64,000 nucleotides of DNA from Trueperaceae bacterium (GCA_965213705.1 OZ243913.1:3648001-3712000), one strand, 5' to 3'. Positions 1 through 64,000 are shown, counted from the stretch's first letter. Made by a program: numbers and translations. Notes: generated by a model not told the origin, from the letters alone.

Positions 1-346
1 GTACCTTGGTCCAGGGGTTGCCCTCTTGAATGGTGTAGTGCGAGTTTTCGTCTTGCACTTCGTAGCGCGTGCGCCAGATGGACCGCAAACCTTTGCGCTT
101 CACGCTGCCGTAGGTAACGCCCTCGGTATCGACGAAATGATAGGCTGCCGAGAAGTCGATGATCCTGTCCGCATGAATCTCGCTGATGAGTTGCGTTTTG
201 CTCTCGTCCTTAAAAACCGAAATATGCTCTTTAAACTTGAACATCTTTTGCCGCACGTAGCAGAGCGGCCTGCCGAGCGCGTCGTGTACATAAATCTGTG
301 GCGCCAAAGCGGCAACTTTGAAAGTCAGAGACAGGGGAAAGTTCAT
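1..346 (-). CDS. Conserved hypothetical protein (possibly LURP-one/scramblase-like), partial, runs off the window start
   Basis: Not in the ORF track. Minus-strand ATG at 346 with GAGG upstream; open frame MNFPLSLTFKVAALAPQIYVHDALGRPLCYVRQKMFKFKEHISVF... continues to position 1. Confidence 0.65.
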   Translation of the reverse strand, partial: MNFPLSLTFKVAALAPQIYVHDALGRPLCYVRQKMFKFKEHISVFKDESKTQLISEIHADRIIDFSAAYHFVDTEGVTYGSVKRKGLRSIWRTRYEVQDENSHYTIQEGNPWTKV

Positions 347-409
347 GACCTCACTTTATGACGAAGGAGGCGCTAGGTCGCTGATAATTTCCACAGGCGC
401 AGGTGAAAA

Positions 410-436
410 GCGTGCTTCGAAGCTTTAGAAGCACGC
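410..436 (-). terminator. Probable intrinsic terminator after the HRDC-domain gene
   Basis: Inverted repeat GCGTGCTTC...GAAGCACGC followed by TTTT on the minus strand. Confidence 0.5.
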
Positions 437-478
437 CGTATTTTATCGCGGCTTGAAAATAGCCTGTTCTTTCTTGTT

Positions 479-1426
479 TTAACCGCTCCGAATCAGCTTC
501 AAAATCGCCTCGCCGTAGCGCTCGAGCTTGACCGGCCCGATGCCCTTGACGGCTTTGAGGGCGTCCAGCGTTTGCGGCTTTTCGGCGGCGACTTGCCGCA
601 AACTTTCGTTGGTCAGCACGAGGTAAGCGGCGCGGTCTTCACGCTTGGCGGTCTCGCGCCGCCAGGCTTCCAAGCGCTCGTACAGCGCCGAGTCGACGGG
701 TTGCGCGGGCGCGGTTTCCACCGGCGCTTCGGCCCGAAAATCTGCAGGAGAAGTTACGGAAGAGTCTGCTCGCGGCGTCGCGGGCGGGATGTCGACGCGG
801 CTCGAGGCTGGACTTACTGAGGCTGTGGGGGTTGAGGCTGTAGGGGTTGGGGCTGGGGTAGTTGAGGCTGTGGTAGCGGCCGCCGTCTCGGTCGGTTGCG
901 GGCCGGGCGTGACGAAGGTCTCCGGCGCGGGATTGGTTTTATGGGTGCCGGTCTCATAGCCGGCGGGGGTGGCTGTAGACGCCCCCCGGCCGACCTCTTT
1001 TTTGTTCTGACCGAGCAGGTACGCGCCCGCCCCAATGAGAATGAGCGCGAACCAGAACGAGCCCAGCACGCCCGTCTCGGACAAGCCCACGACGACACCG
1101 AACAGCGCCAGCAACCCGCCGACGTAAAGGGGCCAGCGGTTCGTTTTGGGCTCAATGCGGTCAATCATCGCAAAACCGACGCCGAGACTGACCAAAAACG
1201 CCCCGTTCCAGCCCCAGCTTTCTTCCAGCAGGATGCCCACCGCCACGCCCGCTAAGACGCTGCCCGCGACGAGCAAACCGTAGCTTTTGCGGGTGGTGTA
1301 GCCCCACAAAAAGGCGGCGGCGACGAGCCCGACCCAAATCCAGCCCGTGTCCATGTCCAGGCGCGACAGCAAAAACAGCGAGCCGACCCCAATAAGGATG
1401 TAGGCAAGTAGTTTGTTGTTCTCCAC
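479..1426 (-). CDS. Multi-pass membrane protein with Pro/Thr/Ala-rich linker and C-terminal HRDC domain
   Basis: About 6 hydrophobic helices, a low-complexity linker, then LYERLEAWRRETAKREDRAAYLVLTNESL...GIGPVKLERYG, typical of HRDC. Confidence 0.8.
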   Translation of the reverse strand: MENNKLLAYILIGVGSLFLLSRLDMDTGWIWVGLVAAAFLWGYTTRKSYGLLVAGSVLAGVAVGILLEESWGWNGAFLVSLGVGFAMIDRIEPKTNRWPLYVGGLLALFGVVVGLSETGVLGSFWFALILIGAGAYLLGQNKKEVGRGASTATPAGYETGTHKTNPAPETFVTPGPQPTETAAATTASTTPAPTPTASTPTASVSPASSRVDIPPATPRADSSVTSPADFRAEAPVETAPAQPVDSALYERLEAWRRETAKREDRAAYLVLTNESLRQVAAEKPQTLDALKAVKGIGPVKLERYGEAILKLIRSG

Positions 1427-1712
1427 AATTTCCTCCTTTGAGCTTGAAAAAGCTTACCGCACGCCCTCTGGCCTGTAACCCTACGAAGGTAGGAGACGGT
1501 CGAGAGTAGGCTGAACTGTGTACCCGCCGTTCGCCAACGGTTACAGCTAAAGGCAAAGCCGAATGCTAAACTGCATATATACATTGTCTTAGGTCCGCTG
1601 TAGGCGGATGAGGGGGTTGAATGATGTTGCAACCGATGAACCGAACCGCGCTGGAAAGTAGACCCAGTAGCGCGACTTTTGCCCGGACGAGTTGGCAAGC
1701 TCGAGGCTTTGA

Positions 1713-2822
<1,110 letters not shown>

Positions 2823-2826
2823 GTTT

Positions 2827-3801
2827 ATGCCCGTCCAAACCATCGTCCAAACCATCGCCCGAACCCTCGACGAAGAAATGAACCGCGACGACGCCGTCGT
2901 GCTGCTGGGTGAAGACGTGGGCAAGCGCGGCGGCGTGTTCCTGGCGACCGAAAAACTGTTCGACAAGTACGGCCCCGACCGCGTCATCGACACGCCGCTG
3001 TCCGAAGCGGCCATCATCGGCGCGGCGGTCGGCATGGCGGCGCACGGTCTGCGCCCGGTCGCCGAAATCCAGTTCGCCGACTACGTCTACCCCGGTTTCG
3101 ACCAGCTCGTCACCCAGGCCGCCAAGCTCCGCTACCGCTCAGGCGGCCAGTTCACCGCGCCTATGGTCGTGCGGATGCCCGCCGGGGGCGGCGTCAAGGG
3201 CGGCCACCACCACTCGCAAAACCCGGAGACGCACTTCATCCACACGGCGGGCCTCAAGGTCGTGTACCCTTCGACGCCTAGCGACACCAAGGGCCTCCTC
3301 AAAGCCGCCATCCGCGACGACGACCCGGTGATTTTCATGGAGCCCAAGCGCCTCTACCGAGCGGTGAAAGAAGAGGTCTCCGAGGACGACTACGTGACGC
3401 CTATCGGCAAGGCGAAGGTGCGGCAACAAGGCGACGACGTGGTCCTCGTCTCCTACGGCGGCAGCATGGCTGAAACGCTGCGCGCCGCTGAAGAGTTAGC
3501 CAAACAAGATGTTTCTACCGAGGTCATCGACCTGCGTTCGCTCATGCCCTGGGACAAGGAAACGGTGCTAGAGAGCGTGGCGCGAATAGGCCGCGCCGTC
3601 TTGGTCAGCGAGTCGCCCCACACGCTGAACTTTATGAGCGAGGTCGCCGCGACGGTTTGCGAAGAGGTGCTGGACAGCCTCCACGCGCCGCCGCTCCGCG
3701 TCACCGGCTTCGACGTGCCCTACCCTTATGCCCAAGACCGCGAGTACCTGCCGGGGCCGAACCGGATTTTGAGGGCAGTTCAAAAAGTATTACAGTATTG
3801 A
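2827..3801 (+). CDS. 2-oxoacid dehydrogenase E1 beta
   Basis: [31 protein letters not shown] motifs. Start moved to ATG 2827, directly after E1a. Confidence 0.92.
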
Positions 3802-3809
3802 TAACTTAA

Positions 3810-3838
3810 AGGGGAGAAAAATCTCCCCTGATTTTTTT
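3810..3838 (+). terminator. Terminator-like hairpin between E1b and E2
   Basis: AGGGGAGA-AAAA-TCTCCCCT followed by GATTTTTTT. Confidence 0.45.
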
Positions 3839-3848
3839 GAGGAGATTT

Positions 3849-5282
3849 ATGCCCAAGGAATTTTTACTGCCCGAACTCGCCGAGTCGGTGGTCGAAGGGG
3901 AAATCGTCAAATGGCTCGTCGCGGAGGGTGAAACGGTCGAGGAAGACCAGCCCATCGTCGAGGTGATGACCGACAAGGTCACGGTCGAGTTGCCGAGCCC
4001 CTATGCGGGCGTGCTCGAGAAACGCCTCGCCGCCGAGGGCGACGTGGTCGCCGTCCACGCGCCCATCGCCCTGTTCGCCGACGGGGAAGCGCGACCGGGT
4101 GAGCAACCCGCCGAAGAGCCGGGCGAAAACGTCCAGGCCGAGGAGGAACGCTCCATCGTCGAACCCGGCGGCCACGTGCCCGAGGACGACGGCGAGAGCT
4201 TGAGCCTCTTCAAACCCTCGGCCGCGCTCGACGAAGGCCCGGTCGTCCAGGTGCGCAAAAGTGGGGCGGCGGTCGCTGAGAAAGCCGCCGCGAGGGTTCC
4301 TGAGCAAACGGTCGCCGCGAAAAAAGAAGCCGCGAAAAAAGTCACCGGTCCCTACGGCCGCGTGTTAGCCGTCCCGGCGGCGCGCAAGCTCGCTCGAGAC
4401 TTAGGCTTAGACATCGCTTCGGTCGCGGGCAGCGGCCCCAACGGCCGGGTGCGCGTGGACGACGTGCGGGCGCACGCGGACACCGCACAAACCGACACCG
4501 CGCAAGTGCCCACGCCCTCCCCCAAACCCATTCCCGAAACCAAACGCATCGCCTACCAAACGCCCGAGGACTACGCCGCCCTGGAAGAGCGCGTCCCGGT
4601 GCGTGGGCTGCGGCGGGCCATCTCGAGCCAGATGCTCGCCTCCCACTTGCAAACCGTCCGCACGCTGCACGTGGACGAGGCCGACATGACCGCCTTGTTC
4701 GACATGCGCGCCCGCCTCAAACCCGTAGCTGAGGAGCGCGGCGTTAAACTCTCCTACCTGCCTTTCATCATGAAGGCCGTCGTGGCGGCGCTGAAGCGGT
4801 TCCCAATTATCAACTCGAGCTTGGACGAAACCAGCAACGAAATCGTGCGTAAGCACTACTACAACTTGGGCGTCGCGGTGGCGACCGAGTCGGGCCTGGT
4901 CGTGCCGGTCGTCCACGAGGTCGACAGGAAATCCATTTTAGAGATTGCCGACGACGTCTCGAGCCTCGCCGCGAAAGCTCGAGACGGCAAGCTCGCCCCC
5001 GGCGACGTAAAGAACGGCACCTTTTCGATTACCAACATCGGCACGCTGGGCGGGCTTTTCAGCTTCCCCATTATCAACGTGCCCGAGGCGGCGATTTTGG
5101 GCGTCCACAGCATTAAAAAGCGGCCGGTCGTCCTTGAAGACGACACGATTGTGGCGCGGCAGATGCTTTACTTGTCCCTCTCCTTCGACCACCGAATTAT
5201 CGACGGGGCGGAGGCGGCGATGTTCACCTCGGCCCTCATCAAGCTGTTGGAGACGCCGGAAAGTTTGCTGCTCGAGCTTTAG
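3849..5282 (+). CDS. Dihydrolipoamide acyltransferase (E2)
   Basis: Lipoyl domain EVMTDKVT, E3-binding GSGPNGRV, catalytic FDHRIIDG; RBS GAGGAG before ATG 3849. Confidence 0.93.
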   Translation: MPKEFLLPELAESVVEGEIVKWLVAEGETVEEDQPIVEVMTDKVTVELPSPYAGVLEKRLAAEGDVVAVHAPIALFADGEARPGEQPAEEPGENVQAEEERSIVEPGGHVPEDDGESLSLFKPSAALDEGPVVQVRKSGAAVAEKAAARVPEQTVAAKKEAAKKVTGPYGRVLAVPAARKLARDLGLDIASVAGSGPNGRVRVDDVRAHADTAQTDTAQVPTPSPKPIPETKRIAYQTPEDYAALEERVPVRGLRRAISSQMLASHLQTVRTLHVDEADMTALFDMRARLKPVAEERGVKLSYLPFIMKAVVAALKRFPIINSSLDETSNEIVRKHYYNLGVAVATESGLVVPVVHEVDRKSILEIADDVSSLAAKARDGKLAPGDVKNGTFSITNIGTLGGLFSFPIINVPEAAILGVHSIKKRPVVLEDDTIVARQMLYLSLSFDHRIIDGAEAAMFTSALIKLLETPESLLLEL

Positions 5283-5362
5283 CCTCAGCTAAGAAGAACT
5301 TGAAGAGGTTGGAAAGGGGCTTTGGGCTGCGCTGACGGTTTTCATAAAACATTCATGTTTCG

Positions 5363-5391
5363 CTGACTCTGCTAACAGTTTTGTATAGAAT
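5363..5391 (+). promoter_or_regulatory. Candidate sigma70-type promoter for the RiPP cluster
   Basis: CTGACT (5363-5368), 17 bp spacer, TAGAAT (5386-5391) in an AT-rich stretch upstream of the RRE gene. Confidence 0.45.
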
Positions 5392-5424
5392 TTTTCACAG
5401 ATGGCAAAGGGGGAGGGCAAGCAA

Positions 5425-5703
5425 ATGTACGGTTCCGCTTCGAGCATCACGGCGACCCAGGAGCAAATTTCCACCGAACTAGACGGTGAAGTCGTCATCC
5501 TCAACACGAACACGGGCAAATACTTTACGCTGGACGGCGTCGGCACCGAGGTGTGGCAGCACCTACAAAACGCGGTCACAGTCTCAGACCTGTGCGCCAA
5601 GGTTGAGGCCCGTTACGACGTTGCGCCGGAACGCTGCCGGGCCGACGTGCTGGCGCTGTTGCAAGACCTCACCGAGGCAGGACTCGTCGAGCGTGTCGAC
5701 TAA
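5425..5703 (+). CDS. PqqD-family RiPP recognition element (lasso B1-like)
   Basis: ELDGEVVIL...KYFTLDGVGTEVWQHL...YDVAPERCRADVLALLQDLTEAGLV is a PqqD/RRE pattern. GGAGGG precedes ATG 5425; alternative start 5401. Confidence 0.9.
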   Translation: MYGSASSITATQEQISTELDGEVVILNTNTGKYFTLDGVGTEVWQHLQNAVTVSDLCAKVEARYDVAPERCRADVLALLQDLTEAGLVERVD

Positions 5704-6121
5704 GCTCGCCAAGATACCCGCCTTTTTCGCGAGGTCGGCTCTGGAGCGCCGGCTTTTGCTCGAGGCCCTGGCCACTCTCTGGCTCGTTCGGCTCGGGTTG
5801 TGGCTGCTGCCTTTCGGCGCGCTGCTGCGCCTCGTCCGGCGTCCGCTGGGAACGTCTAGCGTCGAAGTCGGCCGTTTGACAAAAACATTCACGGTTGTGA
5901 GCCGCTACGTGCCGCGTGCCACTTGCCTTGCCCAAGCCCTCGCCGGTCAACGTCTGTTGGCGGCTCACGGGCATTCCAGCCGCTTGCGAATAGGCGTTCG
6001 CAAAGACGGCGCGCGGTTGGGGGCGCACGCGTGGCTCGAGCATCAGGACCGCGTGGTTGTCGGACTCGTGTCCAACCTGACCGACTACCACCCCTTGTCC
6101 GGCGAGGGAGAACGACCATGA
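5693..6121 (+). CDS. Lasso B2-type transglutaminase-like leader peptidase
   Basis: TCLAQAL (catalytic Cys), LRIGVRK and AHAWLE (catalytic His). GTG 5693 overlaps the end of the RRE gene. Confidence 0.88.
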   Translation: MSTKLAKIPAFFARSALERRLLLEALATLWLVRLGLWLLPFGALLRLVRRPLGTSSVEVGRLTKTFTVVSRYVPRATCLAQALAGQRLLAAHGHSSRLRIGVRKDGARLGAHAWLEHQDRVVVGLVSNLTDYHPLSGEGERP

Positions 6122-6241
6122 CCTAAAGCCGCGTGAGCTTGCCCGCGCCACGACCGGGCGAGATGGGGAAGAACCGTGGTGGCCTGTTGCCGATAGTTTC
6201 GGCGCGTCCTGGGAAACTTCAAAAACTTTAGGGGAGAGTTT

Positions 6242-7402
6242 ATGAAACGAATTTTGTGGGGCAGCCTGTTAATTTTTATTCTTGCTGCTTGTGGCACGAG
6301 CAGCAATCCAGAAGTGCCGCAAGCGACGAACACCTTTAGTTTTACTGTGGACCCGGCAGCGCGAAGCGTCGAACTCGCTGCAGCACCGGCTGGTGCTCTT
6401 GCCGCTCGAGCCGAAGATGGCAGCCGTGTTTTAGTACCGCGTACGGACTTGAGTTTGAAGTCCTACACCTTTACTTTCTTGCCCGGCAACATACTCGCCA
6501 TCAACGCGAGCTTTAGAAACATTTCGGGTAAAACTTTCAAAAACTTGACGTTCAGCCGCGCTGCAAGCTCAGACAATATAGTCAGTTCGAGCGAGCCGGA
6601 CGTGGTCGAAACTTTGGAGTCTGGCGCGTCCACCAGCACTTTGCGCTTTATGGTGCAACACCAAGGTCAGCGCTTTGCTTACGAAGTAGACGCGAGTGCG
6701 ACGGTTGCAGCCCCAGAGCCTGGTGGAACCGAATGTACCAATCCGGTAAACATCCCCGACGACGTTCTTAGGCGGCAAATTCGGTCGGTGATTGGTAAAT
6801 CTCAAGGCGACATCACTTGCGCTGATATGGCGAGCCTGGAATCGTTGAGCATCGAGTCGCTTTACTCTTACGTTGGTGAGGTTTACAACCTGGAGGGATT
6901 GCAGTTTGCGGTGAACCTGACAGAGCTCCGAGTTAGTTTCACTGAACTTACCGACCTCCGCCCTTTAAGTGGTCTCACAAGCTTGCAGGGTTTGGATGTT
7001 GCTTCCAACAAAATTGATGATATCAGTCCACTACAGGGATTGACGAACCTGACGGGCCTGTCTGTGGCTAACAACAACATAAGCGACATCAGCGCAGTGA
7101 GCGACCTGCTCAGGTTGGAGCGCCTCATCTTGGCCTTCAACCCTATCACCGACATCGGCCCCTTGAGCGGTCTGGAAGACTTACAAATACTTCTCATTTG
7201 TAACAACCGGATCAGCGACCTCGGTCCCCTTATTGCCAACCCAGGTATCGGGAACGGCGACGACTTCATCGATTTGTCCGTGAACCCTTTTGACCTTTCT
7301 CCCGGTTCAAAAGCCTCACAAGACATCGAAACCCTAGAGCGTCGCAACCCGAACATTCCCAACATTTTCGGAACCGAAGCTCAGCCGGGCAGATGTAGCT
7401 AA
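6242..7402 (+). CDS. Internalin-like LRR lipoprotein 1
   Basis: Lipobox LAAC; shared N-terminal beta-rich domain; cap VNIPD..LR...GDITCADM; 22-aa LRRs (LxxLxxxxNxIxDIxPL). Confidence 0.88.
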   Translation: MKRILWGSLLIFILAACGTSSNPEVPQATNTFSFTVDPAARSVELAAAPAGALAARAEDGSRVLVPRTDLSLKSYTFTFLPGNILAINASFRNISGKTFKNLTFSRAASSDNIVSSSEPDVVETLESGASTSTLRFMVQHQGQRFAYEVDASATVAAPEPGGTECTNPVNIPDDVLRRQIRSVIGKSQGDITCADMASLESLSIESLYSYVGEVYNLEGLQFAVNLTELRVSFTELTDLRPLSGLTSLQGLDVASNKIDDISPLQGLTNLTGLSVANNNISDISAVSDLLRLERLILAFNPITDIGPLSGLEDLQILLICNNRISDLGPLIANPGIGNGDDFIDLSVNPFDLSPGSKASQDIETLERRNPNIPNIFGTEAQPGRCS

Positions 7403-7412
7403 GGAGCTTGAC

Positions 7413-7571
7413 ATGCATAAACCCGAGCCACAACCCAAGCCCACCGGCGGGCAACCCGTCAACGTGAACAAGCAGCCCTACGAGACACCGGTTTTTAAGG
7501 AACACGGCAGCGCCAAAAGTATCACTTTGCAAACCTTCTTCGGCACCTTCTCGCCGCCCGCCTCGGACTAA
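7413..7571 (+). CDS. RiPP precursor peptide 1 (52 aa)
   Basis: Not in the ORF track. AAGGAG at 7401-7406; MHKPEPQPKPTGGQPVNVNKQPYETPVFKEHGSAKSITL-QTFFGTFSPPASD. Confidence 0.9.
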   Translation: MHKPEPQPKPTGGQPVNVNKQPYETPVFKEHGSAKSITLQTFFGTFSPPASD

Positions 7572-7638
7572 ACGTTACTTTCCAGCACCCCTACGCAGGG
7601 ATACTTAAAACTCATCGAAAACTTCAGGAGAGAGTCTG

Positions 7639-10209
7639 ATGAAACGGATTTTGTGGGGCAGCTTAATAGTTTTACTCTTGGCAGCTTGCGGAACCAGTAA
7701 GCCAGACCTGCCGCAGGCTACAAATACTTTCAACTTCACCGTCAACCCGGCGGCGCAGAGCGTTGAACTCGCTTCGACACCTGCGGCTGGATTGACCGCT
7801 CAAGCCGAGGACGGTAGCCGCGTTCTCAAACCCGCCACAGAACTGAGCTTGGAGTCTTTCACATTTACTTTCTTGCCAGGTAATTTGCTCGCCATCGACG
7901 CGGTTTTCAAAAACGTCTCAGACCAAACGTTTACCAACCTGACGTTCAGTAGGGCGGCGGGCTCAGACGACATCGTCAGCTCGACTGAGCCGAACGTGGT
8001 CGCAACCTTGGCACCTGGCGCGTCCACCGGCACGCTGCGCTTTACGGTACAGCATAGAGGCCAACCTTTTACCTATGCGGTAGAGGCTAGGGCGACCGTG
8101 GGGATGACGGGAGGGGCTGGCTGTACCGACCCGGTGAACATTCCTGACCGTTTTTTGAAAGAAGGTACACGCATCCAGCTTCAACTTCAAGACAGCGAGA
8201 TTACCTGCGCGGACATGGAGAGGTTGACCGAACTCGACATCTATGAGTTAAGGGACGACATTGATGAAGAATTTCCCGAGCTGGTTGATGTCGGTACTCT
8301 TGAAGGGCTTCAGTTCGCGGTAAACCTCGAGTTCCTGGCGCTGCCTATTAACAGTAACAACAAAGACCTGCTCCAACCTTTGACGGGGCTCACAAGTCTC
8401 ACGAAACTTAGAATCGGCTTGTCCGGTGGGCGTCTTGACAACATCGACATTCCAGAGGAGTTTGAGAATTTTTACAATTTCAGCTACCTCGGCAGTTTGA
8501 TCAACTTGACTGACCTGAGACTATTCGCCTACCAAACGGATTACAGTTGGATAAGCAGTTTGACTAAGTTGACGACTCTCGACCTCAGCTTCAACGAACT
8601 CATAGAAGACTTGACTCCGTTCAGTACCCTGACCAACCTGACCGACTTCAACCTGTCTACCAACTCAGTCAGCGAGTTAGGTCCTTTGGTCTCAAATCCC
8701 GGCATCGGCGAAGGTGACGACCGGCTCGACTTAGACCAGAACTGTTTAGTTCTCACACCGGGGTCGGAAGACCTCGAGGCTGTCAATACCCTGGAGAGCC
8801 GCAACCCGGACGTTCAGAACGTTTTCTTAGGCACCCAAAAGAAGGACGCCTTTTGCGGCAGGACGCCCGACAGCGGCGCTGACCTGAGTCTGTTCGTCAA
8901 CGCTTTTAAACGTGGCGACGACGGCTTCGGCACTGTCGACACCGTGCAGGTCGGGGATGTTGTGGAATTCGTCGTAACCATTGATAACAACGGCCCCGAC
9001 ACGGCGTTCGACATCGTTGTCACAGCTGAGGTTGATAATGCCGCCGGACTCGAGTCATTTACATTTGAGGCCGTTGCTGACTCCAACTGCGACACCGTGC
9101 TAGACGGACCCGAAACCTACAAGCTGGTTTGCACTTTGACAGAAGCGTTGCCCGCTGGTGGTGAGGTTGGTCAAGTAGACCCTAGATTCTTCCTCGGTTT
9201 CGCAGCCGAGGCGGACAACGTCGGAACCATGACCGCGCGGTTTGAGGTATCTTCTAATACTACCAACGACTTCGATTCGTCCAACAACGATGATGTTAAA
9301 GAGATTAGTGTTTTGCCGGAGAACTCCGGCGATGAGTGTACCGACCCCGTGAATATTCCCGACGACACCTTGAGGCAATCCATTCGTGATGCGTTGAACA
9401 AGCCCGAAGGCGACATCACTTGCGCAGACATGGCGAGCTTGACCGAGTTGGTTTCACGCATCGAAAACGAGGTTGACCTCGAACAAATCGGCAACCTGGA
9501 AGGCATTCAGTTCGCAAAGAATCTCGAAACACTTGATTTTTTCGTCTCATGCTGCGAAGTAGTTCCCGACTTCTTCGAACCCCTGAGCGGTCTCGCCAAC
9601 CTGACTACCTTGAAAATTTTCAACATTCGGGACTTTCAGGAACTGGACTTTGACGACCTGGACTTCAGTCCTTTAGGTAGTCTCTCCAACCTTACCGTCC
9701 TCAGCCTTCCAGAAACCCAAGTAAGTAATATCGACTTTTTAAGTGGTTTGACCAACCTGTCCACCCTCGACCTTTCCGACAACGTCATAGACGACTACAG
9801 TCCCTTGAGCAACCTGACCGCCCTGAAAAAGCTGGACCTTTCGTCGGACAGGTTGTACTTAGAGTTTTTCGGAGTTGAGGACATCGGCTTTCTGAGTGGT
9901 CTTACCGCTTTGACCGACCTCGACCTCTCGAGTAACAACGTCAGTGACCTCAGTCCGTTGAGCGGCCTCACCCAGTTGGTCAATCTCGACCTTTCTTCCA
10001 ACCTCGTCACTGACATCAGCCCTTTGGTCATCAATGAGGGAATTGGCGACGGTGATGATGAACTTGTCTTAGTGAGCAACTGCTTGGATACGAGTTCGGG
10101 TTCTCAAGCGCTTGGTGACGCTGACACCCTAGAAAGCCGTAACCCAGATGTTCAGAATGTCTTCCTGGGAATGCAAGGAGATGATGAGGCTTGCAGCCAG
10201 GAAAACTAG
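7639..10209 (+). CDS. Internalin-like LRR lipoprotein 2 (two LRR modules flanking a DUF11-like domain)
   Basis: Lipobox LAAC; two capped LRR blocks; ADLSL...VTIDNNGPDTA...CTL...DSSNN DUF11-like domain between them. Confidence 0.88.
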   Translation: MKRILWGSLIVLLLAACGTSKPDLPQATNTFNFTVNPAAQSVELASTPAAGLTAQAEDGSRVLKPATELSLESFTFTFLPGNLLAIDAVFKNVSDQTFTNLTFSRAAGSDDIVSSTEPNVVATLAPGASTGTLRFTVQHRGQPFTYAVEARATVGMTGGAGCTDPVNIPDRFLKEGTRIQLQLQDSEITCADMERLTELDIYELRDDIDEEFPELVDVGTLEGLQFAVNLEFLALPINSNNKDLLQPLTGLTSLTKLRIGLSGGRLDNIDIPEEFENFYNFSYLGSLINLTDLRLFAYQTDYSWISSLTKLTTLDLSFNELIEDLTPFSTLTNLTDFNLSTNSVSELGPLVSNPGIGEGDDRLDLDQNCLVLTPGSEDLEAVNTLESRNPDVQNVFLGTQKKDAFCGRTPDSGADLSLFVNAFKRGDDGFGTVDTVQVGDVVEFVVTIDNNGPDTAFDIVVTAEVDNAAGLESFTFEAVADSNCDTVLDGPETYKLVCTLTEALPAGGEVGQVDPRFFLGFAAEADNVGTMTARFEVSSNTTNDFDSSNNDDVKEISVLPENSGDECTDPVNIPDDTLRQSIRDALNKPEGDITCADMASLTELVSRIENEVDLEQIGNLEGIQFAKNLETLDFFVSCCEVVPDFFEPLSGLANLTTLKIFNIRDFQELDFDDLDFSPLGSLSNLTVLSLPETQVSNIDFLSGLTNLSTLDLSDNVIDDYSPLSNLTALKKLDLSSDRLYLEFFGVEDIGFLSGLTALTDLDLSSNNVSDLSPLSGLTQLVNLDLSSNLVTDISPLVINEGIGDGDDELVLVSNCLDTSSGSQALGDADTLESRNPDVQNVFLGMQGDDEACSQEN

Positions 10210-10284
10210 CTGACACAAGCGTTTCTTGACGCGAGGTTTAGTCAGACAGTAGAACATCAGTCGTAAGTAGTGTAAGGAGTAAGT

Positions 10285-10446
10285 GTGAGCAAATACCTAA
10301 AGTCCCAACCCTTGTTACAAAACGTTGCTGAAAACGAAAAAGGCAAGAAAGTTTACCAAACCCCCATTCTCAAAGAACACGGTAGCGCCAAGGACATCAC
10401 CCTGCAAACCTTCTTCGGCACCTTCTCGCCGCCCGCTTCCGACTAA
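10285..10446 (+). CDS. RiPP precursor peptide 2 (53 aa)
   Basis: Not in the ORF track. AAGGAG then GTG 10285; MSKYLKSQPLLQNVAENEKGKKVYQTPILKEHGSAKDITL-QTFFGTFSPPASD. Confidence 0.88.
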   Translation: MSKYLKSQPLLQNVAENEKGKKVYQTPILKEHGSAKDITLQTFFGTFSPPASD

Positions 10447-10454
10447 TCTCCTCG

Positions 10455-10484
10455 GTCCGGTGGCCCCACGCGGGGCTACCGGAC
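10455..10484 (+). promoter_or_regulatory. GC-rich stem-loop after precursor 2
   Basis: GTCCGGTGGCCCC-ACGC-GGGGCTACCGGAC, 13-bp stem with one G-U pair, no U-tract. Confidence 0.7.
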
Positions 10485-10552
10485 TCATCAGCGTCGTTAC
10501 CACTCGAGCGCCCTGTTGCTTTACAGTAAGCACAAGACATGAAGGAGGAACT

Positions 10553-12640
10553 GTGAAACGACGATTATGGGGAAGCTTTTTGGTGTTGCTTCTGGCCGCT
10601 TGCAGCTCGAGCCCGGTAGACCTGCCGCAGGCCGGCAATACTTTCAGCTTTGCGGTTGACCCGGCGGCGCAAAGTGTCGACCTCGTCTCGACGCCTGCTG
10701 CGCTGAGTAACCAAGCCGAAGACGGTAGCCGCGTCCTCGTACCGGGTGAAGACTTGAGCCTGGAATCTTACACATTCGTATTTTTACCCGGCAACGTGCT
10801 CACCATCGACGCGGTTTTCAAAAACGTTTCAGACCAAACTTTTACCAACCTGAGGTTCAGCCGCGGGGCGGGCTCGAGCAACGTTGTCAACTCGACCGAG
10901 CCGGACGTGGTCGCAACCCTGGCACCCGGCGCGTCCACCGGTACGCTGCGTTTTGAAGTGCAGCACAGGGGCCAAAGTTTCAGCTACGAGGTCGAAGCTA
11001 CCGCGACCGTGGAGACGGGCGGGGCCGACTGCGCCGACCCGGTAACGATTCCGGACGAGGTTCTGAGGCAAGCCGTCCGGGACGCTCTGAACAAACCCGA
11101 AGGTGACATCACCTGCGCCGACATGGCGAGTTTGTCCGAATTGAGCGTGATAGGTCGCCAGGGCGAGAACGGAATTCCTAACAGGTTCGTCGAAAACTTA
11201 GAGGGTTTGCAGTACGCCGTGAACCTGATGACGCTGCAGCTTATGGGCAACCTTACCCTCAACGACGTCACTCTGCTGAGCACGCTTACCGAACTGACCG
11301 ACCTGGACCTGAGCGGCAACCGCATCGGTGATATCGGTCCGTTGAGCACGCTGGTCAACCTCACGAGGCTCGACCTCGGTTTCAACCTGGATATCGAGGA
11401 CGTCAGCCCGCTGAGCGGACTGACCGGGCTCGAGACCTTGGTCCTCAACATCAACCAGATTACCGACCTGGCCCCGCTGAGCACGCTTACAAACTTGCGC
11501 AGGCTCGACCTCGGCACCAACTTTGTTGCCGACCTTGGTCCTTTAGCAACCAACACAGGCGTCGGAAACGACGACGACCGCATCGACCTGAGGTTCAACT
11601 GTTTGGACGTCTCACCGGGTTCGCAAACGCTCGAGAACGTCGCCGCACTGGAAAGCCGCAACCCGGATGTCCAGAACGTTTTCTTGGGAACGCAAAGAGA
11701 GAGTGACGAGGACTGCGGTCGGCTGCCGCCACCGCCTCCCGCCGAAGAGTGTAGCGACCCGGTGAACATTCCCGACGACACTCTGCGAAAAGAACTGCGT
11801 TTGCAACTTCAACTCCTTGAAGACAGCGAAATCACCTGCTCGGACCTGCTACGTCTAACCGAGTTCAGCTATCAAGATATAGACGTCTTCATCACTAATT
11901 TGGAGGGGTTGCAGTACGCCGTCAACCTGATATCGCTCGAGATTGTCGACGGTTTTCTTACAGACATCAGTCAAGTGAGCGGCCTCACCAAGTTAACAAG
12001 ACTGGATTTGAGCCGCAACGAACAAATTAGGGACACCACACCGCTGAGTGGTTTGGTGAACCTCAGATACCTTGACTTAGCGAGCAATGCCATTGAAGAC
12101 GTCAGTTCACTAAACGGTTTGACCAACCTCGAAATCCTCTACCTGTCCAATAACCCTATCAAGCACATAAGGCCACTTAGCGGTCTGACTAATCTCAGGG
12201 AACTTTACCTAAACGGCGTTGCTGCGCTCGAGGACTACAGCGCTCTACAAGCCCTACCCAACTTGCAAGTTCTCAACCTGTCAAACCGGTTTCTTTTTGA
12301 AGATTTGAAAATAGTCGACATCAGCTCTTTGAAAGGGCTTACCAGCCTGACCCAACTGAATTTGTCCGACAATAAAATCTCCGATATCGGTTCGCTAAGC
12401 AACCTGACAAACTTGAGTAGGCTTGATTTATCGGAAAACTTCGTACGTGACCTTAGCCCCCTTGTGGCAAATACAGGTCTTGGGAACGGCGAAGACAGCA
12501 TCGAGTTGGGGAACAACTGTCTGGACACTTCCCCCAAATCACAGGCTTCACAAGATGTTGCAATTATCGAAGCGAGAAACCCATCAGTTGACAATGTTTT
12601 CGGCTTCGATGTTCCGAAGCTACCGTCACAGTGCAATTAA
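10553..12640 (+). CDS. Internalin-like LRR lipoprotein 3 (two LRR modules)
   Basis: GAAGGAGG then GTG 10553 gives MKRRLWGSFLVLLLAAC, paralogous to LRR1/2. The ORF-track extension from 10325 overlaps precursor 2. Confidence 0.88.
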   Translation: MKRRLWGSFLVLLLAACSSSPVDLPQAGNTFSFAVDPAAQSVDLVSTPAALSNQAEDGSRVLVPGEDLSLESYTFVFLPGNVLTIDAVFKNVSDQTFTNLRFSRGAGSSNVVNSTEPDVVATLAPGASTGTLRFEVQHRGQSFSYEVEATATVETGGADCADPVTIPDEVLRQAVRDALNKPEGDITCADMASLSELSVIGRQGENGIPNRFVENLEGLQYAVNLMTLQLMGNLTLNDVTLLSTLTELTDLDLSGNRIGDIGPLSTLVNLTRLDLGFNLDIEDVSPLSGLTGLETLVLNINQITDLAPLSTLTNLRRLDLGTNFVADLGPLATNTGVGNDDDRIDLRFNCLDVSPGSQTLENVAALESRNPDVQNVFLGTQRESDEDCGRLPPPPPAEECSDPVNIPDDTLRKELRLQLQLLEDSEITCSDLLRLTEFSYQDIDVFITNLEGLQYAVNLISLEIVDGFLTDISQVSGLTKLTRLDLSRNEQIRDTTPLSGLVNLRYLDLASNAIEDVSSLNGLTNLEILYLSNNPIKHIRPLSGLTNLRELYLNGVAALEDYSALQALPNLQVLNLSNRFLFEDLKIVDISSLKGLTSLTQLNLSDNKISDIGSLSNLTNLSRLDLSENFVRDLSPLVANTGLGNGEDSIELGNNCLDTSPKSQASQDVAIIEARNPSVDNVFGFDVPKLPSQCN

Positions 12641-12650
12641 GGAGATGCGT

Positions 12651-12809
12651 ATGAAAAAACCTGATTTGTTTTTCAAGTCCGCCGACGAACAACTTACCGA
12701 AGTGGATAAGCAACCTTATGTGACGCCGGTTCTCAAAGAACACGGCCACGCCAAAGACGTCACCCTGCAAACCTTTTTCGGTACTTTTTCGCCGCCTGCT
12801 TCGGACTGA
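12651..12809 (+). CDS. RiPP precursor peptide 3 (52 aa)
   Basis: AAGGAG at 12639-12644; MKKPDLFFKSADEQLTEVDKQPYVTPVLKEHGHAKDVTL-QTFFGTFSPPASD (C-terminal part of track ORF 12423..12809). Confidence 0.9.
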   Translation: MKKPDLFFKSADEQLTEVDKQPYVTPVLKEHGHAKDVTLQTFFGTFSPPASD

Positions 12810-12817
12810 CCGCCCTG

Positions 12818-12847
12818 TTCCGGTGGCCCCACGCGGGGCCACCGGAA
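12818..12847 (+). promoter_or_regulatory. GC-rich stem-loop after precursor 3
   Basis: TTCCGGTGGCCCC-ACGC-GGGGCCACCGGAA, perfect 13-bp stem, nearly identical to 10455-10484. Confidence 0.7.
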
Positions 12848-12929
12848 AGTGTGAAATATCTTAAATACGGTATTGGGCGAGCAGCGTGTTATTTTACGGT
12901 TTTGTGAGGGGGCGATGAGGGAGGATGTC

Positions 12930-14444
12930 GTGAAGCGACTTTTTTGGGGTGGATGGCTCGTTCTTTTGCTGGCGGCTTGTGGTGGGCGCGGCCCCGAGGC
13001 GAAGGTGACGGGCGTGTTTGTTTTGAGCGTGGACCCAGGTACACAGACCGGCGAAGTTTCGGTGGTGGGGACGGGTGCGGCCGAGCGGGACGGCGCTCGC
13101 GCGCTCGTTCCCGGCGAGGACTTAGCAGTCGCGGGCTCAGAGTTCGTTTTTCTGCCCGACAACGTCGTCAGCTTGGAGCTGGCTTTCAAAAATGTCTCGT
13201 CTTGCACCTTTAGGAACTTGGCGTTCAGCCGAGGCGCGGACTCCCGAGCCGTGGTGAGTTCGGTCGAGCCCGCCGTTACGAGTGCCGATTTAGGCGGGGG
13301 CGCGCTCGAGCCCGCCGAAACCACGCGCACGTTAACTTTCGGCGTCACTCACACGGGCAAGCCGTTTGTCTACGCCCTCGCGGCCGAGGCCGACGTGACG
13401 TGCGCCCAAGCGGCGAGCGCCGACCTGCAGACCAACCTGGACGCCCGCTCCGGGAGTACCGTCGCCAAGGGCAAGCCTTTTACCTACTACGCCAACGTCA
13501 GGAACAACGGACCCGACGAGGCTGCGGGCGTCGCGCTCACGGTGACGGTGCCGTTTCCGGTCAGCGTGCCGGACGGCTGCAGCCAGAGCGGGAGCACGCT
13601 GACCTGTGACCTGGGCAAAGTCGGGGCGGACGGGAGCAAGGGCGTGCTCGTCACCGGGACGGCCGCCGAAGCGGGTTCGTACAAGGTGTCCGCCACAGTT
13701 TCCGCAGGCACGCCCGACCCGGACTCGCGCAACAACAGCGTGACAAAAACTTTCGAAGTCTCCGTGCCCACCCAAACCTGCACCGGTCCTGTGCAGATTC
13801 CCGACGCGGCCTTGGAGGCCGCCGTCCGCGCCAAGCTGAAGATTCCGAGCGCCGGCTTGACTTGTACGGACATGGCGAAGTTGACAACCCTCAGGGCCGA
13901 CGCCGACGTTGAGAGCGAAGATGACCCGGACCTTATCAGCAACCTGCAAGGGTTGCAGTTCGCAACCAACCTGACCACCCTAAGCTTAAACGACAACAGC
14001 GTCAGCGACTTGGGTCCGCTGAAGGGCCTTACGAAATTGACGGAGCTTAACTTGATTACCAACCGCATCAGCGACCTGGGTCCGTTGAGCGGCCTGACCG
14101 GCCTGAAACGCCTCACTCTCAACTTCAACGAGGTTACAAACCTGACGCCGCTCAAAGGGCTGACGTCTTTGACAGACCTGCAACTCGCCGTCAACCGAAT
14201 AAGCGACGTGACGGCGTTGAGCGGTTTGACAAACCTCAACATTCTGGACCTTTACTTCAACACCGTCACGAACATCAACCCCCTGGTCGCCAACAGCGGT
14301 GTCGGGAACGCGGACGACTTCGTCGACCTGAGCAACAACTGTCTGGACGCGGCCGGTGTCAACGCCGCACGCAGCCTCGAGGCCAGAAGCCCAAACAACG
14401 TCGTGAAGTTCGGCAGACAGGGGGGCGAGCAGTGCACGCCGTGA
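12930..14444 (+). CDS. Lipoprotein 4 with DUF11-like and internalin-like LRR domains
   Basis: GTG 12930 after GGAGGA; MKRLFWGGWLVLLLAAC; ADLQ...VRNNGPDEA...DPDSRNNS; LRR block. Confidence 0.85.
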   Translation: MKRLFWGGWLVLLLAACGGRGPEAKVTGVFVLSVDPGTQTGEVSVVGTGAAERDGARALVPGEDLAVAGSEFVFLPDNVVSLELAFKNVSSCTFRNLAFSRGADSRAVVSSVEPAVTSADLGGGALEPAETTRTLTFGVTHTGKPFVYALAAEADVTCAQAASADLQTNLDARSGSTVAKGKPFTYYANVRNNGPDEAAGVALTVTVPFPVSVPDGCSQSGSTLTCDLGKVGADGSKGVLVTGTAAEAGSYKVSATVSAGTPDPDSRNNSVTKTFEVSVPTQTCTGPVQIPDAALEAAVRAKLKIPSAGLTCTDMAKLTTLRADADVESEDDPDLISNLQGLQFATNLTTLSLNDNSVSDLGPLKGLTKLTELNLITNRISDLGPLSGLTGLKRLTLNFNEVTNLTPLKGLTSLTDLQLAVNRISDVTALSGLTNLNILDLYFNTVTNINPLVANSGVGNADDFVDLSNNCLDAAGVNAARSLEARSPNNVVKFGRQGGEQCTP

Positions 14445-14571
14445 GGGACGCCCCGCCGAGCCGCGCCCCGTCGAGCGCCCGCTCGAGACGTGACGCCCAC
14501 CCTCGCCCCCACACGATTTTGCTACCTATTGCCGCCCGTGCCAAACAGGTAGAGGACTCCAGGACACCGTT

Positions 14572-15594
14572 ATGAAAAAACTGAGTTGTTTAGTTCTCGT
14601 CGTTTTGTTGCTCAGCGCCTGCAGCGCACCCAACTCGCAGCCTACCGAACCGCCGCCGACTGAGCCTGTCGACCAGCCGCAGCCCGTCGCCGACCTGCAA
14701 GTCAACTTCGACGAGCGCTCGGCAGACCCCGTCGCCCAAAACGGTACTTTCGAATACTACGTCAGTGTCAGGAACAACGGCAGCGCCGACGCAGAAGGCG
14801 TGCAGCTTACGGTCACAGTGCCCTTTCCGGTCACCGAAGTCCCGCCAGAATGCGGCTCGAGCGACAGCACGTTAGAGTGTGACCTTGGCAACCTCGACGT
14901 GGGCTTTACCGAAGGGGTTCTCGTTTCAGGCCAAGCCGTTGAAGAAGGAATTTTTCTGGTATCAGCAAATGTTTCTGCCGCCACGAATGACCCTGACCTG
15001 AGTAATAACAGCACCACTGAAAGTTTCGAGGTTTTTCTGCCGACATCGCCTTCGGACTTGCAAGGCCGAATTGCGAATTGGTCTGTAGGTGAAGCTGAGC
15101 TGAGCACGGTGCTTTACGATCAAGCGGAAAAGTCTACTAAAGTCGCTTCGGGGACTGTAGGCGCGGACGGAAAGCTCGACATCTTTTTGGGCAAAAGTGT
15201 ACCGGCCGATGTCCTGTCAAGAATTTCCGCCTGTTCGGGGTTGATGCAGACGAACCCGGGCACGCGCCAAAACACCTTCTCGGCTCTTCAGGTCATGCGG
15301 GGTCAGACAGAGGTAGGCCGGGTGGCCCTCGCCTCGAGCCAAGCGGTTCTAACTGAAGGTCTGCGTAAGGTAGGCGACTACTACGTCCAGCAAACCTACG
15401 CGGACGCCGCCAACACGGTGACGGGGAGCTGCGCGCTCGGCGGGGTGGTCGACGCGGTTTTCAAGTATGACCTCAAACTCAACCAGGGTTGGAACACCGT
15501 CACCTTTAAACTCACCAGAAAAGACGGTGACGCCCAAACCCTCGAGCTGTCGTCGGGTACCCCACAAGGGGCCGCCTGGTTTTTCGCGCCCTAA
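14572..15594 (+). CDS. Lipoprotein 5 with DUF11-like domain, no LRR
   Basis: Lipobox LSAC; ADLQV...VRNNGSADA...DPDLSNNS closely resembles the DUF11-like domain of lipoprotein 4; C-terminal LKLNQGWN beta-rich domain. Confidence 0.8.
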   Translation: MKKLSCLVLVVLLLSACSAPNSQPTEPPPTEPVDQPQPVADLQVNFDERSADPVAQNGTFEYYVSVRNNGSADAEGVQLTVTVPFPVTEVPPECGSSDSTLECDLGNLDVGFTEGVLVSGQAVEEGIFLVSANVSAATNDPDLSNNSTTESFEVFLPTSPSDLQGRIANWSVGEAELSTVLYDQAEKSTKVASGTVGADGKLDIFLGKSVPADVLSRISACSGLMQTNPGTRQNTFSALQVMRGQTEVGRVALASSQAVLTEGLRKVGDYYVQQTYADAANTVTGSCALGGVVDAVFKYDLKLNQGWNTVTFKLTRKDGDAQTLELSSGTPQGAAWFFAP

Positions 15595-15611
15595 ACGAGG
15601 CCGACGAACAC

Positions 15612-16622
15612 ATGCCCGCCGCCCCCAAGACTGCCGCCCCCAAAACTGCCGGCTTGGTCATGGTGGGACACGTTGCCGTGGGGCTCGAGGGTGACGCTAC
15701 CCACCTCGGCGCCTTGTTGGAGGCGTTGGGGCGGCTGTTCGTGCTGGGTTCGGAGCCTACCGCAAAAGGCGTCACTATTCGGCTGAGCGAGTCGGGGTGG
15801 GCGCTCGGGCCGGGTAAAGAGGTCTACAAAGCCGCTGGCTTGCAGGTTGTCGAGACGGCGTCGGGCTTTTATTTGCGCTGCGGCGCGTCGGTGTTCGAAG
15901 TGTCTCCCGGCGTGACGGGGCGGTTGTACCTCGGGCCGGACTTTTGGGAGCACACCTCGTACGAGCGGCGCGAGTTCTTTTTGCTCGGGCTACTCATGCT
16001 GCTGCGCCCGCTGGGGCTGTACGGTTTGCACGCCTGCGGGCTACGCAAACCTGACGTGTGCGGTGACGCGGGCGGTGACGTGGGCGCGCTGTTGGTGGGC
16101 GGCAGCGGCGCGGGCAAAACGACCACCACCTTGAACCTCATCCGGCACGGTTGGGACTACCTGTCCGACGACGCGGTGTTGCTGCGTGAAGCGGGCGAAA
16201 GAGTGGAAGCCGTAGCCTTTCGCAAAGGGTTTTCTTGCACGCCGAAGACACTTCTCGCTTTTCCCGGTTTGCGCGGCGTGGAAGAGTTCGGTGACCCTTC
16301 GGGCAAGCGGGTCGTGGACTTAGGGGCAACGTTTGGGGGCGGTTTCGTACCGCGTTGCACGCCGCGGTTGCTGCTGTTTCCCCGGCTACACGCGGGACGC
16401 ACGGAGCTTCGGCCGCTACCGAACGCGCTGGCCCTCGTCCGGCTCAGCCAGCAGAGTGGCGGCATCATGACGGCCGCTAGGGGGGACAACGTGGTGTCGC
16501 GCGGCCAGCTCGAGCTGCTCAAACGCCTCGTGCGTCAGGCGCAGAGTTTCGAACTTTTACTGGGCGAGGACGCGCTGCACGATTTGTCTTTGGTGAGTAA
16601 GTTATTGGAGGATTCATTCTAG
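15612..16622 (+). CDS. HPr kinase-related P-loop kinase (RiPP kinase-like)
   Basis: LHAC, Walker A GGSGAGKTT and LSDD: the His / P-loop / Asp-Asp signature of HprK-like kinases. Confidence 0.82.
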   Translation: MPAAPKTAAPKTAGLVMVGHVAVGLEGDATHLGALLEALGRLFVLGSEPTAKGVTIRLSESGWALGPGKEVYKAAGLQVVETASGFYLRCGASVFEVSPGVTGRLYLGPDFWEHTSYERREFFLLGLLMLLRPLGLYGLHACGLRKPDVCGDAGGDVGALLVGGSGAGKTTTTLNLIRHGWDYLSDDAVLLREAGERVEAVAFRKGFSCTPKTLLAFPGLRGVEEFGDPSGKRVVDLGATFGGGFVPRCTPRLLLFPRLHAGRTELRPLPNALALVRLSQQSGGIMTAARGDNVVSRGQLELLKRLVRQAQSFELLLGEDALHDLSLVSKLLEDSF

Positions 16623-17641
16623 TGCGCGTCGTCGTCGAACTCACCAACCGCTGCAACTTGGCGTGCCAGCACTGTTTTTCGGGACGGCACGGCGGCAACG
16701 ACGACCTACCCCTGGCGGTCCTAAACAACATCTTGGCGGGCGCGGCCTCGGTGGGCCTCACCCACCTCACCTTTACCGGCGGCGACCCGACGCTGTACAA
16801 ACACTTCGACACCTTACTGGACCGCGTGACGCAGGAAGGTTACCGCTACAGTTTGGTTACGAACGGCTTTAACTTCGCGCAGGTTTATCCGAAGGTTTTG
16901 AAGTACCGGGGCGGTCTCGAGCAAGTCACCTTCAGCTTAGACGGCGCGACCGACGCCACGCACGCCCGGTTGCGCGGGAGTAAGTCATTTGCTCGAGTCC
17001 TGGCGGCGATGGCGCTGTGCCGCGAGCACGAGGTTCCTTTTACCAACAACATGGTCGTCACCAAGCACAACGCGCACGAACTCGCCGCGGCCGCCGAGCT
17101 TGTGCTGGCGCAAGGCAGCGCGGGCCTGCGCTTTGGGCACCTAATGCACTCGCCACTGACGACGGCCCAGGACTTCGACCTGAGCTTAGACGAGCGCCGC
17201 GGGGTCGAGCGCGAAATCTGGGCGCTGCAAAAACGCTACGCCGCGCGGCTGCCCGTTGCGATGGCTCCCGGCTTCACCACCGCCGACCCGCTGCCCTGCG
17301 CGCCGCTGCACCTGCAAGAGGTCAACGTGGACTACCGCGGCTACCTGACCAAGTGCTGCCATCTTTCGAGCCACGGCGCGGGCGTGGGCACGGACGACGT
17401 GGTGTGCAACCTCGCCGAGACCGACTTTCGTGAGGGCTTTCTCAAGCTGTTTTTGCAAAACGAAGGATTCAAACGCGCTAAGGCCGCGCGGCTTCAGGCC
17501 AGCCCGAGCGAGAGCGATACAAGTCCCTGCTGGTACTGCGCCAACCACTTCAAAAAGGTCGACTGGCTGCGGAACTTTGAGGGGCATCCGTGGCTCGAGC
17601 ACCTGTGGGACGCCGCACCCGCCGAGGACGTGCTCGCGTGA
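16622..17641 (+). CDS. Radical SAM enzyme with Cys-rich SPASM/twitch-like C-terminus
   Basis: CNLACQHC, TGGDP, SLDG...H..LRG; C-terminal PC...VDYRGYLTKCC...CNL...CWYC. Start overlaps the kinase stop (TAGTG). Confidence 0.9.
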   Translation: MRVVVELTNRCNLACQHCFSGRHGGNDDLPLAVLNNILAGAASVGLTHLTFTGGDPTLYKHFDTLLDRVTQEGYRYSLVTNGFNFAQVYPKVLKYRGGLEQVTFSLDGATDATHARLRGSKSFARVLAAMALCREHEVPFTNNMVVTKHNAHELAAAAELVLAQGSAGLRFGHLMHSPLTTAQDFDLSLDERRGVEREIWALQKRYAARLPVAMAPGFTTADPLPCAPLHLQEVNVDYRGYLTKCCHLSSHGAGVGTDDVVCNLAETDFREGFLKLFLQNEGFKRAKAARLQASPSESDTSPCWYCANHFKKVDWLRNFEGHPWLEHLWDAAPAEDVLA

Positions 17642-18792
17642 CCGTTCCCTCCTCCGCACCAGCAGGATTTCGGCTGCTCGTCGCCTGCTCGAGGGCGCAC
17701 CTGGAACCCGGTAACGCGGCGACGCTCGACGAACTTCTCGGGCTACCCCTGGACTGGGACGAAGTGCTCGCCGAAGCGCGCCGGCACGGCGTCACGCCGC
17801 TGTTGCACCGCCACCTGTCGGGCCGGGCTGAGGTCCCCGCCGCCCCGCTCGCCGAACTCAGCACCTACGCCCGCCGCAACGCCGTTCACAACCTCCTGCT
17901 GTCAAAAGAACTGCTCCGGGTGCTGGGGGAACTTGAGGGTGCGGGTGTGCGCGCCGTGCCCTACAAAGGCCCGACGCTCGCCGTCGCCGCCTACGGCGAC
18001 GTGGCGCTGCGCTCGTTTCAGGACCTCGACGTCATCGTGCGCCCGAACGAGTTCGAACCCGCTCTGGACGCGCTGCAAACGTCTAGCTACGCCCTCGTCG
18101 AGAGTGCCGAGGGCCGGTTTCACGCGACGCTCAAACACGAGGAAACGGGCGTGCTGGTCGAACTCCACCGCGACGTGGTGCGGCGTGAGCGTTTTCCGAC
18201 CGGGCTCGAGCTTACCGCTATGTGGGAAAGGCTCACGGAGGTCGGTCTGCTTGGTCAAAGAGTGCCGAGCTTCGCACCCGAAGACACGCTTTTGCTCCTG
18301 TGCCTCCACGGAGCCAAACACGAGTGGCAAGGGCTCACCTGGCTGTGCGACCTCGCCGAATACCTGCGCGCTCACCCAAGCCTGGACTGGGACCGAGTGC
18401 TGCAGCAAGCCGAGCGGGCACGCGTGACGCGGGTGCTGCTCCTCGGGCTGGCGCTGGCGGAGCATGTTTTGGCCCCGCCGCTGCCCGAAACGGTGCAGTG
18501 TTTGGTAAAGAGTGACCGCAGTTTGCCCGGTTTGCAGGCGACTATCATCGTGAGGTTCTACGAAGACGCAAACCTGCTCGAGCGGGGCGCCCTACCCTAC
18601 CGCCTGCGCGCCGGGATGCGCTCGAGGTTGGAGGACAAGCTGCCCGTTTACAGAAGTTTTGCAGCCCGGCTGCTGCGCCCGAACGAGCAGGACAAACGGG
18701 CCGTCAAGTTGCCGAAACGGCTCGAGCCTTTGTACTACCTCGTCCGGCCGCTGCGCCTGCTAAAGGACGGCGTGGCTCAAAAACGACGCTGA
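17638..18792 (+). CDS. Nucleotidyltransferase-family protein (NTP_transf_5-like)
   Basis: LDWDEVL..ARRHGV, YKGPTLA, RSFQDLDVIV, VELH, HGAKH, WLCD. GTGA overlap with the rSAM stop. Confidence 0.85.
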   Translation: MTVPSSAPAGFRLLVACSRAHLEPGNAATLDELLGLPLDWDEVLAEARRHGVTPLLHRHLSGRAEVPAAPLAELSTYARRNAVHNLLLSKELLRVLGELEGAGVRAVPYKGPTLAVAAYGDVALRSFQDLDVIVRPNEFEPALDALQTSSYALVESAEGRFHATLKHEETGVLVELHRDVVRRERFPTGLELTAMWERLTEVGLLGQRVPSFAPEDTLLLLCLHGAKHEWQGLTWLCDLAEYLRAHPSLDWDRVLQQAERARVTRVLLLGLALAEHVLAPPLPETVQCLVKSDRSLPGLQATIIVRFYEDANLLERGALPYRLRAGMRSRLEDKLPVYRSFAARLLRPNEQDKRAVKLPKRLEPLYYLVRPLRLLKDGVAQKRR

Positions 18793-18816
18793 AGTTTAGA
18801 GCCGCTCGAGACGCGG

Positions 18817-20217
18817 TCACTGGTTTGCGCTGACCCGCTCGAGCTTGAGTTCCCGCCTGAGACCCCGCTCGCTCGTACCGAGCGTGCCGTCTTCGATAAA
18901 ACCCGTATAGACTTCGTCGTTGCGGTTGGGTAGCAACGCGTCGATAACCCAAGTGGAGGCTTGGCCGTCTTCAGCCGTCGTTTTAGCCCGGAAGCTGACG
19001 GGGGCGTAGTAGTCGGCGGGTGCCAAATACTTTTGCTCACTACCTCCTTGGACTTCACCTTGTAGGTCGCGAACGGTGCCGGAAGCGTCCGTAACTGTTC
19101 CGCTTACGCCATAGTGCCACTCGTCCAAAAAGGTTGCCTCGAGGTCCAGATAAAGCGTTTCAGGCGCAGGGTCGGGAAGGGTTTGCAAAAGTTGTCCCGT
19201 TTCCAACTCGAACATTTGAACAACGCCGTCGGTGGTGGCCGCGACGACGTAGCGCTCGTCACGACTCAAAACCGGCGGCGTGTACAGCGCGAAAGGTGCC
19301 GAAGGCGCGCGCACTCCGGCGCGGCGTTCGCCCGTGGCGATGTCCAAAAGCTCGAGTTGGGTCGTGTTGGTATCGTAGGGCGGAGCAAACAAAGACGCGG
19401 TTAGTACGGCGGTGCCGTCGCCGCTGAACCCCAGCAGGTAGCTTGCCTCAAATTCGGCTGGTGTATCTAAGTAGGCACCACTGGCGAAATCCCACCTATC
19501 GATGAGGCGTCCGAGCCATTGCACCCACAGTTGCCGCCCGTCCGGCGTAAACAGGGTGCGGTAGAGTGACGAGCCGTTGTATTTGACACTCGTGAATTGG
19601 CGGACGAGCTGCCCCGTTTTGAGGTCCCAGACGAAATAAGTGCTGGTGCTGCCCCCTACCAGCAAGTAGCTGCCGTCGGGGCTGAAAATCAACTCACCAA
19701 CGGCAACGGGGTGCTCGAGCGTATAAAGCAAATCTCCAGTTTTCGCGCTCCACACTTTGACGGTATTTTCATCTCTGTAATACAGAGCGGTTGCAAAGAG
19801 GTCGAAGTTGGGTGAAAGAACGCTCGTGGCACTCAGTCCGTCCTGCTCGACCACATCAAAGTCCAGCAGGGTTTTCCCGGTAGCCAAGTCCACAATTTGA
19901 ACCGCGGGGCCGCTGACCCCCAACCGCGTGCCGTCGGCGCTGAACGAAACTTGACCCGGCCCGAGGTCGATTTTTGTACTCGTGAAAGTCTGCGTGTCGT
20001 AAAGGTCGAACCCGTAAGAGGTCGCCGCTGCAAAGCTCGAGCCGTCCGGGTTGAAGGCCAAGCCGGACACGCTCTCGCCCGTGACTTTGCCGACCTTGGC
20101 CTGCCAGGTGCCGCGCAAGACGCTCGGGTCGCTGGCAAAGTCGACCGATTTGCGCGTGTCTAAGCAGCCGCTGAGCAGCAACGCGAGTGAAACGAGCAAC
20201 AGGTTTCGACGTAACAC
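18817..20217 (-). CDS. WD40-like beta-propeller lipoprotein
   Basis: Lipobox LSGC; repeated FSPDG/FNPDG and VWDLKTG motifs. Confidence 0.8.
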   Translation of the reverse strand: MLRRNLLLVSLALLLSGCLDTRKSVDFASDPSVLRGTWQAKVGKVTGESVSGLAFNPDGSSFAAATSYGFDLYDTQTFTSTKIDLGPGQVSFSADGTRLGVSGPAVQIVDLATGKTLLDFDVVEQDGLSATSVLSPNFDLFATALYYRDENTVKVWSAKTGDLLYTLEHPVAVGELIFSPDGSYLLVGGSTSTYFVWDLKTGQLVRQFTSVKYNGSSLYRTLFTPDGRQLWVQWLGRLIDRWDFASGAYLDTPAEFEASYLLGFSGDGTAVLTASLFAPPYDTNTTQLELLDIATGERRAGVRAPSAPFALYTPPVLSRDERYVVAATTDGVVQMFELETGQLLQTLPDPAPETLYLDLEATFLDEWHYGVSGTVTDASGTVRDLQGEVQGGSEQKYLAPADYYAPVSFRAKTTAEDGQASTWVIDALLPNRNDEVYTGFIEDGTLGTSERGLRRELKLERVSANQ

Positions 20218-20330
20218 GAATCACTGTAGTCGAGGTGAACCGAGAAGTCAAGAACTTGCTTGGGGCGTGTCAAAGCTCCCTCAGCTCGACCGCAAAAGGT
20301 CGAGCCGAGGGAGGATAAGTGTTTGTTGGT

Positions 20331-20843
20331 TTAGCGAAAATTCTCGAGAATAGCTTTGACCGACGGCGAGGTGCTTTGCGGACTCAGTGAAGCTGTCGTC
20401 AACTCGCTGTCGTAGGCAAGATTCAGCGTGAGGCTGCTGCTCTGACCGTCTATAACGAAGATGAGTTTGCCCGTTAGGGTTTTGGCGTCAGTGCCGAAGG
20501 TACCCTCAACCTTGATTTGGTCGCCGACGTCGTCCGTTATGCTGAGAGTCAGCGTCGTACCTTCGACTGAACCCTCCAGGGTGCAACACGTAACCGGGTT
20601 ATCGTACTGGTCTATGTAACCGAAGGTACCGGACACCGCGGTACCCGTTTGGGTGAAGCCGAAACCCACGTACATACCGCTGCCCGAATCCGGGCTGGTG
20701 GCGGTGCCAAACCAAAAATCGTTGTCGAGGTTGATGACGCTGGGGACGGGTTTCGGGGCTGGAGCGGCCGGGCTCGGGCCGGTGGACGAGCACGCCGCCA
20801 ATCCGAAGACGAGGAGGAGCAACACGACGTTTCTTACTTTCAT
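20331..20843 (-). CDS. Hypothetical lipoprotein
   Basis: MKVRNVVLLLLVFGLAAC lipobox; AAGGAG upstream of ATG 20843. Confidence 0.7.
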   Translation of the reverse strand: MKVRNVVLLLLVFGLAACSSTGPSPAAPAPKPVPSVINLDNDFWFGTATSPDSGSGMYVGFGFTQTGTAVSGTFGYIDQYDNPVTCCTLEGSVEGTTLTLSITDDVGDQIKVEGTFGTDAKTLTGKLIFVIDGQSSSLTLNLAYDSELTTASLSPQSTSPSVKAILENFR

Positions 20844-20986
20844 ACGAACTCCTTTGGGCATAGTGACCTGCAGGTCTCAACCAGTGTAGGTGACGCGTCC
20901 TTACAAAATCCTTACCCTCGAGCGGCGTGGACAACGCAAAGCGCGGCACGTTTCCAACTCGTCGGGGTGGGTAAAATAAGGGTGTT

Positions 20987-22768
20987 GTGACCCGAGACGA
21001 CCTGCCCGTTTTACCCCTGCAGCCCGGCTGTTACTTGTACTACAACGGGGCGAACACGGTCATCTACATCGGCAAGGCGAAAGTGTTGCGCGCCCGGGTG
21101 ACCTCGTACTTCAACGCCGGTGTTGATAAAAAAGCGCGGCAAATCGTCAAGGAGGCGGTCAGGCTCGAGTTCATCGTCACCAAAAACGAGGTCGAGGCGC
21201 TTATCTTAGAGGCCAACCTCATCAAGCGTTACAAGCCGGTTTACAACGTCTTGCTAAAAGACGACAAACAGTATCCCTTTTTGAAACTCACCAACGAAGA
21301 ATACCCGATGCTCATTTTCACGCGGCGCGTGCTCGACGATGGCGCGACCTACTACGGGCCTTACCCGAGCGCGGGTTCGGTGCGCAAGGTTCAAGACCTC
21401 ATCGCCACGCTGTTCCCGCTGCGCCAGAACAGCGGCCTGCCGTTTCAGCCGCGCAAAAAACCGTGTTTGCGTTTTCACATGGGCCGCTGTCTCGCGCCGT
21501 GTATCGGCGAGACGACGCCGGAGGAATACGCCAAGGTCGTGGCGCAGGCGAAGGCTTTTTTGGAGGGCCGCATCGAAGACACGCTTGAGTCGTTGCAAGA
21601 GGAGATGCGCGCGGCGGCCGGACGGCAAGACTTCGAGTTGGCCCGCGTTTACCGTGACCGCATCGCGGCGCTGCAACGCTTGACTGGGTATGACAGCGAC
21701 GTGTCGCGACTGAGCGGCGACGACCTGGACTTTTTGGGGCTGGCGCGGGGCGGCAACTACGCGATGGTGCAACTGTTCCAGATGCGCCGCGGGCGCGTGG
21801 TCGGGCGCGACAAGCGCTTTTTGACCAACGCCGCCGACGCCGCCGACGCCGAGATTTTGGAACGCTTTATGGCCGACTACTACGCCCAAGCGACGCAACC
21901 CCCGCCCCTCATCATGCTGCCCGAAGCGGTGGACCTAGAGTTCTGGCAGGACTTTTTCAGCGAGCGCTCGGGCCGCAAAACCGAACTGCGGGTGCCGAAG
22001 CGGGGCGACAAGCTGGACCTCATGGCGATGGCCGAGCGCAACGCGGCGACGGGTTTGGAGGCCGAGCTGGCCCTCTTAGAGCGCCGCGGCGAAGCGCCCG
22101 GCGTCGGGGAACTGCAGGCTTTAGCGGAGCTTGAAAACCCGCCCTACCGCATTGAAGGTTTCGACATCTCCAACCTCATGGGCACGCACACGGTCGCGTC
22201 CATCGTCGTGTTCGAGGGGGGCCGTGCTAAGAAGTCCGAGTACCGGCGAATGCGCGTGACCGGACTGGACAAACCCGACGACTTTTACTCGATGCACCAG
22301 GCCGTTTATCGGCGTTTTACGGGTTCGCTCGCCGACAAGCTGCCGCTGCCCGACCTGCTCCTCATCGACGGCGGCAAGGGCCAACTGAGTGCGGCCCGGC
22401 GTGCGCTGGATGAAGCAGGCATTGACATTCCCATGCTGGGCCTCGCCAAAAAGCAGGAGACCATCATCACCGAGGGTAAAAAGGAAATCCTCGTGTCCGA
22501 GACGCACCCGGCGTTGCGCCTGCTCATCAACATCCGCGACGAGGCGCACCGGACGGCGGTCGGCTACAACCGCAAAAAGCGCGGCGAGGCCATGACGAAG
22601 TCGGTGCTCGACGACGTGCCGGGCATCGGACCCAAGCGCCGCGACGCGCTGCTGGCGCACTTTTCAAGCGTCGACGAACTCAAAAGCGCCGAGGTGGCCG
22701 AACTCGCCGGCATTCCCGGCGTCGGGCGAAACGCGGCGGAGGCGGTCAAGGCGTTTTTCTCGGGGTAG
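20987..22768 (+). CDS. uvrC: Excinuclease ABC subunit C
   Basis: GIY-YIG (PGCY...YIGKA), UVR domain, [17 protein letters not shown]-terminal HhH GIGPKR. Confidence 0.96.
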
Positions 22769-22802
22769 AGCGGTCGCGAGGTCCAGCATAAAAACAAAAA
22801 AC

Positions 22803-22831
22803 GACCAGGTCGAGGAAGCCTCGACCTGGTC
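22803..22831. terminator. Terminator between convergent uvrC and carbonic anhydrase
   Basis: GACCAGGTCGAGG-AAG-CCTCGACCTGGTC with an A-run on the left, i.e. a U-tract on the minus strand. Confidence 0.75.
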
Positions 22832-22846
22832 AATAGAGGTACAAGC

Positions 22847-23611
22847 TCAGTCGTCGCTGGCGTCCTCCAGCAGCGTCCGGTCGCCCAGCGGTTGCAGCGG
22901 GCGGTTGCTGGTGCCGATAACCGAGAAAAGCGCGTCTATTTGCTCAGCAGACAGTTCCACGGGTTCGGCCATCACGTTCCACTTCACGCCTTGCGAGCAG
23001 GGCGGCGTGGTGAGCGAACCCGGGTAGCGGTAGGTCGCGCCGCTCTCGGGCAGCATGGCGCTCGGGTCGACGGTCTCTTGGGTTTCGGTTTCGCCCTCTT
23101 CGGCGGGAGCGTTCGCCAGGACACCGGCTAAGGCTTCGTTCTCCGCGCCTTCTCGGAGCATCACCCCGACGACGGCCAGGTCGCCCTCGGTGCCCACCTT
23201 CCTGTGGACAAAGTGGAGTTCGGCACCGAGCAGGTCGCCGTTGAGCGCGTGCTCGCTCGGCGTGTGAAAGTGAAACTGCAACAGTTCGTACGCCTCACCG
23301 TCGAGCGTCATGTCGACCTCGCTGCTCGAGTCGTAGGGCACCTGGATGGTGTGGCCGTTGTTCATCACCACCAGCGGCGACGGTTGGTAGTTGAACGAGA
23401 TGTCCCGCAAGTCTTCTTGGGTCAAGCTGGCTTCGGCCAAGTCGATGGGCGACTGTTCGGTGCCGACGGCGCAGAGCTGGTACGCTTCGTCGAGGTCGCC
23501 CCAGTTTTCGGGTCCGGCTTCACCGCTGTACTCCCAGTGGGGCGGCTCGAGCGCTTGCCCGTAAACGCTTCCTACGAGTAAAAGAGCTGTGAGGGTTAAG
23601 AGTTTGGTCAT
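22847..23611 (-). CDS. Secreted alpha-carbonic anhydrase
   Basis: Signal peptide; HWEYSG, QSPID, QFHFHTPSEH, ELHFVH, GSLTTPPCS. Confidence 0.93.
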   Translation of the reverse strand: MTKLLTLTALLLVGSVYGQALEPPHWEYSGEAGPENWGDLDEAYQLCAVGTEQSPIDLAEASLTQEDLRDISFNYQPSPLVVMNNGHTIQVPYDSSSEVDMTLDGEAYELLQFHFHTPSEHALNGDLLGAELHFVHRKVGTEGDLAVVGVMLREGAENEALAGVLANAPAEEGETETQETVDPSAMLPESGATYRYPGSLTTPPCSQGVKWNVMAEPVELSAEQIDALFSVIGTSNRPLQPLGDRTLLEDASDD

Positions 23612-23698
23612 CGTTCCTCCCGGTCCAAGCTTAGCCGCAGCGCAGTTTCTAAAGAGCGTCGTGGTTTATAGTCGTGCGCTTAGCCGTGACGTAAAGAG

Positions 23699-23944
23699 TC
23701 AGGGTTGGGCGGACGGCCGCGAGCCGGTTCCGTCAGGCTGCGCCTTCTCACACCCCAACCGCACAAACGGAAACTCAGCTGTGAACGTTTTGCGGCAGGT
23801 GGCGTTGGGAAGCTCTGTCGCCACGCTGAGGCCGCCCCGCCCTGAGCCCTGCACGTCCAAGCGCGTGTTGCCGACCAGGTAAACGAGCAAGCTCAGCAGC
23901 GCAACTGCGAGGACGGCTCCGAGAAAAACGCGGCCCAGCTTCAT
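23699..23944 (-). CDS. Small membrane-anchored hypothetical protein
   Basis: N-terminal hydrophobic helix and a Cys pair; fills the gap between genes. Confidence 0.5.
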   Translation of the reverse strand: MKLGRVFLGAVLAVALLSLLVYLVGNTRLDVQGSGRGGLSVATELPNATCRKTFTAEFPFVRLGCEKAQPDGTGSRPSAQP

Positions 23945-24047
23945 GGTTCAAGTCTAGCGTCTCACAGCGCTCCAAGGCCTCTGCCAAAAGGCTGAACGTT
24001 TATAAAGACGAACGTTTGTAAGACCCGGCGGTTCGTAAAAACTGAGG

Positions 24048-25913
24048 TCAGTAGCGGACGCCGTAAGCCTTGACGGTGCCGTCCAGCGCCGCCACGATAA
24101 CCGTGTCGTTCAAAACGAGCGGGCTCGCCTGAATCGGTCCCAGGGTGACGCTGTCTTCGAACAGGCGTTGCCCGGTCAGCGCGTCGAACACGAGCAGCTG
24201 CCCGCCTTCGGTCACGACGTAGAGCCGCCCCGCCGCAACCACGGGCGTCGCGGTGACGGGTGCGTCTAAGCCCTGCTCCCACACGTCGTCGCCGGTCGGC
24301 AGCGACAAGCAGCGCACCGTGTTCGCCCACGACACCGCGTACACGTAGCTGTGCCAGCACACCGGCGAGGCCCACAGCTGGCCCTCGAGGCCGTAGCTCC
24401 AGCGCACCTCCAACTTGTCCAAGTCGAAAGCGTGCAGCTCGCCGGAACGTTCCGGCAACAGCAGCAGTCCGTCTTTGGCGGCGGGTGCGGCGGCGACCGA
24501 GCCGAGCTTGACCTTGAACTTGCCCTCGCCCGTTTTTGCGTCGACACCGTGGACCCAGCCTTCCTGGGTAACGCCGTAAACCGTACCCCGGTAAAGGACC
24601 GGCGGCGTGAGGAGCGGGCTGGCGGCCTCAGAGCGCCACAACAAACCGTTGTCGAGGCCCCTGGCCTGCAAGTTGCCGTCTCTCGAGCTGATAACCAGGT
24701 CGCGCCCGAAGGGCGTCACCCCGACCGCGCCGACCGCCTCCCGCCACAGGGTCCGGCCGCCGGGCCAACTCAGCAGCGACAGGGCGCCGTCGCGACTCAC
24801 TACAGCCAAGTGCCCGTGATGGTAGAGCGGCGCGGTGTTGACTTCGTCGTCGGTTCGAAACTCGGCCTCGGTCGTGCCGTCGGCGGGCCGCAACGCGCGC
24901 ACCGTCTCGTTGCGCAAACCCAAAAACACGAACCCCTCGGCCGCCGTGAGCGCGCCCGGCCACTGCGGGCCTTCGCCGAGCGCCAGCTGCCAGCGGCACA
25001 CCAAGCGTTTGGGGTTGACGGGGCCGTAAGGATACGTGCCTTGCTGGGCGGGACCCCCCAAACGCTGCTGCGTCGCAGCCTGCAAGGTCGTCGCCAAAAT
25101 CGTGCGCAGCGCCGCGGCGACGCTGCGCCCCGAGGCGGGCCGCTCATGGGGATGTTTGGACAACAGCAAACTGATGAGGTCGGACAAGGCGGCGGGAACA
25201 AATGGGTTGTGGTCGAGGGCCGGGGTGATGTCGCCGTAGACGTGCTGGTACAGCACGGCCTGGTCGTTGTCGGCGTCGAACGGGGTGACGCCGGTGACGG
25301 CCTTGTAAAGCACCGCGCCGAAGGCGTACAGGTCGGTGTGCGCGCCGACCGCCCCGCTCAGGGCCTGCTCGGGAGCCATGTAGTGCGGCGTGCCCAGCGT
25401 GAGGCCGGTGCGAGTGAGCTGCCGCGTCGTCTCGGCAAGTTGGACGAGGCCGAAGTCCATCACTTTAGGCTGCAACTGCGCGGTGAGAAGGATGTTGCGC
25501 GGCGTCACGTCGCGGTGGACGACGCCGAGACGGTGGACGTAGTGAAGCGTTTCGGCCACCGTGATGGCCGCTTCTAACAGGTCGCGCAACGGTTCCGGGT
25601 CGGGCTCGAGCGGCCCCAACGACGTAAACGGCCCGCCCTCGACGAGTTCCATGACGAAGTACACGCTTTCACCCTCGCCCCGCCCGAGGTCGTAAATCGT
25701 CACGATGCCCGGATGGTTGAGCCGCGCCAACGTCTTGATTTCCCGCAAAAACCTCTCCCGGTCGGTCTCGGTCAGGTGAGGCCGCAAAAACTTCAGCGCG
25801 ACGTCGCGCTCTAAGTGCTGGTCGCGCGCCCGGTAGACGTAGCTCATCCCGCCCTGCCCGAGTTCGCCGGTTACTAAGTAGCGGTCGTCCAGGAGGTTGC
25901 CGAGGTCTATCAT
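24048..25913 (-). CDS. Ser/Thr protein kinase with C-terminal PQQ-like beta-propeller
   Basis: LGQGGMS, VALK, HRDVTPRN, DFG, GTPHYMAPE, followed by PQQ-type repeats. Confidence 0.92.
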   Translation of the reverse strand: MIDLGNLLDDRYLVTGELGQGGMSYVYRARDQHLERDVALKFLRPHLTETDRERFLREIKTLARLNHPGIVTIYDLGRGEGESVYFVMELVEGGPFTSLGPLEPDPEPLRDLLEAAITVAETLHYVHRLGVVHRDVTPRNILLTAQLQPKVMDFGLVQLAETTRQLTRTGLTLGTPHYMAPEQALSGAVGAHTDLYAFGAVLYKAVTGVTPFDADNDQAVLYQHVYGDITPALDHNPFVPAALSDLISLLLSKHPHERPASGRSVAAALRTILATTLQAATQQRLGGPAQQGTYPYGPVNPKRLVCRWQLALGEGPQWPGALTAAEGFVFLGLRNETVRALRPADGTTEAEFRTDDEVNTAPLYHHGHLAVVSRDGALSLLSWPGGRTLWREAVGAVGVTPFGRDLVISSRDGNLQARGLDNGLLWRSEAASPLLTPPVLYRGTVYGVTQEGWVHGVDAKTGEGKFKVKLGSVAAAPAAKDGLLLLPERSGELHAFDLDKLEVRWSYGLEGQLWASPVCWHSYVYAVSWANTVRCLSLPTGDDVWEQGLDAPVTATPVVAAGRLYVVTEGGQLLVFDALTGQRLFEDSVTLGPIQASPLVLNDTVIVAALDGTVKAYGVRY

Positions 25914-26072
25914 GCGCTCGTCACTATACCGCGAGGGCTGAAAAACATGAGGAAACAGGGACGAGGCTCAAAAAGGCTTGCCATTTTTTCTGGCAGAGTC
26001 TCAACCGCGGCTGTAACTATCCTCACAGCCGCGTGCGGACGTGAATAACCTTATGCCCAAGCCGTCGAACTT

Positions 26073-26285
26073 TCAGCTATCGTCTTCTAAGGCTTTTAAG
26101 ATGTCAGGAGATAACTTGCCCTCTTCCACCGCGCGGTTCAGCATTTCGATTCCCAAGCGCACCACCTCGGACTTCGAGACGAGGCGTTCGGGGTTCGAGA
26201 GCTGGTACGCCGTTTTGGTCAAGAGCGAATCCTGCTCTTCGGTAATCACGACCTGGAGCCGTTTGCTTTTCTCGCGTTTCGGCAC
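26073..26285 (-). CDS. Small ribbon-helix-helix-like DNA-binding protein
   Basis: KRLQVVI strand then helices with SKSEVVR; AGGAGG upstream; divergent from murA. Confidence 0.65.
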   Translation of the reverse strand: MPKREKSKRLQVVITEEQDSLLTKTAYQLSNPERLVSKSEVVRLGIEMLNRAVEEGKLSPDILKALEDDS

Positions 26286-26434
26286 GCTTCTCCTCCTGGT
26301 CTCACTTTACCCCTTTGCCCAACGCCTTGACAATGTTGGGGCGACTCGTTACACTGCGGGTGAGTGTTATGTGTAAGTGGTGTAAGACTGCGGAAGCCGT
26401 CAGCACAGGCTCGCCACGCTCTTGGGATGGGAAC

Positions 26435-27736
26435 ATGACCGACTACCAAAACACGCTTCAGGTTACCGGCGGCACGCCGCTAAAGGGGACTGTCCGCGTC
26501 AACGCCGCCAAAAACTCGGTGCTCGTCCTGATGTTGGGCGCGCTTCTCAGCCGCGAACGCGTCGTGCTGCAGGCCGTCCCGCGGCTCAGCGACATCCTGG
26601 TGATGGTGGACTTGCTGCGGCACTTCGGCGCGACCGTGACCTGGCAGGGCAACGACCTGCACATCCAGGCCGACACCCTTACGACCTGCGCCGCGCCCTA
26701 CCACTTGGTCAGCAAAATGCGCGCCAGCTTCGTCGCGCTGGGCGCGCTGCTCGGGCGTTGTGGCAACGTAAAAATGCCGATGCCCGGCGGTTGCGCCTTC
26801 GGTCCCCGCCCGGTCGACCGCCACATCAAAGCCTTCAAAGCGCTCGGCGCGCAAGTGTTGGAAGAAGAGGGCGACTTCGTCGTGAATTTGCCGCAACCCT
26901 TGAGCGGAAGAGTGGTGTTCGAAGCGCCGACCGTCGGCGGCACCCAAAACATCTTGCTGGCGAGCGTGTTGGGCACGGGTGAAGTAACAATTCAGAACGC
27001 CGCCTGCGAACCCGAAATCGTCGACCTGGCGAACCTGCTCGTCTGCATGGGCGCACGCATCACGGGTGCGGGCACGCCGACCGTCCACGTTGTCGGCGTA
27101 AGAAGCCTGCACGGCGTCACTTACCGCGCCATCCCCGACCGCATCGAAGCGGGCACGCTGATGTTGGCCGTCGCCGCCACGAGGGGCGCGGCGTTGTTCG
27201 AAGACGTGAACTTCGAGCACCTGAAAGCGGTCGTCGCCAAGCTGCGCGAGGCGGGTGTGCAGGTCACCCCGGAGGGGCAAGACAAACTGTTTGTCGACGC
27301 TTCCGGCACGTTGCGCCCTGTGGACCTGGCCGCACTCGAGTACCCCGGCATTCCCACCGACCTGCAAGGCCCGTTCGGCGCGTTTCTGGTGACGGTGCCG
27401 GGTGAAAGCGTCGTGTCCGACCACGTGTATTTCGACCACCGCTTTACCCACGTCGCACCCTTGAGCGACCTGGGCGCGGATTTAGAATTGGACTACAACA
27501 CCCTCACCATTCGGGGCGGCCGGCCGCTGGTCGGAACGACGATGCAAGCGGCCGACATTCGCGCGGGCGGCGCGCTCATCGTGGCGGCGCTCGCCGCGCA
27601 GGGCCGCTCCAGCATCGGCGGCGTCGAGTACATCGAGCGCGGTTACGAACGAATCACCGAACGCTTGCGCGGTTTGGGCGCGGCGATTCACAAAGTTTCA
27701 CACGTCGAGGTCGTCACGGGGACGTACGGGGACTAG
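26435..27736 (+). CDS. murA: UDP-N-acetylglucosamine 1-carboxyvinyltransferase
   Basis: AKNS, KMRAS, PGGCAFGPRPVDRH, PDRIEAGT, PTDLQ, IERGYE. Confidence 0.95.
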   Translation: MTDYQNTLQVTGGTPLKGTVRVNAAKNSVLVLMLGALLSRERVVLQAVPRLSDILVMVDLLRHFGATVTWQGNDLHIQADTLTTCAAPYHLVSKMRASFVALGALLGRCGNVKMPMPGGCAFGPRPVDRHIKAFKALGAQVLEEEGDFVVNLPQPLSGRVVFEAPTVGGTQNILLASVLGTGEVTIQNAACEPEIVDLANLLVCMGARITGAGTPTVHVVGVRSLHGVTYRAIPDRIEAGTLMLAVAATRGAALFEDVNFEHLKAVVAKLREAGVQVTPEGQDKLFVDASGTLRPVDLAALEYPGIPTDLQGPFGAFLVTVPGESVVSDHVYFDHRFTHVAPLSDLGADLELDYNTLTIRGGRPLVGTTMQAADIRAGGALIVAALAAQGRSSIGGVEYIERGYERITERLRGLGAAIHKVSHVEVVTGTYGD

Positions 27737-27894
27737 GCGAGTCACAAGCCTCAACCGAGTGCCGCCAGCAGTTCAGGGATAAACAACGGCGTCGGCTGGG
27801 TCGCGCCGGGGAAATAAGGTCGAACCGGGCGCTGTTTTTTGGGGCGACGAGCGCGGCGCTCTTGCCGACGCCGGTCAAACCGACGCCGAAGAGG

Positions 27895-29112
27895 TTAGCC
27901 ACGAAGCGTTTTCAAACGCTCCCCGGCCTCGCGCAGCGCCTCGTCGGTTTTGCAAAACGCGAAGCGGACGAGGTCTTTTGCCAAGTGCTTGTGCGCGTCG
28001 CTGTAAAAGGCGCTCGGCGGAATCGCGGCGACGCGGGCGCGTTTGGGCAGGTCCAGACACAGCTCGACGTCGTCTTTGTAACCCAGGGCGCTCGAGTCCG
28101 CCATCACAAAGTAACTCCCCTGCGGAACGAGCGCCTTAAACGGCGTGGCGGCGAGGGCGTCCAGCAGCAGGTCACGTTTGCCCCGGTACATCGTTTGCAG
28201 GTCTTGGAAAAAAGGGCTCTCCGCGCGGCCCGCTTCCGCAAGCGCGTCGGCGGCGGCAAGTTGCAGCGGCGTCGCCACCGTGTAGGGTATCCACTGGTGC
28301 GCCATTCGCACGGCGTGGATAAGGGGTTGGGGTCCGACCACCCAACCGACCTTCCAGCCCGTCACCGAAAACGTTTTGCCGACCGAGGAAATCGCCAGGG
28401 TGCGCTCCCAAGCGCCGGGGCGGCTCGCGGGCGACACGTGCGGTTCGAAAACGATGTGCTCGTAAGCCTCGTCGCTGACGATTGTCGCGTCGTACTGCTC
28501 GGCAAGCCGCACGATTTCGTCGAGTTCTTCCGCGCTGAACATTTTGCCCGTCGGGTTGTGCGGGGTGTTGAGGAAGATGGCTTTGGTCTTAGCAGAAAAA
28601 GCGCGCGCCAACTCCGCAAAGTCGAGCTGCCAAGTGCCGTCGGTTTGCGGGTGCAGCGGCACGTAAACCGGCACGCCGCCCGCCATCAGCACGTCGGCGG
28701 GGTAGGCGTCGTAAAAGGGCTCGAGCAAAATCACCTCGTCGCCGGGGTCGAGGAGGGCTTGCGCCACGGCGAACAGCGCTTCGGTCGCGCCCACGGTCAC
28801 TTGTACGTTGAGCAGCGGGTCGAGGCTGCGCCCCAGCGTGGTTCCCTTGACCGTGGCGACGGCCTGGTTGAACTGCGGCATCCCCGGCAACGGCGCGTAC
28901 TGTTGGTAAGCGTTTCCCGCGCGCCGGTACGCGTCCATTACCAGGGCGGGCGGCGCGAAGTCGGGAAAACCTTGGCCCAAATTCACGGCGTCGTGTTCGG
29001 CGGCGAGGCGCGAATAGGTGGCGAACACCGTTTCGCCAAAACCGGCAACGCGCCGACTGTGCGGCAGGGCGGGAGACGGCAGGGTGGGAGACGGCAGGGT
29101 GAGGGGACGCAT
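27895..29112 (-). CDS. Class I PLP aminotransferase (YbdL/kynurenine aminotransferase-like)
   Basis: NLGQGFPDF, NTPHNPTG, SDEAY, SVGKTFSVTGWKVG, VRFAFCK. Confidence 0.9.
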   Translation of the reverse strand: MRPLTLPSPTLPSPALPHSRRVAGFGETVFATYSRLAAEHDAVNLGQGFPDFAPPALVMDAYRRAGNAYQQYAPLPGMPQFNQAVATVKGTTLGRSLDPLLNVQVTVGATEALFAVAQALLDPGDEVILLEPFYDAYPADVLMAGGVPVYVPLHPQTDGTWQLDFAELARAFSAKTKAIFLNTPHNPTGKMFSAEELDEIVRLAEQYDATIVSDEAYEHIVFEPHVSPASRPGAWERTLAISSVGKTFSVTGWKVGWVVGPQPLIHAVRMAHQWIPYTVATPLQLAAADALAEAGRAESPFFQDLQTMYRGKRDLLLDALAATPFKALVPQGSYFVMADSSALGYKDDVELCLDLPKRARVAAIPPSAFYSDAHKHLAKDLVRFAFCKTDEALREAGERLKTLRG

Positions 29113-29412
29113 AGGACCATCATAGAAGAAAACCGCTTTCGCGCAGGAGCCGCCGCCTCAGTCTTCCAGAACGCTTGCAGGGACGAGCGAGCAAGTTGTG
29201 AGCCGTGAGCGCCGACCGACGTTTCCCGCGTGGCAAACTTTTCGCTGTTCGCAGTCGAGGCGGCGGTCCGGGGGGTTTGTGGTTGCGGCTCCGTACCAAC
29301 AGAGTTTCTTTGTCCATGTATACTGCAAAACTGAGTCGCGCACGACCCCCCAAAGCCCCATCCCAGACCGCGTGGTCGGAAAGACCGAGCGGTCAGAATT
29401 TGTGAGTCTTTT

Positions 29413-30792
29413 ATCGACACCAACGAACCCACCTTTGCTCATTTCAACCTTTCGAAACCCTTGCAGAAAGCCGTTGCCGACCAAGGCTACAGCCGTCCCA
29501 CCCCCGTCCAGCTCGAGGCGATTCCCCCTGTTCTCGCCGGCCGAGACGTGATGGCGGCGGCGCAGACGGGCACCGGTAAAACGGCCGGGTTCACCCTGCC
29601 GCTGTTGCAGCGCCTCACCGCAACGCCGCAGAACACCTCCCGGTTCGGTCCCCGTCCGGTCCGGGCGCTCATCGTTACGCCGACGCGGGAACTTGCCGCG
29701 CAAGTCGCGGAGAGCGTCGAGACTTACAGCAAGTACCTAGACGTTCGGACGGCCGTCGTTTTCGGCGGCGTCTCCGCGGGGCCGCAAATCAGCGCGTTGC
29801 GCCGCGGCGTCGACGTGCTCGTCGCCACGCCGGGCCGCCTGCTGGACTTGGTCGGTCAAAAAGCGGTGTCGTTTTCGGAGCTGGAAATTTTAGTCCTGGA
29901 CGAGGCCGACCGGATGCTCGACATGGGCTTTATCCACGACATCCGCCGGATTATCAAACTGTTGCCCACCCGGCGGCAAACCCTCTTGTTCTCGGCGACT
30001 TTTTCAAAAGAGATTCGCCAGTTGGCCGAGGACTTCCTGAGCGACCCGGTGCGCATCGACATCACGCCGACGAACGCGGCGGCGGAAACGGTGACGCAGT
30101 GGCTTCACCCGGTCGACAAAGCGAGCAAGCCCAAAGTGCTGAGCCACCTCATCACCCACCACGGTTGGGAACAAGTGCTCGTTTTTACCCGCACCAAGCA
30201 CGGGGCCAACCGGCTGGCAAAAAAGCTCGTACAAGACGGCATCAACGCCACGGCGATTCACGGCAACAAGAGCCAGGGCGCGCGCACGCGGGCCTTGGCC
30301 GGGTTCAAAGACGGCTCGGTGCGGGTGTTGGTAGCGACCGACATCGCCGCGCGCGGCCTGGACATCGAAGAGCTGCCGCAAGTCGTGAACTTCGAACTGC
30401 CGAACGTGCCCGAGGACTACGTCCACCGCATCGGCCGGACGGGTCGCGCCGGGCTCGAGGGTCGGGCGATGTCTCTGGTCAGCGAGGACGAGGCTAAGCA
30501 GCTCTTCGACATCGAACGGTTGCTCAGACGAAGCCTGCCCCGCGAGCTGGTCGCAGGTTTCGAGCCCGCCACGGACTTTCTGACGAACCCCCGCTCAAGC
30601 TCGCCCCCCACGTCCGCCCCCCACGCTCGCAACGGCCCTCGCGGTGAGGGTCCAGGCACGCCCAGAAACGCCCCAGCACGAAACCGCCGCTCGAGACGCC
30701 CCCGACGCTCCGGCGACGGGAACAGGCCCCAATTGGACAACGCCCCCCGCAAAAAGACGAACAGCGGACCCAAAAAGCCGCGCCGCTCGTAG
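29413..30792 (+). CDS. rhlE: DEAD-box RNA helicase, RhlE-like; start uncertain, possibly non-canonical
   Basis: Q motif, [29 protein letters not shown], basic tail. Homology extends upstream of the first canonical start (TTG 29461). Confidence 0.88.
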
Positions 30793-30995
30793 TTGTACTT
30801 TTCGTAGTTGTACTTTCTCGAGCGACCGTAGAGCCGCCTCACGGCGCAACCGAACGAGCTGCCGGGCTCACCTCCAATACCTTTTCCGGTTGATTCTTGC
30901 TGTTAACCCGAGCCAATAGTCCTGAACCGCAGGTAGTGACTATGACGGCTGAGCATTGAGCCGTGACCGATAGCCCCGCTGTTTCAGGACTGTCC

Positions 30996-31080
30996 AGCGA
31001 GAAGAAAAAGATACGGGCGCCGCTAAGGAAGCGAACAACTCTTCCAAGGTTTACGAGCTGTAGTATCGGAATCCGTCTAA
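30996..31080 (-). repeat. Degenerate copy of a small dispersed repeat (shared with 34312-34432)
   Basis: TAAGGAAGCGAACAACTCTTCCAAGG...GAGCTGTAGTATCGGAATCCGT matches the reverse complement of about 34315-34388. Confidence 0.75.
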
Positions 31081-31214
31081 GTTGCCAGCGTCTTCAAGCT
31101 CATCTGGTAAGTTTGCAAGAGACCAAGCCGGTTCATCCGTACGCTCGCGCTCGGTACGCTCGTGAAGCTCACTTCACTCGGGTGGTTTTGTGAGAGAAAG
31201 CCGCCGGGCGGTGC

Positions 31215-32183
31215 TCAAATCGCCAACACCTTGGCAATCTCGAACAGCTGCGTGTCGATTTTTTTCTTGCGCTCGAAGACCAGGTTCAAGGGCACGAACA
31301 CCGTGCCGCGCTTGTCGACGCCGACCATCACGCCGGACTTGCCCTTTTGCAGGCCTTGCACGGCGGTGTAGCCGAGGCGCGAGGCCAGCACCCGGTCGCG
31401 GGTCGAGGGGCTGCCGCCGCGCTGCACGTGGCCCAGGATACTGGTGCGGATTTCGTAACCGCAGTGGGCCTCCAACTCCCGCTGCAGCGCCATCGCGCCG
31501 CCCGGATACGCGCCCTCGGCGACGACGATGATGCTGCTCGCCTTGCCGCGTTCCTGCGCGCTGATGACGAGCGCGACGACCGCCTCGGCACCCATCTCGG
31601 ACTCAGGGACGAGGATGGCTTCGGCCCCCGCAGCCACCCCGACGTTGAGGGCGATGTGGCCCGACTTGCGGCCCATCACCTCGACCAGAAAAAGCCGGTC
31701 GTGGCTCGCGGCGGTGTCGCGCAGGCGGTCGATGGCCTCGAGCGCGATGTTCATGGCCGTGTTGAAACCTATCGACACGTCGGTGCCGTAAATGTCGTTG
31801 TCGATGGTGCCGGGAATGCCGACGACCGGGAAGCCGTGTTCCTCGTACAGCTTGCTGGCCCCCCGAAATGAGCCGTCGCCGCCGATGACGACCAGGCCTT
31901 CAATCCCGTGTTCGCGCAGGTTGGCGGCGGCCTGGGCGCGGCCCTCGGGTTCGAAAAAAGGCAGACAGCGGGCGGTGCGCAAAATGGTGCCGCCGCGCTG
32001 GATGATGTTGGCGACGCCGCGCGGCCCCATCCGTTCGATGTCGCCCTCGATAAGGCCTTGGTAGCCCCGGTAAACGGCCGACACGGTCATGTTCTCAAAA
32101 GTAGCGGTGCGCACGACCGCGCGAATGGCGGCGTTCATGCCGGGCGCGTCGCCCCCACTGGTGAGTACGGCGATATGCTTCAT
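31215..32183 (-). CDS. pfkA: ATP-dependent 6-phosphofructokinase
   Basis: TSGGDAPGMN, GGDGS, PGTIDND, EVMGR, GHVQRGG. Start set at ATG 32183. Confidence 0.96.
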   Translation of the reverse strand: MKHIAVLTSGGDAPGMNAAIRAVVRTATFENMTVSAVYRGYQGLIEGDIERMGPRGVANIIQRGGTILRTARCLPFFEPEGRAQAAANLREHGIEGLVVIGGDGSFRGASKLYEEHGFPVVGIPGTIDNDIYGTDVSIGFNTAMNIALEAIDRLRDTAASHDRLFLVEVMGRKSGHIALNVGVAAGAEAILVPESEMGAEAVVALVISAQERGKASSIIVVAEGAYPGGAMALQRELEAHCGYEIRTSILGHVQRGGSPSTRDRVLASRLGYTAVQGLQKGKSGVMVGVDKRGTVFVPLNLVFERKKKIDTQLFEIAKVLAI

Positions 32184-32265
32184 CAACTGCCCAGTATAGC
32201 TTAGAGGCTGTCGCACAACGCTTTGGCGGCTTTCGGCCAGGCGCGGCGTATACTGGGGCAAGCCT

Positions 32266-33837
32266 ATGAGCCAAACCCTTCCCAAGGCGCTGCTGGACGC
32301 CGCCGCGCACCACGCAGAGCAGACGTGTCTGGTCTATTACGACTCGAGCGGCGCACGCGAAAGCTGGACCTACGAGGCGTTTATGCTGTCTGCCCGCCGG
32401 CTCGCGACGCTGTTCAAAGCGCGCGGCGTCGCGCCCGGAGACCGGGTGGCGACCGTCTCGGGCAACCGCCCCGAGGTGCTGCTGAGCTACGTCGCCTGCT
32501 GGTTGTTGGGCGCGGCGGCTTGTCCGGTCAACGTGGACGAGTCGCCCACGCGCAAGGCTTATATTTTGAGACACGGTGACTGCAAACTGGCGCTCGCCGA
32601 GGCCGAGTACGTCGCGGAGGTGGCAGGTTGTGTGCCCGACCTTGTCCCTATCGAAACGCTGCAGACGGCGTTGACGAACCTCAAACCGCTGAACCTAGAA
32701 GACCTCCCGGCAAAAACGGGCGCGTTTCTCGTCTACACTTCCGGCACGACCGGCGCGCCCAAGGGCGTGCTGCTTACTCACGGCAACTTGCTCAGCAACG
32801 CGCTGGCGACGGCCAAATGGCACGAACTCAAACAGGGCGACGGCGTGATGACGGTGCTGCCCATTCATCACGTCAACGGCGCGGTGGTGACGGGGTTGAC
32901 CTCGCTGCTGGCGGGCGCGTGCAACATTTTAAACTGGCAGTTTTCGCCGCGAACCTTTTGGCGGCGCCTGGCGAAGGAGCGCGCCAGCCTCGCCTCGGTG
33001 GTGCCGACGCTGCTCGAGTTCTTGATAGCGGCCGACGAAGACACCTCTTCACTCGACCTGTCCGAACTGCGCTACTTGCTTTGCGGCGCGGGCCCGCTGC
33101 TGGGCGAGACGGTGACGCGCTTCGAGGAGCGTTTTAGTGTCCCCGTCTGCCACGGTTTCGGCATGAGCGAAGCGACCGCCTACAACACCCAGTTTCCGAT
33201 GGCTTTGCCGAGCGACGAGCGCCGCTACTGGTACCGCGCCTTCGGTTATCCGAGCGTGGGCTGCGCGCTTGAATGCAACGAGGTGGCGGTGCTGCGCGCG
33301 GACGGCTCGGAAGCCGCGCCCTTGGAGCGCGGCCAACTCGCGGTGCGCGGTCCGGCGGTGATGACGGGTTACTTGGGCGACCCCAAGGCGACGAACGCGG
33401 TTTTCAGCGGCGACTGGTTTTTGAGCGGCGACGAAGGCTTTTTTGAAATCGACCGCACCTCGCGCAAGTTTTTTTTCGTGAGCGGACGGCTCAAAGAAAC
33501 TATCGTTCGGGGCGGCGCGAACGTGTCGCCGTTGGAAATAGACGACGTCCTGAAACGCTTGCCCGGCGTCCGCTTCGCGCTCAGTTTCGGGTTTGAAAAC
33601 GTCTTTTACGGTGAAGAGGTGGCCGCCTACCTGGTTTTGGAAGCTGGGACGCGTCTGGACGAAGCGGCGGTGCTCGAGCACGCCAGACACCACCTGCCTT
33701 TCGCCAAAACACCCAAGGTCGTCCTTTTCGGCACAGACTTACCCTTTACGACGACCGGCAAACCGAAACGCCTCGCCCTCGCCGCCACGCTGGCGAGCGA
33801 CTTGGCACGGTACCGGGACGTGCAGTTCAAAGCTTAA
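32266..33837 (+). CDS. AMP-dependent acyl-CoA synthetase
   Basis: YTSGTTGAPKG, GFGMSE, SGD, GRLKE, TTTGK. Confidence 0.9.
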   Translation: MSQTLPKALLDAAAHHAEQTCLVYYDSSGARESWTYEAFMLSARRLATLFKARGVAPGDRVATVSGNRPEVLLSYVACWLLGAAACPVNVDESPTRKAYILRHGDCKLALAEAEYVAEVAGCVPDLVPIETLQTALTNLKPLNLEDLPAKTGAFLVYTSGTTGAPKGVLLTHGNLLSNALATAKWHELKQGDGVMTVLPIHHVNGAVVTGLTSLLAGACNILNWQFSPRTFWRRLAKERASLASVVPTLLEFLIAADEDTSSLDLSELRYLLCGAGPLLGETVTRFEERFSVPVCHGFGMSEATAYNTQFPMALPSDERRYWYRAFGYPSVGCALECNEVAVLRADGSEAAPLERGQLAVRGPAVMTGYLGDPKATNAVFSGDWFLSGDEGFFEIDRTSRKFFFVSGRLKETIVRGGANVSPLEIDDVLKRLPGVRFALSFGFENVFYGEEVAAYLVLEAGTRLDEAAVLEHARHHLPFAKTPKVVLFGTDLPFTTTGKPKRLALAATLASDLARYRDVQFKA

Positions 33838-33882
33838 ACGCGAGCTTTCGAAACAGCGTGAGGTGCAGGCCTCACCGACAAC

Positions 33883-34095
33883 GTGGCCTGCGGGGGTCTA
33901 AACTCAAGTCACCCTCGAGGACGAGGCTCGCGTTATTTCTTAGGAGGCGTCTTGTTTTACATCGTTGCACTGCTCGGTTTGGGCGGCCTGTTTGTCGCTA
34001 TGTTCGCCCTGTGGTTCGTCGTGTGGGCTTTTACGATGAGCGGACCGGGCTACGGTCTGGATTTGGAAGACGCTTACGTGCAAATCTCCGACTGA
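33883..34095 (+). CDS. Possible small membrane protein
   Basis: One long hydrophobic segment; start uncertain. Confidence 0.3.
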   Translation: MACGGLNSSHPRGRGSRYFLGGVLFYIVALLGLGGLFVAMFALWFVVWAFTMSGPGYGLDLEDAYVQISD

Positions 34096-34311
34096 AACAG
34101 GGTTTTCTCGCCGCTCGCGGTTCGAAAATCACTCGCAGGTCTGAACCTGCGATGAAAGTCCGTCTCGAGCCAACAAGTCCCAAACTGCTAAAACTTATCA
34201 CCGACGGCTCCACGCCCTGCCATGAAAGTCACGGTTCAAACAGCCCTACGCCAAAAGAGAAACCATTTCGAACAGGGTCATCAGGCCGTCACGGGTGCCG
34301 GCTCGAGGCCA

Positions 34312-34432
34312 TCATACGGATTCCGACACTACAGCTCCCCTTGGAAAAGTTGTTCGCTTCCTTACCGAAATCCGTATTTTTTCTCGCTCTGCTCGCATTC
34401 GATTTCGAGGAAATCAAACGGAAAGGGTATCA
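34312..34432 (+). repeat. Small dispersed repeat / MITE-like element
   Basis: Starts TCATACGGATTCCG, has an internal CGAAATCCGTAT, ends with a degenerate inverted CGGAAAGGGTATCA; second copy at about 31.0 kb. Confidence 0.7.
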
Positions 34433-34519
34433 GGTGCAAGTCTCGGCGCGAAAAACCTCTTACGAGTTGAAACGCAACCCATTCTAAGCTGCGGGCTGTA
34501 CGACCGAAATCCAAAGTAG

Positions 34520-35452
34520 TCAAAACTTTTCGCACTGCGTTTTTAGGAGTGGACTGCCGCCGCGCCGGGACTCGGTAGTGTAAACAAATCCCCGCCCGTC
34601 CTGCACGTAGGCCAAACCCTCTTGTTGAGGAAGCCGCTTCAAGGTGACGCGCTCGGACGGCGTAGCCGCGCCGAGCTTGGTCAAGGGCGCGTCGGGCAGC
34701 GTGCTCAAGTCGAGGCCGACCTCGAACGCGGCGTTGTAGGTTAAGACGAGAAAGCGAGAGCCGTCGGGGGCGATGTCCAAACCGGTCGCCAGGTGGCTGA
34801 GCAGGTCGAAAGCCGAACCGCTCAGGGCGCGCAAGTCCAAGGTGGCGACGAGGCGCAGCGGCAGCGGCGCGCGCGTGTCGGTTTGCCACTGTGCGGCGCG
34901 CACGCGGTAAAGACGGGCCGCCGCCGTCCCGAAGGGCGACACGGTTTCTTTGCTCAAAACGTACAGGTCGCCGTTGGGGTGAACCGCCAAACCCTCGGCG
35001 TCGTGGGGGCCGTCGGGGTAGACGAGAGCGTGCCGGTAGCGCGGCGTGACGCGCTCGGCAAAGTCGCGCTGCTCTTCGACCGCGATGATTTCGACCCGGT
35101 CGCGGATACTGTTGTTGCCGCCGATGTTGCCGAGAACCAAGCAAGAACCGCCGCCGCAAGGCCCGACCGCCAAGGCTTCCAAATCGCGGGCAACGTTGCC
35201 CAGGCTCCCGACACGCACCCGCTGTAACCCTTCACCTTGCAAGTTGGACAAGTAAAAGTAAGGCGAGCCGGAGTCGTTCACGCTGTACAAACGTTCAGGC
35301 ACCAGGGCGGAGACGGCCAAGCCGCTCACCTCACGCAAAGCGTCATCGTCCAACAGACCTAGACGTTCGGCCGCACCCCACCGTTGGCAGGGTTGGGCAA
35401 AACTCAAGGCCGCCGTAACAAGAACCAGCACAAACAAAAGTCGCCGACACAT
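34520..35452 (-). CDS. Secreted hypothetical protein, probable beta-propeller
   Basis: Signal peptide MCRRLLFVLVLVTAALSFA; EVSGLA, NDSG, DLEALA, YPDGPHDAEGL motifs. Confidence 0.7.
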   Translation of the reverse strand: MCRRLLFVLVLVTAALSFAQPCQRWGAAERLGLLDDDALREVSGLAVSALVPERLYSVNDSGSPYFYLSNLQGEGLQRVRVGSLGNVARDLEALAVGPCGGGSCLVLGNIGGNNSIRDRVEIIAVEEQRDFAERVTPRYRHALVYPDGPHDAEGLAVHPNGDLYVLSKETVSPFGTAAARLYRVRAAQWQTDTRAPLPLRLVATLDLRALSGSAFDLLSHLATGLDIAPDGSRFLVLTYNAAFEVGLDLSTLPDAPLTKLGAATPSERVTLKRLPQQEGLAYVQDGRGFVYTTESRRGGSPLLKTQCEKF

Positions 35453-35547
35453 CCGAACAGCGTAAAGCTTGGGCGAGGCCGGGACAGTGAGAAACTGAAA
35501 ACGCCCCGTGCTTACGGGGCGCGGCAGCCACGAACCGTAAAGAGGGG

Positions 35548-35898
35548 CTAGGATTCGAAGGGTCGGACTACCGAGGACGCCGAACACTCGTTGACCTCGA
35601 CGTACCAAGAGTCACCCTTGGCGAATATTTTACGGCTGACGGTTTCGTATTGGCCGAAGTCGACAACGGCGTTGGCGAAGTATTCGGCGACGATTTTGCT
35701 CGAGAAAGGGCCGACAAAACAGTCGTGTTCGCCCTGCCAACGGTTGGGAACGATGGGCTTGGCTTTGTGATGCTTGGACGGCCCCCGGGGTTCACGAGTC
35801 CTAAGATTTTCCACGTTCTTCACCTTTCTCGCAGGTGGTTTGGGCTGACGACGTTTGGGTTGTAGTGACCTGGAAAAGTAGTTTACGGTTTTACTCAA
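35548..35898 (-). CDS. Hypothetical protein
   Basis: 116-aa ORF filling the gap; no recognised motif. Confidence 0.45.
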   Translation of the reverse strand: MSKTVNYFSRSLQPKRRQPKPPARKVKNVENLRTREPRGPSKHHKAKPIVPNRWQGEHDCFVGPFSSKIVAEYFANAVVDFGQYETVSRKIFAKGDSWYVEVNECSASSVVRPFES

Positions 35899-36049
35899 TG
35901 ATAAAGGTGAATTTTTATTCTCATGGCGACAAAAAGGGACGCCGTGTGAAGTTTCTTACCTCAACACGGCCGAAAATTGGGTCGAATACTGCGCTCGAGC
36001 CGATTTTTACCGGTTTACGACCGCGCTGTCGCGTTGTTGCCGCGTTGCC

Positions 36050-37075
36050 TTAGGCGCTCACCAAACTCGGTTTGAACGCACCTTCGGCTGCCAAAAATTC
36101 ACCGATTTGCACGGCGTTCAGCGCCGCCCCTTTGCGCACTTGGTCGCCCGCAACGAACAGGGCGATAGCGCCGGGCCGGCTGGCATCCTCGCGGATGCGG
36201 CCCACAAAACAGTCGTCTTGCCCGCTGACGTTTAGAGGCATGGGAAAAGTGTTGCCCGCGCGGTCGTCGCTGAGTTGCAAACCAGCGGCGTCTTGCAAGA
36301 CCGCGCGAGCCTCCGCCACACTCACCGGTTGTTCGAACTCGGCGTGAATCGCTTCGGAGTGAGCGCGGAACACGGGCACCCGCACGCAAGTCGCGCTGAT
36401 AAGCAAGTCGGGGGCGTGCAGGATTTTACGCGACTCTTGGAGCAGTTTGCGCTCCTCGACGTTGTAGCCGTCTTCGCCGACGTCGCTGTCGTGGCTGAAC
36501 AGGTTGAAAGCGATGGTGTGCTGAAACTTTTTGGGCGCGACGGTCTCGCCGGCCAGGGCCGCTTTCGTTTGCAGGGTCAACTCGTCGATGCCCGCCGCGC
36601 CCGCGCCCGACACCGCTTGGTAGGTTGCAATGGTCGCGCGGGTCAGCCCAAACGCCCGGTGCAGCGGGGCCAGCGCCATAAGCGCGATAATCGTCGAGCA
36701 GTTGGGGTTGGCAATGACGCCGTCATGCGCAAGTGCGTCCTCCGGGTTGATTTCCGGCACGACCAGCGGCACGCGCTCGTCCATGCGCCAGGCCGAGGTG
36801 TTGTCGATAACGGTTGCCCCGTGCCGCGCCCAGTCCCAGGCTCGAGCCTTCGAAATACTCCCGCCCGCCGAAGAGAAAACGATGTCCGCGTGCAAGTTGC
36901 CGTCTTCGGGCAGCGCTTGGACGCTCAGTTCTTGAGCGCCGAAGGAAACCTGTTTACCCGCCGAGCGTTCTGAAGCGTAGAGCGTGAGCGTCGTCAGGGG
37001 AAACTTTCTTGTTGAGAGAAGGTCCAAAAATTCCTGCCCGACCGCGCCGGTGGCGCCGACAATCGCTACACGCAT
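36050..37075 (-). CDS. asd: Aspartate-semialdehyde dehydrogenase
   Basis: VGATGAVG, PLVVPEIN, ANPNCST, YQAVSGAG, CVRVPV, RKGAALNAVQI. Confidence 0.96.
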   Translation of the reverse strand: MRVAIVGATGAVGQEFLDLLSTRKFPLTTLTLYASERSAGKQVSFGAQELSVQALPEDGNLHADIVFSSAGGSISKARAWDWARHGATVIDNTSAWRMDERVPLVVPEINPEDALAHDGVIANPNCSTIIALMALAPLHRAFGLTRATIATYQAVSGAGAAGIDELTLQTKAALAGETVAPKKFQHTIAFNLFSHDSDVGEDGYNVEERKLLQESRKILHAPDLLISATCVRVPVFRAHSEAIHAEFEQPVSVAEARAVLQDAAGLQLSDDRAGNTFPMPLNVSGQDDCFVGRIREDASRPGAIALFVAGDQVRKGAALNAVQIGEFLAAEGAFKPSLVSA

Positions 37076-37532
37076 ACTGGTTCCTTTCTTGTACCCGCTC
37101 GTCCTGCGGCGTAAGAAAGGAGTCTAGCACACGGCTTGGGCCTGTGCTGCATCTTTTACCTGCTTGCGGCTGGCAGATACCTTGACCGGGAACCGTGTCG
37201 AAAACCTGTGTTCGGTCAGTCTTTCGGCTCGAGCCAGCGTGCAGCGACAGCGGGACGGTTGTCGGGAGGCAGTTCAAGTTTGGTAACGGGTTTGTGAAGA
37301 GGGCCGTTCACGCTTTTACCTTTTGGCGCAGCCCCACCCCTACCGGCAGCGTGTCCGCTCAGTATGATGCGCCAACATTAATCAGTAGTGAGACGTCAGT
37401 ATTAAGACGGCTGAGCGGGTCGGTTTTTCTCGGGTCCGCTTCTCTGAGGCATCGAGACTTCAACGCTTCAGGGAAACGCCGTAACAAGGTGATGAAGGGT
37501 TCAACTCAGCGGTTGCGCCGCACCTCGGTCAC

Positions 37533-38321
37533 TTACCTCGCCAGCTTAAGAATCCTGAACGCGCCCCTGACCACAATCACAAAAACGACTGCGCCGACGA
37601 CAAGGTCGGGTAAACCTGTGTTCAGCCAGTTGACAAGCAAACCCGCCGCAATGACGCCAAGGTTGATGACGATGTCGTTGCTGGTAAATATCATACTGGC
37701 TTTCATGTGCGCTTCGCCGCTTTTCGAGCGCTGCAAAAGGTAAAGGCAAACAGCGTTAGCAGCGAGTGCCAGGACAGATACCGCGATCATGGTGCGGAAG
37801 TCCGGCAAGGCTTCCAAACCAAAAGCCCTTCGCAAAACCTCAAGGAATCCAAACGCCGCCAGGCTGAGCTGGAAGTACCCGCTCCACTTGGCAACCTGTT
37901 TTTTACGCGCCGCCGCTGCTCCGACAGCTACGAGGCTGAGACTGTAGACCAAAGCGTCAGCCAACATGTCCAAACTGTCGGCAACCAAGCCCATCGACCT
38001 CGAGATGAGTCCGGCGGTCATCTCTATAACAAAGAACCCTGCGTTGATGACAAGCACCGCCCAGAGCAAGTTGCGTTGAGCGGTGTGTTCGGCCGCCTCC
38101 TCATTTGACACCTCGGTTCCGACCAGCGACGAGCCGAGTTTGAGTTCGTCGAGAGCTTGTTCGATGCGTGCCAGTTCGCCCTCGTGGAAAACGGTCAGTT
38201 CTCGTTGGGACAGGTCAAAATCCAAACCTCTGACCGCTTCAACGCCGTCCAACTTCATTCTCACTAAAACTTCTTCGGCGGCGCAGTCCATCCGTGCGAC
38301 CTTAAAAAGCGTTCTGTCCAC
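37533..38321 (-). CDS. Cation diffusion facilitator-like transporter with N-terminal HMA-like domain
   Basis: MDCAAEE N-terminus; SMGLVADSLDMLAD and SND TM motifs. Confidence 0.85.
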   Translation of the reverse strand: MDRTLFKVARMDCAAEEVLVRMKLDGVEAVRGLDFDLSQRELTVFHEGELARIEQALDELKLGSSLVGTEVSNEEAAEHTAQRNLLWAVLVINAGFFVIEMTAGLISRSMGLVADSLDMLADALVYSLSLVAVGAAAARKKQVAKWSGYFQLSLAAFGFLEVLRRAFGLEALPDFRTMIAVSVLALAANAVCLYLLQRSKSGEAHMKASMIFTSNDIVINLGVIAAGLLVNWLNTGLPDLVVGAVVFVIVVRGAFRILKLAR

Positions 38322-38483
38322 ACCTCACCCCCCTTGTTGCAAGCAGCCGCTTGTTTGGTTGCAGGCCGGTGTCGCTGCGTAACCGGTGACGATACCGCAG
38401 CCCGGGACGGGCCCTAGCCGAGTCCTCAGCATTTTGGGCAGGACGAGTCCCTAATACCCTACAGCGCAGCGCCTCTAAGTGGC

Positions 38484-38843
38484 TCACAAGGCGAGCCAGG
38501 ACAACACAGAAATGATGCCAAACACAATCCAGGAAAGATGCCTTGCACGTGTAAAAACCAGAGATAGAACAGCACTTGTAGCAAAAACTACGCTAACAAC
38601 CACCAACAAATTTTGCCTTAAGTCTAAGTTGCCGTAAACCGCAAGCAGCAAGTAACCGAAACCGAACCAGGTTACTGTCGTAAGATGCCAAGCGAATCTC
38701 AACGTGAATCGTGTAAAGCTGTCATCCCCAAAAAGCTTAGATAACTGCTCGTACTTCAATAATCTCATGACAATGTATTTTTCACCCAAAAATGAGTGGG
38801 CTACAGCAATTAGAAAAATAAGAGCTGAGGCAGCAGTTAGCAC
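38484..38843 (-). CDS. Small multi-pass membrane protein, AT-rich
   Basis: Four hydrophobic segments; AHSFLGE and FAWH motifs. Confidence 0.7.
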   Translation of the reverse strand: MLTAASALIFLIAVAHSFLGEKYIVMRLLKYEQLSKLFGDDSFTRFTLRFAWHLTTVTWFGFGYLLLAVYGNLDLRQNLLVVVSVVFATSAVLSLVFTRARHLSWIVFGIISVLSWLAL

Positions 38844-38948
38844 GAGACCTCTTAACTAGAGATTATACCGTAGCCTAAGCTGGGCTCGAGCCAAACCATT
38901 TCTCAGACAACTACCTCACTTCGCCTCGCGCCATTCGGGTTAGGCTGC

Positions 38949-39185
38949 TCACGCGTCTTCTTTTTCGCGCCACTCGCCGTCGTCGCCCTTTTTGTAGGTC
39001 TGTTTGACGGCTCCCCAGGCGACCCGGTGGGCGGTTTCTTCTCGAGATGCGTCGCCGCGCCGGTCTTCGGGGACTTTGTACTCGTCCCAGGCGCTGTTGT
39101 AAGCCTCTTTGTAAATCTCTTGGGCGTGTTTGGGCAGGTTGTCACGCACGCTGTCGGGTAAGTCTGTAACGCTGTCGTAAGGCAT
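38949..39185 (-). CDS. chaB: ChaB-family protein
   Basis: MPY....LP.SVR..LPKHAQEIYKEAYNSAW...AHRVAWGAVK. Confidence 0.9.
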   Translation of the reverse strand: MPYDSVTDLPDSVRDNLPKHAQEIYKEAYNSAWDEYKVPEDRRGDASREETAHRVAWGAVKQTYKKGDDGEWREKEDA

Positions 39186-39462
39186 AGCTGACCCCTTTCA
39201 AACCGAAGTTCGCACAGTGTAGGGCGTTGCGGCGACAAAAACGGTTTCACAGCACCAAAAGTGTTCGTGTCGTGGCCTGCGGTAACCCGAACGGCGGGGT
39301 CCGAACGGCGGGGTCTGAACGGCGATGTCAAAGCAGTGGCGTTAAAAAAGCAGTGTCGAGGCAAACCTAGACACGGAAGGGGTTTTTGAGTATCCTATAG
39401 AGTTGCGTGTCTTTATTTAAAGCAATCGAACAAAGGAAAAGCCAAGCACCAGTGGAGGAACC

Positions 39463-40119
39463 GTGGAACTAACCGCTAACAAACGTGAGCCGGGCGAGGC
39501 CAAGACCCTTCGGAATCAGGGGCTCGTCCCAGGCATCGTGTACAACAAAATCGTCAACATCCTCGTCAGCGTCGAGCTGCGCGCCTTTGACCGGGTGTTT
39601 CGCTCGCAAGGCACCTCTTCCATCATCGACTTGGACATCGACGGCGACTCGCGCGAGGTGTTGGTCAAGGCTGTACAGATGGACAAACGCCGCCGCACAC
39701 CTCGTCACATCGACTTTTACGAGGTCACCGCCGGACAGACGGTCGAGGTGGGGGTCCACATCAACTTGGTCGGTACCCCGGCAGGCATCAAAGAGGGCGG
39801 CATGTTGGACGTGCAGCGCCGCGAAGTCCTTATCAGCGTGTTGCCACGGCTGATTCCGCAGGGCGTCGAACTCGACGTGAGCGAAATGGTTATCGGCGAT
39901 TCGCTGCACATCAGCGACCTCATGGCTAAGCTGCCCGCCGAGGCCGAGCTGTTGGACGACCCCGAATCGACCATCGTCACGATGGTGCCGCCGCGCATCG
40001 AGGAAGAGCCCGAGCCGACCGAAGAACCCCTCGAGCCCGCCCTCGTGGGTGAAGAAGGCGAAGAGGTCGAAGGCGAAGAAGGTGCCGAGGCCGGTGCCAA
40101 GGAAGACGCCGACGAGTAA
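39463..40119 (+). CDS. rplY: 50S ribosomal protein L25/Ctc
   Basis: LRNQGLVPGIVY, HIDFY, GIKEGG, acidic tail; followed by pth. Confidence 0.93.
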   Translation: MELTANKREPGEAKTLRNQGLVPGIVYNKIVNILVSVELRAFDRVFRSQGTSSIIDLDIDGDSREVLVKAVQMDKRRRTPRHIDFYEVTAGQTVEVGVHINLVGTPAGIKEGGMLDVQRREVLISVLPRLIPQGVELDVSEMVIGDSLHISDLMAKLPAEAELLDDPESTIVTMVPPRIEEEPEPTEEPLEPALVGEEGEEVEGEEGAEAGAKEDADE

Positions 40120-40126
40120 ACCTCAA

Positions 40127-40687
40127 ATGATTGTTGGTCTGGGCAATCCCGGACCGCAGTACCAGGGAACCCGGCACAATGCCGGGTTTCTTGTCGTGGA
40201 CGAGCTGGCGCGGCGCTCGGGTCAGAGCTTTAAGAAGACGCGGCTGGCCGAGGAAGCGAGGGGCGACCTCCTGCTGGTCAAGCCGACGACGTTTATGAAC
40301 CTCTCAGGCCAAGCCGTTCAGGCGTACATGACGAAGCTAAGTCTCAAGCTCGACCAAATCCTCGTCGTCCACGACGACCTGGACTTACCGCTCGGACGCT
40401 TGCGCCTAAAGCGGGGTGGCGGGGCGGGCGGGCAACGGGGCGTCAAGGACATAACAGACCGCGTCGGTCCTGAGTTCGCGCGGCTCAAAGTCGGCATCGG
40501 CCGCCCGCCGGAACGTTGGACGGTCGAAAACTGGGTATTGAGCAAGTTTCGCGCGGAAGAAGCGGACTTGGTCGCCGAAGTCATCACGGCAGCGGCCGAC
40601 GCGGTGGAGCAGGTCGTCGCCGAAGGCTTGACGCACGCCATGAACCGGGTGAACGGGCTCGAGCTGGGCGAGTCCCAATCAAGCTGA
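40127..40687 (+). CDS. pth: Peptidyl-tRNA hydrolase
   Basis: IVGLGNPG, TRHNAGF, KPTTFMNLSG, VHDDLD, GIGRP. Confidence 0.95.
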   Translation: MIVGLGNPGPQYQGTRHNAGFLVVDELARRSGQSFKKTRLAEEARGDLLLVKPTTFMNLSGQAVQAYMTKLSLKLDQILVVHDDLDLPLGRLRLKRGGGAGGQRGVKDITDRVGPEFARLKVGIGRPPERWTVENWVLSKFRAEEADLVAEVITAAADAVEQVVAEGLTHAMNRVNGLELGESQSS

Positions 40688-41338
40688 AAGAGAATGCTTG
40701 CGCCGACGCCGTAAGAAAAGCCCGAGCAACAAGATTCCCAGGGTCACGCCGCCACTCAGCCAACTGAGGCGCAAGAGCAGCGCCCGCTGGCGAGCCTGCC
40801 TCAACTCCTGCTGGTGACTGCGGTCGTCCCACCAGGCCGTCGCCAGTTCGGTTATCATCTGTTCGTTGTCGGCGGGCAAAAGGCGCTGAAACGGCTCGTC
40901 TAAGTCGCTCTCTAACAGCTGGGCCGCCGTGTAGGCGTAAAAACGCTCGTCCGGTAGGGCAGTTTCGGGGTCGGGGGTCACCGTCAAGAACGCGCCCACC
41001 TGCAAAGTGGCGGCGTAAACAAAGCGCGGCTCTTCTTGCTCCGGGTAAAGCCAGTGGACGTAAAAAAGGGTGTAGACGTAACCCACTGCGTCCGCGCAAG
41101 ACGCTTTTTCTTCAAAGGGCACCCGGTACTGTGTCAGGGTTTTGCTAAGAGCTTTCCGCAACCGCTCGGCGACGGCGCCCCTATACAGCGTGTCGAGAAC
41201 AGGGTCGGCGCTCTCGACAGCCACCTGAACCGTGTCGGGGTCCAGGCACAGCGTAAGGTTGCCGAGGTCGTTGTAAGAAACCCCGTGCGCCGCCGCGACG
41301 GACAGGACGAACACAAAGCCCAGCCCGCAACGCCGCAA
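40679..41338 (-). CDS. Hypothetical exported protein with C-terminal TM anchor; start uncertain
   Basis: Signal-like segment, then a C-terminal hydrophobic helix followed by RRRRK. Confidence 0.55.
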   Translation of the reverse strand: MRRCGLGFVFVLSVAAAHGVSYNDLGNLTLCLDPDTVQVAVESADPVLDTLYRGAVAERLRKALSKTLTQYRVPFEEKASCADAVGYVYTLFYVHWLYPEQEEPRFVYAATLQVGAFLTVTPDPETALPDERFYAYTAAQLLESDLDEPFQRLLPADNEQMITELATAWWDDRSHQQELRQARQRALLLRLSWLSGGVTLGILLLGLFLRRRRKHSLSA

Positions 41339-41424
41339 TGCCGCCTGAAAGCGACAAGCCAGCGGAGTCGAAGACCAAACAAACACACTCAATCCCACCA
41401 AACTATGACACAATAAACCGAAAG

Positions 41425-41913
41425 ATGTACCTCTTTCCTTCACACCCGAACGGCTGTTCACAGGCTCGAGGACGCCCTCGAGCCGAGGTGGGCCTCGTTT
41501 GGTTCGTCACGGCGCTGCTCGGTGGGGCCGTCGCCCTGGCCCCGGTTTACCTGCACCTGAACGGCGCGCCCAACCTCTCGGTACACACGGCAACGCCCGA
41601 CGCTCCTCACGCCGGGATGAATCACACGGCGCACGACACCCTGGCGCACGACACCCCGGTGCACGCTACGCCGCACAAGGCCGTGCCCACGCTGCCGGAA
41701 CCGGGCGCGCCCGCTCCAAAGCACGAGCACAAGGGCCACGCGTTTTGCTTTTCCTGCGTGGTGCTGATGACGATGTCGCCGAGCCTCGTCAACCCAGTGC
41801 GCACTAGGTTGACGAGGTTTGACGAGACACGCCTGGGCGGACTCGAGCCTCACCTCAAACTCTTTTTCGACGCCGACGCACAACCCAGGGCGCCACCCTT
41901 TTTTAGGACCTAA
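41425..41913 (+). CDS. DUF2946-like His-rich leader protein with CxxC and C-terminal RAPP
   Basis: Hydrophobic N-segment, His-rich middle, HAFCFSC, ends QPRAPPFFRT; first gene of the copper operon; start uncertain. Confidence 0.7.
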   Translation: MYLFPSHPNGCSQARGRPRAEVGLVWFVTALLGGAVALAPVYLHLNGAPNLSVHTATPDAPHAGMNHTAHDTLAHDTPVHATPHKAVPTLPEPGAPAPKHEHKGHAFCFSCVVLMTMSPSLVNPVRTRLTRFDETRLGGLEPHLKLFFDADAQPRAPPFFRT

Positions 41914-41989
41914 AACCCAAACACAGACAGTTTTGACTTTCTCACCGCGCTTTTTAAGCCGCGGTCTGCTACATGCCTGAGGAGACCCC

Positions 41990-42409
41990 ATGAAACGCAT
42001 TTTTTGCTTGCTGATGTTCGCAGCCTTCACCCTCGCCTTCGCCCACGACACCAAAATCGTCGGGCCCGAAGGCGGGACGCAGTACAAAGTGACGGTCGGC
42101 ATGTTGAACGAACCCGTGTTTTCCGAGGTGCGCACCGGCCTCGACCTGATAGTCCGCAACGCCGCCGACGACAGCCCGCTCGAGAACTTAGAAAACAGTT
42201 TGCAGGCAGAAATCACCGCCCCGAGCGGCGAAACCCGGACGCTTTCTATAAGCCCACAGTTCGGCAAGCCCGGCTATTACAAAGACGACTACATCTTGAC
42301 CCAGCCCGGCACCTACACCATCCGCATTTACGGCTTTATCAGCGACTTGGAGATAGACGAGTCCTACCCGCGCGAAGTCGGCGACGTGGCCGAGTTGCGC
42401 TTTCCTTAA
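41990..42409 (+). CDS. Secreted putative metal-binding protein
   Basis: Signal peptide cleaving at AFA-H, leaving an N-terminal His; Ig-like PGTYTIRI. Confidence 0.7.
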   Translation: MKRIFCLLMFAAFTLAFAHDTKIVGPEGGTQYKVTVGMLNEPVFSEVRTGLDLIVRNAADDSPLENLENSLQAEITAPSGETRTLSISPQFGKPGYYKDDYILTQPGTYTIRIYGFISDLEIDESYPREVGDVAELRFP

Positions 42410-42416
42410 AGAAATC

Positions 42417-43040
42417 ATGAACCTGCTACGCTCTTCACTCGCCGGCCTACTCCTTTTGGGGGCAGGCGCGGCCCTCGCCCACGCCGAACTCGAGACCGCC
42501 ACGCCCGCCCAAAACAGCACGGTCACCACCCTTCCCAGCGAGATAACCTTGACCTTCAGCGAAGCAGTCGAGGTTGGGTTCAGCCTCTTTAAGGTGTACA
42601 AGTTGGACGCGACGGTGCCGGCAGCAGAAACGACTGAAGAAACGACCCCGGCCGCAACCCAGGACGAAGACCACAGTGAGACCGGCGGAGAAACTGCCGA
42701 AGGTCACGCTGAAGACGATATGGAAAACAGCGCGGAAGGCGACGCGGAAGACCGTGACCAAGACGCTGCTGCCAACGCCGACGCCACACCGCCGACCCCC
42801 GAACAGCTCCGGCTCAACGGGCTGGCCGGGACGCTCGTGGCGCAGGTGCTGGAAACCAAAGGCGACGAGGCCGCCCGCGCCGACGCCGGTGTCGCCACCG
42901 AAGCCACGAGTAAGACCGTCACCCTCAACCTCAAGCCCGACCTTGCGCCCGGCACCTACGTGGTGATGTGGCGGGCGCTGTCGGTCGACACGCACAGCGA
43001 ACAGGGTTACTACGTCTTCACCTATCAGCCGACCCCATGA
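42417..43040 (+). CDS. copC: Copper-binding protein CopC with acidic insertion
   Basis: ALA-HAEL...P....V...P..I.LTFSE and PGTYVVMWRALSVDTH. Confidence 0.85.
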   Translation: MNLLRSSLAGLLLLGAGAALAHAELETATPAQNSTVTTLPSEITLTFSEAVEVGFSLFKVYKLDATVPAAETTEETTPAATQDEDHSETGGETAEGHAEDDMENSAEGDAEDRDQDAAANADATPPTPEQLRLNGLAGTLVAQVLETKGDEAARADAGVATEATSKTVTLNLKPDLAPGTYVVMWRALSVDTHSEQGYYVFTYQPTP

Positions 43041-43435
43041 GACGGACTTTTCTCCTCGCGCTCTCACTCGTTCTTCTTGCAGGCTGCCGCCCGAACTCTA
43101 ACGAGGCGGCGGACGGGGGGTCGGCGGCTCAAAGCACCCGCACGGTCAGCGCTGAATTTGTCGATGCCCCCAAGCTCGGCGAGGTGAGCGTGCGCGTCAC
43201 CGTTTTTGAAGACGGCGAGGCCGTGAACGACGCCCAGGTGAAGGTTACCGGCGACATGACCCACGCCGGCATGGCCCCGGTCGTGGCTGAAGCCGCGCCC
43301 CAGGGCGACGGCATCTACCTCAGTCAGGGGTTTGCCTTCAACATGGTCGGAGACTGGATTCTCACCGTCGAGGCCGTTTATCCTGATGGGGGCAAAGTCA
43401 CGAAAAACCTAGCCGCCGCCGTGCCCGCCGGGTAA
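43037..43435 (+). CDS. YtkA/FixH-like lipoprotein
   Basis: Lipobox LAGC; GDMTHAGM and FNMVGDW; ATGA overlap with copC. Confidence 0.78.
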   Translation: MRRTFLLALSLVLLAGCRPNSNEAADGGSAAQSTRTVSAEFVDAPKLGEVSVRVTVFEDGEAVNDAQVKVTGDMTHAGMAPVVAEAAPQGDGIYLSQGFAFNMVGDWILTVEAVYPDGGKVTKNLAAAVPAG

Positions 43436-44290
43436 ATGGACGCCGCCGTCAAGGGCTTGCTTTACCTGGGCGTCGTCTTGCTCGTGGGCGCGGGCGTGTT
43501 CGCGCGTTTCGTCGGGCCGGAGCTTGCAAAACTAGGCGGGACGCGGCGGTTTTTGTTTCTAGGCACGCTTTTGGGTGCGGGTCTGGTCGTCGGCGGGAGC
43601 GTGCTCAACGTCGTCATCACCTTGGTTAACGTCCTCGGCGGGTTCGACCCCGACTTTTTCTGGAAGTACGTCCAGACGACGAACCACGGACGCGCGACCC
43701 TCGTGCGGCTCGTTCTCGTCGGGGTGCTGTTGGGGTTGACCTGGCTAGCGAGGCTGCCCCGAGGTCTCAGCCACGCAGCCTTTCTCGTGACAAGTTTGGG
43801 CCTGCTCCTGAGTTTCAGCTTTGTCAGCCACAACGCGGCGATGGGCGGGACGCTGCCGCTGCTGGCCGACTTGGGCCACTTTGTCGGGGCGTGCGCGTGG
43901 GCGGGGGCGGTGCTCTACACCGCCTTCGCCCCGCGCTGGCACGCGGCGACCGCGCGGGGCGAACTGACCGCGGCGGTGGCGCGCGTCTCGAGCCTCGGTT
44001 TAACAAGCGTCGCTTTGCTTGTCCTAACCGGCATCTACGCGAGCCTTCTCCACATCGGTCAGCCAAGCGTGCTCGTCGAGACGGTTTACGGCCGGGTGCT
44101 GGCGGCGAAAGTCGTTTTGGTCTTGGTTATCCTCGCGATTGCCGCGGCGAACCGTTGGTACTTTTTACCCGCTCTCAGAAACAACCTGCCGAGCCGCGGT
44201 TTCGTGCGGGCTCTCAGGCTCGAGGCCCTCCTCCTCATCCTGGTTCTCGGCGCGACCGGAATACTCACCGCGAGCCCCATGCCGCACTGA
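43436..44290 (+). CDS. copD: CopD-family copper uptake membrane protein
   Basis: About 8 TM helices; SHNA, HFVGACAWAG, YGRVLAAKV, AAANR. Confidence 0.85.
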   Translation: MDAAVKGLLYLGVVLLVGAGVFARFVGPELAKLGGTRRFLFLGTLLGAGLVVGGSVLNVVITLVNVLGGFDPDFFWKYVQTTNHGRATLVRLVLVGVLLGLTWLARLPRGLSHAAFLVTSLGLLLSFSFVSHNAAMGGTLPLLADLGHFVGACAWAGAVLYTAFAPRWHAATARGELTAAVARVSSLGLTSVALLVLTGIYASLLHIGQPSVLVETVYGRVLAAKVVLVLVILAIAAANRWYFLPALRNNLPSRGFVRALRLEALLLILVLGATGILTASPMPH

Positions 44291-44358
44291 GACGGGCGCT
44301 TCGACCTCGGGACGTTTGCAACTTTCGGAAAAACGTTTAGGCGCTAAACTGAGGTGCG

Positions 44359-45933
44359 ATGGCCGACTTCGCTAAAAGAACCAAAACGTCGGGCGCGGTG
44401 ACGCTGCCCGTTTACAAACAAATCACGCCACAACCCAAGGGCTTCGACCTGTTCCGGCTGCCGGGCCTGCGCCGTTTCGTGCGCTGGAAGTACGCTCGAG
44501 CCGTGTTTCAAATCCCGCTGCTGGTGCTGGCGCTGTTCGTCATCGTCGACGGGTTGACGGGGCGACAACTCGCGCCGCGGAACGTGGCGACGACCGCCGT
44601 GTGGCTCCACTACCGCGGCCTGGTGGTACTGGCGCTGGCCCTCGTCGGCAACGCCTTTTGCGCCGCCTGCCCGCTGATGCTGACGCGGGGGCTGACGAGG
44701 CGGCTCGAGAACCTTCTACCGCACAAACTGGTTTGGCCGAAAGCGCTCAAGAACAAGTTTTTCGTCCTCGCACTGACCTTTTTTTACCTGTTCAGCTACG
44801 AATACTTCGACCTGTGGGCGAGTCCCTGGCTCACCGCTTGGCTGGCCGTCGGTTACTTCGGGGCGGCGTTGGCGGTGGACACCCTCTTCAAGGCGGGGAC
44901 GTTCTGCCGCTACGTGTGCCCGCTGGGGAACTTCAACTTCGTCTTTTCCTCGGCCTCGCCGACGCAAATCACCGCGGTCAACCACGACGTTTGCCGCGAG
45001 TGTGAACACAAGCCGTGCTTGCAAGGCCGCTATTCCGGTGAGGTGAAACCCGAACACTTACCCCTGCAGACGAACGGTTCCAAACAGGTCGCCTTTATTC
45101 CGACCAGCGACATCACCCACGCCAACGGCGCGGGCTTTTTTCCCGGTTGCGAGACCGAGCTGTTTGTGCCGACGGTGCAGTCGAACGTGGACTGCACCAA
45201 CTGCTTCAACTGCGTGCGCGCCTGCCCCTACGACAACGTGTCGCTCACCGTGCGGCGACCGGGTTGGGAGTGGACGCGGGCACCGTGGGAACGGCGGGGC
45301 CGTTTGGCGCTCACGCTGTTCGGCGTGCTGCTCACCTTTTGGGGGCTGCTCAACGCGGTGGGGATGATTGGGCCGTACTTCAGGATTGCGCAGGGGTTGG
45401 CGACGGCGCTCAACACCGAAAACGAAGGCGTCGTCCTGGGCGTGTTGTTCGTTGCCGCATCGCTGTTCGGGCTCGGCGTGACCCTGGCGCTGACCTCGCT
45501 CGCCGACCTGCTCGGGGGCGCGGTGGTCAAACCCTGGCGCGCGCTGCAACGTTGGGGCTACGTCGTCGTCGCGCTCGGCTTCGGGTTTTGGGGTTCGCAC
45601 TACCTGTTTCACTTCCTGACGGGCTCGCTCACCATCGTGCCGGTGTTTGAACACTTTTTCGCCTTCCGGGGCTTCGACGTCGACCCGAACTGGCGGCTGG
45701 CGCAGCTCGTGCCGTCCAACTGGCTGTTTCCGGTGACGGCGGGGATAACATTGTTGTACGCGGCGTTCGCCCTTTTCGTCACCTTCAGAATCGCCCTGCG
45801 CGACTTTGGGCGGCGCGGGGTGCTGGCGATGTGGCCCATAGCGCTGTTCGTCGTGGCGTTCGCGGTATTTTCGCTGTGGGTGCTGGGGCAACCGATGGAG
45901 ATGCGCGGGACGATTTTCGGGCCGACGTTTTGA
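44359..45933 (+). CDS. Membrane polyferredoxin (4Fe-4S, NapH/FixG-like)
   Basis: FCAACP, FCRYVCPLG, CRECEHKPC, CTNCFNCVRACP; many TM helices. Confidence 0.85.
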   Translation: MADFAKRTKTSGAVTLPVYKQITPQPKGFDLFRLPGLRRFVRWKYARAVFQIPLLVLALFVIVDGLTGRQLAPRNVATTAVWLHYRGLVVLALALVGNAFCAACPLMLTRGLTRRLENLLPHKLVWPKALKNKFFVLALTFFYLFSYEYFDLWASPWLTAWLAVGYFGAALAVDTLFKAGTFCRYVCPLGNFNFVFSSASPTQITAVNHDVCRECEHKPCLQGRYSGEVKPEHLPLQTNGSKQVAFIPTSDITHANGAGFFPGCETELFVPTVQSNVDCTNCFNCVRACPYDNVSLTVRRPGWEWTRAPWERRGRLALTLFGVLLTFWGLLNAVGMIGPYFRIAQGLATALNTENEGVVLGVLFVAASLFGLGVTLALTSLADLLGGAVVKPWRALQRWGYVVVALGFGFWGSHYLFHFLTGSLTIVPVFEHFFAFRGFDVDPNWRLAQLVPSNWLFPVTAGITLLYAAFALFVTFRIALRDFGRRGVLAMWPIALFVVAFAVFSLWVLGQPMEMRGTIFGPTF

Positions 45934-45974
45934 GGAATTTGACGCCGCTCCGCCCCGCCGTTAGACTCTTACGT

Positions 45975-46649
45975 GTGTTGACCCGCTCGAGCCTGCTCCT
46001 CTTACTTTTCACCTCTTTGTTCGCCGCCGCGCAAACCCCTCTCCCCGCCTGCCGCTACGACGACCTCGCCACTTCTCACACGGACTACGCGGACTGGCAA
46101 ACGACCTTGCTCGATACCCTCTACAGGGTTCCCGACGCCTATGTGCCGCCCGACCTGGTCTCGGCGGCTCAGGCCGGTCTCGGCGGGTCTTATCAAGTGC
46201 GCGCCCTCGTCGTCGACGATTTGCGAGCCTTGGTCACGGCGGCGGCGGCGGCGGGCGTGCCCGTGGAACTTCAGTCGGCCTACCGCAGCTACGACTACCA
46301 GACGCGCACGTTTGAATACTGGGTTTCCCAGGAGGGCCGAGACGCCGCGCTGACGAGCAGCGCTCGAGCCGGCCACAGCGAACATCAGCTCGGCACCGCC
46401 GTGGACTTTCGCAGCGCCGGCGGCCCCGCGCCCTGGGACCTGGACGACTGGGCGACGACCCCGCCGGGCGCGTGGCTGGCCGAAAACGCCTGGCACTACG
46501 GCTTCGTCATGAGTTACCCCAAGGGTAAAAAGGAGACAACCTGTTATATCTACGAACCGTGGCACTACCGTTACGTCGGGCGCGATGTGGCGAAGGCTGT
46601 CGAAGAAAGCGGTCTCGCCCTGCGCGAGTGGTTGTGGGGGCGTCAGTGA
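45975..46649 (+). CDS. M15/VanY-type D,D-carboxypeptidase
   Basis: SAYRS, SEHQLGTAVD, YEPWHYRYVG; start approximate. Confidence 0.9.
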   Translation: MLTRSSLLLLLFTSLFAAAQTPLPACRYDDLATSHTDYADWQTTLLDTLYRVPDAYVPPDLVSAAQAGLGGSYQVRALVVDDLRALVTAAAAAGVPVELQSAYRSYDYQTRTFEYWVSQEGRDAALTSSARAGHSEHQLGTAVDFRSAGGPAPWDLDDWATTPPGAWLAENAWHYGFVMSYPKGKKETTCYIYEPWHYRYVGRDVAKAVEESGLALREWLWGRQ

Positions 46650-47227
46650 AAACAGGACCGAGGGCCGAGGACCGAGGACCGAGTAAGTTCAAATGGCTGG
46701 GCTTTACGCTCGTCTTTTCAAGTTTGAGCCTGAGTTCGGCGGTCTTCGCCCACGCGACGATTGTGCTGGGCACGCTGACCACCGAGCCGAGTTCGCCCGT
46801 GGTGGGCCAACCCTTCACCTTGAACTTGTCGATGACCGACCCGACCGGGTTTCCCATCGAAGACGCCGTCGTCCTGGTGGAATTCGAGCGGCCCGGTGTA
46901 GACATGGTGAGTGCAGAATTCACCGAAACGAGCCCCGAAGGCACTTATGAAACCCGGGTTACTCTGTCCGAGCCGGGCGACTACACCCTGGTGCTGCGCG
47001 ACCAGACCTTTCGGCAAGAGGAGGCGCGGGTGAGCACCACGGTCAACTTGGGCCGAGGACCTCTTTTTCTTACCGGCGAAAACAGCGTCATCTTTCCGCC
47101 GACGGCGACCGCTTCGACGACCAGCCTGTGGAGTTGGCTCGTCTGGGTCATCGCGCTGCCCGTGGTGGCGGGCATCGTCGTGACGGTGCTGGTGTTGCGG
47201 AGTCCGCCTCGAGAAGAACCCGGTTAA
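46646..47227 (+). CDS. Exported protein with N-terminal His and C-terminal TM anchor
   Basis: Signal peptide ending VFA-H; Ig-like domain; C-terminal helix. Confidence 0.65.
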   Translation: MKTGPRAEDRGPSKFKWLGFTLVFSSLSLSSAVFAHATIVLGTLTTEPSSPVVGQPFTLNLSMTDPTGFPIEDAVVLVEFERPGVDMVSAEFTETSPEGTYETRVTLSEPGDYTLVLRDQTFRQEEARVSTTVNLGRGPLFLTGENSVIFPPTATASTTSLWSWLVWVIALPVVAGIVVTVLVLRSPPREEPG

Positions 47228-48639
47228 AACTTTTCAGCCTCGAGCCGCATCACCCTCCACAACTCCGCCACGTCCTCGCATTCGGTCAGCAGCGCACCGA
47301 CGGAGACCCGCACCAGCCAGCGCCCCGCAACTTTGGCCGGGGTGAGGTAGGCCGCGCCGGAAGCGTTGATGCGCGCCACCCAAGCCTGGGTATGGGCGTC
47401 CGTCTCGTCGTCGCTCAAACCCGGCGGCTGATAGCGCACGCAAACGGTCTGCAGCGGTACGGGCGCGACACGTTCCCAATGGGGCGCGGCGTCGACCTGC
47501 CCGGCGAGCCACTGCGCGTTGTCCAAGTCGCGGCGCAAACGCGCGCGCAAACCCTCAGCCCCTTCCGAGCGGAGCAGCAACCACAGTTTGAGCGCCCGAA
47601 AACGCCGCCCCAGCGGAATGCCCCAGTCGCGGTAGTTTTTGACCGCGCCGTCGGCGGCAGTTTGTAAGTAGCTCGGGTTTGTGGACATCACGCCCCGGAG
47701 CTGTTCGGGGTCGCGGATGTAAAAGAGCGAAACGTCGAAGACCGCGCCGAGCCACTTGTGCGGGTTCAACACCAGCGAGTCGGCGTGTTCGACGCCCGCC
47801 CACAGATTGCGGCATTCGGGCAACAGCATCGCCGAACCCGCCATCGCGCCGTCGACGTGGAGCCACATGTCGTACTTCTCGGCGACGCGCGCCATCTCCC
47901 CTACCGGGTCCATCGCGGTCGTCGCGGTGGTGCCGGTCGTGGCGACGAGCGCGCAGGGTTTGCGGCCCGCGGCCAGGTCTCGTTCGACGGCCGCCTCGAG
48001 CGCCTCCACGTCCAACGCATAATCTTTGTCGGTGGCAACCGCGCGCACGTTGTCGCGCCCGAAGCCGGCCAACAGCGCGGCTTTTTCGATGGAGCTGTGG
48101 CTCTGCTCGGACACGTACACCGTGAGGGGCGCGGGCTCTGCCTGCAGGCCGCCCCGCGTGAGGCTGTAGCGTGAGGTTTTCTCCCGCGCGCAGAGCAGGG
48201 CGACGAGGCTCGAGGTCGAGGCGGTGTCCTGAATCACGCCCTCAAACGTGTCGGGCAACCCCAGCAGTTGCCGCAGCCAGTCGGTCATCACCTCTTCGAA
48301 CTCGGTCAAGGCCGGGCTCGACTGCCAACTGAGCCCGAGCTGGCCCAAGCCCGAACTGAGCAGGTCGCCCAACACCGACGACAGCTCCGCGTTGGCCGGA
48401 AAATAGCCGAAAAAGCGCGGGCTCTGCCAGTGGCTCAAACCCGGCATTACGAGCGTTTCCAAGTCGTTCACCAAACCGCTCAGGTCTTCGCCCTCTTCGG
48501 GCGGGTGCATGGGCAAAGAAGCGCGGATGTCCCCCGGCGCAACTTGCGCCATCACTGGAAACTCGGCGACGTTCGTGCGGTAGTCGGCGAGCCAGTCGAC
48601 AAGCTCGTGGCCGAGGCGGCGAAACTCTTCAGGTGTCAT
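47224..48639 (-). CDS. PLP-dependent aromatic L-amino acid decarboxylase family protein
   Basis: [40 protein letters not shown]. Confidence 0.92.
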
Positions 48640-48662
48640 GCTGTATTGTAACGGGGCAGGGA

Positions 48663-48772
48663 AGTACCGAGGACCGAGTGGAAAGTACCGAGTAAAAATC
48701 CGGGTTCACCTTCTCTCGTTCCGCGGCTTTTCCACTTTCAACTCGGTACTAGATACTCGGTACTTTTCACTT
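48663..48772. repeat. Two inverted arrays of degenerate 7-bp repeats
   Basis: AGTACCG-AGGACCG-AGTGGAA-AGTACCG-AGT ... ACTTTCA-ACTCGGT-ACTAGAT-ACTCGGT-ACTTTTC-ACT. Confidence 0.6.
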
Positions 48773-48817
48773 CGACCTGAGATAAATCCCTGTCATAAAA
48801 GCCCTCGAGAGGAACCC

Positions 48818-49405
48818 GTGTTCGCCATCCGTCCCTACCACGCCAGCGACTTACCCCAGCTTTACCGCATCTGCTTACGCACCGGCGACAGCGGCGCGGA
48901 CGCGACGGGTCTTTATGACGACCCCGACTTGCTCGGCCACTTTTACGCCGCGCCCTACGCGGTGCTCGAGCCCGACCTGTGCTTCGTCCTGACGTTTGCC
49001 GGCGCACCCGTCGGCTACATCCTCGGCACCGCCGACTCTCAAAATTTTCGGCACCGAACCGAAGCCGAGTGGTTCCCGGTGCTGCGCGCGCGCTACGCTT
49101 CACCCCCGGAGAACGAGCGCGACGCTAGCCTGGTTCGCCTCGTCCACCAGGGCTACCGGCCGCCCGAGAATCTGGACGGCTACCCCGCCCACCTCCACAT
49201 CGACCTGCTGCCCGAGGCGCAGGGCCGGGGGTGGGGCGGCAAGCTGATGGAGAGGTTTCTCGACGCGCTGCGGGCTAAAGGCGTGCCCGGCGTCCACCTC
49301 GGCGTGGGCAAGCGCAACGCCAAGGCCGTCGGTTTTTACGAGCGTGTAGGGTTTGAGAAGCTGCTTGACGCCGAGAACTGGCTCGCTCTCGGTAAAAAGC
49401 TGTGA
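48818..49405 (+). CDS. GNAT acetyltransferase
   Basis: [34 protein letters not shown] upstream of GTG 48818. Confidence 0.88.
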
Positions 49406-49424
49406 GGTTTGTTGACGGGCTTGT

Positions 49425-52154
49425 CTACTCGACCTGCAGCATCAGGCTGTCGCGTTGCTGCCCGCCCTCGAGCCGTATCCGCGCGTCCAAAATGAGGCAG
49501 CCCTGACCCGGCGCGAGCGCCTTGACCGGGTTGAACTCGAGTTCAACGATTTCGGGCAACTCTTCGACGAGCCGCGACACGCGTAAAAGTAAGTCTTCCA
49601 GGGCGGCGACGTCGGCCTCGGGCGAGCCGCGGTAGCCCTGCAGCAGGCGGTAACCGCGGACGCCCCTCACCATTTCGGCCGCGTCGCGGTCGGTCAGCGG
49701 CGTGATGCGAAACACGACGTCCCCCAAAATCTCGACGTGGACGCCGCCCAGACCGAACGAGAGGAGGGGGCCGAAGAGTTTGTCGAGCGTCACGCCGACC
49801 CTCACCTCGACGCCGCCCGGCACCATGCGCTGGACGAGGTAGCCCTCTAATTCGTCCAACTTGCCCCGCGCCTCGAGCCCTGCTGAAACTTCCGCACACG
49901 CCGCGCGCACCGCCGCCTCGTCGTCCAGCCCCAGCTTGACCCCGTCCCAGTCGGACTTATTTTGCAGGGTTCTCGAGGCCATCTTGACCACCACCGGGTA
50001 GCCTACCCGTTCGGCGGCGGTGACCGCCTCGTCGGGCGTCGCGGCCGTTTCTCCCGCGACCAGCGGCAGCCCGAACGCGCCCAGCACCTCTGCCACCTCG
50101 TCGGGCGACAGCCAACCGGCGGGCGCGCGGCGGCAAACGGCGCGCGCCGCGTCCACATCCAGCCCCCCAAAGTCCGGCGTGACGCCGAGCGGGGCGGCGC
50201 GCCAGGCCGCGTACCGGCGCACCCGAGCGAGCGCCCGCGCGGCCGCTTCGGGGAAGCGGTAGGTCGGGACGTGTTCGCCCGGCGGGGACAGCGCCGCGCC
50301 GACCTCCTCACTCGCCATGAAGCAGGCCAGGACGGGTTTGTCTATGCCTGCAACTCGAGCCGCCGCGACCGCCTCACGTACCGCTGCCGCCACCTGGTCG
50401 GTCTCGGCAGTTCCGACCGGGACGAAGATGACGAGCAGGGCGTGGTAAGTGGGATTCTTCAGCAGCGCTTCGAGCGCCTGGCGGTAGGCCGCCGCGTCCG
50501 CCATGACCGGCAGCGTGACCGGGTTGGGCGAGGCTTCGGCGGGCAAGTGCAAACCGGCGGCCTGGAGCGCGTCGGCGGCCAGCAGGGCCGGGCCGCGCGC
50601 GTTGGTCAGGATCCCGACGTTGTCGCCCCCAGGCAGGGCTTGGCCGGCGAACAGCCGCGCCACGTCGAACATCTCTTCCAGGGTTTCGGCGCGGACGATG
50701 CCCGCCTGGTGAAACAGCGCGCCGAGGGCCGTTTCGTCGGCGCTCAGCTTGTCGGCCTTTGTCTCGGTACGCCCAAAAGTTTCCGGAGGGAGCGAGCTGT
50801 GACCCACTTGCGAGCGTCCGGCCTTGACGACCAGGATCGGTTTTTCGCGGCCGATGCGCCGCGCCAGCCGCGCGAAGCGACGCGGGTTGCCGAAGGTTTC
50901 CAAGTACAGCAAAATCACGCGCGTGTCGGGGTCTTGTTCCCAGTATTGGATGAGGTCGTTGCCCGACACGTCCGCGCCGTTGCCGAGGCTGACGAAGCTC
51001 GAGAGCCCCAGTTCCAACCCCGCCGCCAAGTCCAACACCGCCAACCCCAGCGCGCCGCTCTGCGAAGCCAGCGCGACCGGGCCGTGGCCGGGAAAAGTAT
51101 GTGCGAAGCTGGCGTTCAGCCGCACCTCGGGGTGCGTGTTGAGGATTCCCAAACAGTTCGGCCCGACCACGCGCATCCCGTAGCCCCTCGCCGCAGCAAG
51201 CAGCGCGTCCTGGCGTTCCTTTCCGGCCGGCCCCGCCTCGGCGAAGCCCGCGCTGACCACGACCACCGAGCGCACGCCTTTTTGGCCGCAGTTTTCGACC
51301 GCCGCCACGACCTCCTCGGCAGGTACGACGACGACGGCCAAGTCGACAGGACCCGGCACCGCTTCAAGCGTGGCGTAGGCCGCGACCGAGCCGACGACCT
51401 CGGCGTGTCTGTTGACCGGATAGACGGGGCCGTTGAAGCGGTTCAAGACGAGTTCGCGCAAAATCCGGTAGCCGATACTGTCCGCGTCGCGCGACGCGCC
51501 CACCACCGCCACGGCGCGCGGTTCGAAAAAGGGCCGCAGCGAGGCGACCGTCGCCGCCCGCTCGCGCGCCTCGAAGCGTTTCACCATCTCGCGGCTGGGC
51601 GAAATCGAAAAACTCACGTCGACGTACCTACCGTCGCGCTCCTCTCGGACGGCGAAGCCGCTCTCCCGAAACAGCGCGCGCATCTGCCGGTTCGACGCCT
51701 CGGTCGGGCCGTAAAAGCGGCGGACGCCTTGCCGCCAGGCGACGAGTGCCAAGCGCTCCAACAGCAGCGTACCCAAACCCTTGCCCTGCACGCCGTCGGC
51801 GACGATAAAGGCGACCTCGGCCAGCTCGGCGTCGTCGGGACCGTCGCGGCTGTACTCGCCGTGCGCGACCACGCGCGGCTCGTTTGGCCCGCCCGTCACC
51901 ACAACGAGGGCCAAACGTTCGCCCGACGAGCCTTGTTTGAGCAGTTGCTCGGCGGCGGTTTCCAGCGACACCGTGCCGAAAAAGCGCCGCGCCCTCGCCT
52001 CGCTCGAGACGTGGCTTAGGAAATAGAGCAGCAGCGCCCGGTCGTCGCCCCGCACCGGGCGCAGCTCGGCGGTGCTGCCGTCTTTCAGGATAATTTGGCC
52101 CTCGGCCACAGCGCCCTGCGGCAAGGGGGAAGGGTAGTGCAGCGCGTCCGGCAT
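49425..52154 (-). CDS. GNAT / NDP-forming acyl-CoA synthetase fusion (Pat/YfiQ-like)
   Basis: N-terminal GNAT (QGKGLG), CoA-binding VVGAS and GPNCLG, SQSG, C-terminal ATP-grasp. Confidence 0.88.
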   Translation of the reverse strand: MPDALHYPSPLPQGAVAEGQIILKDGSTAELRPVRGDDRALLLYFLSHVSSEARARRFFGTVSLETAAEQLLKQGSSGERLALVVVTGGPNEPRVVAHGEYSRDGPDDAELAEVAFIVADGVQGKGLGTLLLERLALVAWRQGVRRFYGPTEASNRQMRALFRESGFAVREERDGRYVDVSFSISPSREMVKRFEARERAATVASLRPFFEPRAVAVVGASRDADSIGYRILRELVLNRFNGPVYPVNRHAEVVGSVAAYATLEAVPGPVDLAVVVVPAEEVVAAVENCGQKGVRSVVVVSAGFAEAGPAGKERQDALLAAARGYGMRVVGPNCLGILNTHPEVRLNASFAHTFPGHGPVALASQSGALGLAVLDLAAGLELGLSSFVSLGNGADVSGNDLIQYWEQDPDTRVILLYLETFGNPRRFARLARRIGREKPILVVKAGRSQVGHSSLPPETFGRTETKADKLSADETALGALFHQAGIVRAETLEEMFDVARLFAGQALPGGDNVGILTNARGPALLAADALQAAGLHLPAEASPNPVTLPVMADAAAYRQALEALLKNPTYHALLVIFVPVGTAETDQVAAAVREAVAAARVAGIDKPVLACFMASEEVGAALSPPGEHVPTYRFPEAAARALARVRRYAAWRAAPLGVTPDFGGLDVDAARAVCRRAPAGWLSPDEVAEVLGAFGLPLVAGETAATPDEAVTAAERVGYPVVVKMASRTLQNKSDWDGVKLGLDDEAAVRAACAEVSAGLEARGKLDELEGYLVQRMVPGGVEVRVGVTLDKLFGPLLSFGLGGVHVEILGDVVFRITPLTDRDAAEMVRGVRGYRLLQGYRGSPEADVAALEDLLLRVSRLVEELPEIVELEFNPVKALAPGQGCLILDARIRLEGGQQRDSLMLQVE

Positions 52155-52340
52155 CGTCGGTCCTTTCGGCGGTAGGCTTAGCAACTCGCAGCGGCAAGGG
52201 CGTGTTGCAGTCTTGCCAGTCTTTCAAACCTTAGCAGGGCGGCCCGCGCTTTACTGTGTGACGGTCTGGGCGGCGCGGCGACAATCTCAACAAAAAAAAC
52301 CACCGTTGGAGGGCGGTGGTCGTCGGGGGTCGAATTCGCT

Positions 52341-52541
52341 TCAGCGCAGTTGGATAAGGCGGTAAAAGCGCTTTCTCTCCTCCAAGGCCGGCGTGTTGAC
52401 GATGACGCCGTGGGGACCGTGCCACAGGTCTTGCTCGACGTCGTCCCGGGTCCAAACTTCGTTCATGACGGGTGTGTCGAGGACTTGAACTTGGTTGAGG
52501 GGCGGCGTCGCTCGCTGAGGGTGTACCGGAGTGAGGTTCAT
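52341..52541 (-). CDS. Small hypothetical protein
   Basis: 66-aa ATG ORF; no motif. Confidence 0.35.
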   Translation of the reverse strand: MNLTPVHPQRATPPLNQVQVLDTPVMNEVWTRDDVEQDLWHGPHGVIVNTPALEERKRFYRLIQLR

Positions 52542-52688
52542 GCCCCTACTAAACCAAAAAAGGTCTTACAGGATTCTTACCCCGTCGTGTCGACGACCCA
52601 AGTGTCGAGTTTTGTACAAAACCGGTGTCTGCACGGCATCTGCACGGCGAGCAGGTCGCCACGGCTCGAGCCCCTTTTGTAGCGCTCC

Positions 52689-52901
52689 TCAAAAGGCGTA
52701 GATGATGAAGATAATCGCCAAAATCGCGAACACCACGAGGGCGGAGATAAACGTCCAGGACATCACGTTTTTTTGTTCGGGCGCGTTATAAGCCTTGACG
52801 CCGGGTTGCTTTTCGACGTGCGCGTCGTCTTCACGCTCGGGTTTGGGAGCCGGGTTGTACTCCGGGCTGTGGTTGGGTTCGGGTCGTTTGCCTCGAGCCA
52901 T
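52689..52901 (-). CDS. Small membrane protein
   Basis: GGAG upstream; C-terminal TM helix. Confidence 0.6.
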   Translation of the reverse strand: MARGKRPEPNHSPEYNPAPKPEREDDAHVEKQPGVKAYNAPEQKNVMSWTFISALVVFAILAIIFIIYAF

Positions 52902-53061
52902 GATGGTTCTCCCTAAAGGTGCAGTATCTAAAGTGCGGTGCCTGAAACGTGTCTAGTTAGAGTGTGCCGCACGGCGGCCCGAGAGACTGTAAGTGAGGCA
53001 GCAAGTCGGCACAGGCTTCCGCAGTCTCCCATCACGCAGTCTCCCATCACGCAGTCTCCCG

Positions 53062-53733
53062 TCACTCTGAGGACCCGAGCGGACGCAACAACACCCGCAC
53101 CGGTGAGGCGTCGCCCGCCACAATTTTGAGCGGCAGGGCCAACATCTCAAAGCGCCCCTCTTCGGCGAAGCGCAGGTCCAGCCCTTCGATGACCCACACT
53201 CCCTCACTCAGCAGGACACGGTGCGTCTCGGTAGGCGCGTCGAAGGGGGCGACCGATAGATAGTCCACGCCGACGACCACGACTTTTTTGGAGACGAGGT
53301 AGCGGGCGGCGTCGGGTTGAAGCGCGACGTAAGCCTTGTCAAAAGGTGCGGCGGTCCAGTCTGCGGCCGAGTTCTTCGTCTTGAAAAACAAGCGCTCGCC
53401 CGCCTGCAACTCGCCCGCGCGCTCCTCGAAAGCGCGCACCTCGGTTTCGGTGATGGTACCGGCGTCCTCAAAATGGGCCACTCGAGCCGGCCCCATCATC
53501 GCGTCCAAGGGCGCGGCGGCAACGTCCGCGCCGCCCCTGATAAAGTGGCGCGGCGCGTCCATGTGCGTGCCCGTGTGCAAACTCAGGGAGAGTAGAGACA
53601 CGTTGGCCGTGTCACCTTCTTCCAAAGTGCTGAGCCGGCGCAGCGCCACGGGTGGCTGGCCGGGCCAAGACACCATGTCTTCAAAAATGGGATACGTCAC
53701 GTCCAACCAACCGCCGGGTGTGTTCATGGGCAC
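53062..53733 (-). CDS. Cyclase / kynurenine formamidase (KynB-like) metal hydrolase
   Basis: HTGTHMDAPRHF, GVDYLS, IEGL, GDASPVR. Confidence 0.9.
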   Translation of the reverse strand: MPMNTPGGWLDVTYPIFEDMVSWPGQPPVALRRLSTLEEGDTANVSLLSLSLHTGTHMDAPRHFIRGGADVAAAPLDAMMGPARVAHFEDAGTITETEVRAFEERAGELQAGERLFFKTKNSAADWTAAPFDKAYVALQPDAARYLVSKKVVVVGVDYLSVAPFDAPTETHRVLLSEGVWVIEGLDLRFAEEGRFEMLALPLKIVAGDASPVRVLLRPLGSSE

Positions 53734-53862
53734 GTCCTTAGACTTACATACTTAAGACTTAACATAGTGACACTTCTGCGACCCGACTGTTTTGACCCCA
53801 CTGTTCTCAAAACCGCTGAGCTTGCCCGTGTCAGCATGTACGCTGAGTTTTGGAGGTCGGTT

Positions 53863-54150
53863 ATGGCAACGCCCAGTATCAACGTGACGAACAACGAGTC
53901 CGAAAACCGGTTTGAGACGCAAGTCGAAGGCGACTTGGCTTTTGCCGCCTACACGCGGCGGGGCGACACCCTCACGTTCACCCACACCGAAGTGCCGGAC
54001 GACTTGCAAGGCCAAGGTATCGGCACCAAGTTGGTCCGCGGCGCGTTGGAGCAAGTGCGCGACGACGCGCTCAAGGTCGTCCCGCAGTGCCCGTTCGTCG
54101 CCGCGTTCATCGACGAGAACCCGGAATACCAGGCGCTGCTCGAGGGCTAG
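53863..54150 (+). CDS. Small GNAT (YjdJ-like)
   Basis: HTEVP..LQGQGIG..LV, VPQCPFV; GGAGG RBS. Confidence 0.88.
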   Translation: MATPSINVTNNESENRFETQVEGDLAFAAYTRRGDTLTFTHTEVPDDLQGQGIGTKLVRGALEQVRDDALKVVPQCPFVAAFIDENPEYQALLEG

Positions 54151-54231
54151 AGGTCACGCGCGAAGCGTTTTCGGTGTGCTACGTGACCCGAGTACCTGGA
54201 CTTGCCTTAAATTTTAAGGTATACTTCAAAC

Positions 54232-54510
54232 ATGTTAGCTCATCCCATTACCCAGACCGCGCTTTTGTTCGGCCTCGTCGTTGCTTCGGGTTTGCTGCTG
54301 ACGCTTGTTAACGACGTCCTTACAACGGCCAGTCGAGACCGCAAGTCGCGCCGGGCTTGGCACCAAGCCCTCGTCGTGGCGCCCGTACCCGTCCTGCCGG
54401 CAAGGGCAATCGCGGAACCGGACACACCCTTCAAAATCATTACAGTTAAAACCTCGAGCCAAACCCAACCTGCGCTCGACGTGCCGAACGACCTGCCCAA
54501 AGCGGCTTGA
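54232..54510 (+). CDS. Small hypothetical membrane protein
   Basis: N-terminal TM helix. Confidence 0.45.
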   Translation: MLAHPITQTALLFGLVVASGLLLTLVNDVLTTASRDRKSRRAWHQALVVAPVPVLPARAIAEPDTPFKIITVKTSSQTQPALDVPNDLPKAA

Positions 54511-54593
54511 GTCGGGTTCGACCCTAGCCCGAGGCCGCGTCCGGCGAACGCTTCGTCACCTTGCCTCTCACCAAAAGTCGCTATGCTGTGGAC

Positions 54594-55319
54594 ATGGCGA
54601 AGGCCCTAGAGTCCGTCCTCTCTTTTCTCGAACTCCTGGCGAGGAGTTTTTGGACTCAGCTGGGCCGTCCCGGCCTCGACCCTACCGGTTGGAACAGTCT
54701 GACCTGGAGCTTTGCGGTGTTCGTGGCGTTGCTGTTCGCTCTGGTCTTTCGTCTGCTGAGACGGCGCCGGGCGCGCGGCTTTCCGACCCCGGAACTCGTC
54801 GTTTCCAAGGGTGAGGTCGTGCAGCTCGAGAACAGCATCTTGCAACAGTTGAGCGTCAGGGTGGGCAACTTGGGCGACTACTCGGTGCAGTTGTTGGAAC
54901 TTACGCTCTCGAGCAGCGTCTTGCCGGAGCCCATACTGATAGAGGCCGTCGAACTGCTCCGCCCCCACACGGCGCGCGAACTCAAGGCGATTTTACCCAC
55001 AGACTTGGTCGGTGACGAGGCCGTTTTGAAAGCGTACGGCTACGTGGTGCGCAACAGCGAGCGCGTGTTCGAGCTGCGCGCGAACCTCACCTGGGAACCC
55101 CGGAACAAACGCTACAAGGTGTCCCCGCTCGGACAAACGTTACGCCCCGCCCGCAAGCTTGATGCCCGCCTGGACGAACTGCGCAAACGCGCCTGGCTCG
55201 AGTACAACCCGAACACGCGACCCGCCCGAGCCGCCGTCCAACCGAGCCCACCCGAGCCGCCGGACGAACGCCGGGCCGTCGCCAAAAAGGCCGAACTGGA
55301 GTTTCCCAACGAGTTCTAG
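54594..55319 (+). CDS. Hypothetical membrane-anchored protein
   Basis: One TM helix followed by RRRR and a soluble domain. Confidence 0.6.
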   Translation: MAKALESVLSFLELLARSFWTQLGRPGLDPTGWNSLTWSFAVFVALLFALVFRLLRRRRARGFPTPELVVSKGEVVQLENSILQQLSVRVGNLGDYSVQLLELTLSSSVLPEPILIEAVELLRPHTARELKAILPTDLVGDEAVLKAYGYVVRNSERVFELRANLTWEPRNKRYKVSPLGQTLRPARKLDARLDELRKRAWLEYNPNTRPARAAVQPSPPEPPDERRAVAKKAELEFPNEF

Positions 55320-55359
55320 GCGGCTCGGCTGGGCAAGGGGTTGGAGTCGCTAAGAGCTT

Positions 55360-55677
55360 GTGACCAACCCTGCCGCACACACAAAAGCCTGGCTCTTCTT
55401 GGCAGTTGCTTCGGCCGCAAGGACCGCGCCCGCCGGTGTCGACGCCGTCTCTCGGCACGCCGACTTTGTCGACCACAGCGTACCCACGGACGGTGAGCTT
55501 GCGGACACCTTGCCTTACCTCATTGCCTCGGGTTTGATAACGCGGCGACAAAGCGAGTACACCCTGACCGAGGCGGGTCTCGAGCTTTACCGGCGAGCGT
55601 CGTCAGGGGCTGGCAACCTTCGCGACACGCTCGCAGAACTGACCGCAACCTTTTCCGGCGCGTCACGCGAGGCCTGA
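55360..55677 (+). CDS. Small hypothetical protein, possibly winged-helix
   Basis: LIASGLI....YTLTEAG pattern. Confidence 0.5.
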   Translation: MTNPAAHTKAWLFLAVASAARTAPAGVDAVSRHADFVDHSVPTDGELADTLPYLIASGLITRRQSEYTLTEAGLELYRRASSGAGNLRDTLAELTATFSGASREA

Positions 55678-55824
55678 CTCGCCCAGACGCCGCTCGAGCC
55701 CTTCCGAGGTTTTCACAAAGCGTCTCGTGAGTCTCGGTCGGGCTGGACGAAGCCAAGAGGCCTGAGTGGACTACTGCATCTCTGCTACTCCAGCTCTACT
55801 AACCCCAACTCTACTAACCCCAGT

Positions 55825-56406
55825 TCACTCCAACGCCAACTCGAACGCCGGGGACGCCATACCCTCCGCGGCCGGCACCACGAGCAGGGTCAAACCTCGT
55901 TCGGATGGACCCATTACAAAACCGACCACGCCCTGCACGTTGCCGCCGGGTGCGAGCGTCACGTCTGTTAAGGGCGTCGCGCCGAGCCGGGCCACGTCGC
56001 CGGGCAGGACCGGTGCCACGGTTTTCTGGCGGGGCACCTTGATACCCAACAGCACACCGTCAGGACGGGCGAAGGGTCGAAAGGGTACGGAGGCGTCACC
56101 GTGATTCTCGAGCCGCAGCGTGACGAGCAAAAAGGTTTGTCCCGGGTGCGCCCGCGCCCTCGAGCTGAGCCGCAGGTCTACTAAGTCCCGCGCCGCCACA
56201 AACTCCGTTTTGACGACGCGCAAGCTCAGTCCCGCCTTTTCGGCACTTTGCCCAGGCAAAGCCACCGCCCTGTCCACGGGCAAACCCACCACGACTTCGG
56301 ACCAGGGGCGTGCGGCAGGACGTGAGAGCCGGTTGACCACGAGCACCCCACCCAACACCACGGCGAACATGCCGAGGTAGGTGAGGAGCAAGCGCAGGAC
56401 CTTCAC
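55825..56406 (-). CDS. Membrane-anchored Ig-like protein (DUF4352-like)
   Basis: N-terminal TM; FLLVTLRLENHG and LAPGGNVQGVVGF. Confidence 0.6.
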   Translation of the reverse strand: MKVLRLLLTYLGMFAVVLGGVLVVNRLSRPAARPWSEVVVGLPVDRAVALPGQSAEKAGLSLRVVKTEFVAARDLVDLRLSSRARAHPGQTFLLVTLRLENHGDASVPFRPFARPDGVLLGIKVPRQKTVAPVLPGDVARLGATPLTDVTLAPGGNVQGVVGFVMGPSERGLTLLVVPAAEGMASPAFELALE

Positions 56407-56566
56407 GGCTTCAGTTTAGCGAAGTCCGGATGTGTCGAGGGTTGGCCGGGGCGTCCGCTTGAAGTGAACGTGAGCGAGACACGCTTCTCGAGGCCGTCCA
56501 TCACCTCTTTGCGCGCACGGTTTGACGCGCACGGTATGCTTTCACCATGACTTTAGAGTGGGCACC

Positions 56567-57673
56567 ATGAAACTGGAACGGGTCGAACTGCGAGAGTTGG
56601 ACGTGCGCTTGCGCTTTCGGTTTGAAACGAGCTTCGGAGTTGAGCAAAGTTTGCGAAAAACGCTCCTCGTCCTGCACGGCGAGGGGCTGGAAGGCTACGG
56701 CGAGGCGACCGCGAACAACACGCCGGGCTACAGCTACGAGACCGCCGACACCGTGTGGACGGCGCTGACCCAGTACATCCTGCCGCTGGTGATGGGTAAA
56801 GACTACGCCACGCCCGCCCAACTGCTGCACGATTTACGCTTCGTCCGCGGCCACAACATGGCGGTGGCGACCGTGGAGACGGCGCTGTGGGACTTGCAAG
56901 CCAAGGCGGCCGGAATGCCGCTGTGGACGCTCCTCGGGGGCCTGCGCACGGCGCACCCGGTGGGCGCGTCGCTTGGCATTCAAAAAAGCGTCGCCGAGAC
57001 GGTCGACATCGCCCAGAAACACGTCGAACAGGGCTACAAACGCCTCAAGTTCAAAATCAAACCGGGTTGGGACGTCGCGCCTTTGCGGGCGGTGCGTGAA
57101 GCGTTGCCGGACACGCCCCTCACCGTCGACGCCAACAGCGCCTACAAACTCACCGACGCGCGGACGTTTCAAGACCTCGACGCGCTCGGCCTCGAGTACA
57201 TCGAACAACCTCTCGCCCACGACGACCTCGTCGACCACGCCAAACTCCAGGCGATGCTGGCAACGCCGCTTTGTTTGGACGAGTCCATTCACTCGCCCGA
57301 GGACGCCCGCAAGGGGTTGCAACTGGACGCGGGCCGGATTATCAACGTCAAGGTGGGGCGGGTGCGCGGGCACTTGCTGGCGCGGCGCGTCCACGACGTG
57401 GCGGTCAGTTTCGGCGCGCCGGTGTGGTGCGGCGGCATGTTGGAACTCGGCGTGGGCCGGGCGCACAACTTGCACCTCAGTTCGCTGGAAGGCTTCAGCC
57501 TGCCCGGCGACACCGCCAGCGCCAGCCGCTACTGGGAAGAGGACGTTACGAACGAGTGGTTGGACGCCGACGACGGCGTCCAGCACGTCCCCGCAGGTCC
57601 CGGCATAGGCGTGACGCTGAAGCGCGACTTTATCGACAAGGTCACCGTGCGCAAAGAGACTGTTACCTCTTGA
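56567..57673 (+). CDS. menC: o-succinylbenzoate synthase / N-acylamino acid racemase (enolase superfamily)
   Basis: FETSFG, KFKIKPG, VDANSAY, IEQP, LDES, WCGGMLE, PGD.SAS.RY. Confidence 0.88.
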   Translation: MKLERVELRELDVRLRFRFETSFGVEQSLRKTLLVLHGEGLEGYGEATANNTPGYSYETADTVWTALTQYILPLVMGKDYATPAQLLHDLRFVRGHNMAVATVETALWDLQAKAAGMPLWTLLGGLRTAHPVGASLGIQKSVAETVDIAQKHVEQGYKRLKFKIKPGWDVAPLRAVREALPDTPLTVDANSAYKLTDARTFQDLDALGLEYIEQPLAHDDLVDHAKLQAMLATPLCLDESIHSPEDARKGLQLDAGRIINVKVGRVRGHLLARRVHDVAVSFGAPVWCGGMLELGVGRAHNLHLSSLEGFSLPGDTASASRYWEEDVTNEWLDADDGVQHVPAGPGIGVTLKRDFIDKVTVRKETVTS

Positions 57674-57689
57674 GACCGGCAGGCACGCC

Positions 57690-58277
57690 TTGAGGTTGGC
57701 GGGCAAACGCGCGGTGCTGCGCGACTGGCGCTTGACGGACCTGGACACCTGGGCCGAGTGGCTGAAACCGGGCCACCGCTGGCAAGACCTCGACGCTCCT
57801 TACTACCCCAAACCGCCTGCGAGCTACGTCGTTGAACGCAAGCTCGAGCTGAAAACCCAAGTCGCCGCCGACAAGTGGCCCAACCCCAGACACGAACTCG
57901 TCATCGCCGACCGGGCGAGCGACCGTTTGCTGGGCCTCGTCACCTGGGCGTGGGAAAGCCGCGAAACGCACTGGCCCTCGGCGGGCGTCGTCATCTTCGA
58001 CGACGCCTACTGGAACCGGGGCGTCGGTTTCGAGGCGTTGGGTTTGTGGACGGACTACCTGTTTGAAAGCCTGCCCGACATCGTCCGTATGGACCTGCGC
58101 ACCTGGTCGGGCAATGCGGGCATGATGCGGCTGGCCGAAAAGCTAGGCTACAAGCTCGAGGCCGTGTTCCGCAACGCTCGCGTCGTGGAGGGCGTGTATT
58201 ACGACGGCCTGGGTTACGGCGCGCTGCGCGAGGAGTGGCGGGAGCTGTACCCGCGGGGCTTTCTCGAGGCCCTATAG
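57690..58277 (+). CDS. RimJ/RimL-type GNAT
   Basis: YWNRGVG, TWSGN..MMRLAEKLG, YG.LREEW. Confidence 0.85.
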   Translation: MRLAGKRAVLRDWRLTDLDTWAEWLKPGHRWQDLDAPYYPKPPASYVVERKLELKTQVAADKWPNPRHELVIADRASDRLLGLVTWAWESRETHWPSAGVVIFDDAYWNRGVGFEALGLWTDYLFESLPDIVRMDLRTWSGNAGMMRLAEKLGYKLEAVFRNARVVEGVYYDGLGYGALREEWRELYPRGFLEAL

Positions 58278-58398
58278 GTTGTGGCGAGAATGACACTTCT
58301 TTAGTCTGCATTCTTCTGGTCTGCACCCCTCCGCCAGTTCTAGCCTTAAGGGTGCGCGGTCACTGGGCCACCCGTTCCGACACTGTATCCTGGACACC

Positions 58399-58977
58399 AT
58401 GCCTCGCCCGCTGAGTTTCGACCCGGACACCGTCCTCGACCAGGTCGTCCAGCTTTTTTGGGAGCAGGGCTACCGCGCGACCTCGGTGCAGGACCTGGTC
58501 ACCGCGACCGGGCTCAACCGCTCGAGCCTCTACCACCATTTCGGCGGCAAGGACGACCTGTTTGCGGCGGCGCTGCAGCACTACGTCACGCACTACAGCG
58601 CCGAGCGGCTCGCGGCGTTGCAGCGAGGGTCGGTCAGGGAGGCTTTCCGCGCTTACTTCGATGACCTGGTCAGCTTCTCGAGCGGTGTGGGCAAGGGCCT
58701 GGGCTGTCTTCTCACCAACACCGCCGCCGAAGTCGCGCCGCACGACGCGCGCACCCGCGCCACCCTCGCAGACCGCTTCGCAGACACTCGCAACGTCTTC
58801 GAAGCACTTTTGAACCGTGGACAGGCCGAGGGCGAAGTCGGAACTGACAAAGACACCAAGGCGCTCGCCAACTTTTTTCTCGGCACCGTGCAGGGCATTC
58901 GGGTGCTGGCGCGAGCCGGGGCGGACGCCGCGACCCTGCGCGACATCGCAGCGACGGCTGTGAGCGTGCTCGAGTAA
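58399..58977 (+). CDS. TetR-family regulator
   Basis: FWEQGYRATSVQDLV..TGLNRSSLYHHFGGK; GCLL.N. Confidence 0.92.
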   Translation: MPRPLSFDPDTVLDQVVQLFWEQGYRATSVQDLVTATGLNRSSLYHHFGGKDDLFAAALQHYVTHYSAERLAALQRGSVREAFRAYFDDLVSFSSGVGKGLGCLLTNTAAEVAPHDARTRATLADRFADTRNVFEALLNRGQAEGEVGTDKDTKALANFFLGTVQGIRVLARAGADAATLRDIAATAVSVLE

Positions 58978-59070
58978 CCCGGCCAGCCCCTGTGCCGGGT
59001 ATGTCGAGTGCGCGACACGTTTTGGAACAACCGTTTCATAACATGGCACAAGCCTGAAGGAGGCCAAAGT

Positions 59071-59634
59071 ATGGACATTCAGCCCCTTGTTCCCCGCCAA
59101 AAAGTCCCCAAACTTAGTGTGCCGACGGTGGGCGGCGCGACCTGGACGCTTGCCGAGCAGACCCCGAAAAACTTCACCCTGCTGGTTTTTTACCGCGGCC
59201 TGCATTGCCCCGTGTGCCGGAGCTACCTGCGCGACTTGCAAGCGCACTTGGAAGCTTTCAAGGGCTTGGGCGTCGAGGTTTTGGCGCTCAGCAGCGATAC
59301 ACAGGAGCGGGCCGAGCAAACCAGAAAAGATTGGCAGCTCGGCGAGCTGACGCTTGCCTACGGCCTCGAGCTGAGCGCGGCGCGGCAGTGGGGCCTGTAC
59401 GTCTCGACAAGCCGGGGCAAAACCTCGACCGGCGTGGTCGAGCCCGACCTGTTCAGCGAGCCCGCCCTGTACCTAGTAAAGCCCGACGGCACGCTGTACT
59501 TCGGCGCGGTGCAAACAATGCCCTTTGCGCGGCCCCACTTCGACGACGTCGTGGGCGCTGTAAAGTTTGTCCTCGAGAAAGACTACCCCGCCCGCGGCGA
59601 GGTTACCGACCTGCCCGAACTGCAGTCCGCTTAG
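59071..59634 (+). CDS. Peroxiredoxin-like AhpC/TSA protein
   Basis: FYRGLHCPVC, FSEP, MPFARP, YPARG; GGAGG RBS. Confidence 0.9.
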   Translation: MDIQPLVPRQKVPKLSVPTVGGATWTLAEQTPKNFTLLVFYRGLHCPVCRSYLRDLQAHLEAFKGLGVEVLALSSDTQERAEQTRKDWQLGELTLAYGLELSAARQWGLYVSTSRGKTSTGVVEPDLFSEPALYLVKPDGTLYFGAVQTMPFARPHFDDVVGAVKFVLEKDYPARGEVTDLPELQSA

Positions 59635-59799
59635 CGGTTCCGTCGCGACCGCTCTCTCGGCCTACCGGGGTTGGCTGTCAACGTCGCTGCAACGTCGACA
59701 GTTCAAGCCGAACGTTTTTATCGGCAAACTCCGGCTGTAAATACTGGTCATGAGTAACAAAACTCTTTCGGTATGAGACGAGAAAGAGTGGCTAACCCG

Positions 59800-60315
59800 T
59801 CAGCTTTCGCTGACGTCGAAAAGCAGGTCGTCGTCCAACGCGGCGTCGCCGGCGAGCACCGACATGTCGCCGGTGGTCTCGAGCACCACCGCCCGAACCT
59901 CGGCCAGACTGAGCACGCCCGCGCCGCGCAACTTGGCGAACAGGTCGGCCTGGGTGACGCCCGCCCTGGTCAAGTTGTCGTGCAGGACCTGCGCGTCTTT
60001 CATAAGCAGTAGCGGCCGGTTGTCGACGAGGGGCGAGGCACCCGCGCGCAAGCGGTACGCCGACACCACGCGCTGCGCCGCGAACAGCGTAACAAGCGCG
60101 ACGACGCCTTTGAGGAGCGGCACCGACGCGGACAGCGCGGTGCTGGCGATGACGGTCGAAACCGCCACGGTGGTGGCAAAGTCGAAGCTCGACATCTTGG
60201 CGAAGCTGCGCAAGCCGCTCACGCGCGTCGCTAAAATGGTCGCCGCGTAGATGCCCAGCGCTTTCAAAACCGTCGTCAGCGCCGCCGCCGCGCCGACCCA
60301 AAACCAGTCGTCCAT
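59800..60315 (-). CDS. DUF421/YetF-family membrane protein
   Basis: GLRSFAKMSSFDF, P.LLM.D, VLETTGDMSV. Confidence 0.85.
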   Translation of the reverse strand: MDDWFWVGAAAALTTVLKALGIYAATILATRVSGLRSFAKMSSFDFATTVAVSTVIASTALSASVPLLKGVVALVTLFAAQRVVSAYRLRAGASPLVDNRPLLLMKDAQVLHDNLTRAGVTQADLFAKLRGAGVLSLAEVRAVVLETTGDMSVLAGDAALDDDLLFDVSES

Positions 60316-60601
60316 CGCCCGCCCGTCCTTAGCGTGTCTCAATGTACAGAGGTTACACGCTCACGCCAATCTTAACGCTCGAGGGCTGATGTCCTTAAGC
60401 GCGACTGTTGAAGCAGCCAGGGTTACCGCAAAGTCAGCTTGCCTCTACCTGTCGTTGTGAGGAAGCGTAAAAGTTTGAGACAACCGCGTACAGAAGCGGT
60501 GCCAGACGAACCTCAACGCTCGAGACCCCTTCGCGTTCGCTCGCAGGGACGAGCGGTTTTACTCGACTCAGGCGACTTTGCGGTAGCTGTTGAAGCGGCG
60601 C

Positions 60602-61189
60602 TCATACCCCCGCGCCGAAATAGTCGGGTTCAAAACCCGCTTTCCACTTGATGTTGCAGCCCATGCTCGGGCGCTGCTCGCTCGGGGCGGGCTCGCCCGC
60701 GAGCAGGGCGTCGAGCGCGCCGCGCAGTTCGTCCCCGTTAACCGGCTCGTTGTTGCCCGGTCGGCTGGCGTCGAGTCGGCCCCGGTAGACAAGGGTGTGG
60801 TTGGCGTCGAACAGAAAAAAGTCCGGCGTGCAGGCGGCGGTGTAGGCCTTGGCGACCGCTTGCGTTTCGTCGAACAGGTACGGAAACTCGAAGCCGAGCC
60901 GGTTCCCTTGTTCTTGCAAACCCTCGGGGCCGTCGGCGGGATGCGTTTCGGCGTCGTTCGACCCCACGGCGACCACGCCCACCCCGCGTTTGCGGTACTG
61001 GTTGCCGAGCGCCGCGAGTTCACGCTCGACGTGTTTGACGAAGGGGCAGTGGGTGCACATGAACATGACCAGCAGGGGTTGCTTGTCAAAGTCCGTCGAG
61101 GCGACCGTCTCGCCCGAGACCACGTCGGTAAGGCGAAAGTCGGGGGCGTGAGTGCCCAAGTCCAACATCGTCGACTGGGTTGCAGCCAT
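60602..61189 (-). CDS. Thioredoxin-fold redoxin
   Basis: APDF.L, CTHCPFV, FPYLFDETQ, ACTPDFF, GCNIKWK. Confidence 0.9.
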   Translation of the reverse strand: MAATQSTMLDLGTHAPDFRLTDVVSGETVASTDFDKQPLLVMFMCTHCPFVKHVERELAALGNQYRKRGVGVVAVGSNDAETHPADGPEGLQEQGNRLGFEFPYLFDETQAVAKAYTAACTPDFFLFDANHTLVYRGRLDASRPGNNEPVNGDELRGALDALLAGEPAPSEQRPSMGCNIKWKAGFEPDYFGAGV

Positions 61190-61341
61190 GAAATTCCTCC
61201 TGCTGTCACCCTAAACGACGCAACGCGTTTTCGATGTTGCCAGACGGATGTTGCGAGACGGATATTGCGATATGTAGGCAAAGCACGCTCGAGCCCACTC
61301 ACCGAGCCGCAGCCCCGCAGTAAGGCTCTTGCCTTTTTACG

Positions 61342-61371
61342 TTGACGCTTTTTGCCCGGACACCTTATACT
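61342..61371 (+). promoter_or_regulatory. Sigma70-type promoter of tRNA-Leu
   Basis: TTGACG, 18 bp spacer, TATACT, ending 14 bp before the tRNA. Confidence 0.65.
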
Positions 61372-61385
61372 ACGAGCCGCTGTCG

Positions 61386-61471
61386 GCCCAGGTGGCGGAA
61401 TGGTAGACGCTACAGACTTAAAATCTGTTGACCGTAAGGTCGTGTGGGTTCGAGCCCCATCCTGGGCACCA
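61386..61471 (+). tRNA. tRNA-Leu (anticodon TAA)
   Basis: Acceptor stem GCCCAGG/CCTGGGC plus ACCA; anticodon arm ACAGA-CTTAAAA-TCTGT; long variable arm; GTTCGAG T-loop. Confidence 0.95.
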
Positions 61472-61491
61472 GGTTGGCGACGGTAAAAATG

Positions 61492-61530
61492 AGAACTCGA
61501 GCCCGACGAAGTGGGGCTCGAGTTCTTTCC
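61492..61530 (+). terminator. Terminator after tRNA-Leu
   Basis: AGAACTCGAGCCC...GGGCTCGAGTTCT, followed by TT. Confidence 0.65.
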
Positions 61531-61624
61531 GTAAAGCGCTTACAGCGTGCCAGCTTTTTCCTTGACAAAAGGCTTTCTCAAATTTCAATCTGAAAGTTTA
61601 CAAAACTCGCCAAAGCGTTCTGAT

Positions 61625-62770
61625 TCACACACCCAACAGGCCCAAGTACCAGCCGATTATCCCCTGACCGAAAAACAGCGCCAGCAAACCGCCCAGAATC
61701 AACGACGGGCCGAACGGCACCACGCGCTCGCCCCCGGCGAGGCGACCGACGACGCCGCCTACCGCGCCGATGACGAACGCCGCGAACAAACCGACAAGCA
61801 AACTCTGCCAGCCCAGCAGCGCGCCCAGCACAGCTGCGAGCTTGGCGTCACCGAAACCCATCGCCACGGGTTCGTCGTCTAGCAGGGGTTCGTCGGGCGC
61901 ACCCGAAAAAAGGTCCCTGAACCACCAAAACAGTGCACCTAAAAAGGCGACCGCGCCCGCCGCAATAAACGTCCCTGCCACGCTTTGGAGCGGGGTAACC
62001 CAAGGGTTGAGGCCGGACAGGACCAGGGCGACACCCCAAAGCGCGTAAACCCAAGCCTCGGACAAGCGCAGGGGCCGCCGCGCGACTACGTTGAGCGCGA
62101 CCGAAACGAGCGCCACACCGACGCCCCAGGGCCAACCCAGCAGCGCGCCGCCGAGCGCCGCGAAGTTGACCTGGTCCATACCGACCGGCCACAGACGTTC
62201 GCGCGTGTCCGCAAAACGGCGCAGCAGCAGGCTACCTGTTCGGTTGATGAGGGCGAGGATGCCCGCACCTACCGCGCCGCCCGCTAACGCCTCACCCGGC
62301 GTCGGCAAACCGCTGCCAAAGGCGTAGACGAACGCGCCCAGGAGGGCGACCGCCGCAGCGGGCAAGGTCAGGCTGTCGGGCAAGATGAAGTGGTCCAGGT
62401 CGATAAGCGCCAGCATGACGAGCACGGCGAAAATAGCGAGGAGCGGCGCGACGGTGTAACCGTAAAGCTCTATCGGCCAGCGCCACGCCAACGCCACGAA
62501 GCCCAGGGCGGTAAGGGTTTCGACCAGCGGATAGCGCGCCGAAATCGCTTGCCGACACCCCGAACAGCGGCCTCTTAAGAGCAACCACGACAACACGGGC
62601 ACGTTTTCCCAGGGCCTAATTTTGTGGCCGCAGTTGGGACACTGCGAACCCGGAAACACTATGGACTCTTTTTTAGGCAATCGGTAGATGACCACGTTGG
62701 CAAAACTGCCGATAAGCGCGCCCAAAACACCGACGAACAAAAGCGTAACGACACTGACCACAACCGGCAT
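61625..62770 (-). CDS. pilD: Prepilin peptidase / N-methyltransferase
   Basis: GSFANVVIYRLP, CPNC/CSGC, IDLD, MGFGDAKL, PFGP. The start may instead be GTG 62761 (leaderless). Confidence 0.93.
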   Translation of the reverse strand: MPVVVSVVTLLFVGVLGALIGSFANVVIYRLPKKESIVFPGSQCPNCGHKIRPWENVPVLSWLLLRGRCSGCRQAISARYPLVETLTALGFVALAWRWPIELYGYTVAPLLAIFAVLVMLALIDLDHFILPDSLTLPAAAVALLGAFVYAFGSGLPTPGEALAGGAVGAGILALINRTGSLLLRRFADTRERLWPVGMDQVNFAALGGALLGWPWGVGVALVSVALNVVARRPLRLSEAWVYALWGVALVLSGLNPWVTPLQSVAGTFIAAGAVAFLGALFWWFRDLFSGAPDEPLLDDEPVAMGFGDAKLAAVLGALLGWQSLLVGLFAAFVIGAVGGVVGRLAGGERVVPFGPSLILGGLLALFFGQGIIGWYLGLLGV

Positions 62771-62836
62771 TATAGGTGCGCCGCGCCCGCGCCGGGGGCG
62801 ATTTTTCTCATCATGCCGGTAGGTATACTGACCCCC

Positions 62837-63337
62837 ATGAAAAAATTACCCCTTTGCTTGTGCTTGGCCTTTTTGACGGCTTTTTCGTTCGGAATTGCCC
62901 AAGACAGCAACCTCAAACTCGCCTATGTTCGCCCGAGCCAACTCTTCGCCGTCAACCCCGCCGGGCAAGAAGCCGCCGCCCTGATGCAACAGCGCGACAG
63001 CGAACTCGGCCCGCTCGTGCAGGAGTTGCAGGCGCTGCAGTCCAAGGCTGAAACCGCCGAAGGTTTGAACGCCGACGAACGCGCTCGAGCCACCTTGCTC
63101 GTGCGCACGGTGCAGCAAACGCAAGCGCGCTACACCGACGACATCCGGCAGGCCGCCGCGCCCGCCGAAGCGGCCATCGACGAGGCGATTGCCGCCGTCG
63201 CCAGGGCAGGCGGCTACACCCTCGTGCTGGACGCAGAACTCACCGGGGCCGGGGGCGCGAGCCCCTTCATCTTCGTCGACACCGACATCGTCCCCGACAT
63301 TACCGACGAGGTCGTAGCGAGGTTGCAAGGCCAGTAA
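62837..63337 (+). CDS. OmpH/Skp-family chaperone
   Basis: Signal peptide, LAYV, coiled coil, GYTLVLD...DITDEVV. Confidence 0.82.
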   Translation: MKKLPLCLCLAFLTAFSFGIAQDSNLKLAYVRPSQLFAVNPAGQEAAALMQQRDSELGPLVQELQALQSKAETAEGLNADERARATLLVRTVQQTQARYTDDIRQAAAPAEAAIDEAIAAVARAGGYTLVLDAELTGAGGASPFIFVDTDIVPDITDEVVARLQGQ

Positions 63338-63359
63338 CCGAAGGTCGGCGCAAAGCGCA

Positions 63360-63393
63360 GGATGCCGCGACGAGCCCGGCATCCTCTTTTTTT
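63360..63393 (+). terminator. Intrinsic terminator
   Basis: GGATGCCG...CGGCATCC followed by TCTTTTTTT. Confidence 0.7.
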
Positions 63394-63513
63394 GGTACGT
63401 CCCTCGCGACGGGATTCCGGCGTTTTTAGAGAGCAGTTCAGCCACTCTCGAATGATGAACCCAGCGCCGTCAGCCGTGCCGCTTCTCATCCAAAGTGTTA
63501 CTATACTGCCGCT

Positions 63514-64000
63514 ATGAAAAGACTTTCCTTTCTAACCGTGTCATTCGTTTTCAGCCTCGTCTCGAGCCTAGCCTTCGCGCAAGACGACGTTCCCAGCATC
63601 GTCTTCGTCGACGCCCAAGCCGCCATCAACGCCCACCCCGCGGGCCAGGCCGCTACAGCCTTGCAAGAGACGGCAAAGACCGAGGTCGAAAGCCTACAAA
63701 CAGACCTGCAAGCGCTCGTTGACAAAGCCAACTCGGGCCAGCAGCTCACCGCCGAAGAACAGTCGCGCTTTCAACAGTTGAGGGACGCCCTCGTTTCGGT
63801 ACAGCAACGCTACGCCGAGCAAATCAACACGACCGTCCAGCCCGCTTTGGAGGCCGTCAACCAAATCATTGAAGAAATCGCCGAGGCGAACGGCTACGAC
63901 ATCGTTTTGGACAGTGTGGTGGCGGGACAGCAAGGAACCGGCCTCGTCGTCTTCGCCCGCGACAGCCTCAACATCACGCCGCAGGTCCTCGAGCGGGTAA
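63514..64000 (+). CDS. Second OmpH/Skp-family protein, truncated by the window end
   Basis: Not in the ORF track. MKRLSFLTVSFVFSLVSSLAFAQDDVPSIVFVD...AHPAG...NGYDIVLD...NITPQVLERV. Confidence 0.82.
   Translation, partial: MKRLSFLTVSFVFSLVSSLAFAQDDVPSIVFVDAQAAINAHPAGQAATALQETAKTEVESLQTDLQALVDKANSGQQLTAEEQSRFQQLRDALVSVQQRYAEQINTTVQPALEAVNQIIEEIAEANGYDIVLDSVVAGQQGTGLVVFARDSLNITPQVLERV

Follow-up and report, generated by a model that had tools for sequence, protein, structure and literature searches.

The locus occupies positions 5425..18792 of a 64-kb stretch of Trueperaceae DNA (hereafter, the window) and comprises 13 co-oriented genes, as the initial annotation had stated; each of them has a ribosome-binding site. 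The gene overlaps that it reported are also real, with 11 nucleotides (nt) shared by the RRE and B2 genes, 1 nt by the kinase and radical SAM genes, and 4 nt by the radical SAM and nucleotidyltransferase genes. The source genome is a single contig of 98% completeness, in which the B2 and RRE genes are each present in one copy. The features of the operon are as follows.

5425..5703, + strand: stand-alone RRE of the lasso B1/PqqD type, 92 aa (PF05402, E = 5.5e-22)
5693..6121, + strand: lasso-type B2 leader peptidase, 142 aa (PF13471; NF033537)
6242..7402, + strand: lipoprotein 1, with a lipobox, the shared Ig-like domain (about 6326-6715) and LRRs
7413..7571, + strand: precursor 1, 52 aa, core QTFFGTFSPPASD
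7639..10209, + strand: lipoprotein 2, with the shared domain (about 7720-8109), LRR, DUF11 and LRR
10285..10446, + strand: precursor 2, 53 aa, GTG start, core as in precursor 1
10456..10483, unstranded: GC-rich 12-bp hairpin immediately 3′ of precursor 2 (-25.4 kcal/mol)
10553..12640, + strand: lipoprotein 3, with the shared domain (about 10634-11020) and two LRR blocks
12651..12809, + strand: precursor 3, 52 aa, core as in precursor 1
12819..12846, unstranded: second copy of the hairpin, 3′ of precursor 3
12915..14444, + strand: lipoprotein 4, with the shared domain (about 13008-13406), DUF11 and LRR; no precursor behind it
14572..15594, + strand: lipoprotein 5, with DUF11 and an unannotated C-terminal domain; no shared domain and no LRRs
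15612..16622, + strand: HprK-like kinase (PF07475 below cut-off; motifs LHA, GKT and SDD)
16622..17641, + strand: radical SAM enzyme (CxxxCxxC and a Twitch-type Cys set)
17638..18792, + strand: NTP_transf_5 nucleotidyltransferase of the PsmN/LppN type (PF14907, E = 6e-61)

The division of the lipoproteins into LRR and DUF11 types, as originally drawn, fits lipoprotein 5, which has DUF11 without LRRs, but fails for lipoprotein 4, which combines LRRs with DUF11, and lipoprotein 2 also contains DUF11. Relatives of the C-terminal domain of lipoprotein 5 precede the kinase gene in other Trueperaceae loci. The hairpin, which occurs in the whole genome only after precursors 2 and 3, is possibly an mRNA-stabilising element. 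Our scan found no terminator at the operon end, and the promoter scan was at chance level (3 versus 2.2). The GC content falls to 52–57% across 6–14 kb, compared with about 62% in the flanks. The operon contains no exporter gene that would take a cytoplasmic peptide to the lipoprotein domains.

Precursor peptides and maturation enzymes

The three precursors share the identical C-terminal end TLQTFFGTFSPPASD, and their last 14 codons differ pairwise by 3, 7 and 6 nt, all of these changes being silent. The leader follows the pattern YxxPxF/L..G.....T-L, with Thr at position −2; precursor 3 scores 18.9 bits against the lasso leader model NF033521 (cut-off 19), which 55 of 65 precursors match at E ≤ 0.1. 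The core motif of the family is FFGxF[S/T]P, with logo counts of F77, F75, G73, x, F78, S/T72 and P74 among 79 distinct precursors, after nine leader-regex matches without the motif had been dropped (about six variant cores, one apparent frameshift and two non-family sequences). Of the 97 cores that could be parsed (seven could not), 96 have a Ser or Thr within the motif. Many family cores are only 7–9 residues long, and anywhere from 0 to 8 residues separate FF from the cleavage site. The core Cys expected of sactipeptides and ranthipeptides is absent from both the window core and the motif logo.

It had been proposed that this locus joins lasso-type recognition and cleavage of the leader to radical SAM chemistry, and an RRE, a B2 peptidase and a leader with Thr at −2 are indeed present. 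The other marks of a lasso peptide, a cyclase and an Asp or Glu at core positions 7–9, are missing. A ring-forming acid is missing from the core QTFFGTFSPPASD, whose Asp is at position 13 only, and Asp or Glu occurs at positions 7–9 in 5 of 79 family cores. The reported lack of a cyclase was borne out, as the sole PF00733 match in the genome is a GMP synthase by sequence (76/354 positions). A full-length PF00733 protein is absent from G000, G001, G150 and G004 (G004 has just a partial match), the full-length matches in G073 and G121 lie apart from the cassette, and the cyclase ATP-loop motif was not found in 143 neighbouring ORFs of 430–800 aa. An ordinary phosphorylated lasso peptide with a cyclase encoded elsewhere would account for the lasso-type leader, RRE, B2, kinase and nucleotidyltransferase; the four genomes without full-length PF00733, the rarity of a ring acid and the short cores argue against this reading, which is already largely refuted and to which we assign almost no probability.

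The RRE scores 72 bits against NF033536, its best NCBIfam model (cut-off 80), and 35.3 against TIGR04353, just reaching the cut-off of 35. B2 scores 82 bits against NF033537, over the cut-off of 33, and has its catalytic Cys in TCL and its His and Glu in HAWLE. The kinase carries the His-Lys-Asp-Asp residues known from kinases of lasso peptides, its LHA, GKT and SDD motifs recurring in all ten family kinases checked. A search of PDB sequences returned a weak HprK match for the kinase (E = 0.008) and no match for the nucleotidyltransferase. In the radical SAM enzyme, CxxxCxxC is followed by C226-X18-C245-C246-X56-C303-X2-C306; the CC pair recurs in 99 of 103 radical SAM enzymes, and five Cys residues are conserved in the Twitch-type region. 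Its RS core is nearer to those of SkfB, BlsE and PqqE than to that of EpeE. The likeness to EpeE is confined to the RS core (E = 1.6e-10), and the C-terminal profile matched neither the EpeE C-terminal domain nor any entry in the PDB sequence search.

In the maturation pathway that we propose, the RRE would bind the YxxPxL leader, and the HprK-like kinase would phosphorylate the motif Ser or Thr, most likely Ser8, in the manner of PadeK and LppK. The NTP_transf_5 enzyme, by analogy with PsmN, would then put a sugar or nucleotide on the phosphate, the radical SAM enzyme would take a hydrogen from the FFGxF segment, and B2 would cleave after T-L, freeing a 13-mer. In EpeE, Cys223 is the second Cys of a CC pair. 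The available text of PMC13012085 describes this Twitch-domain Cys as the H-atom donor, and the spare conserved Cys in the Twitch domain leads us to epimerisation to a D-residue as a tentative first guess for the radical SAM step; a Phe-centred cross-link is our second guess, put forward with similar reserve.

Comparison with described systems

According to the available part of PMC9266682, the paeninodin/pseudomycoidin lasso clusters (PadeK, PsmK and PsmN) resemble the operon in their split RRE and B2, YxxPxL...T(-2) leader, His-Lys-Asp-Asp kinase and NTP_transf_5 enzyme. Unlike them, the operon has no cyclase, ring acid or ABC exporter and adds a radical SAM enzyme and a secreted-protein domain, and the phosphorylatable Ser/Thr is internal in this family, whereas it is C-terminal in the paeninodin/pseudomycoidin type. 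The LPP systems, as presented in the accessible text of Popov et al. 2026 (PMC13381572), are likewise cyclase-less, with a separate RRE, a kinase of the HprK-like type, an NTP transferase and a YxxP leader, all of which are found here. In contrast to the operon, they possess an SpI/SipW-like signal peptidase, an MsbA-like exporter and long variable cores and lie in Bacillota capsule loci, whereas the operon has B2, a short invariant core and a radical SAM enzyme, the last being absent from the LPP core set. The same text states that the roles of paeninodin and LPP are unknown.

The radical SAM enzyme may resemble EpeE/YydG in carrying a single auxiliary cluster within a Twitch-type domain, together with an extra Cys, and in acting on a hydrophobic peptide, but EpeE lacks RRE, B2, kinase and nucleotidyltransferase partners (PMC13012085, PMC5682303 and PMC8326336, in their available portions). 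SynChlorMet, HPr-rel-A/B and GeoRSP, compared through NCBIfam models only, also combine PqqD-like, HprK-like and radical SAM genes and are uncharacterised. The operon differs from them in its precursor, its B2 and its Twitch domain instead of a full SPASM domain, and their models score far below cut-off (ScmE 86/400, ScmD 40/100, HprK_rel_B 29/200, HprK_rel_A 23/200 and GeoRSP 72/400), apart from the borderline TIGR04353 score of the RRE. Daptides were dropped from the comparison, since the daptide peptidase is a site-2 protease. About 300 lasso-like RREs adjoining radical SAM enzymes are mentioned in the available text of PMC7470986, which says no more on the point. Neither the cassette nor the domain is described in the accessible parts of PMC7470986, PMC10885120, PMC12710340, PMC11117315 and PMC10028931, or elsewhere in the literature covered (open-access texts without supplements; subscription radical SAM–RiPP atlases lay outside this scope and may list the precursor). 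We thus found no described class for the architecture, in agreement with the initial annotation.

A shared Ig-like domain and its association with the cassette

Four lipoproteins of the window share an unannotated, Ig-like N-terminal domain of ~110–120 aa, which elsewhere is mostly C-terminal, on unrelated and likely exported proteins. Its family comprises 1,784 clusters, with up to 21 copies per genome, and is common among anammox bacteria, nitrifiers and soil bacteria; the present association gives it a context. The carriers include proteases, lectins, beta-helices, propellers and LRRs, not regulators, and a hydrophobic N-terminus is present in 87 of 103 domain proteins, compared with 15 of 287 enzymes. 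The window domain is homologous to the one found in other phyla (97% by hhalign, E = 3e-11), with controls at 5% or less for DUF11 and 1.8% or less for column shuffles. Identity with DUF11 was rejected, as the three DUF11 copies of the window gave hhalign values of 5% and 4% and PF01345 matched none of 42 members. AlphaFold predicts an Ig-like sandwich (pLDDT 95), for which Foldseek returned no match at E ≤ 0.001 and the best VIA hits (Z 7.3) are generic Ig folds. Matches to FimG and CBM2 were taken as generic Ig likeness, that to CBM2 being weak (0.84 in Atlas, short of the lead bar; VIA Z 6.5; PF00553 in 1 of 42 members, E 0.0015). Trp is not conserved at any position of the domain, reaching 7% of a column at most, and NCBIfam gave three chance-level rows for 28 members. 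A complex prediction for the window domain and precursor residues 13-42, run without controls, scored 0.25 against a mark of 0.32 and carries no weight either way on the question of binding.

The peptide had originally been linked to surface LRR proteins, a connection that does not hold in general: of 103 full-length proteins with the domain in the fetched loci, no more than 12 show the LRR consensus, and the linked feature is the Ig-like domain. The source genome has a further LRR gene near 4.05 Mb, which does not contain the domain and is accompanied by no precursor.

The cassette, consisting of the precursor, HprK-like kinase, Twitch-type radical SAM enzyme and RRE, usually with B2 and NTP_transf_5, is not a one-off but is widespread across phyla, occurring in Trueperaceae, anammox Planctomycetes, Nitrospira, Chloroflexota and Acidobacteria. 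In the 39 family loci spanning 15 kb or more, we found the kinase in 38, the RRE in 37, the precursor in 33, the domain in 31, the nucleotidyltransferase in 30, B2 in 29 and a GNAT gene in 7, whereas none of 13 control loci with unrelated radical SAM enzymes (from L070-L092, with L087 left out) had the domain, the precursor or B2. Across 783 sampled genomes, with four chosen centres excluded and related genomes counted as if independent, 21 have both the radical SAM enzyme and the domain, 4 the domain only, none the radical SAM enzyme only and 758 neither. The A3 domain model had no genome-wide match in 15 of 20 genomes picked for a domain-free radical SAM locus (several loci on short contigs; completeness not given), so that the domain is present in 42 of 57 family genomes. 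G071 (97% complete) and G821 have domain proteins without the radical SAM enzyme or precursor.

Three genomes combine one radical SAM cassette with 15–21 scattered domain proteins; the precursor-to-cargo ratio is about 1:1 in the window versus 1 to 15–21 in G157 and G212. In four Trueperaceae genomes, nine of ten precursor copies lie directly behind a domain gene, and the remaining one is separated by 2.6 kb from a frame-broken domain gene that precedes it; several of the ten are far from the enzymes. The kinase–radical SAM–RRE, RRE–B2 and kinase–nucleotidyltransferase sets are far apart in two near-complete genomes (96–98%).

The motif also occurs fused to the domain: 19 distinct anammox-type domain proteins end in FFG/CRFxP, 29–49 aa past the domain, against a background of 0 in 1,088 long frames. 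These tails, which may all derive from one event in one lineage, usually lack Ser/Thr and show no leader remnant above shuffle level (upstream part −1.9 bits versus a shuffle maximum of −1.0). AlphaFold left the fused tail undocked (pLDDT about 66, no strand), a weak result because only 9 of 42 rows had a tail.

Possible roles of the peptide

RiPPs are known chiefly as antibiotics, signals, cofactors and metallophores. Here, the peptide genes accompany a single Ig-like domain that is borne by diverse and probably secreted proteins, which makes a docking or sorting tag likelier than an antibiotic. Judging from sequence, we give about an even chance to a linear, phosphorylated, radical SAM-modified peptide that is the predicted dedicated partner or tag of the Ig-like domain. 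The observed basis of this reading is the gene content, the leader with Thr at −2, the missing cyclase and ring acid, the conserved core and the close genomic coupling of precursor and domain. Against it stand the lack of an exporter in the operon, the 15 radical SAM genomes without a domain match, the domain proteins of G071 and G821, the uneven precursor-to-cargo ratio, the possible single origin of the fused tails with no leader remnant above shuffle level, and the mismatch between the radical SAM C-terminal profile and EpeE. At the cell envelope, the mature peptide would encounter the domain and then position, anchor or route the cargo; in the window, each of the three tandem-duplicated lipoprotein genes has its own peptide gene, and in anammox bacteria an FFGRFxP version that would not be modifiable is fused behind the domain. 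Many exported proteins sharing a small terminal domain are served by one locus in the SLH/pyruvylated polymer, choline-binding repeat/LicD, cohesin–dockerin, PEP-CTERM and T9SS CTD systems, none of which, to our knowledge, recognises a ribosomal modified peptide as a tag. With somewhat less than even confidence, we propose an undescribed display or sorting system with a trans-acting address tag, in which one cassette would mature FFGxF[S/T]P for docking on the domain of as many as some 20 exported proteins in a genome, the anammox tag would be hard-wired as a tail, and a secretin-N0-like accessory may provide a link to outer-membrane transport. If true, RiPPs would gain a new role, that of structural tags for exported proteins, and the purpose of kinase/NTP_transf_5 peptide clusters would have a testable answer. 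Even should the tag idea fail, this is an uncharacterised RiPP family with enzymes of known kinds, and it offers a 7-residue substrate for new radical SAM chemistry.

The peptide could instead be a freely diffusing signal or antimicrobial; the domain borne by surface proteins would then be its receptor, a sink or an immunity module. A receptor and its ligand would show the same co-occurrence, and membranes are the target of hydrophobic, epimerised RiPPs like epipeptide (available text of PMC8326336). However, the core is near-invariant across phyla, which is not the pattern of signals or of toxins in conflict, the domain is found on proteases, lectins, beta-helices, propellers and LRRs and not on regulators, the operon has neither exporter nor regulator, and the dispersed enzyme sets of the two near-complete genomes look more housekeeping-like; we judge this reading unlikely. 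Covalent joining of the peptide to the cargo domain, by transpeptidation or through an activated phospho-Ser/Thr, would suit the one-to-one numbers of precursor and cargo genes in Trueperaceae, the permanent-tag appearance of the fused tails and the transglutaminase-like fold of B2, which frees an amine used by no cyclase. It is nevertheless quite improbable given the variable spacer before FF, the GNAT genes, which are probably amine-blocking, and the contrast between an exported cargo and enzymes without signal peptides.

The domain might also be a carbohydrate-binding-like module that binds a glycan and not the peptide, with a phospho-glycopeptide decorating surface polysaccharide. The weak CBM2 resemblance, the capsule loci that house LPP and paeninodin clusters (accessible text of PMC13381572) and the hexoses added by PsmN (available part of PMC9266682) point this way. 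The absence of a conserved Trp, the count of 0 polysaccharide genes among 90 neighbours scanned and the fused tails, which are bare peptide motifs usually without Ser/Thr, make it very unlikely. Finally, the domain genes might only hitch-hike on a shared mobile island, functionally unlinked to the peptide, as the GC dip, the patchy distribution, the four domain-only genomes and the 15 radical SAM genomes without a detected domain might suggest. This explanation is highly improbable in view of precursor–domain pairs kept far from the enzymes, a link that spans phyla with unrelated cargo, and a motif fused in-frame in 19 proteins.

Organization of the operon and its precursors

All 13 genes described in the initial annotation are present as given (5425..18792, plus strand). 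The RiPP recognition element (RRE) protein matches PF05402, the B2 peptidase scores above the NF033537 cut-off, the kinase shows the His-Lys-Asp-Asp set known from lasso kinases, and the final gene encodes an NTP_transf_5 nucleotidyltransferase (NTase); no exporter is encoded in the operon. The operon is flanked on one side by a 2-oxoacid dehydrogenase-like operon and on the other by a WD40 lipoprotein gene that runs in the opposite direction. Two genes, both without the shared domain described below, converge on the operon end:

18817-20217, minus strand, WD40 propeller, lipoprotein-like
20331-20861, minus strand, unannotated lipoprotein-like gene

Three open reading frames of 52-53 amino acids, each with a ribosome-binding site, all end in TLQTFFGTFSPPASD, and the codons for this segment differ only synonymously among the three precursors. 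A genome of the same genus (G001) has two lipoprotein-precursor units as against three in the window, which shows tandem amplification of the unit. A 28-nt hairpin lies 3′ of precursors 2 and 3 (10456-10483 and 12819-12846), with no further copy in the genome when up to six mismatches were allowed. The GC content is 52-57% across the lipoprotein array (6001-14000), compared with ~62% in the flanks. The C-terminal half of lipoprotein 5 (14572-15594) represents an unannotated ~180-residue lipoprotein family, which is encoded directly 5′ of the kinase in Trueperaceae cassettes (L014:8419-9036, L015:6040-6651, L017:8408-9016 and L095:8371-8979) and has two weak relatives elsewhere in its own genome.

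Distribution of the cassette and relation to lasso peptides

Among the scored candidates, 267 homologues of the radical SAM enzyme (rSAM) were found at E ≤ 1e-30. One source assigns the family member P0063 to Novipirellula caenicola, a cultured carrier. The sampled family loci, 57 from genomes and 80 from metagenomes, range over Trueperaceae, Chloroflexota, Nitrospira, Acidobacteria, deltaproteobacteria and Planctomycetes (anammox bacteria included), among other groups. Of the 39 loci that reach 15 kb, 38 contain a kinase, 37 an RRE, 33 a precursor, 30 an NTase and 29 a B2 peptidase; 10 encode an exported protein of the secretin-N0-like kind and 7 a GNAT protein. The commonest gene order is carrier of the shared domain (cargo), N0-like protein, B2, precursor, kinase, rSAM, RRE and NTase. 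In two near-complete genomes (G004 and G073; L228-L232), the system appears dispersed: a kinase-rSAM-RRE group, two pairs of RRE and B2, and another kinase accompanied by an NTase are distant from one another, and the precursors are located solely 3′ of domain genes.

The absence of a lasso cyclase, proposed in the initial annotation, was borne out by a whole-genome PF00733 search, in which GMP synthase was the sole match. With precursor cleavage taken to occur after Thr(-2)-Leu(-1), the window core has no acidic residue at positions 7-9, and just 5 of 79 family cores have one there. The family cores share the motif FFGxF[S/T]P. Ser or Thr occupies motif position +5 in 83 of 97 parsed cores; in the remaining 14, Ser/Thr is found at +3 in ten and Ser at +2 in three, a distribution consistent with a required kinase site. 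Compared with phosphorylated lasso peptides and linear polyphosphorylated peptides (LPPs), the system resembles a cyclase-less relative in its working, but belongs to neither. The enzyme set alone is a variation on a known type of system.

A shared Ig-like domain and its coupling to the peptide

The link to surface proteins with leucine-rich repeats (LRRs) proposed at the outset is corrected here: the linked feature is a shared domain rather than the LRRs, whose consensus occurs in only 12 of 103 full-length carriers. In other phyla, the cassette neighbours are unrelated exported proteins, including SpaA/GEVED, vWA-PKD, CBM9, beta-helix, NHL and BNR propeller, papain-like, C-type lectin and Ig-repeat types. 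These proteins have in common a ~120-residue segment, and lipoproteins 1-4 of the window carry a homologue of it as their N-terminal domain (hhalign 97%, E 3e-11; controls, DUF11 ≤5% and shuffles ≤1.8%); an AlphaFold model of the domain shows an Ig-like sandwich (pLDDT 95). A profile search yielded 1,784 clusters at 50% identity; in 105 of the best 150, the domain ends within 15 residues of the protein end. The N-terminus is hydrophobic, by a simple hydropathy rule, in 87 of the 103 full-length proteins with the domain.

The domain occurs within 31 of the 39 long family loci, as compared with 0 of 13 control rSAM loci. rSAM and domain occur together in 9 of 128 Trueperaceae genomes (domain only, 2), in 12 of 107 genomes from the class of the anammox genome G152 (A3, one profile model of the domain), in 2 of 251 from the class of G153 and in 1 of 301 from the class of G154 (domain only, 1). 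Excluding the four centre genomes, 21 have both, 4 the domain only, 0 the rSAM only and 758 neither, in counts for which related genomes are not independent and one domain model was used per group. Two extra cases in the class of G152 are G171, with a domain of the window lipoprotein form (window-type) adjoining its cassette, and G174, whose domain and precursor genes lie at the end of a contig. Overall, the domain was detected in 42 of 57 family genomes; of 20 chosen for having no local domain, 15 gave no match to the A3 model anywhere in the genome. Conversely, neither an rSAM nor a precursor accompanies the domain in G071 and G821.

Precursors also lie beside domain genes: directly 3′ of one for 9 of 10 copies in four Trueperaceae genomes, several distant from the enzyme genes, and for 6 of 8 in five anammox genomes, where all 8 are within ~3 kb. 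Three genomes encode 15-21 domain proteins per single rSAM. Moreover, 19 distinct proteins terminate in FFG/CRFxP shortly past the domain (background, 0 of 1088 frames); these fused tails have no measurable leader similarity and may be the invention of a single lineage.

In the open papers searched, neither the cassette nor the domain is described, and we found no counterpart to the way this RiPP is coupled, across phyla, to a domain of exported proteins. Our functional reading, tentative and at or somewhat below an even chance, is that the peptide serves as a predicted tag for, or partner of, the shared domain on exported proteins. Counting against it are the family genomes with no detected domain, the two genomes with the domain but neither rSAM nor precursor, the lack of leader similarity in the fused tails and the missing exporter.

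Of 28 window-type proteins, 26 have a strand-like motif, FxFx[FVIL][DNE]P, ahead of the domain (window 6326-6360, 7720-7755 and 10634-10670); the motif also forms the end of 27 of 37 cassette secretin-N0/STN-like exported proteins (for example, L049:1708-2229), against a background of 4 of 3315 frames. Similar strings occur downstream of the domain in some other proteins. The motif may be a second signal, given in cis or trans. Chloroflexota domain proteins often have a terminal [VI][YF]LP..(R/K) tail (L237 of G821, and L027), which we take to be a sorting-like motif at the C-terminus of Chloroflexota proteins; four tandem domain genes with this tail are present in G821, which carries no RiPP cassette.

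Predicted chemistry of the modifying enzymes

The C-terminal domain of the rSAM contains the cysteines C226-X18-C245-C246-X56-C303-X2-C306, and the CC pair is found in 99 of 103 sequences. The SPASM Pfam model is matched weakly by 31 of 40 members; the second-cluster cysteines are absent. Four of the C-terminal cysteines would bind one cluster, with one left spare. Since a Twitch-domain Cys donates the hydrogen atom in epimerization by the epipeptide epimerase EpeE (PMC13012085), epimerization is our first guess by analogy; the sequence match between the rSAM and EpeE is limited to the radical SAM core, and a cross-link centred on Phe has about the same likelihood. The family cores contain no Cys from which a thioether could form. 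The kinase and NTase roles would follow those in paeninodin, pseudomycoidin and LPPs (PMC9266682, PMC13381572). Additional tailoring candidates are a sulfotransferase in one cassette (L027:11348-12304) and a methyltransferase in another (L057:11296-12669).
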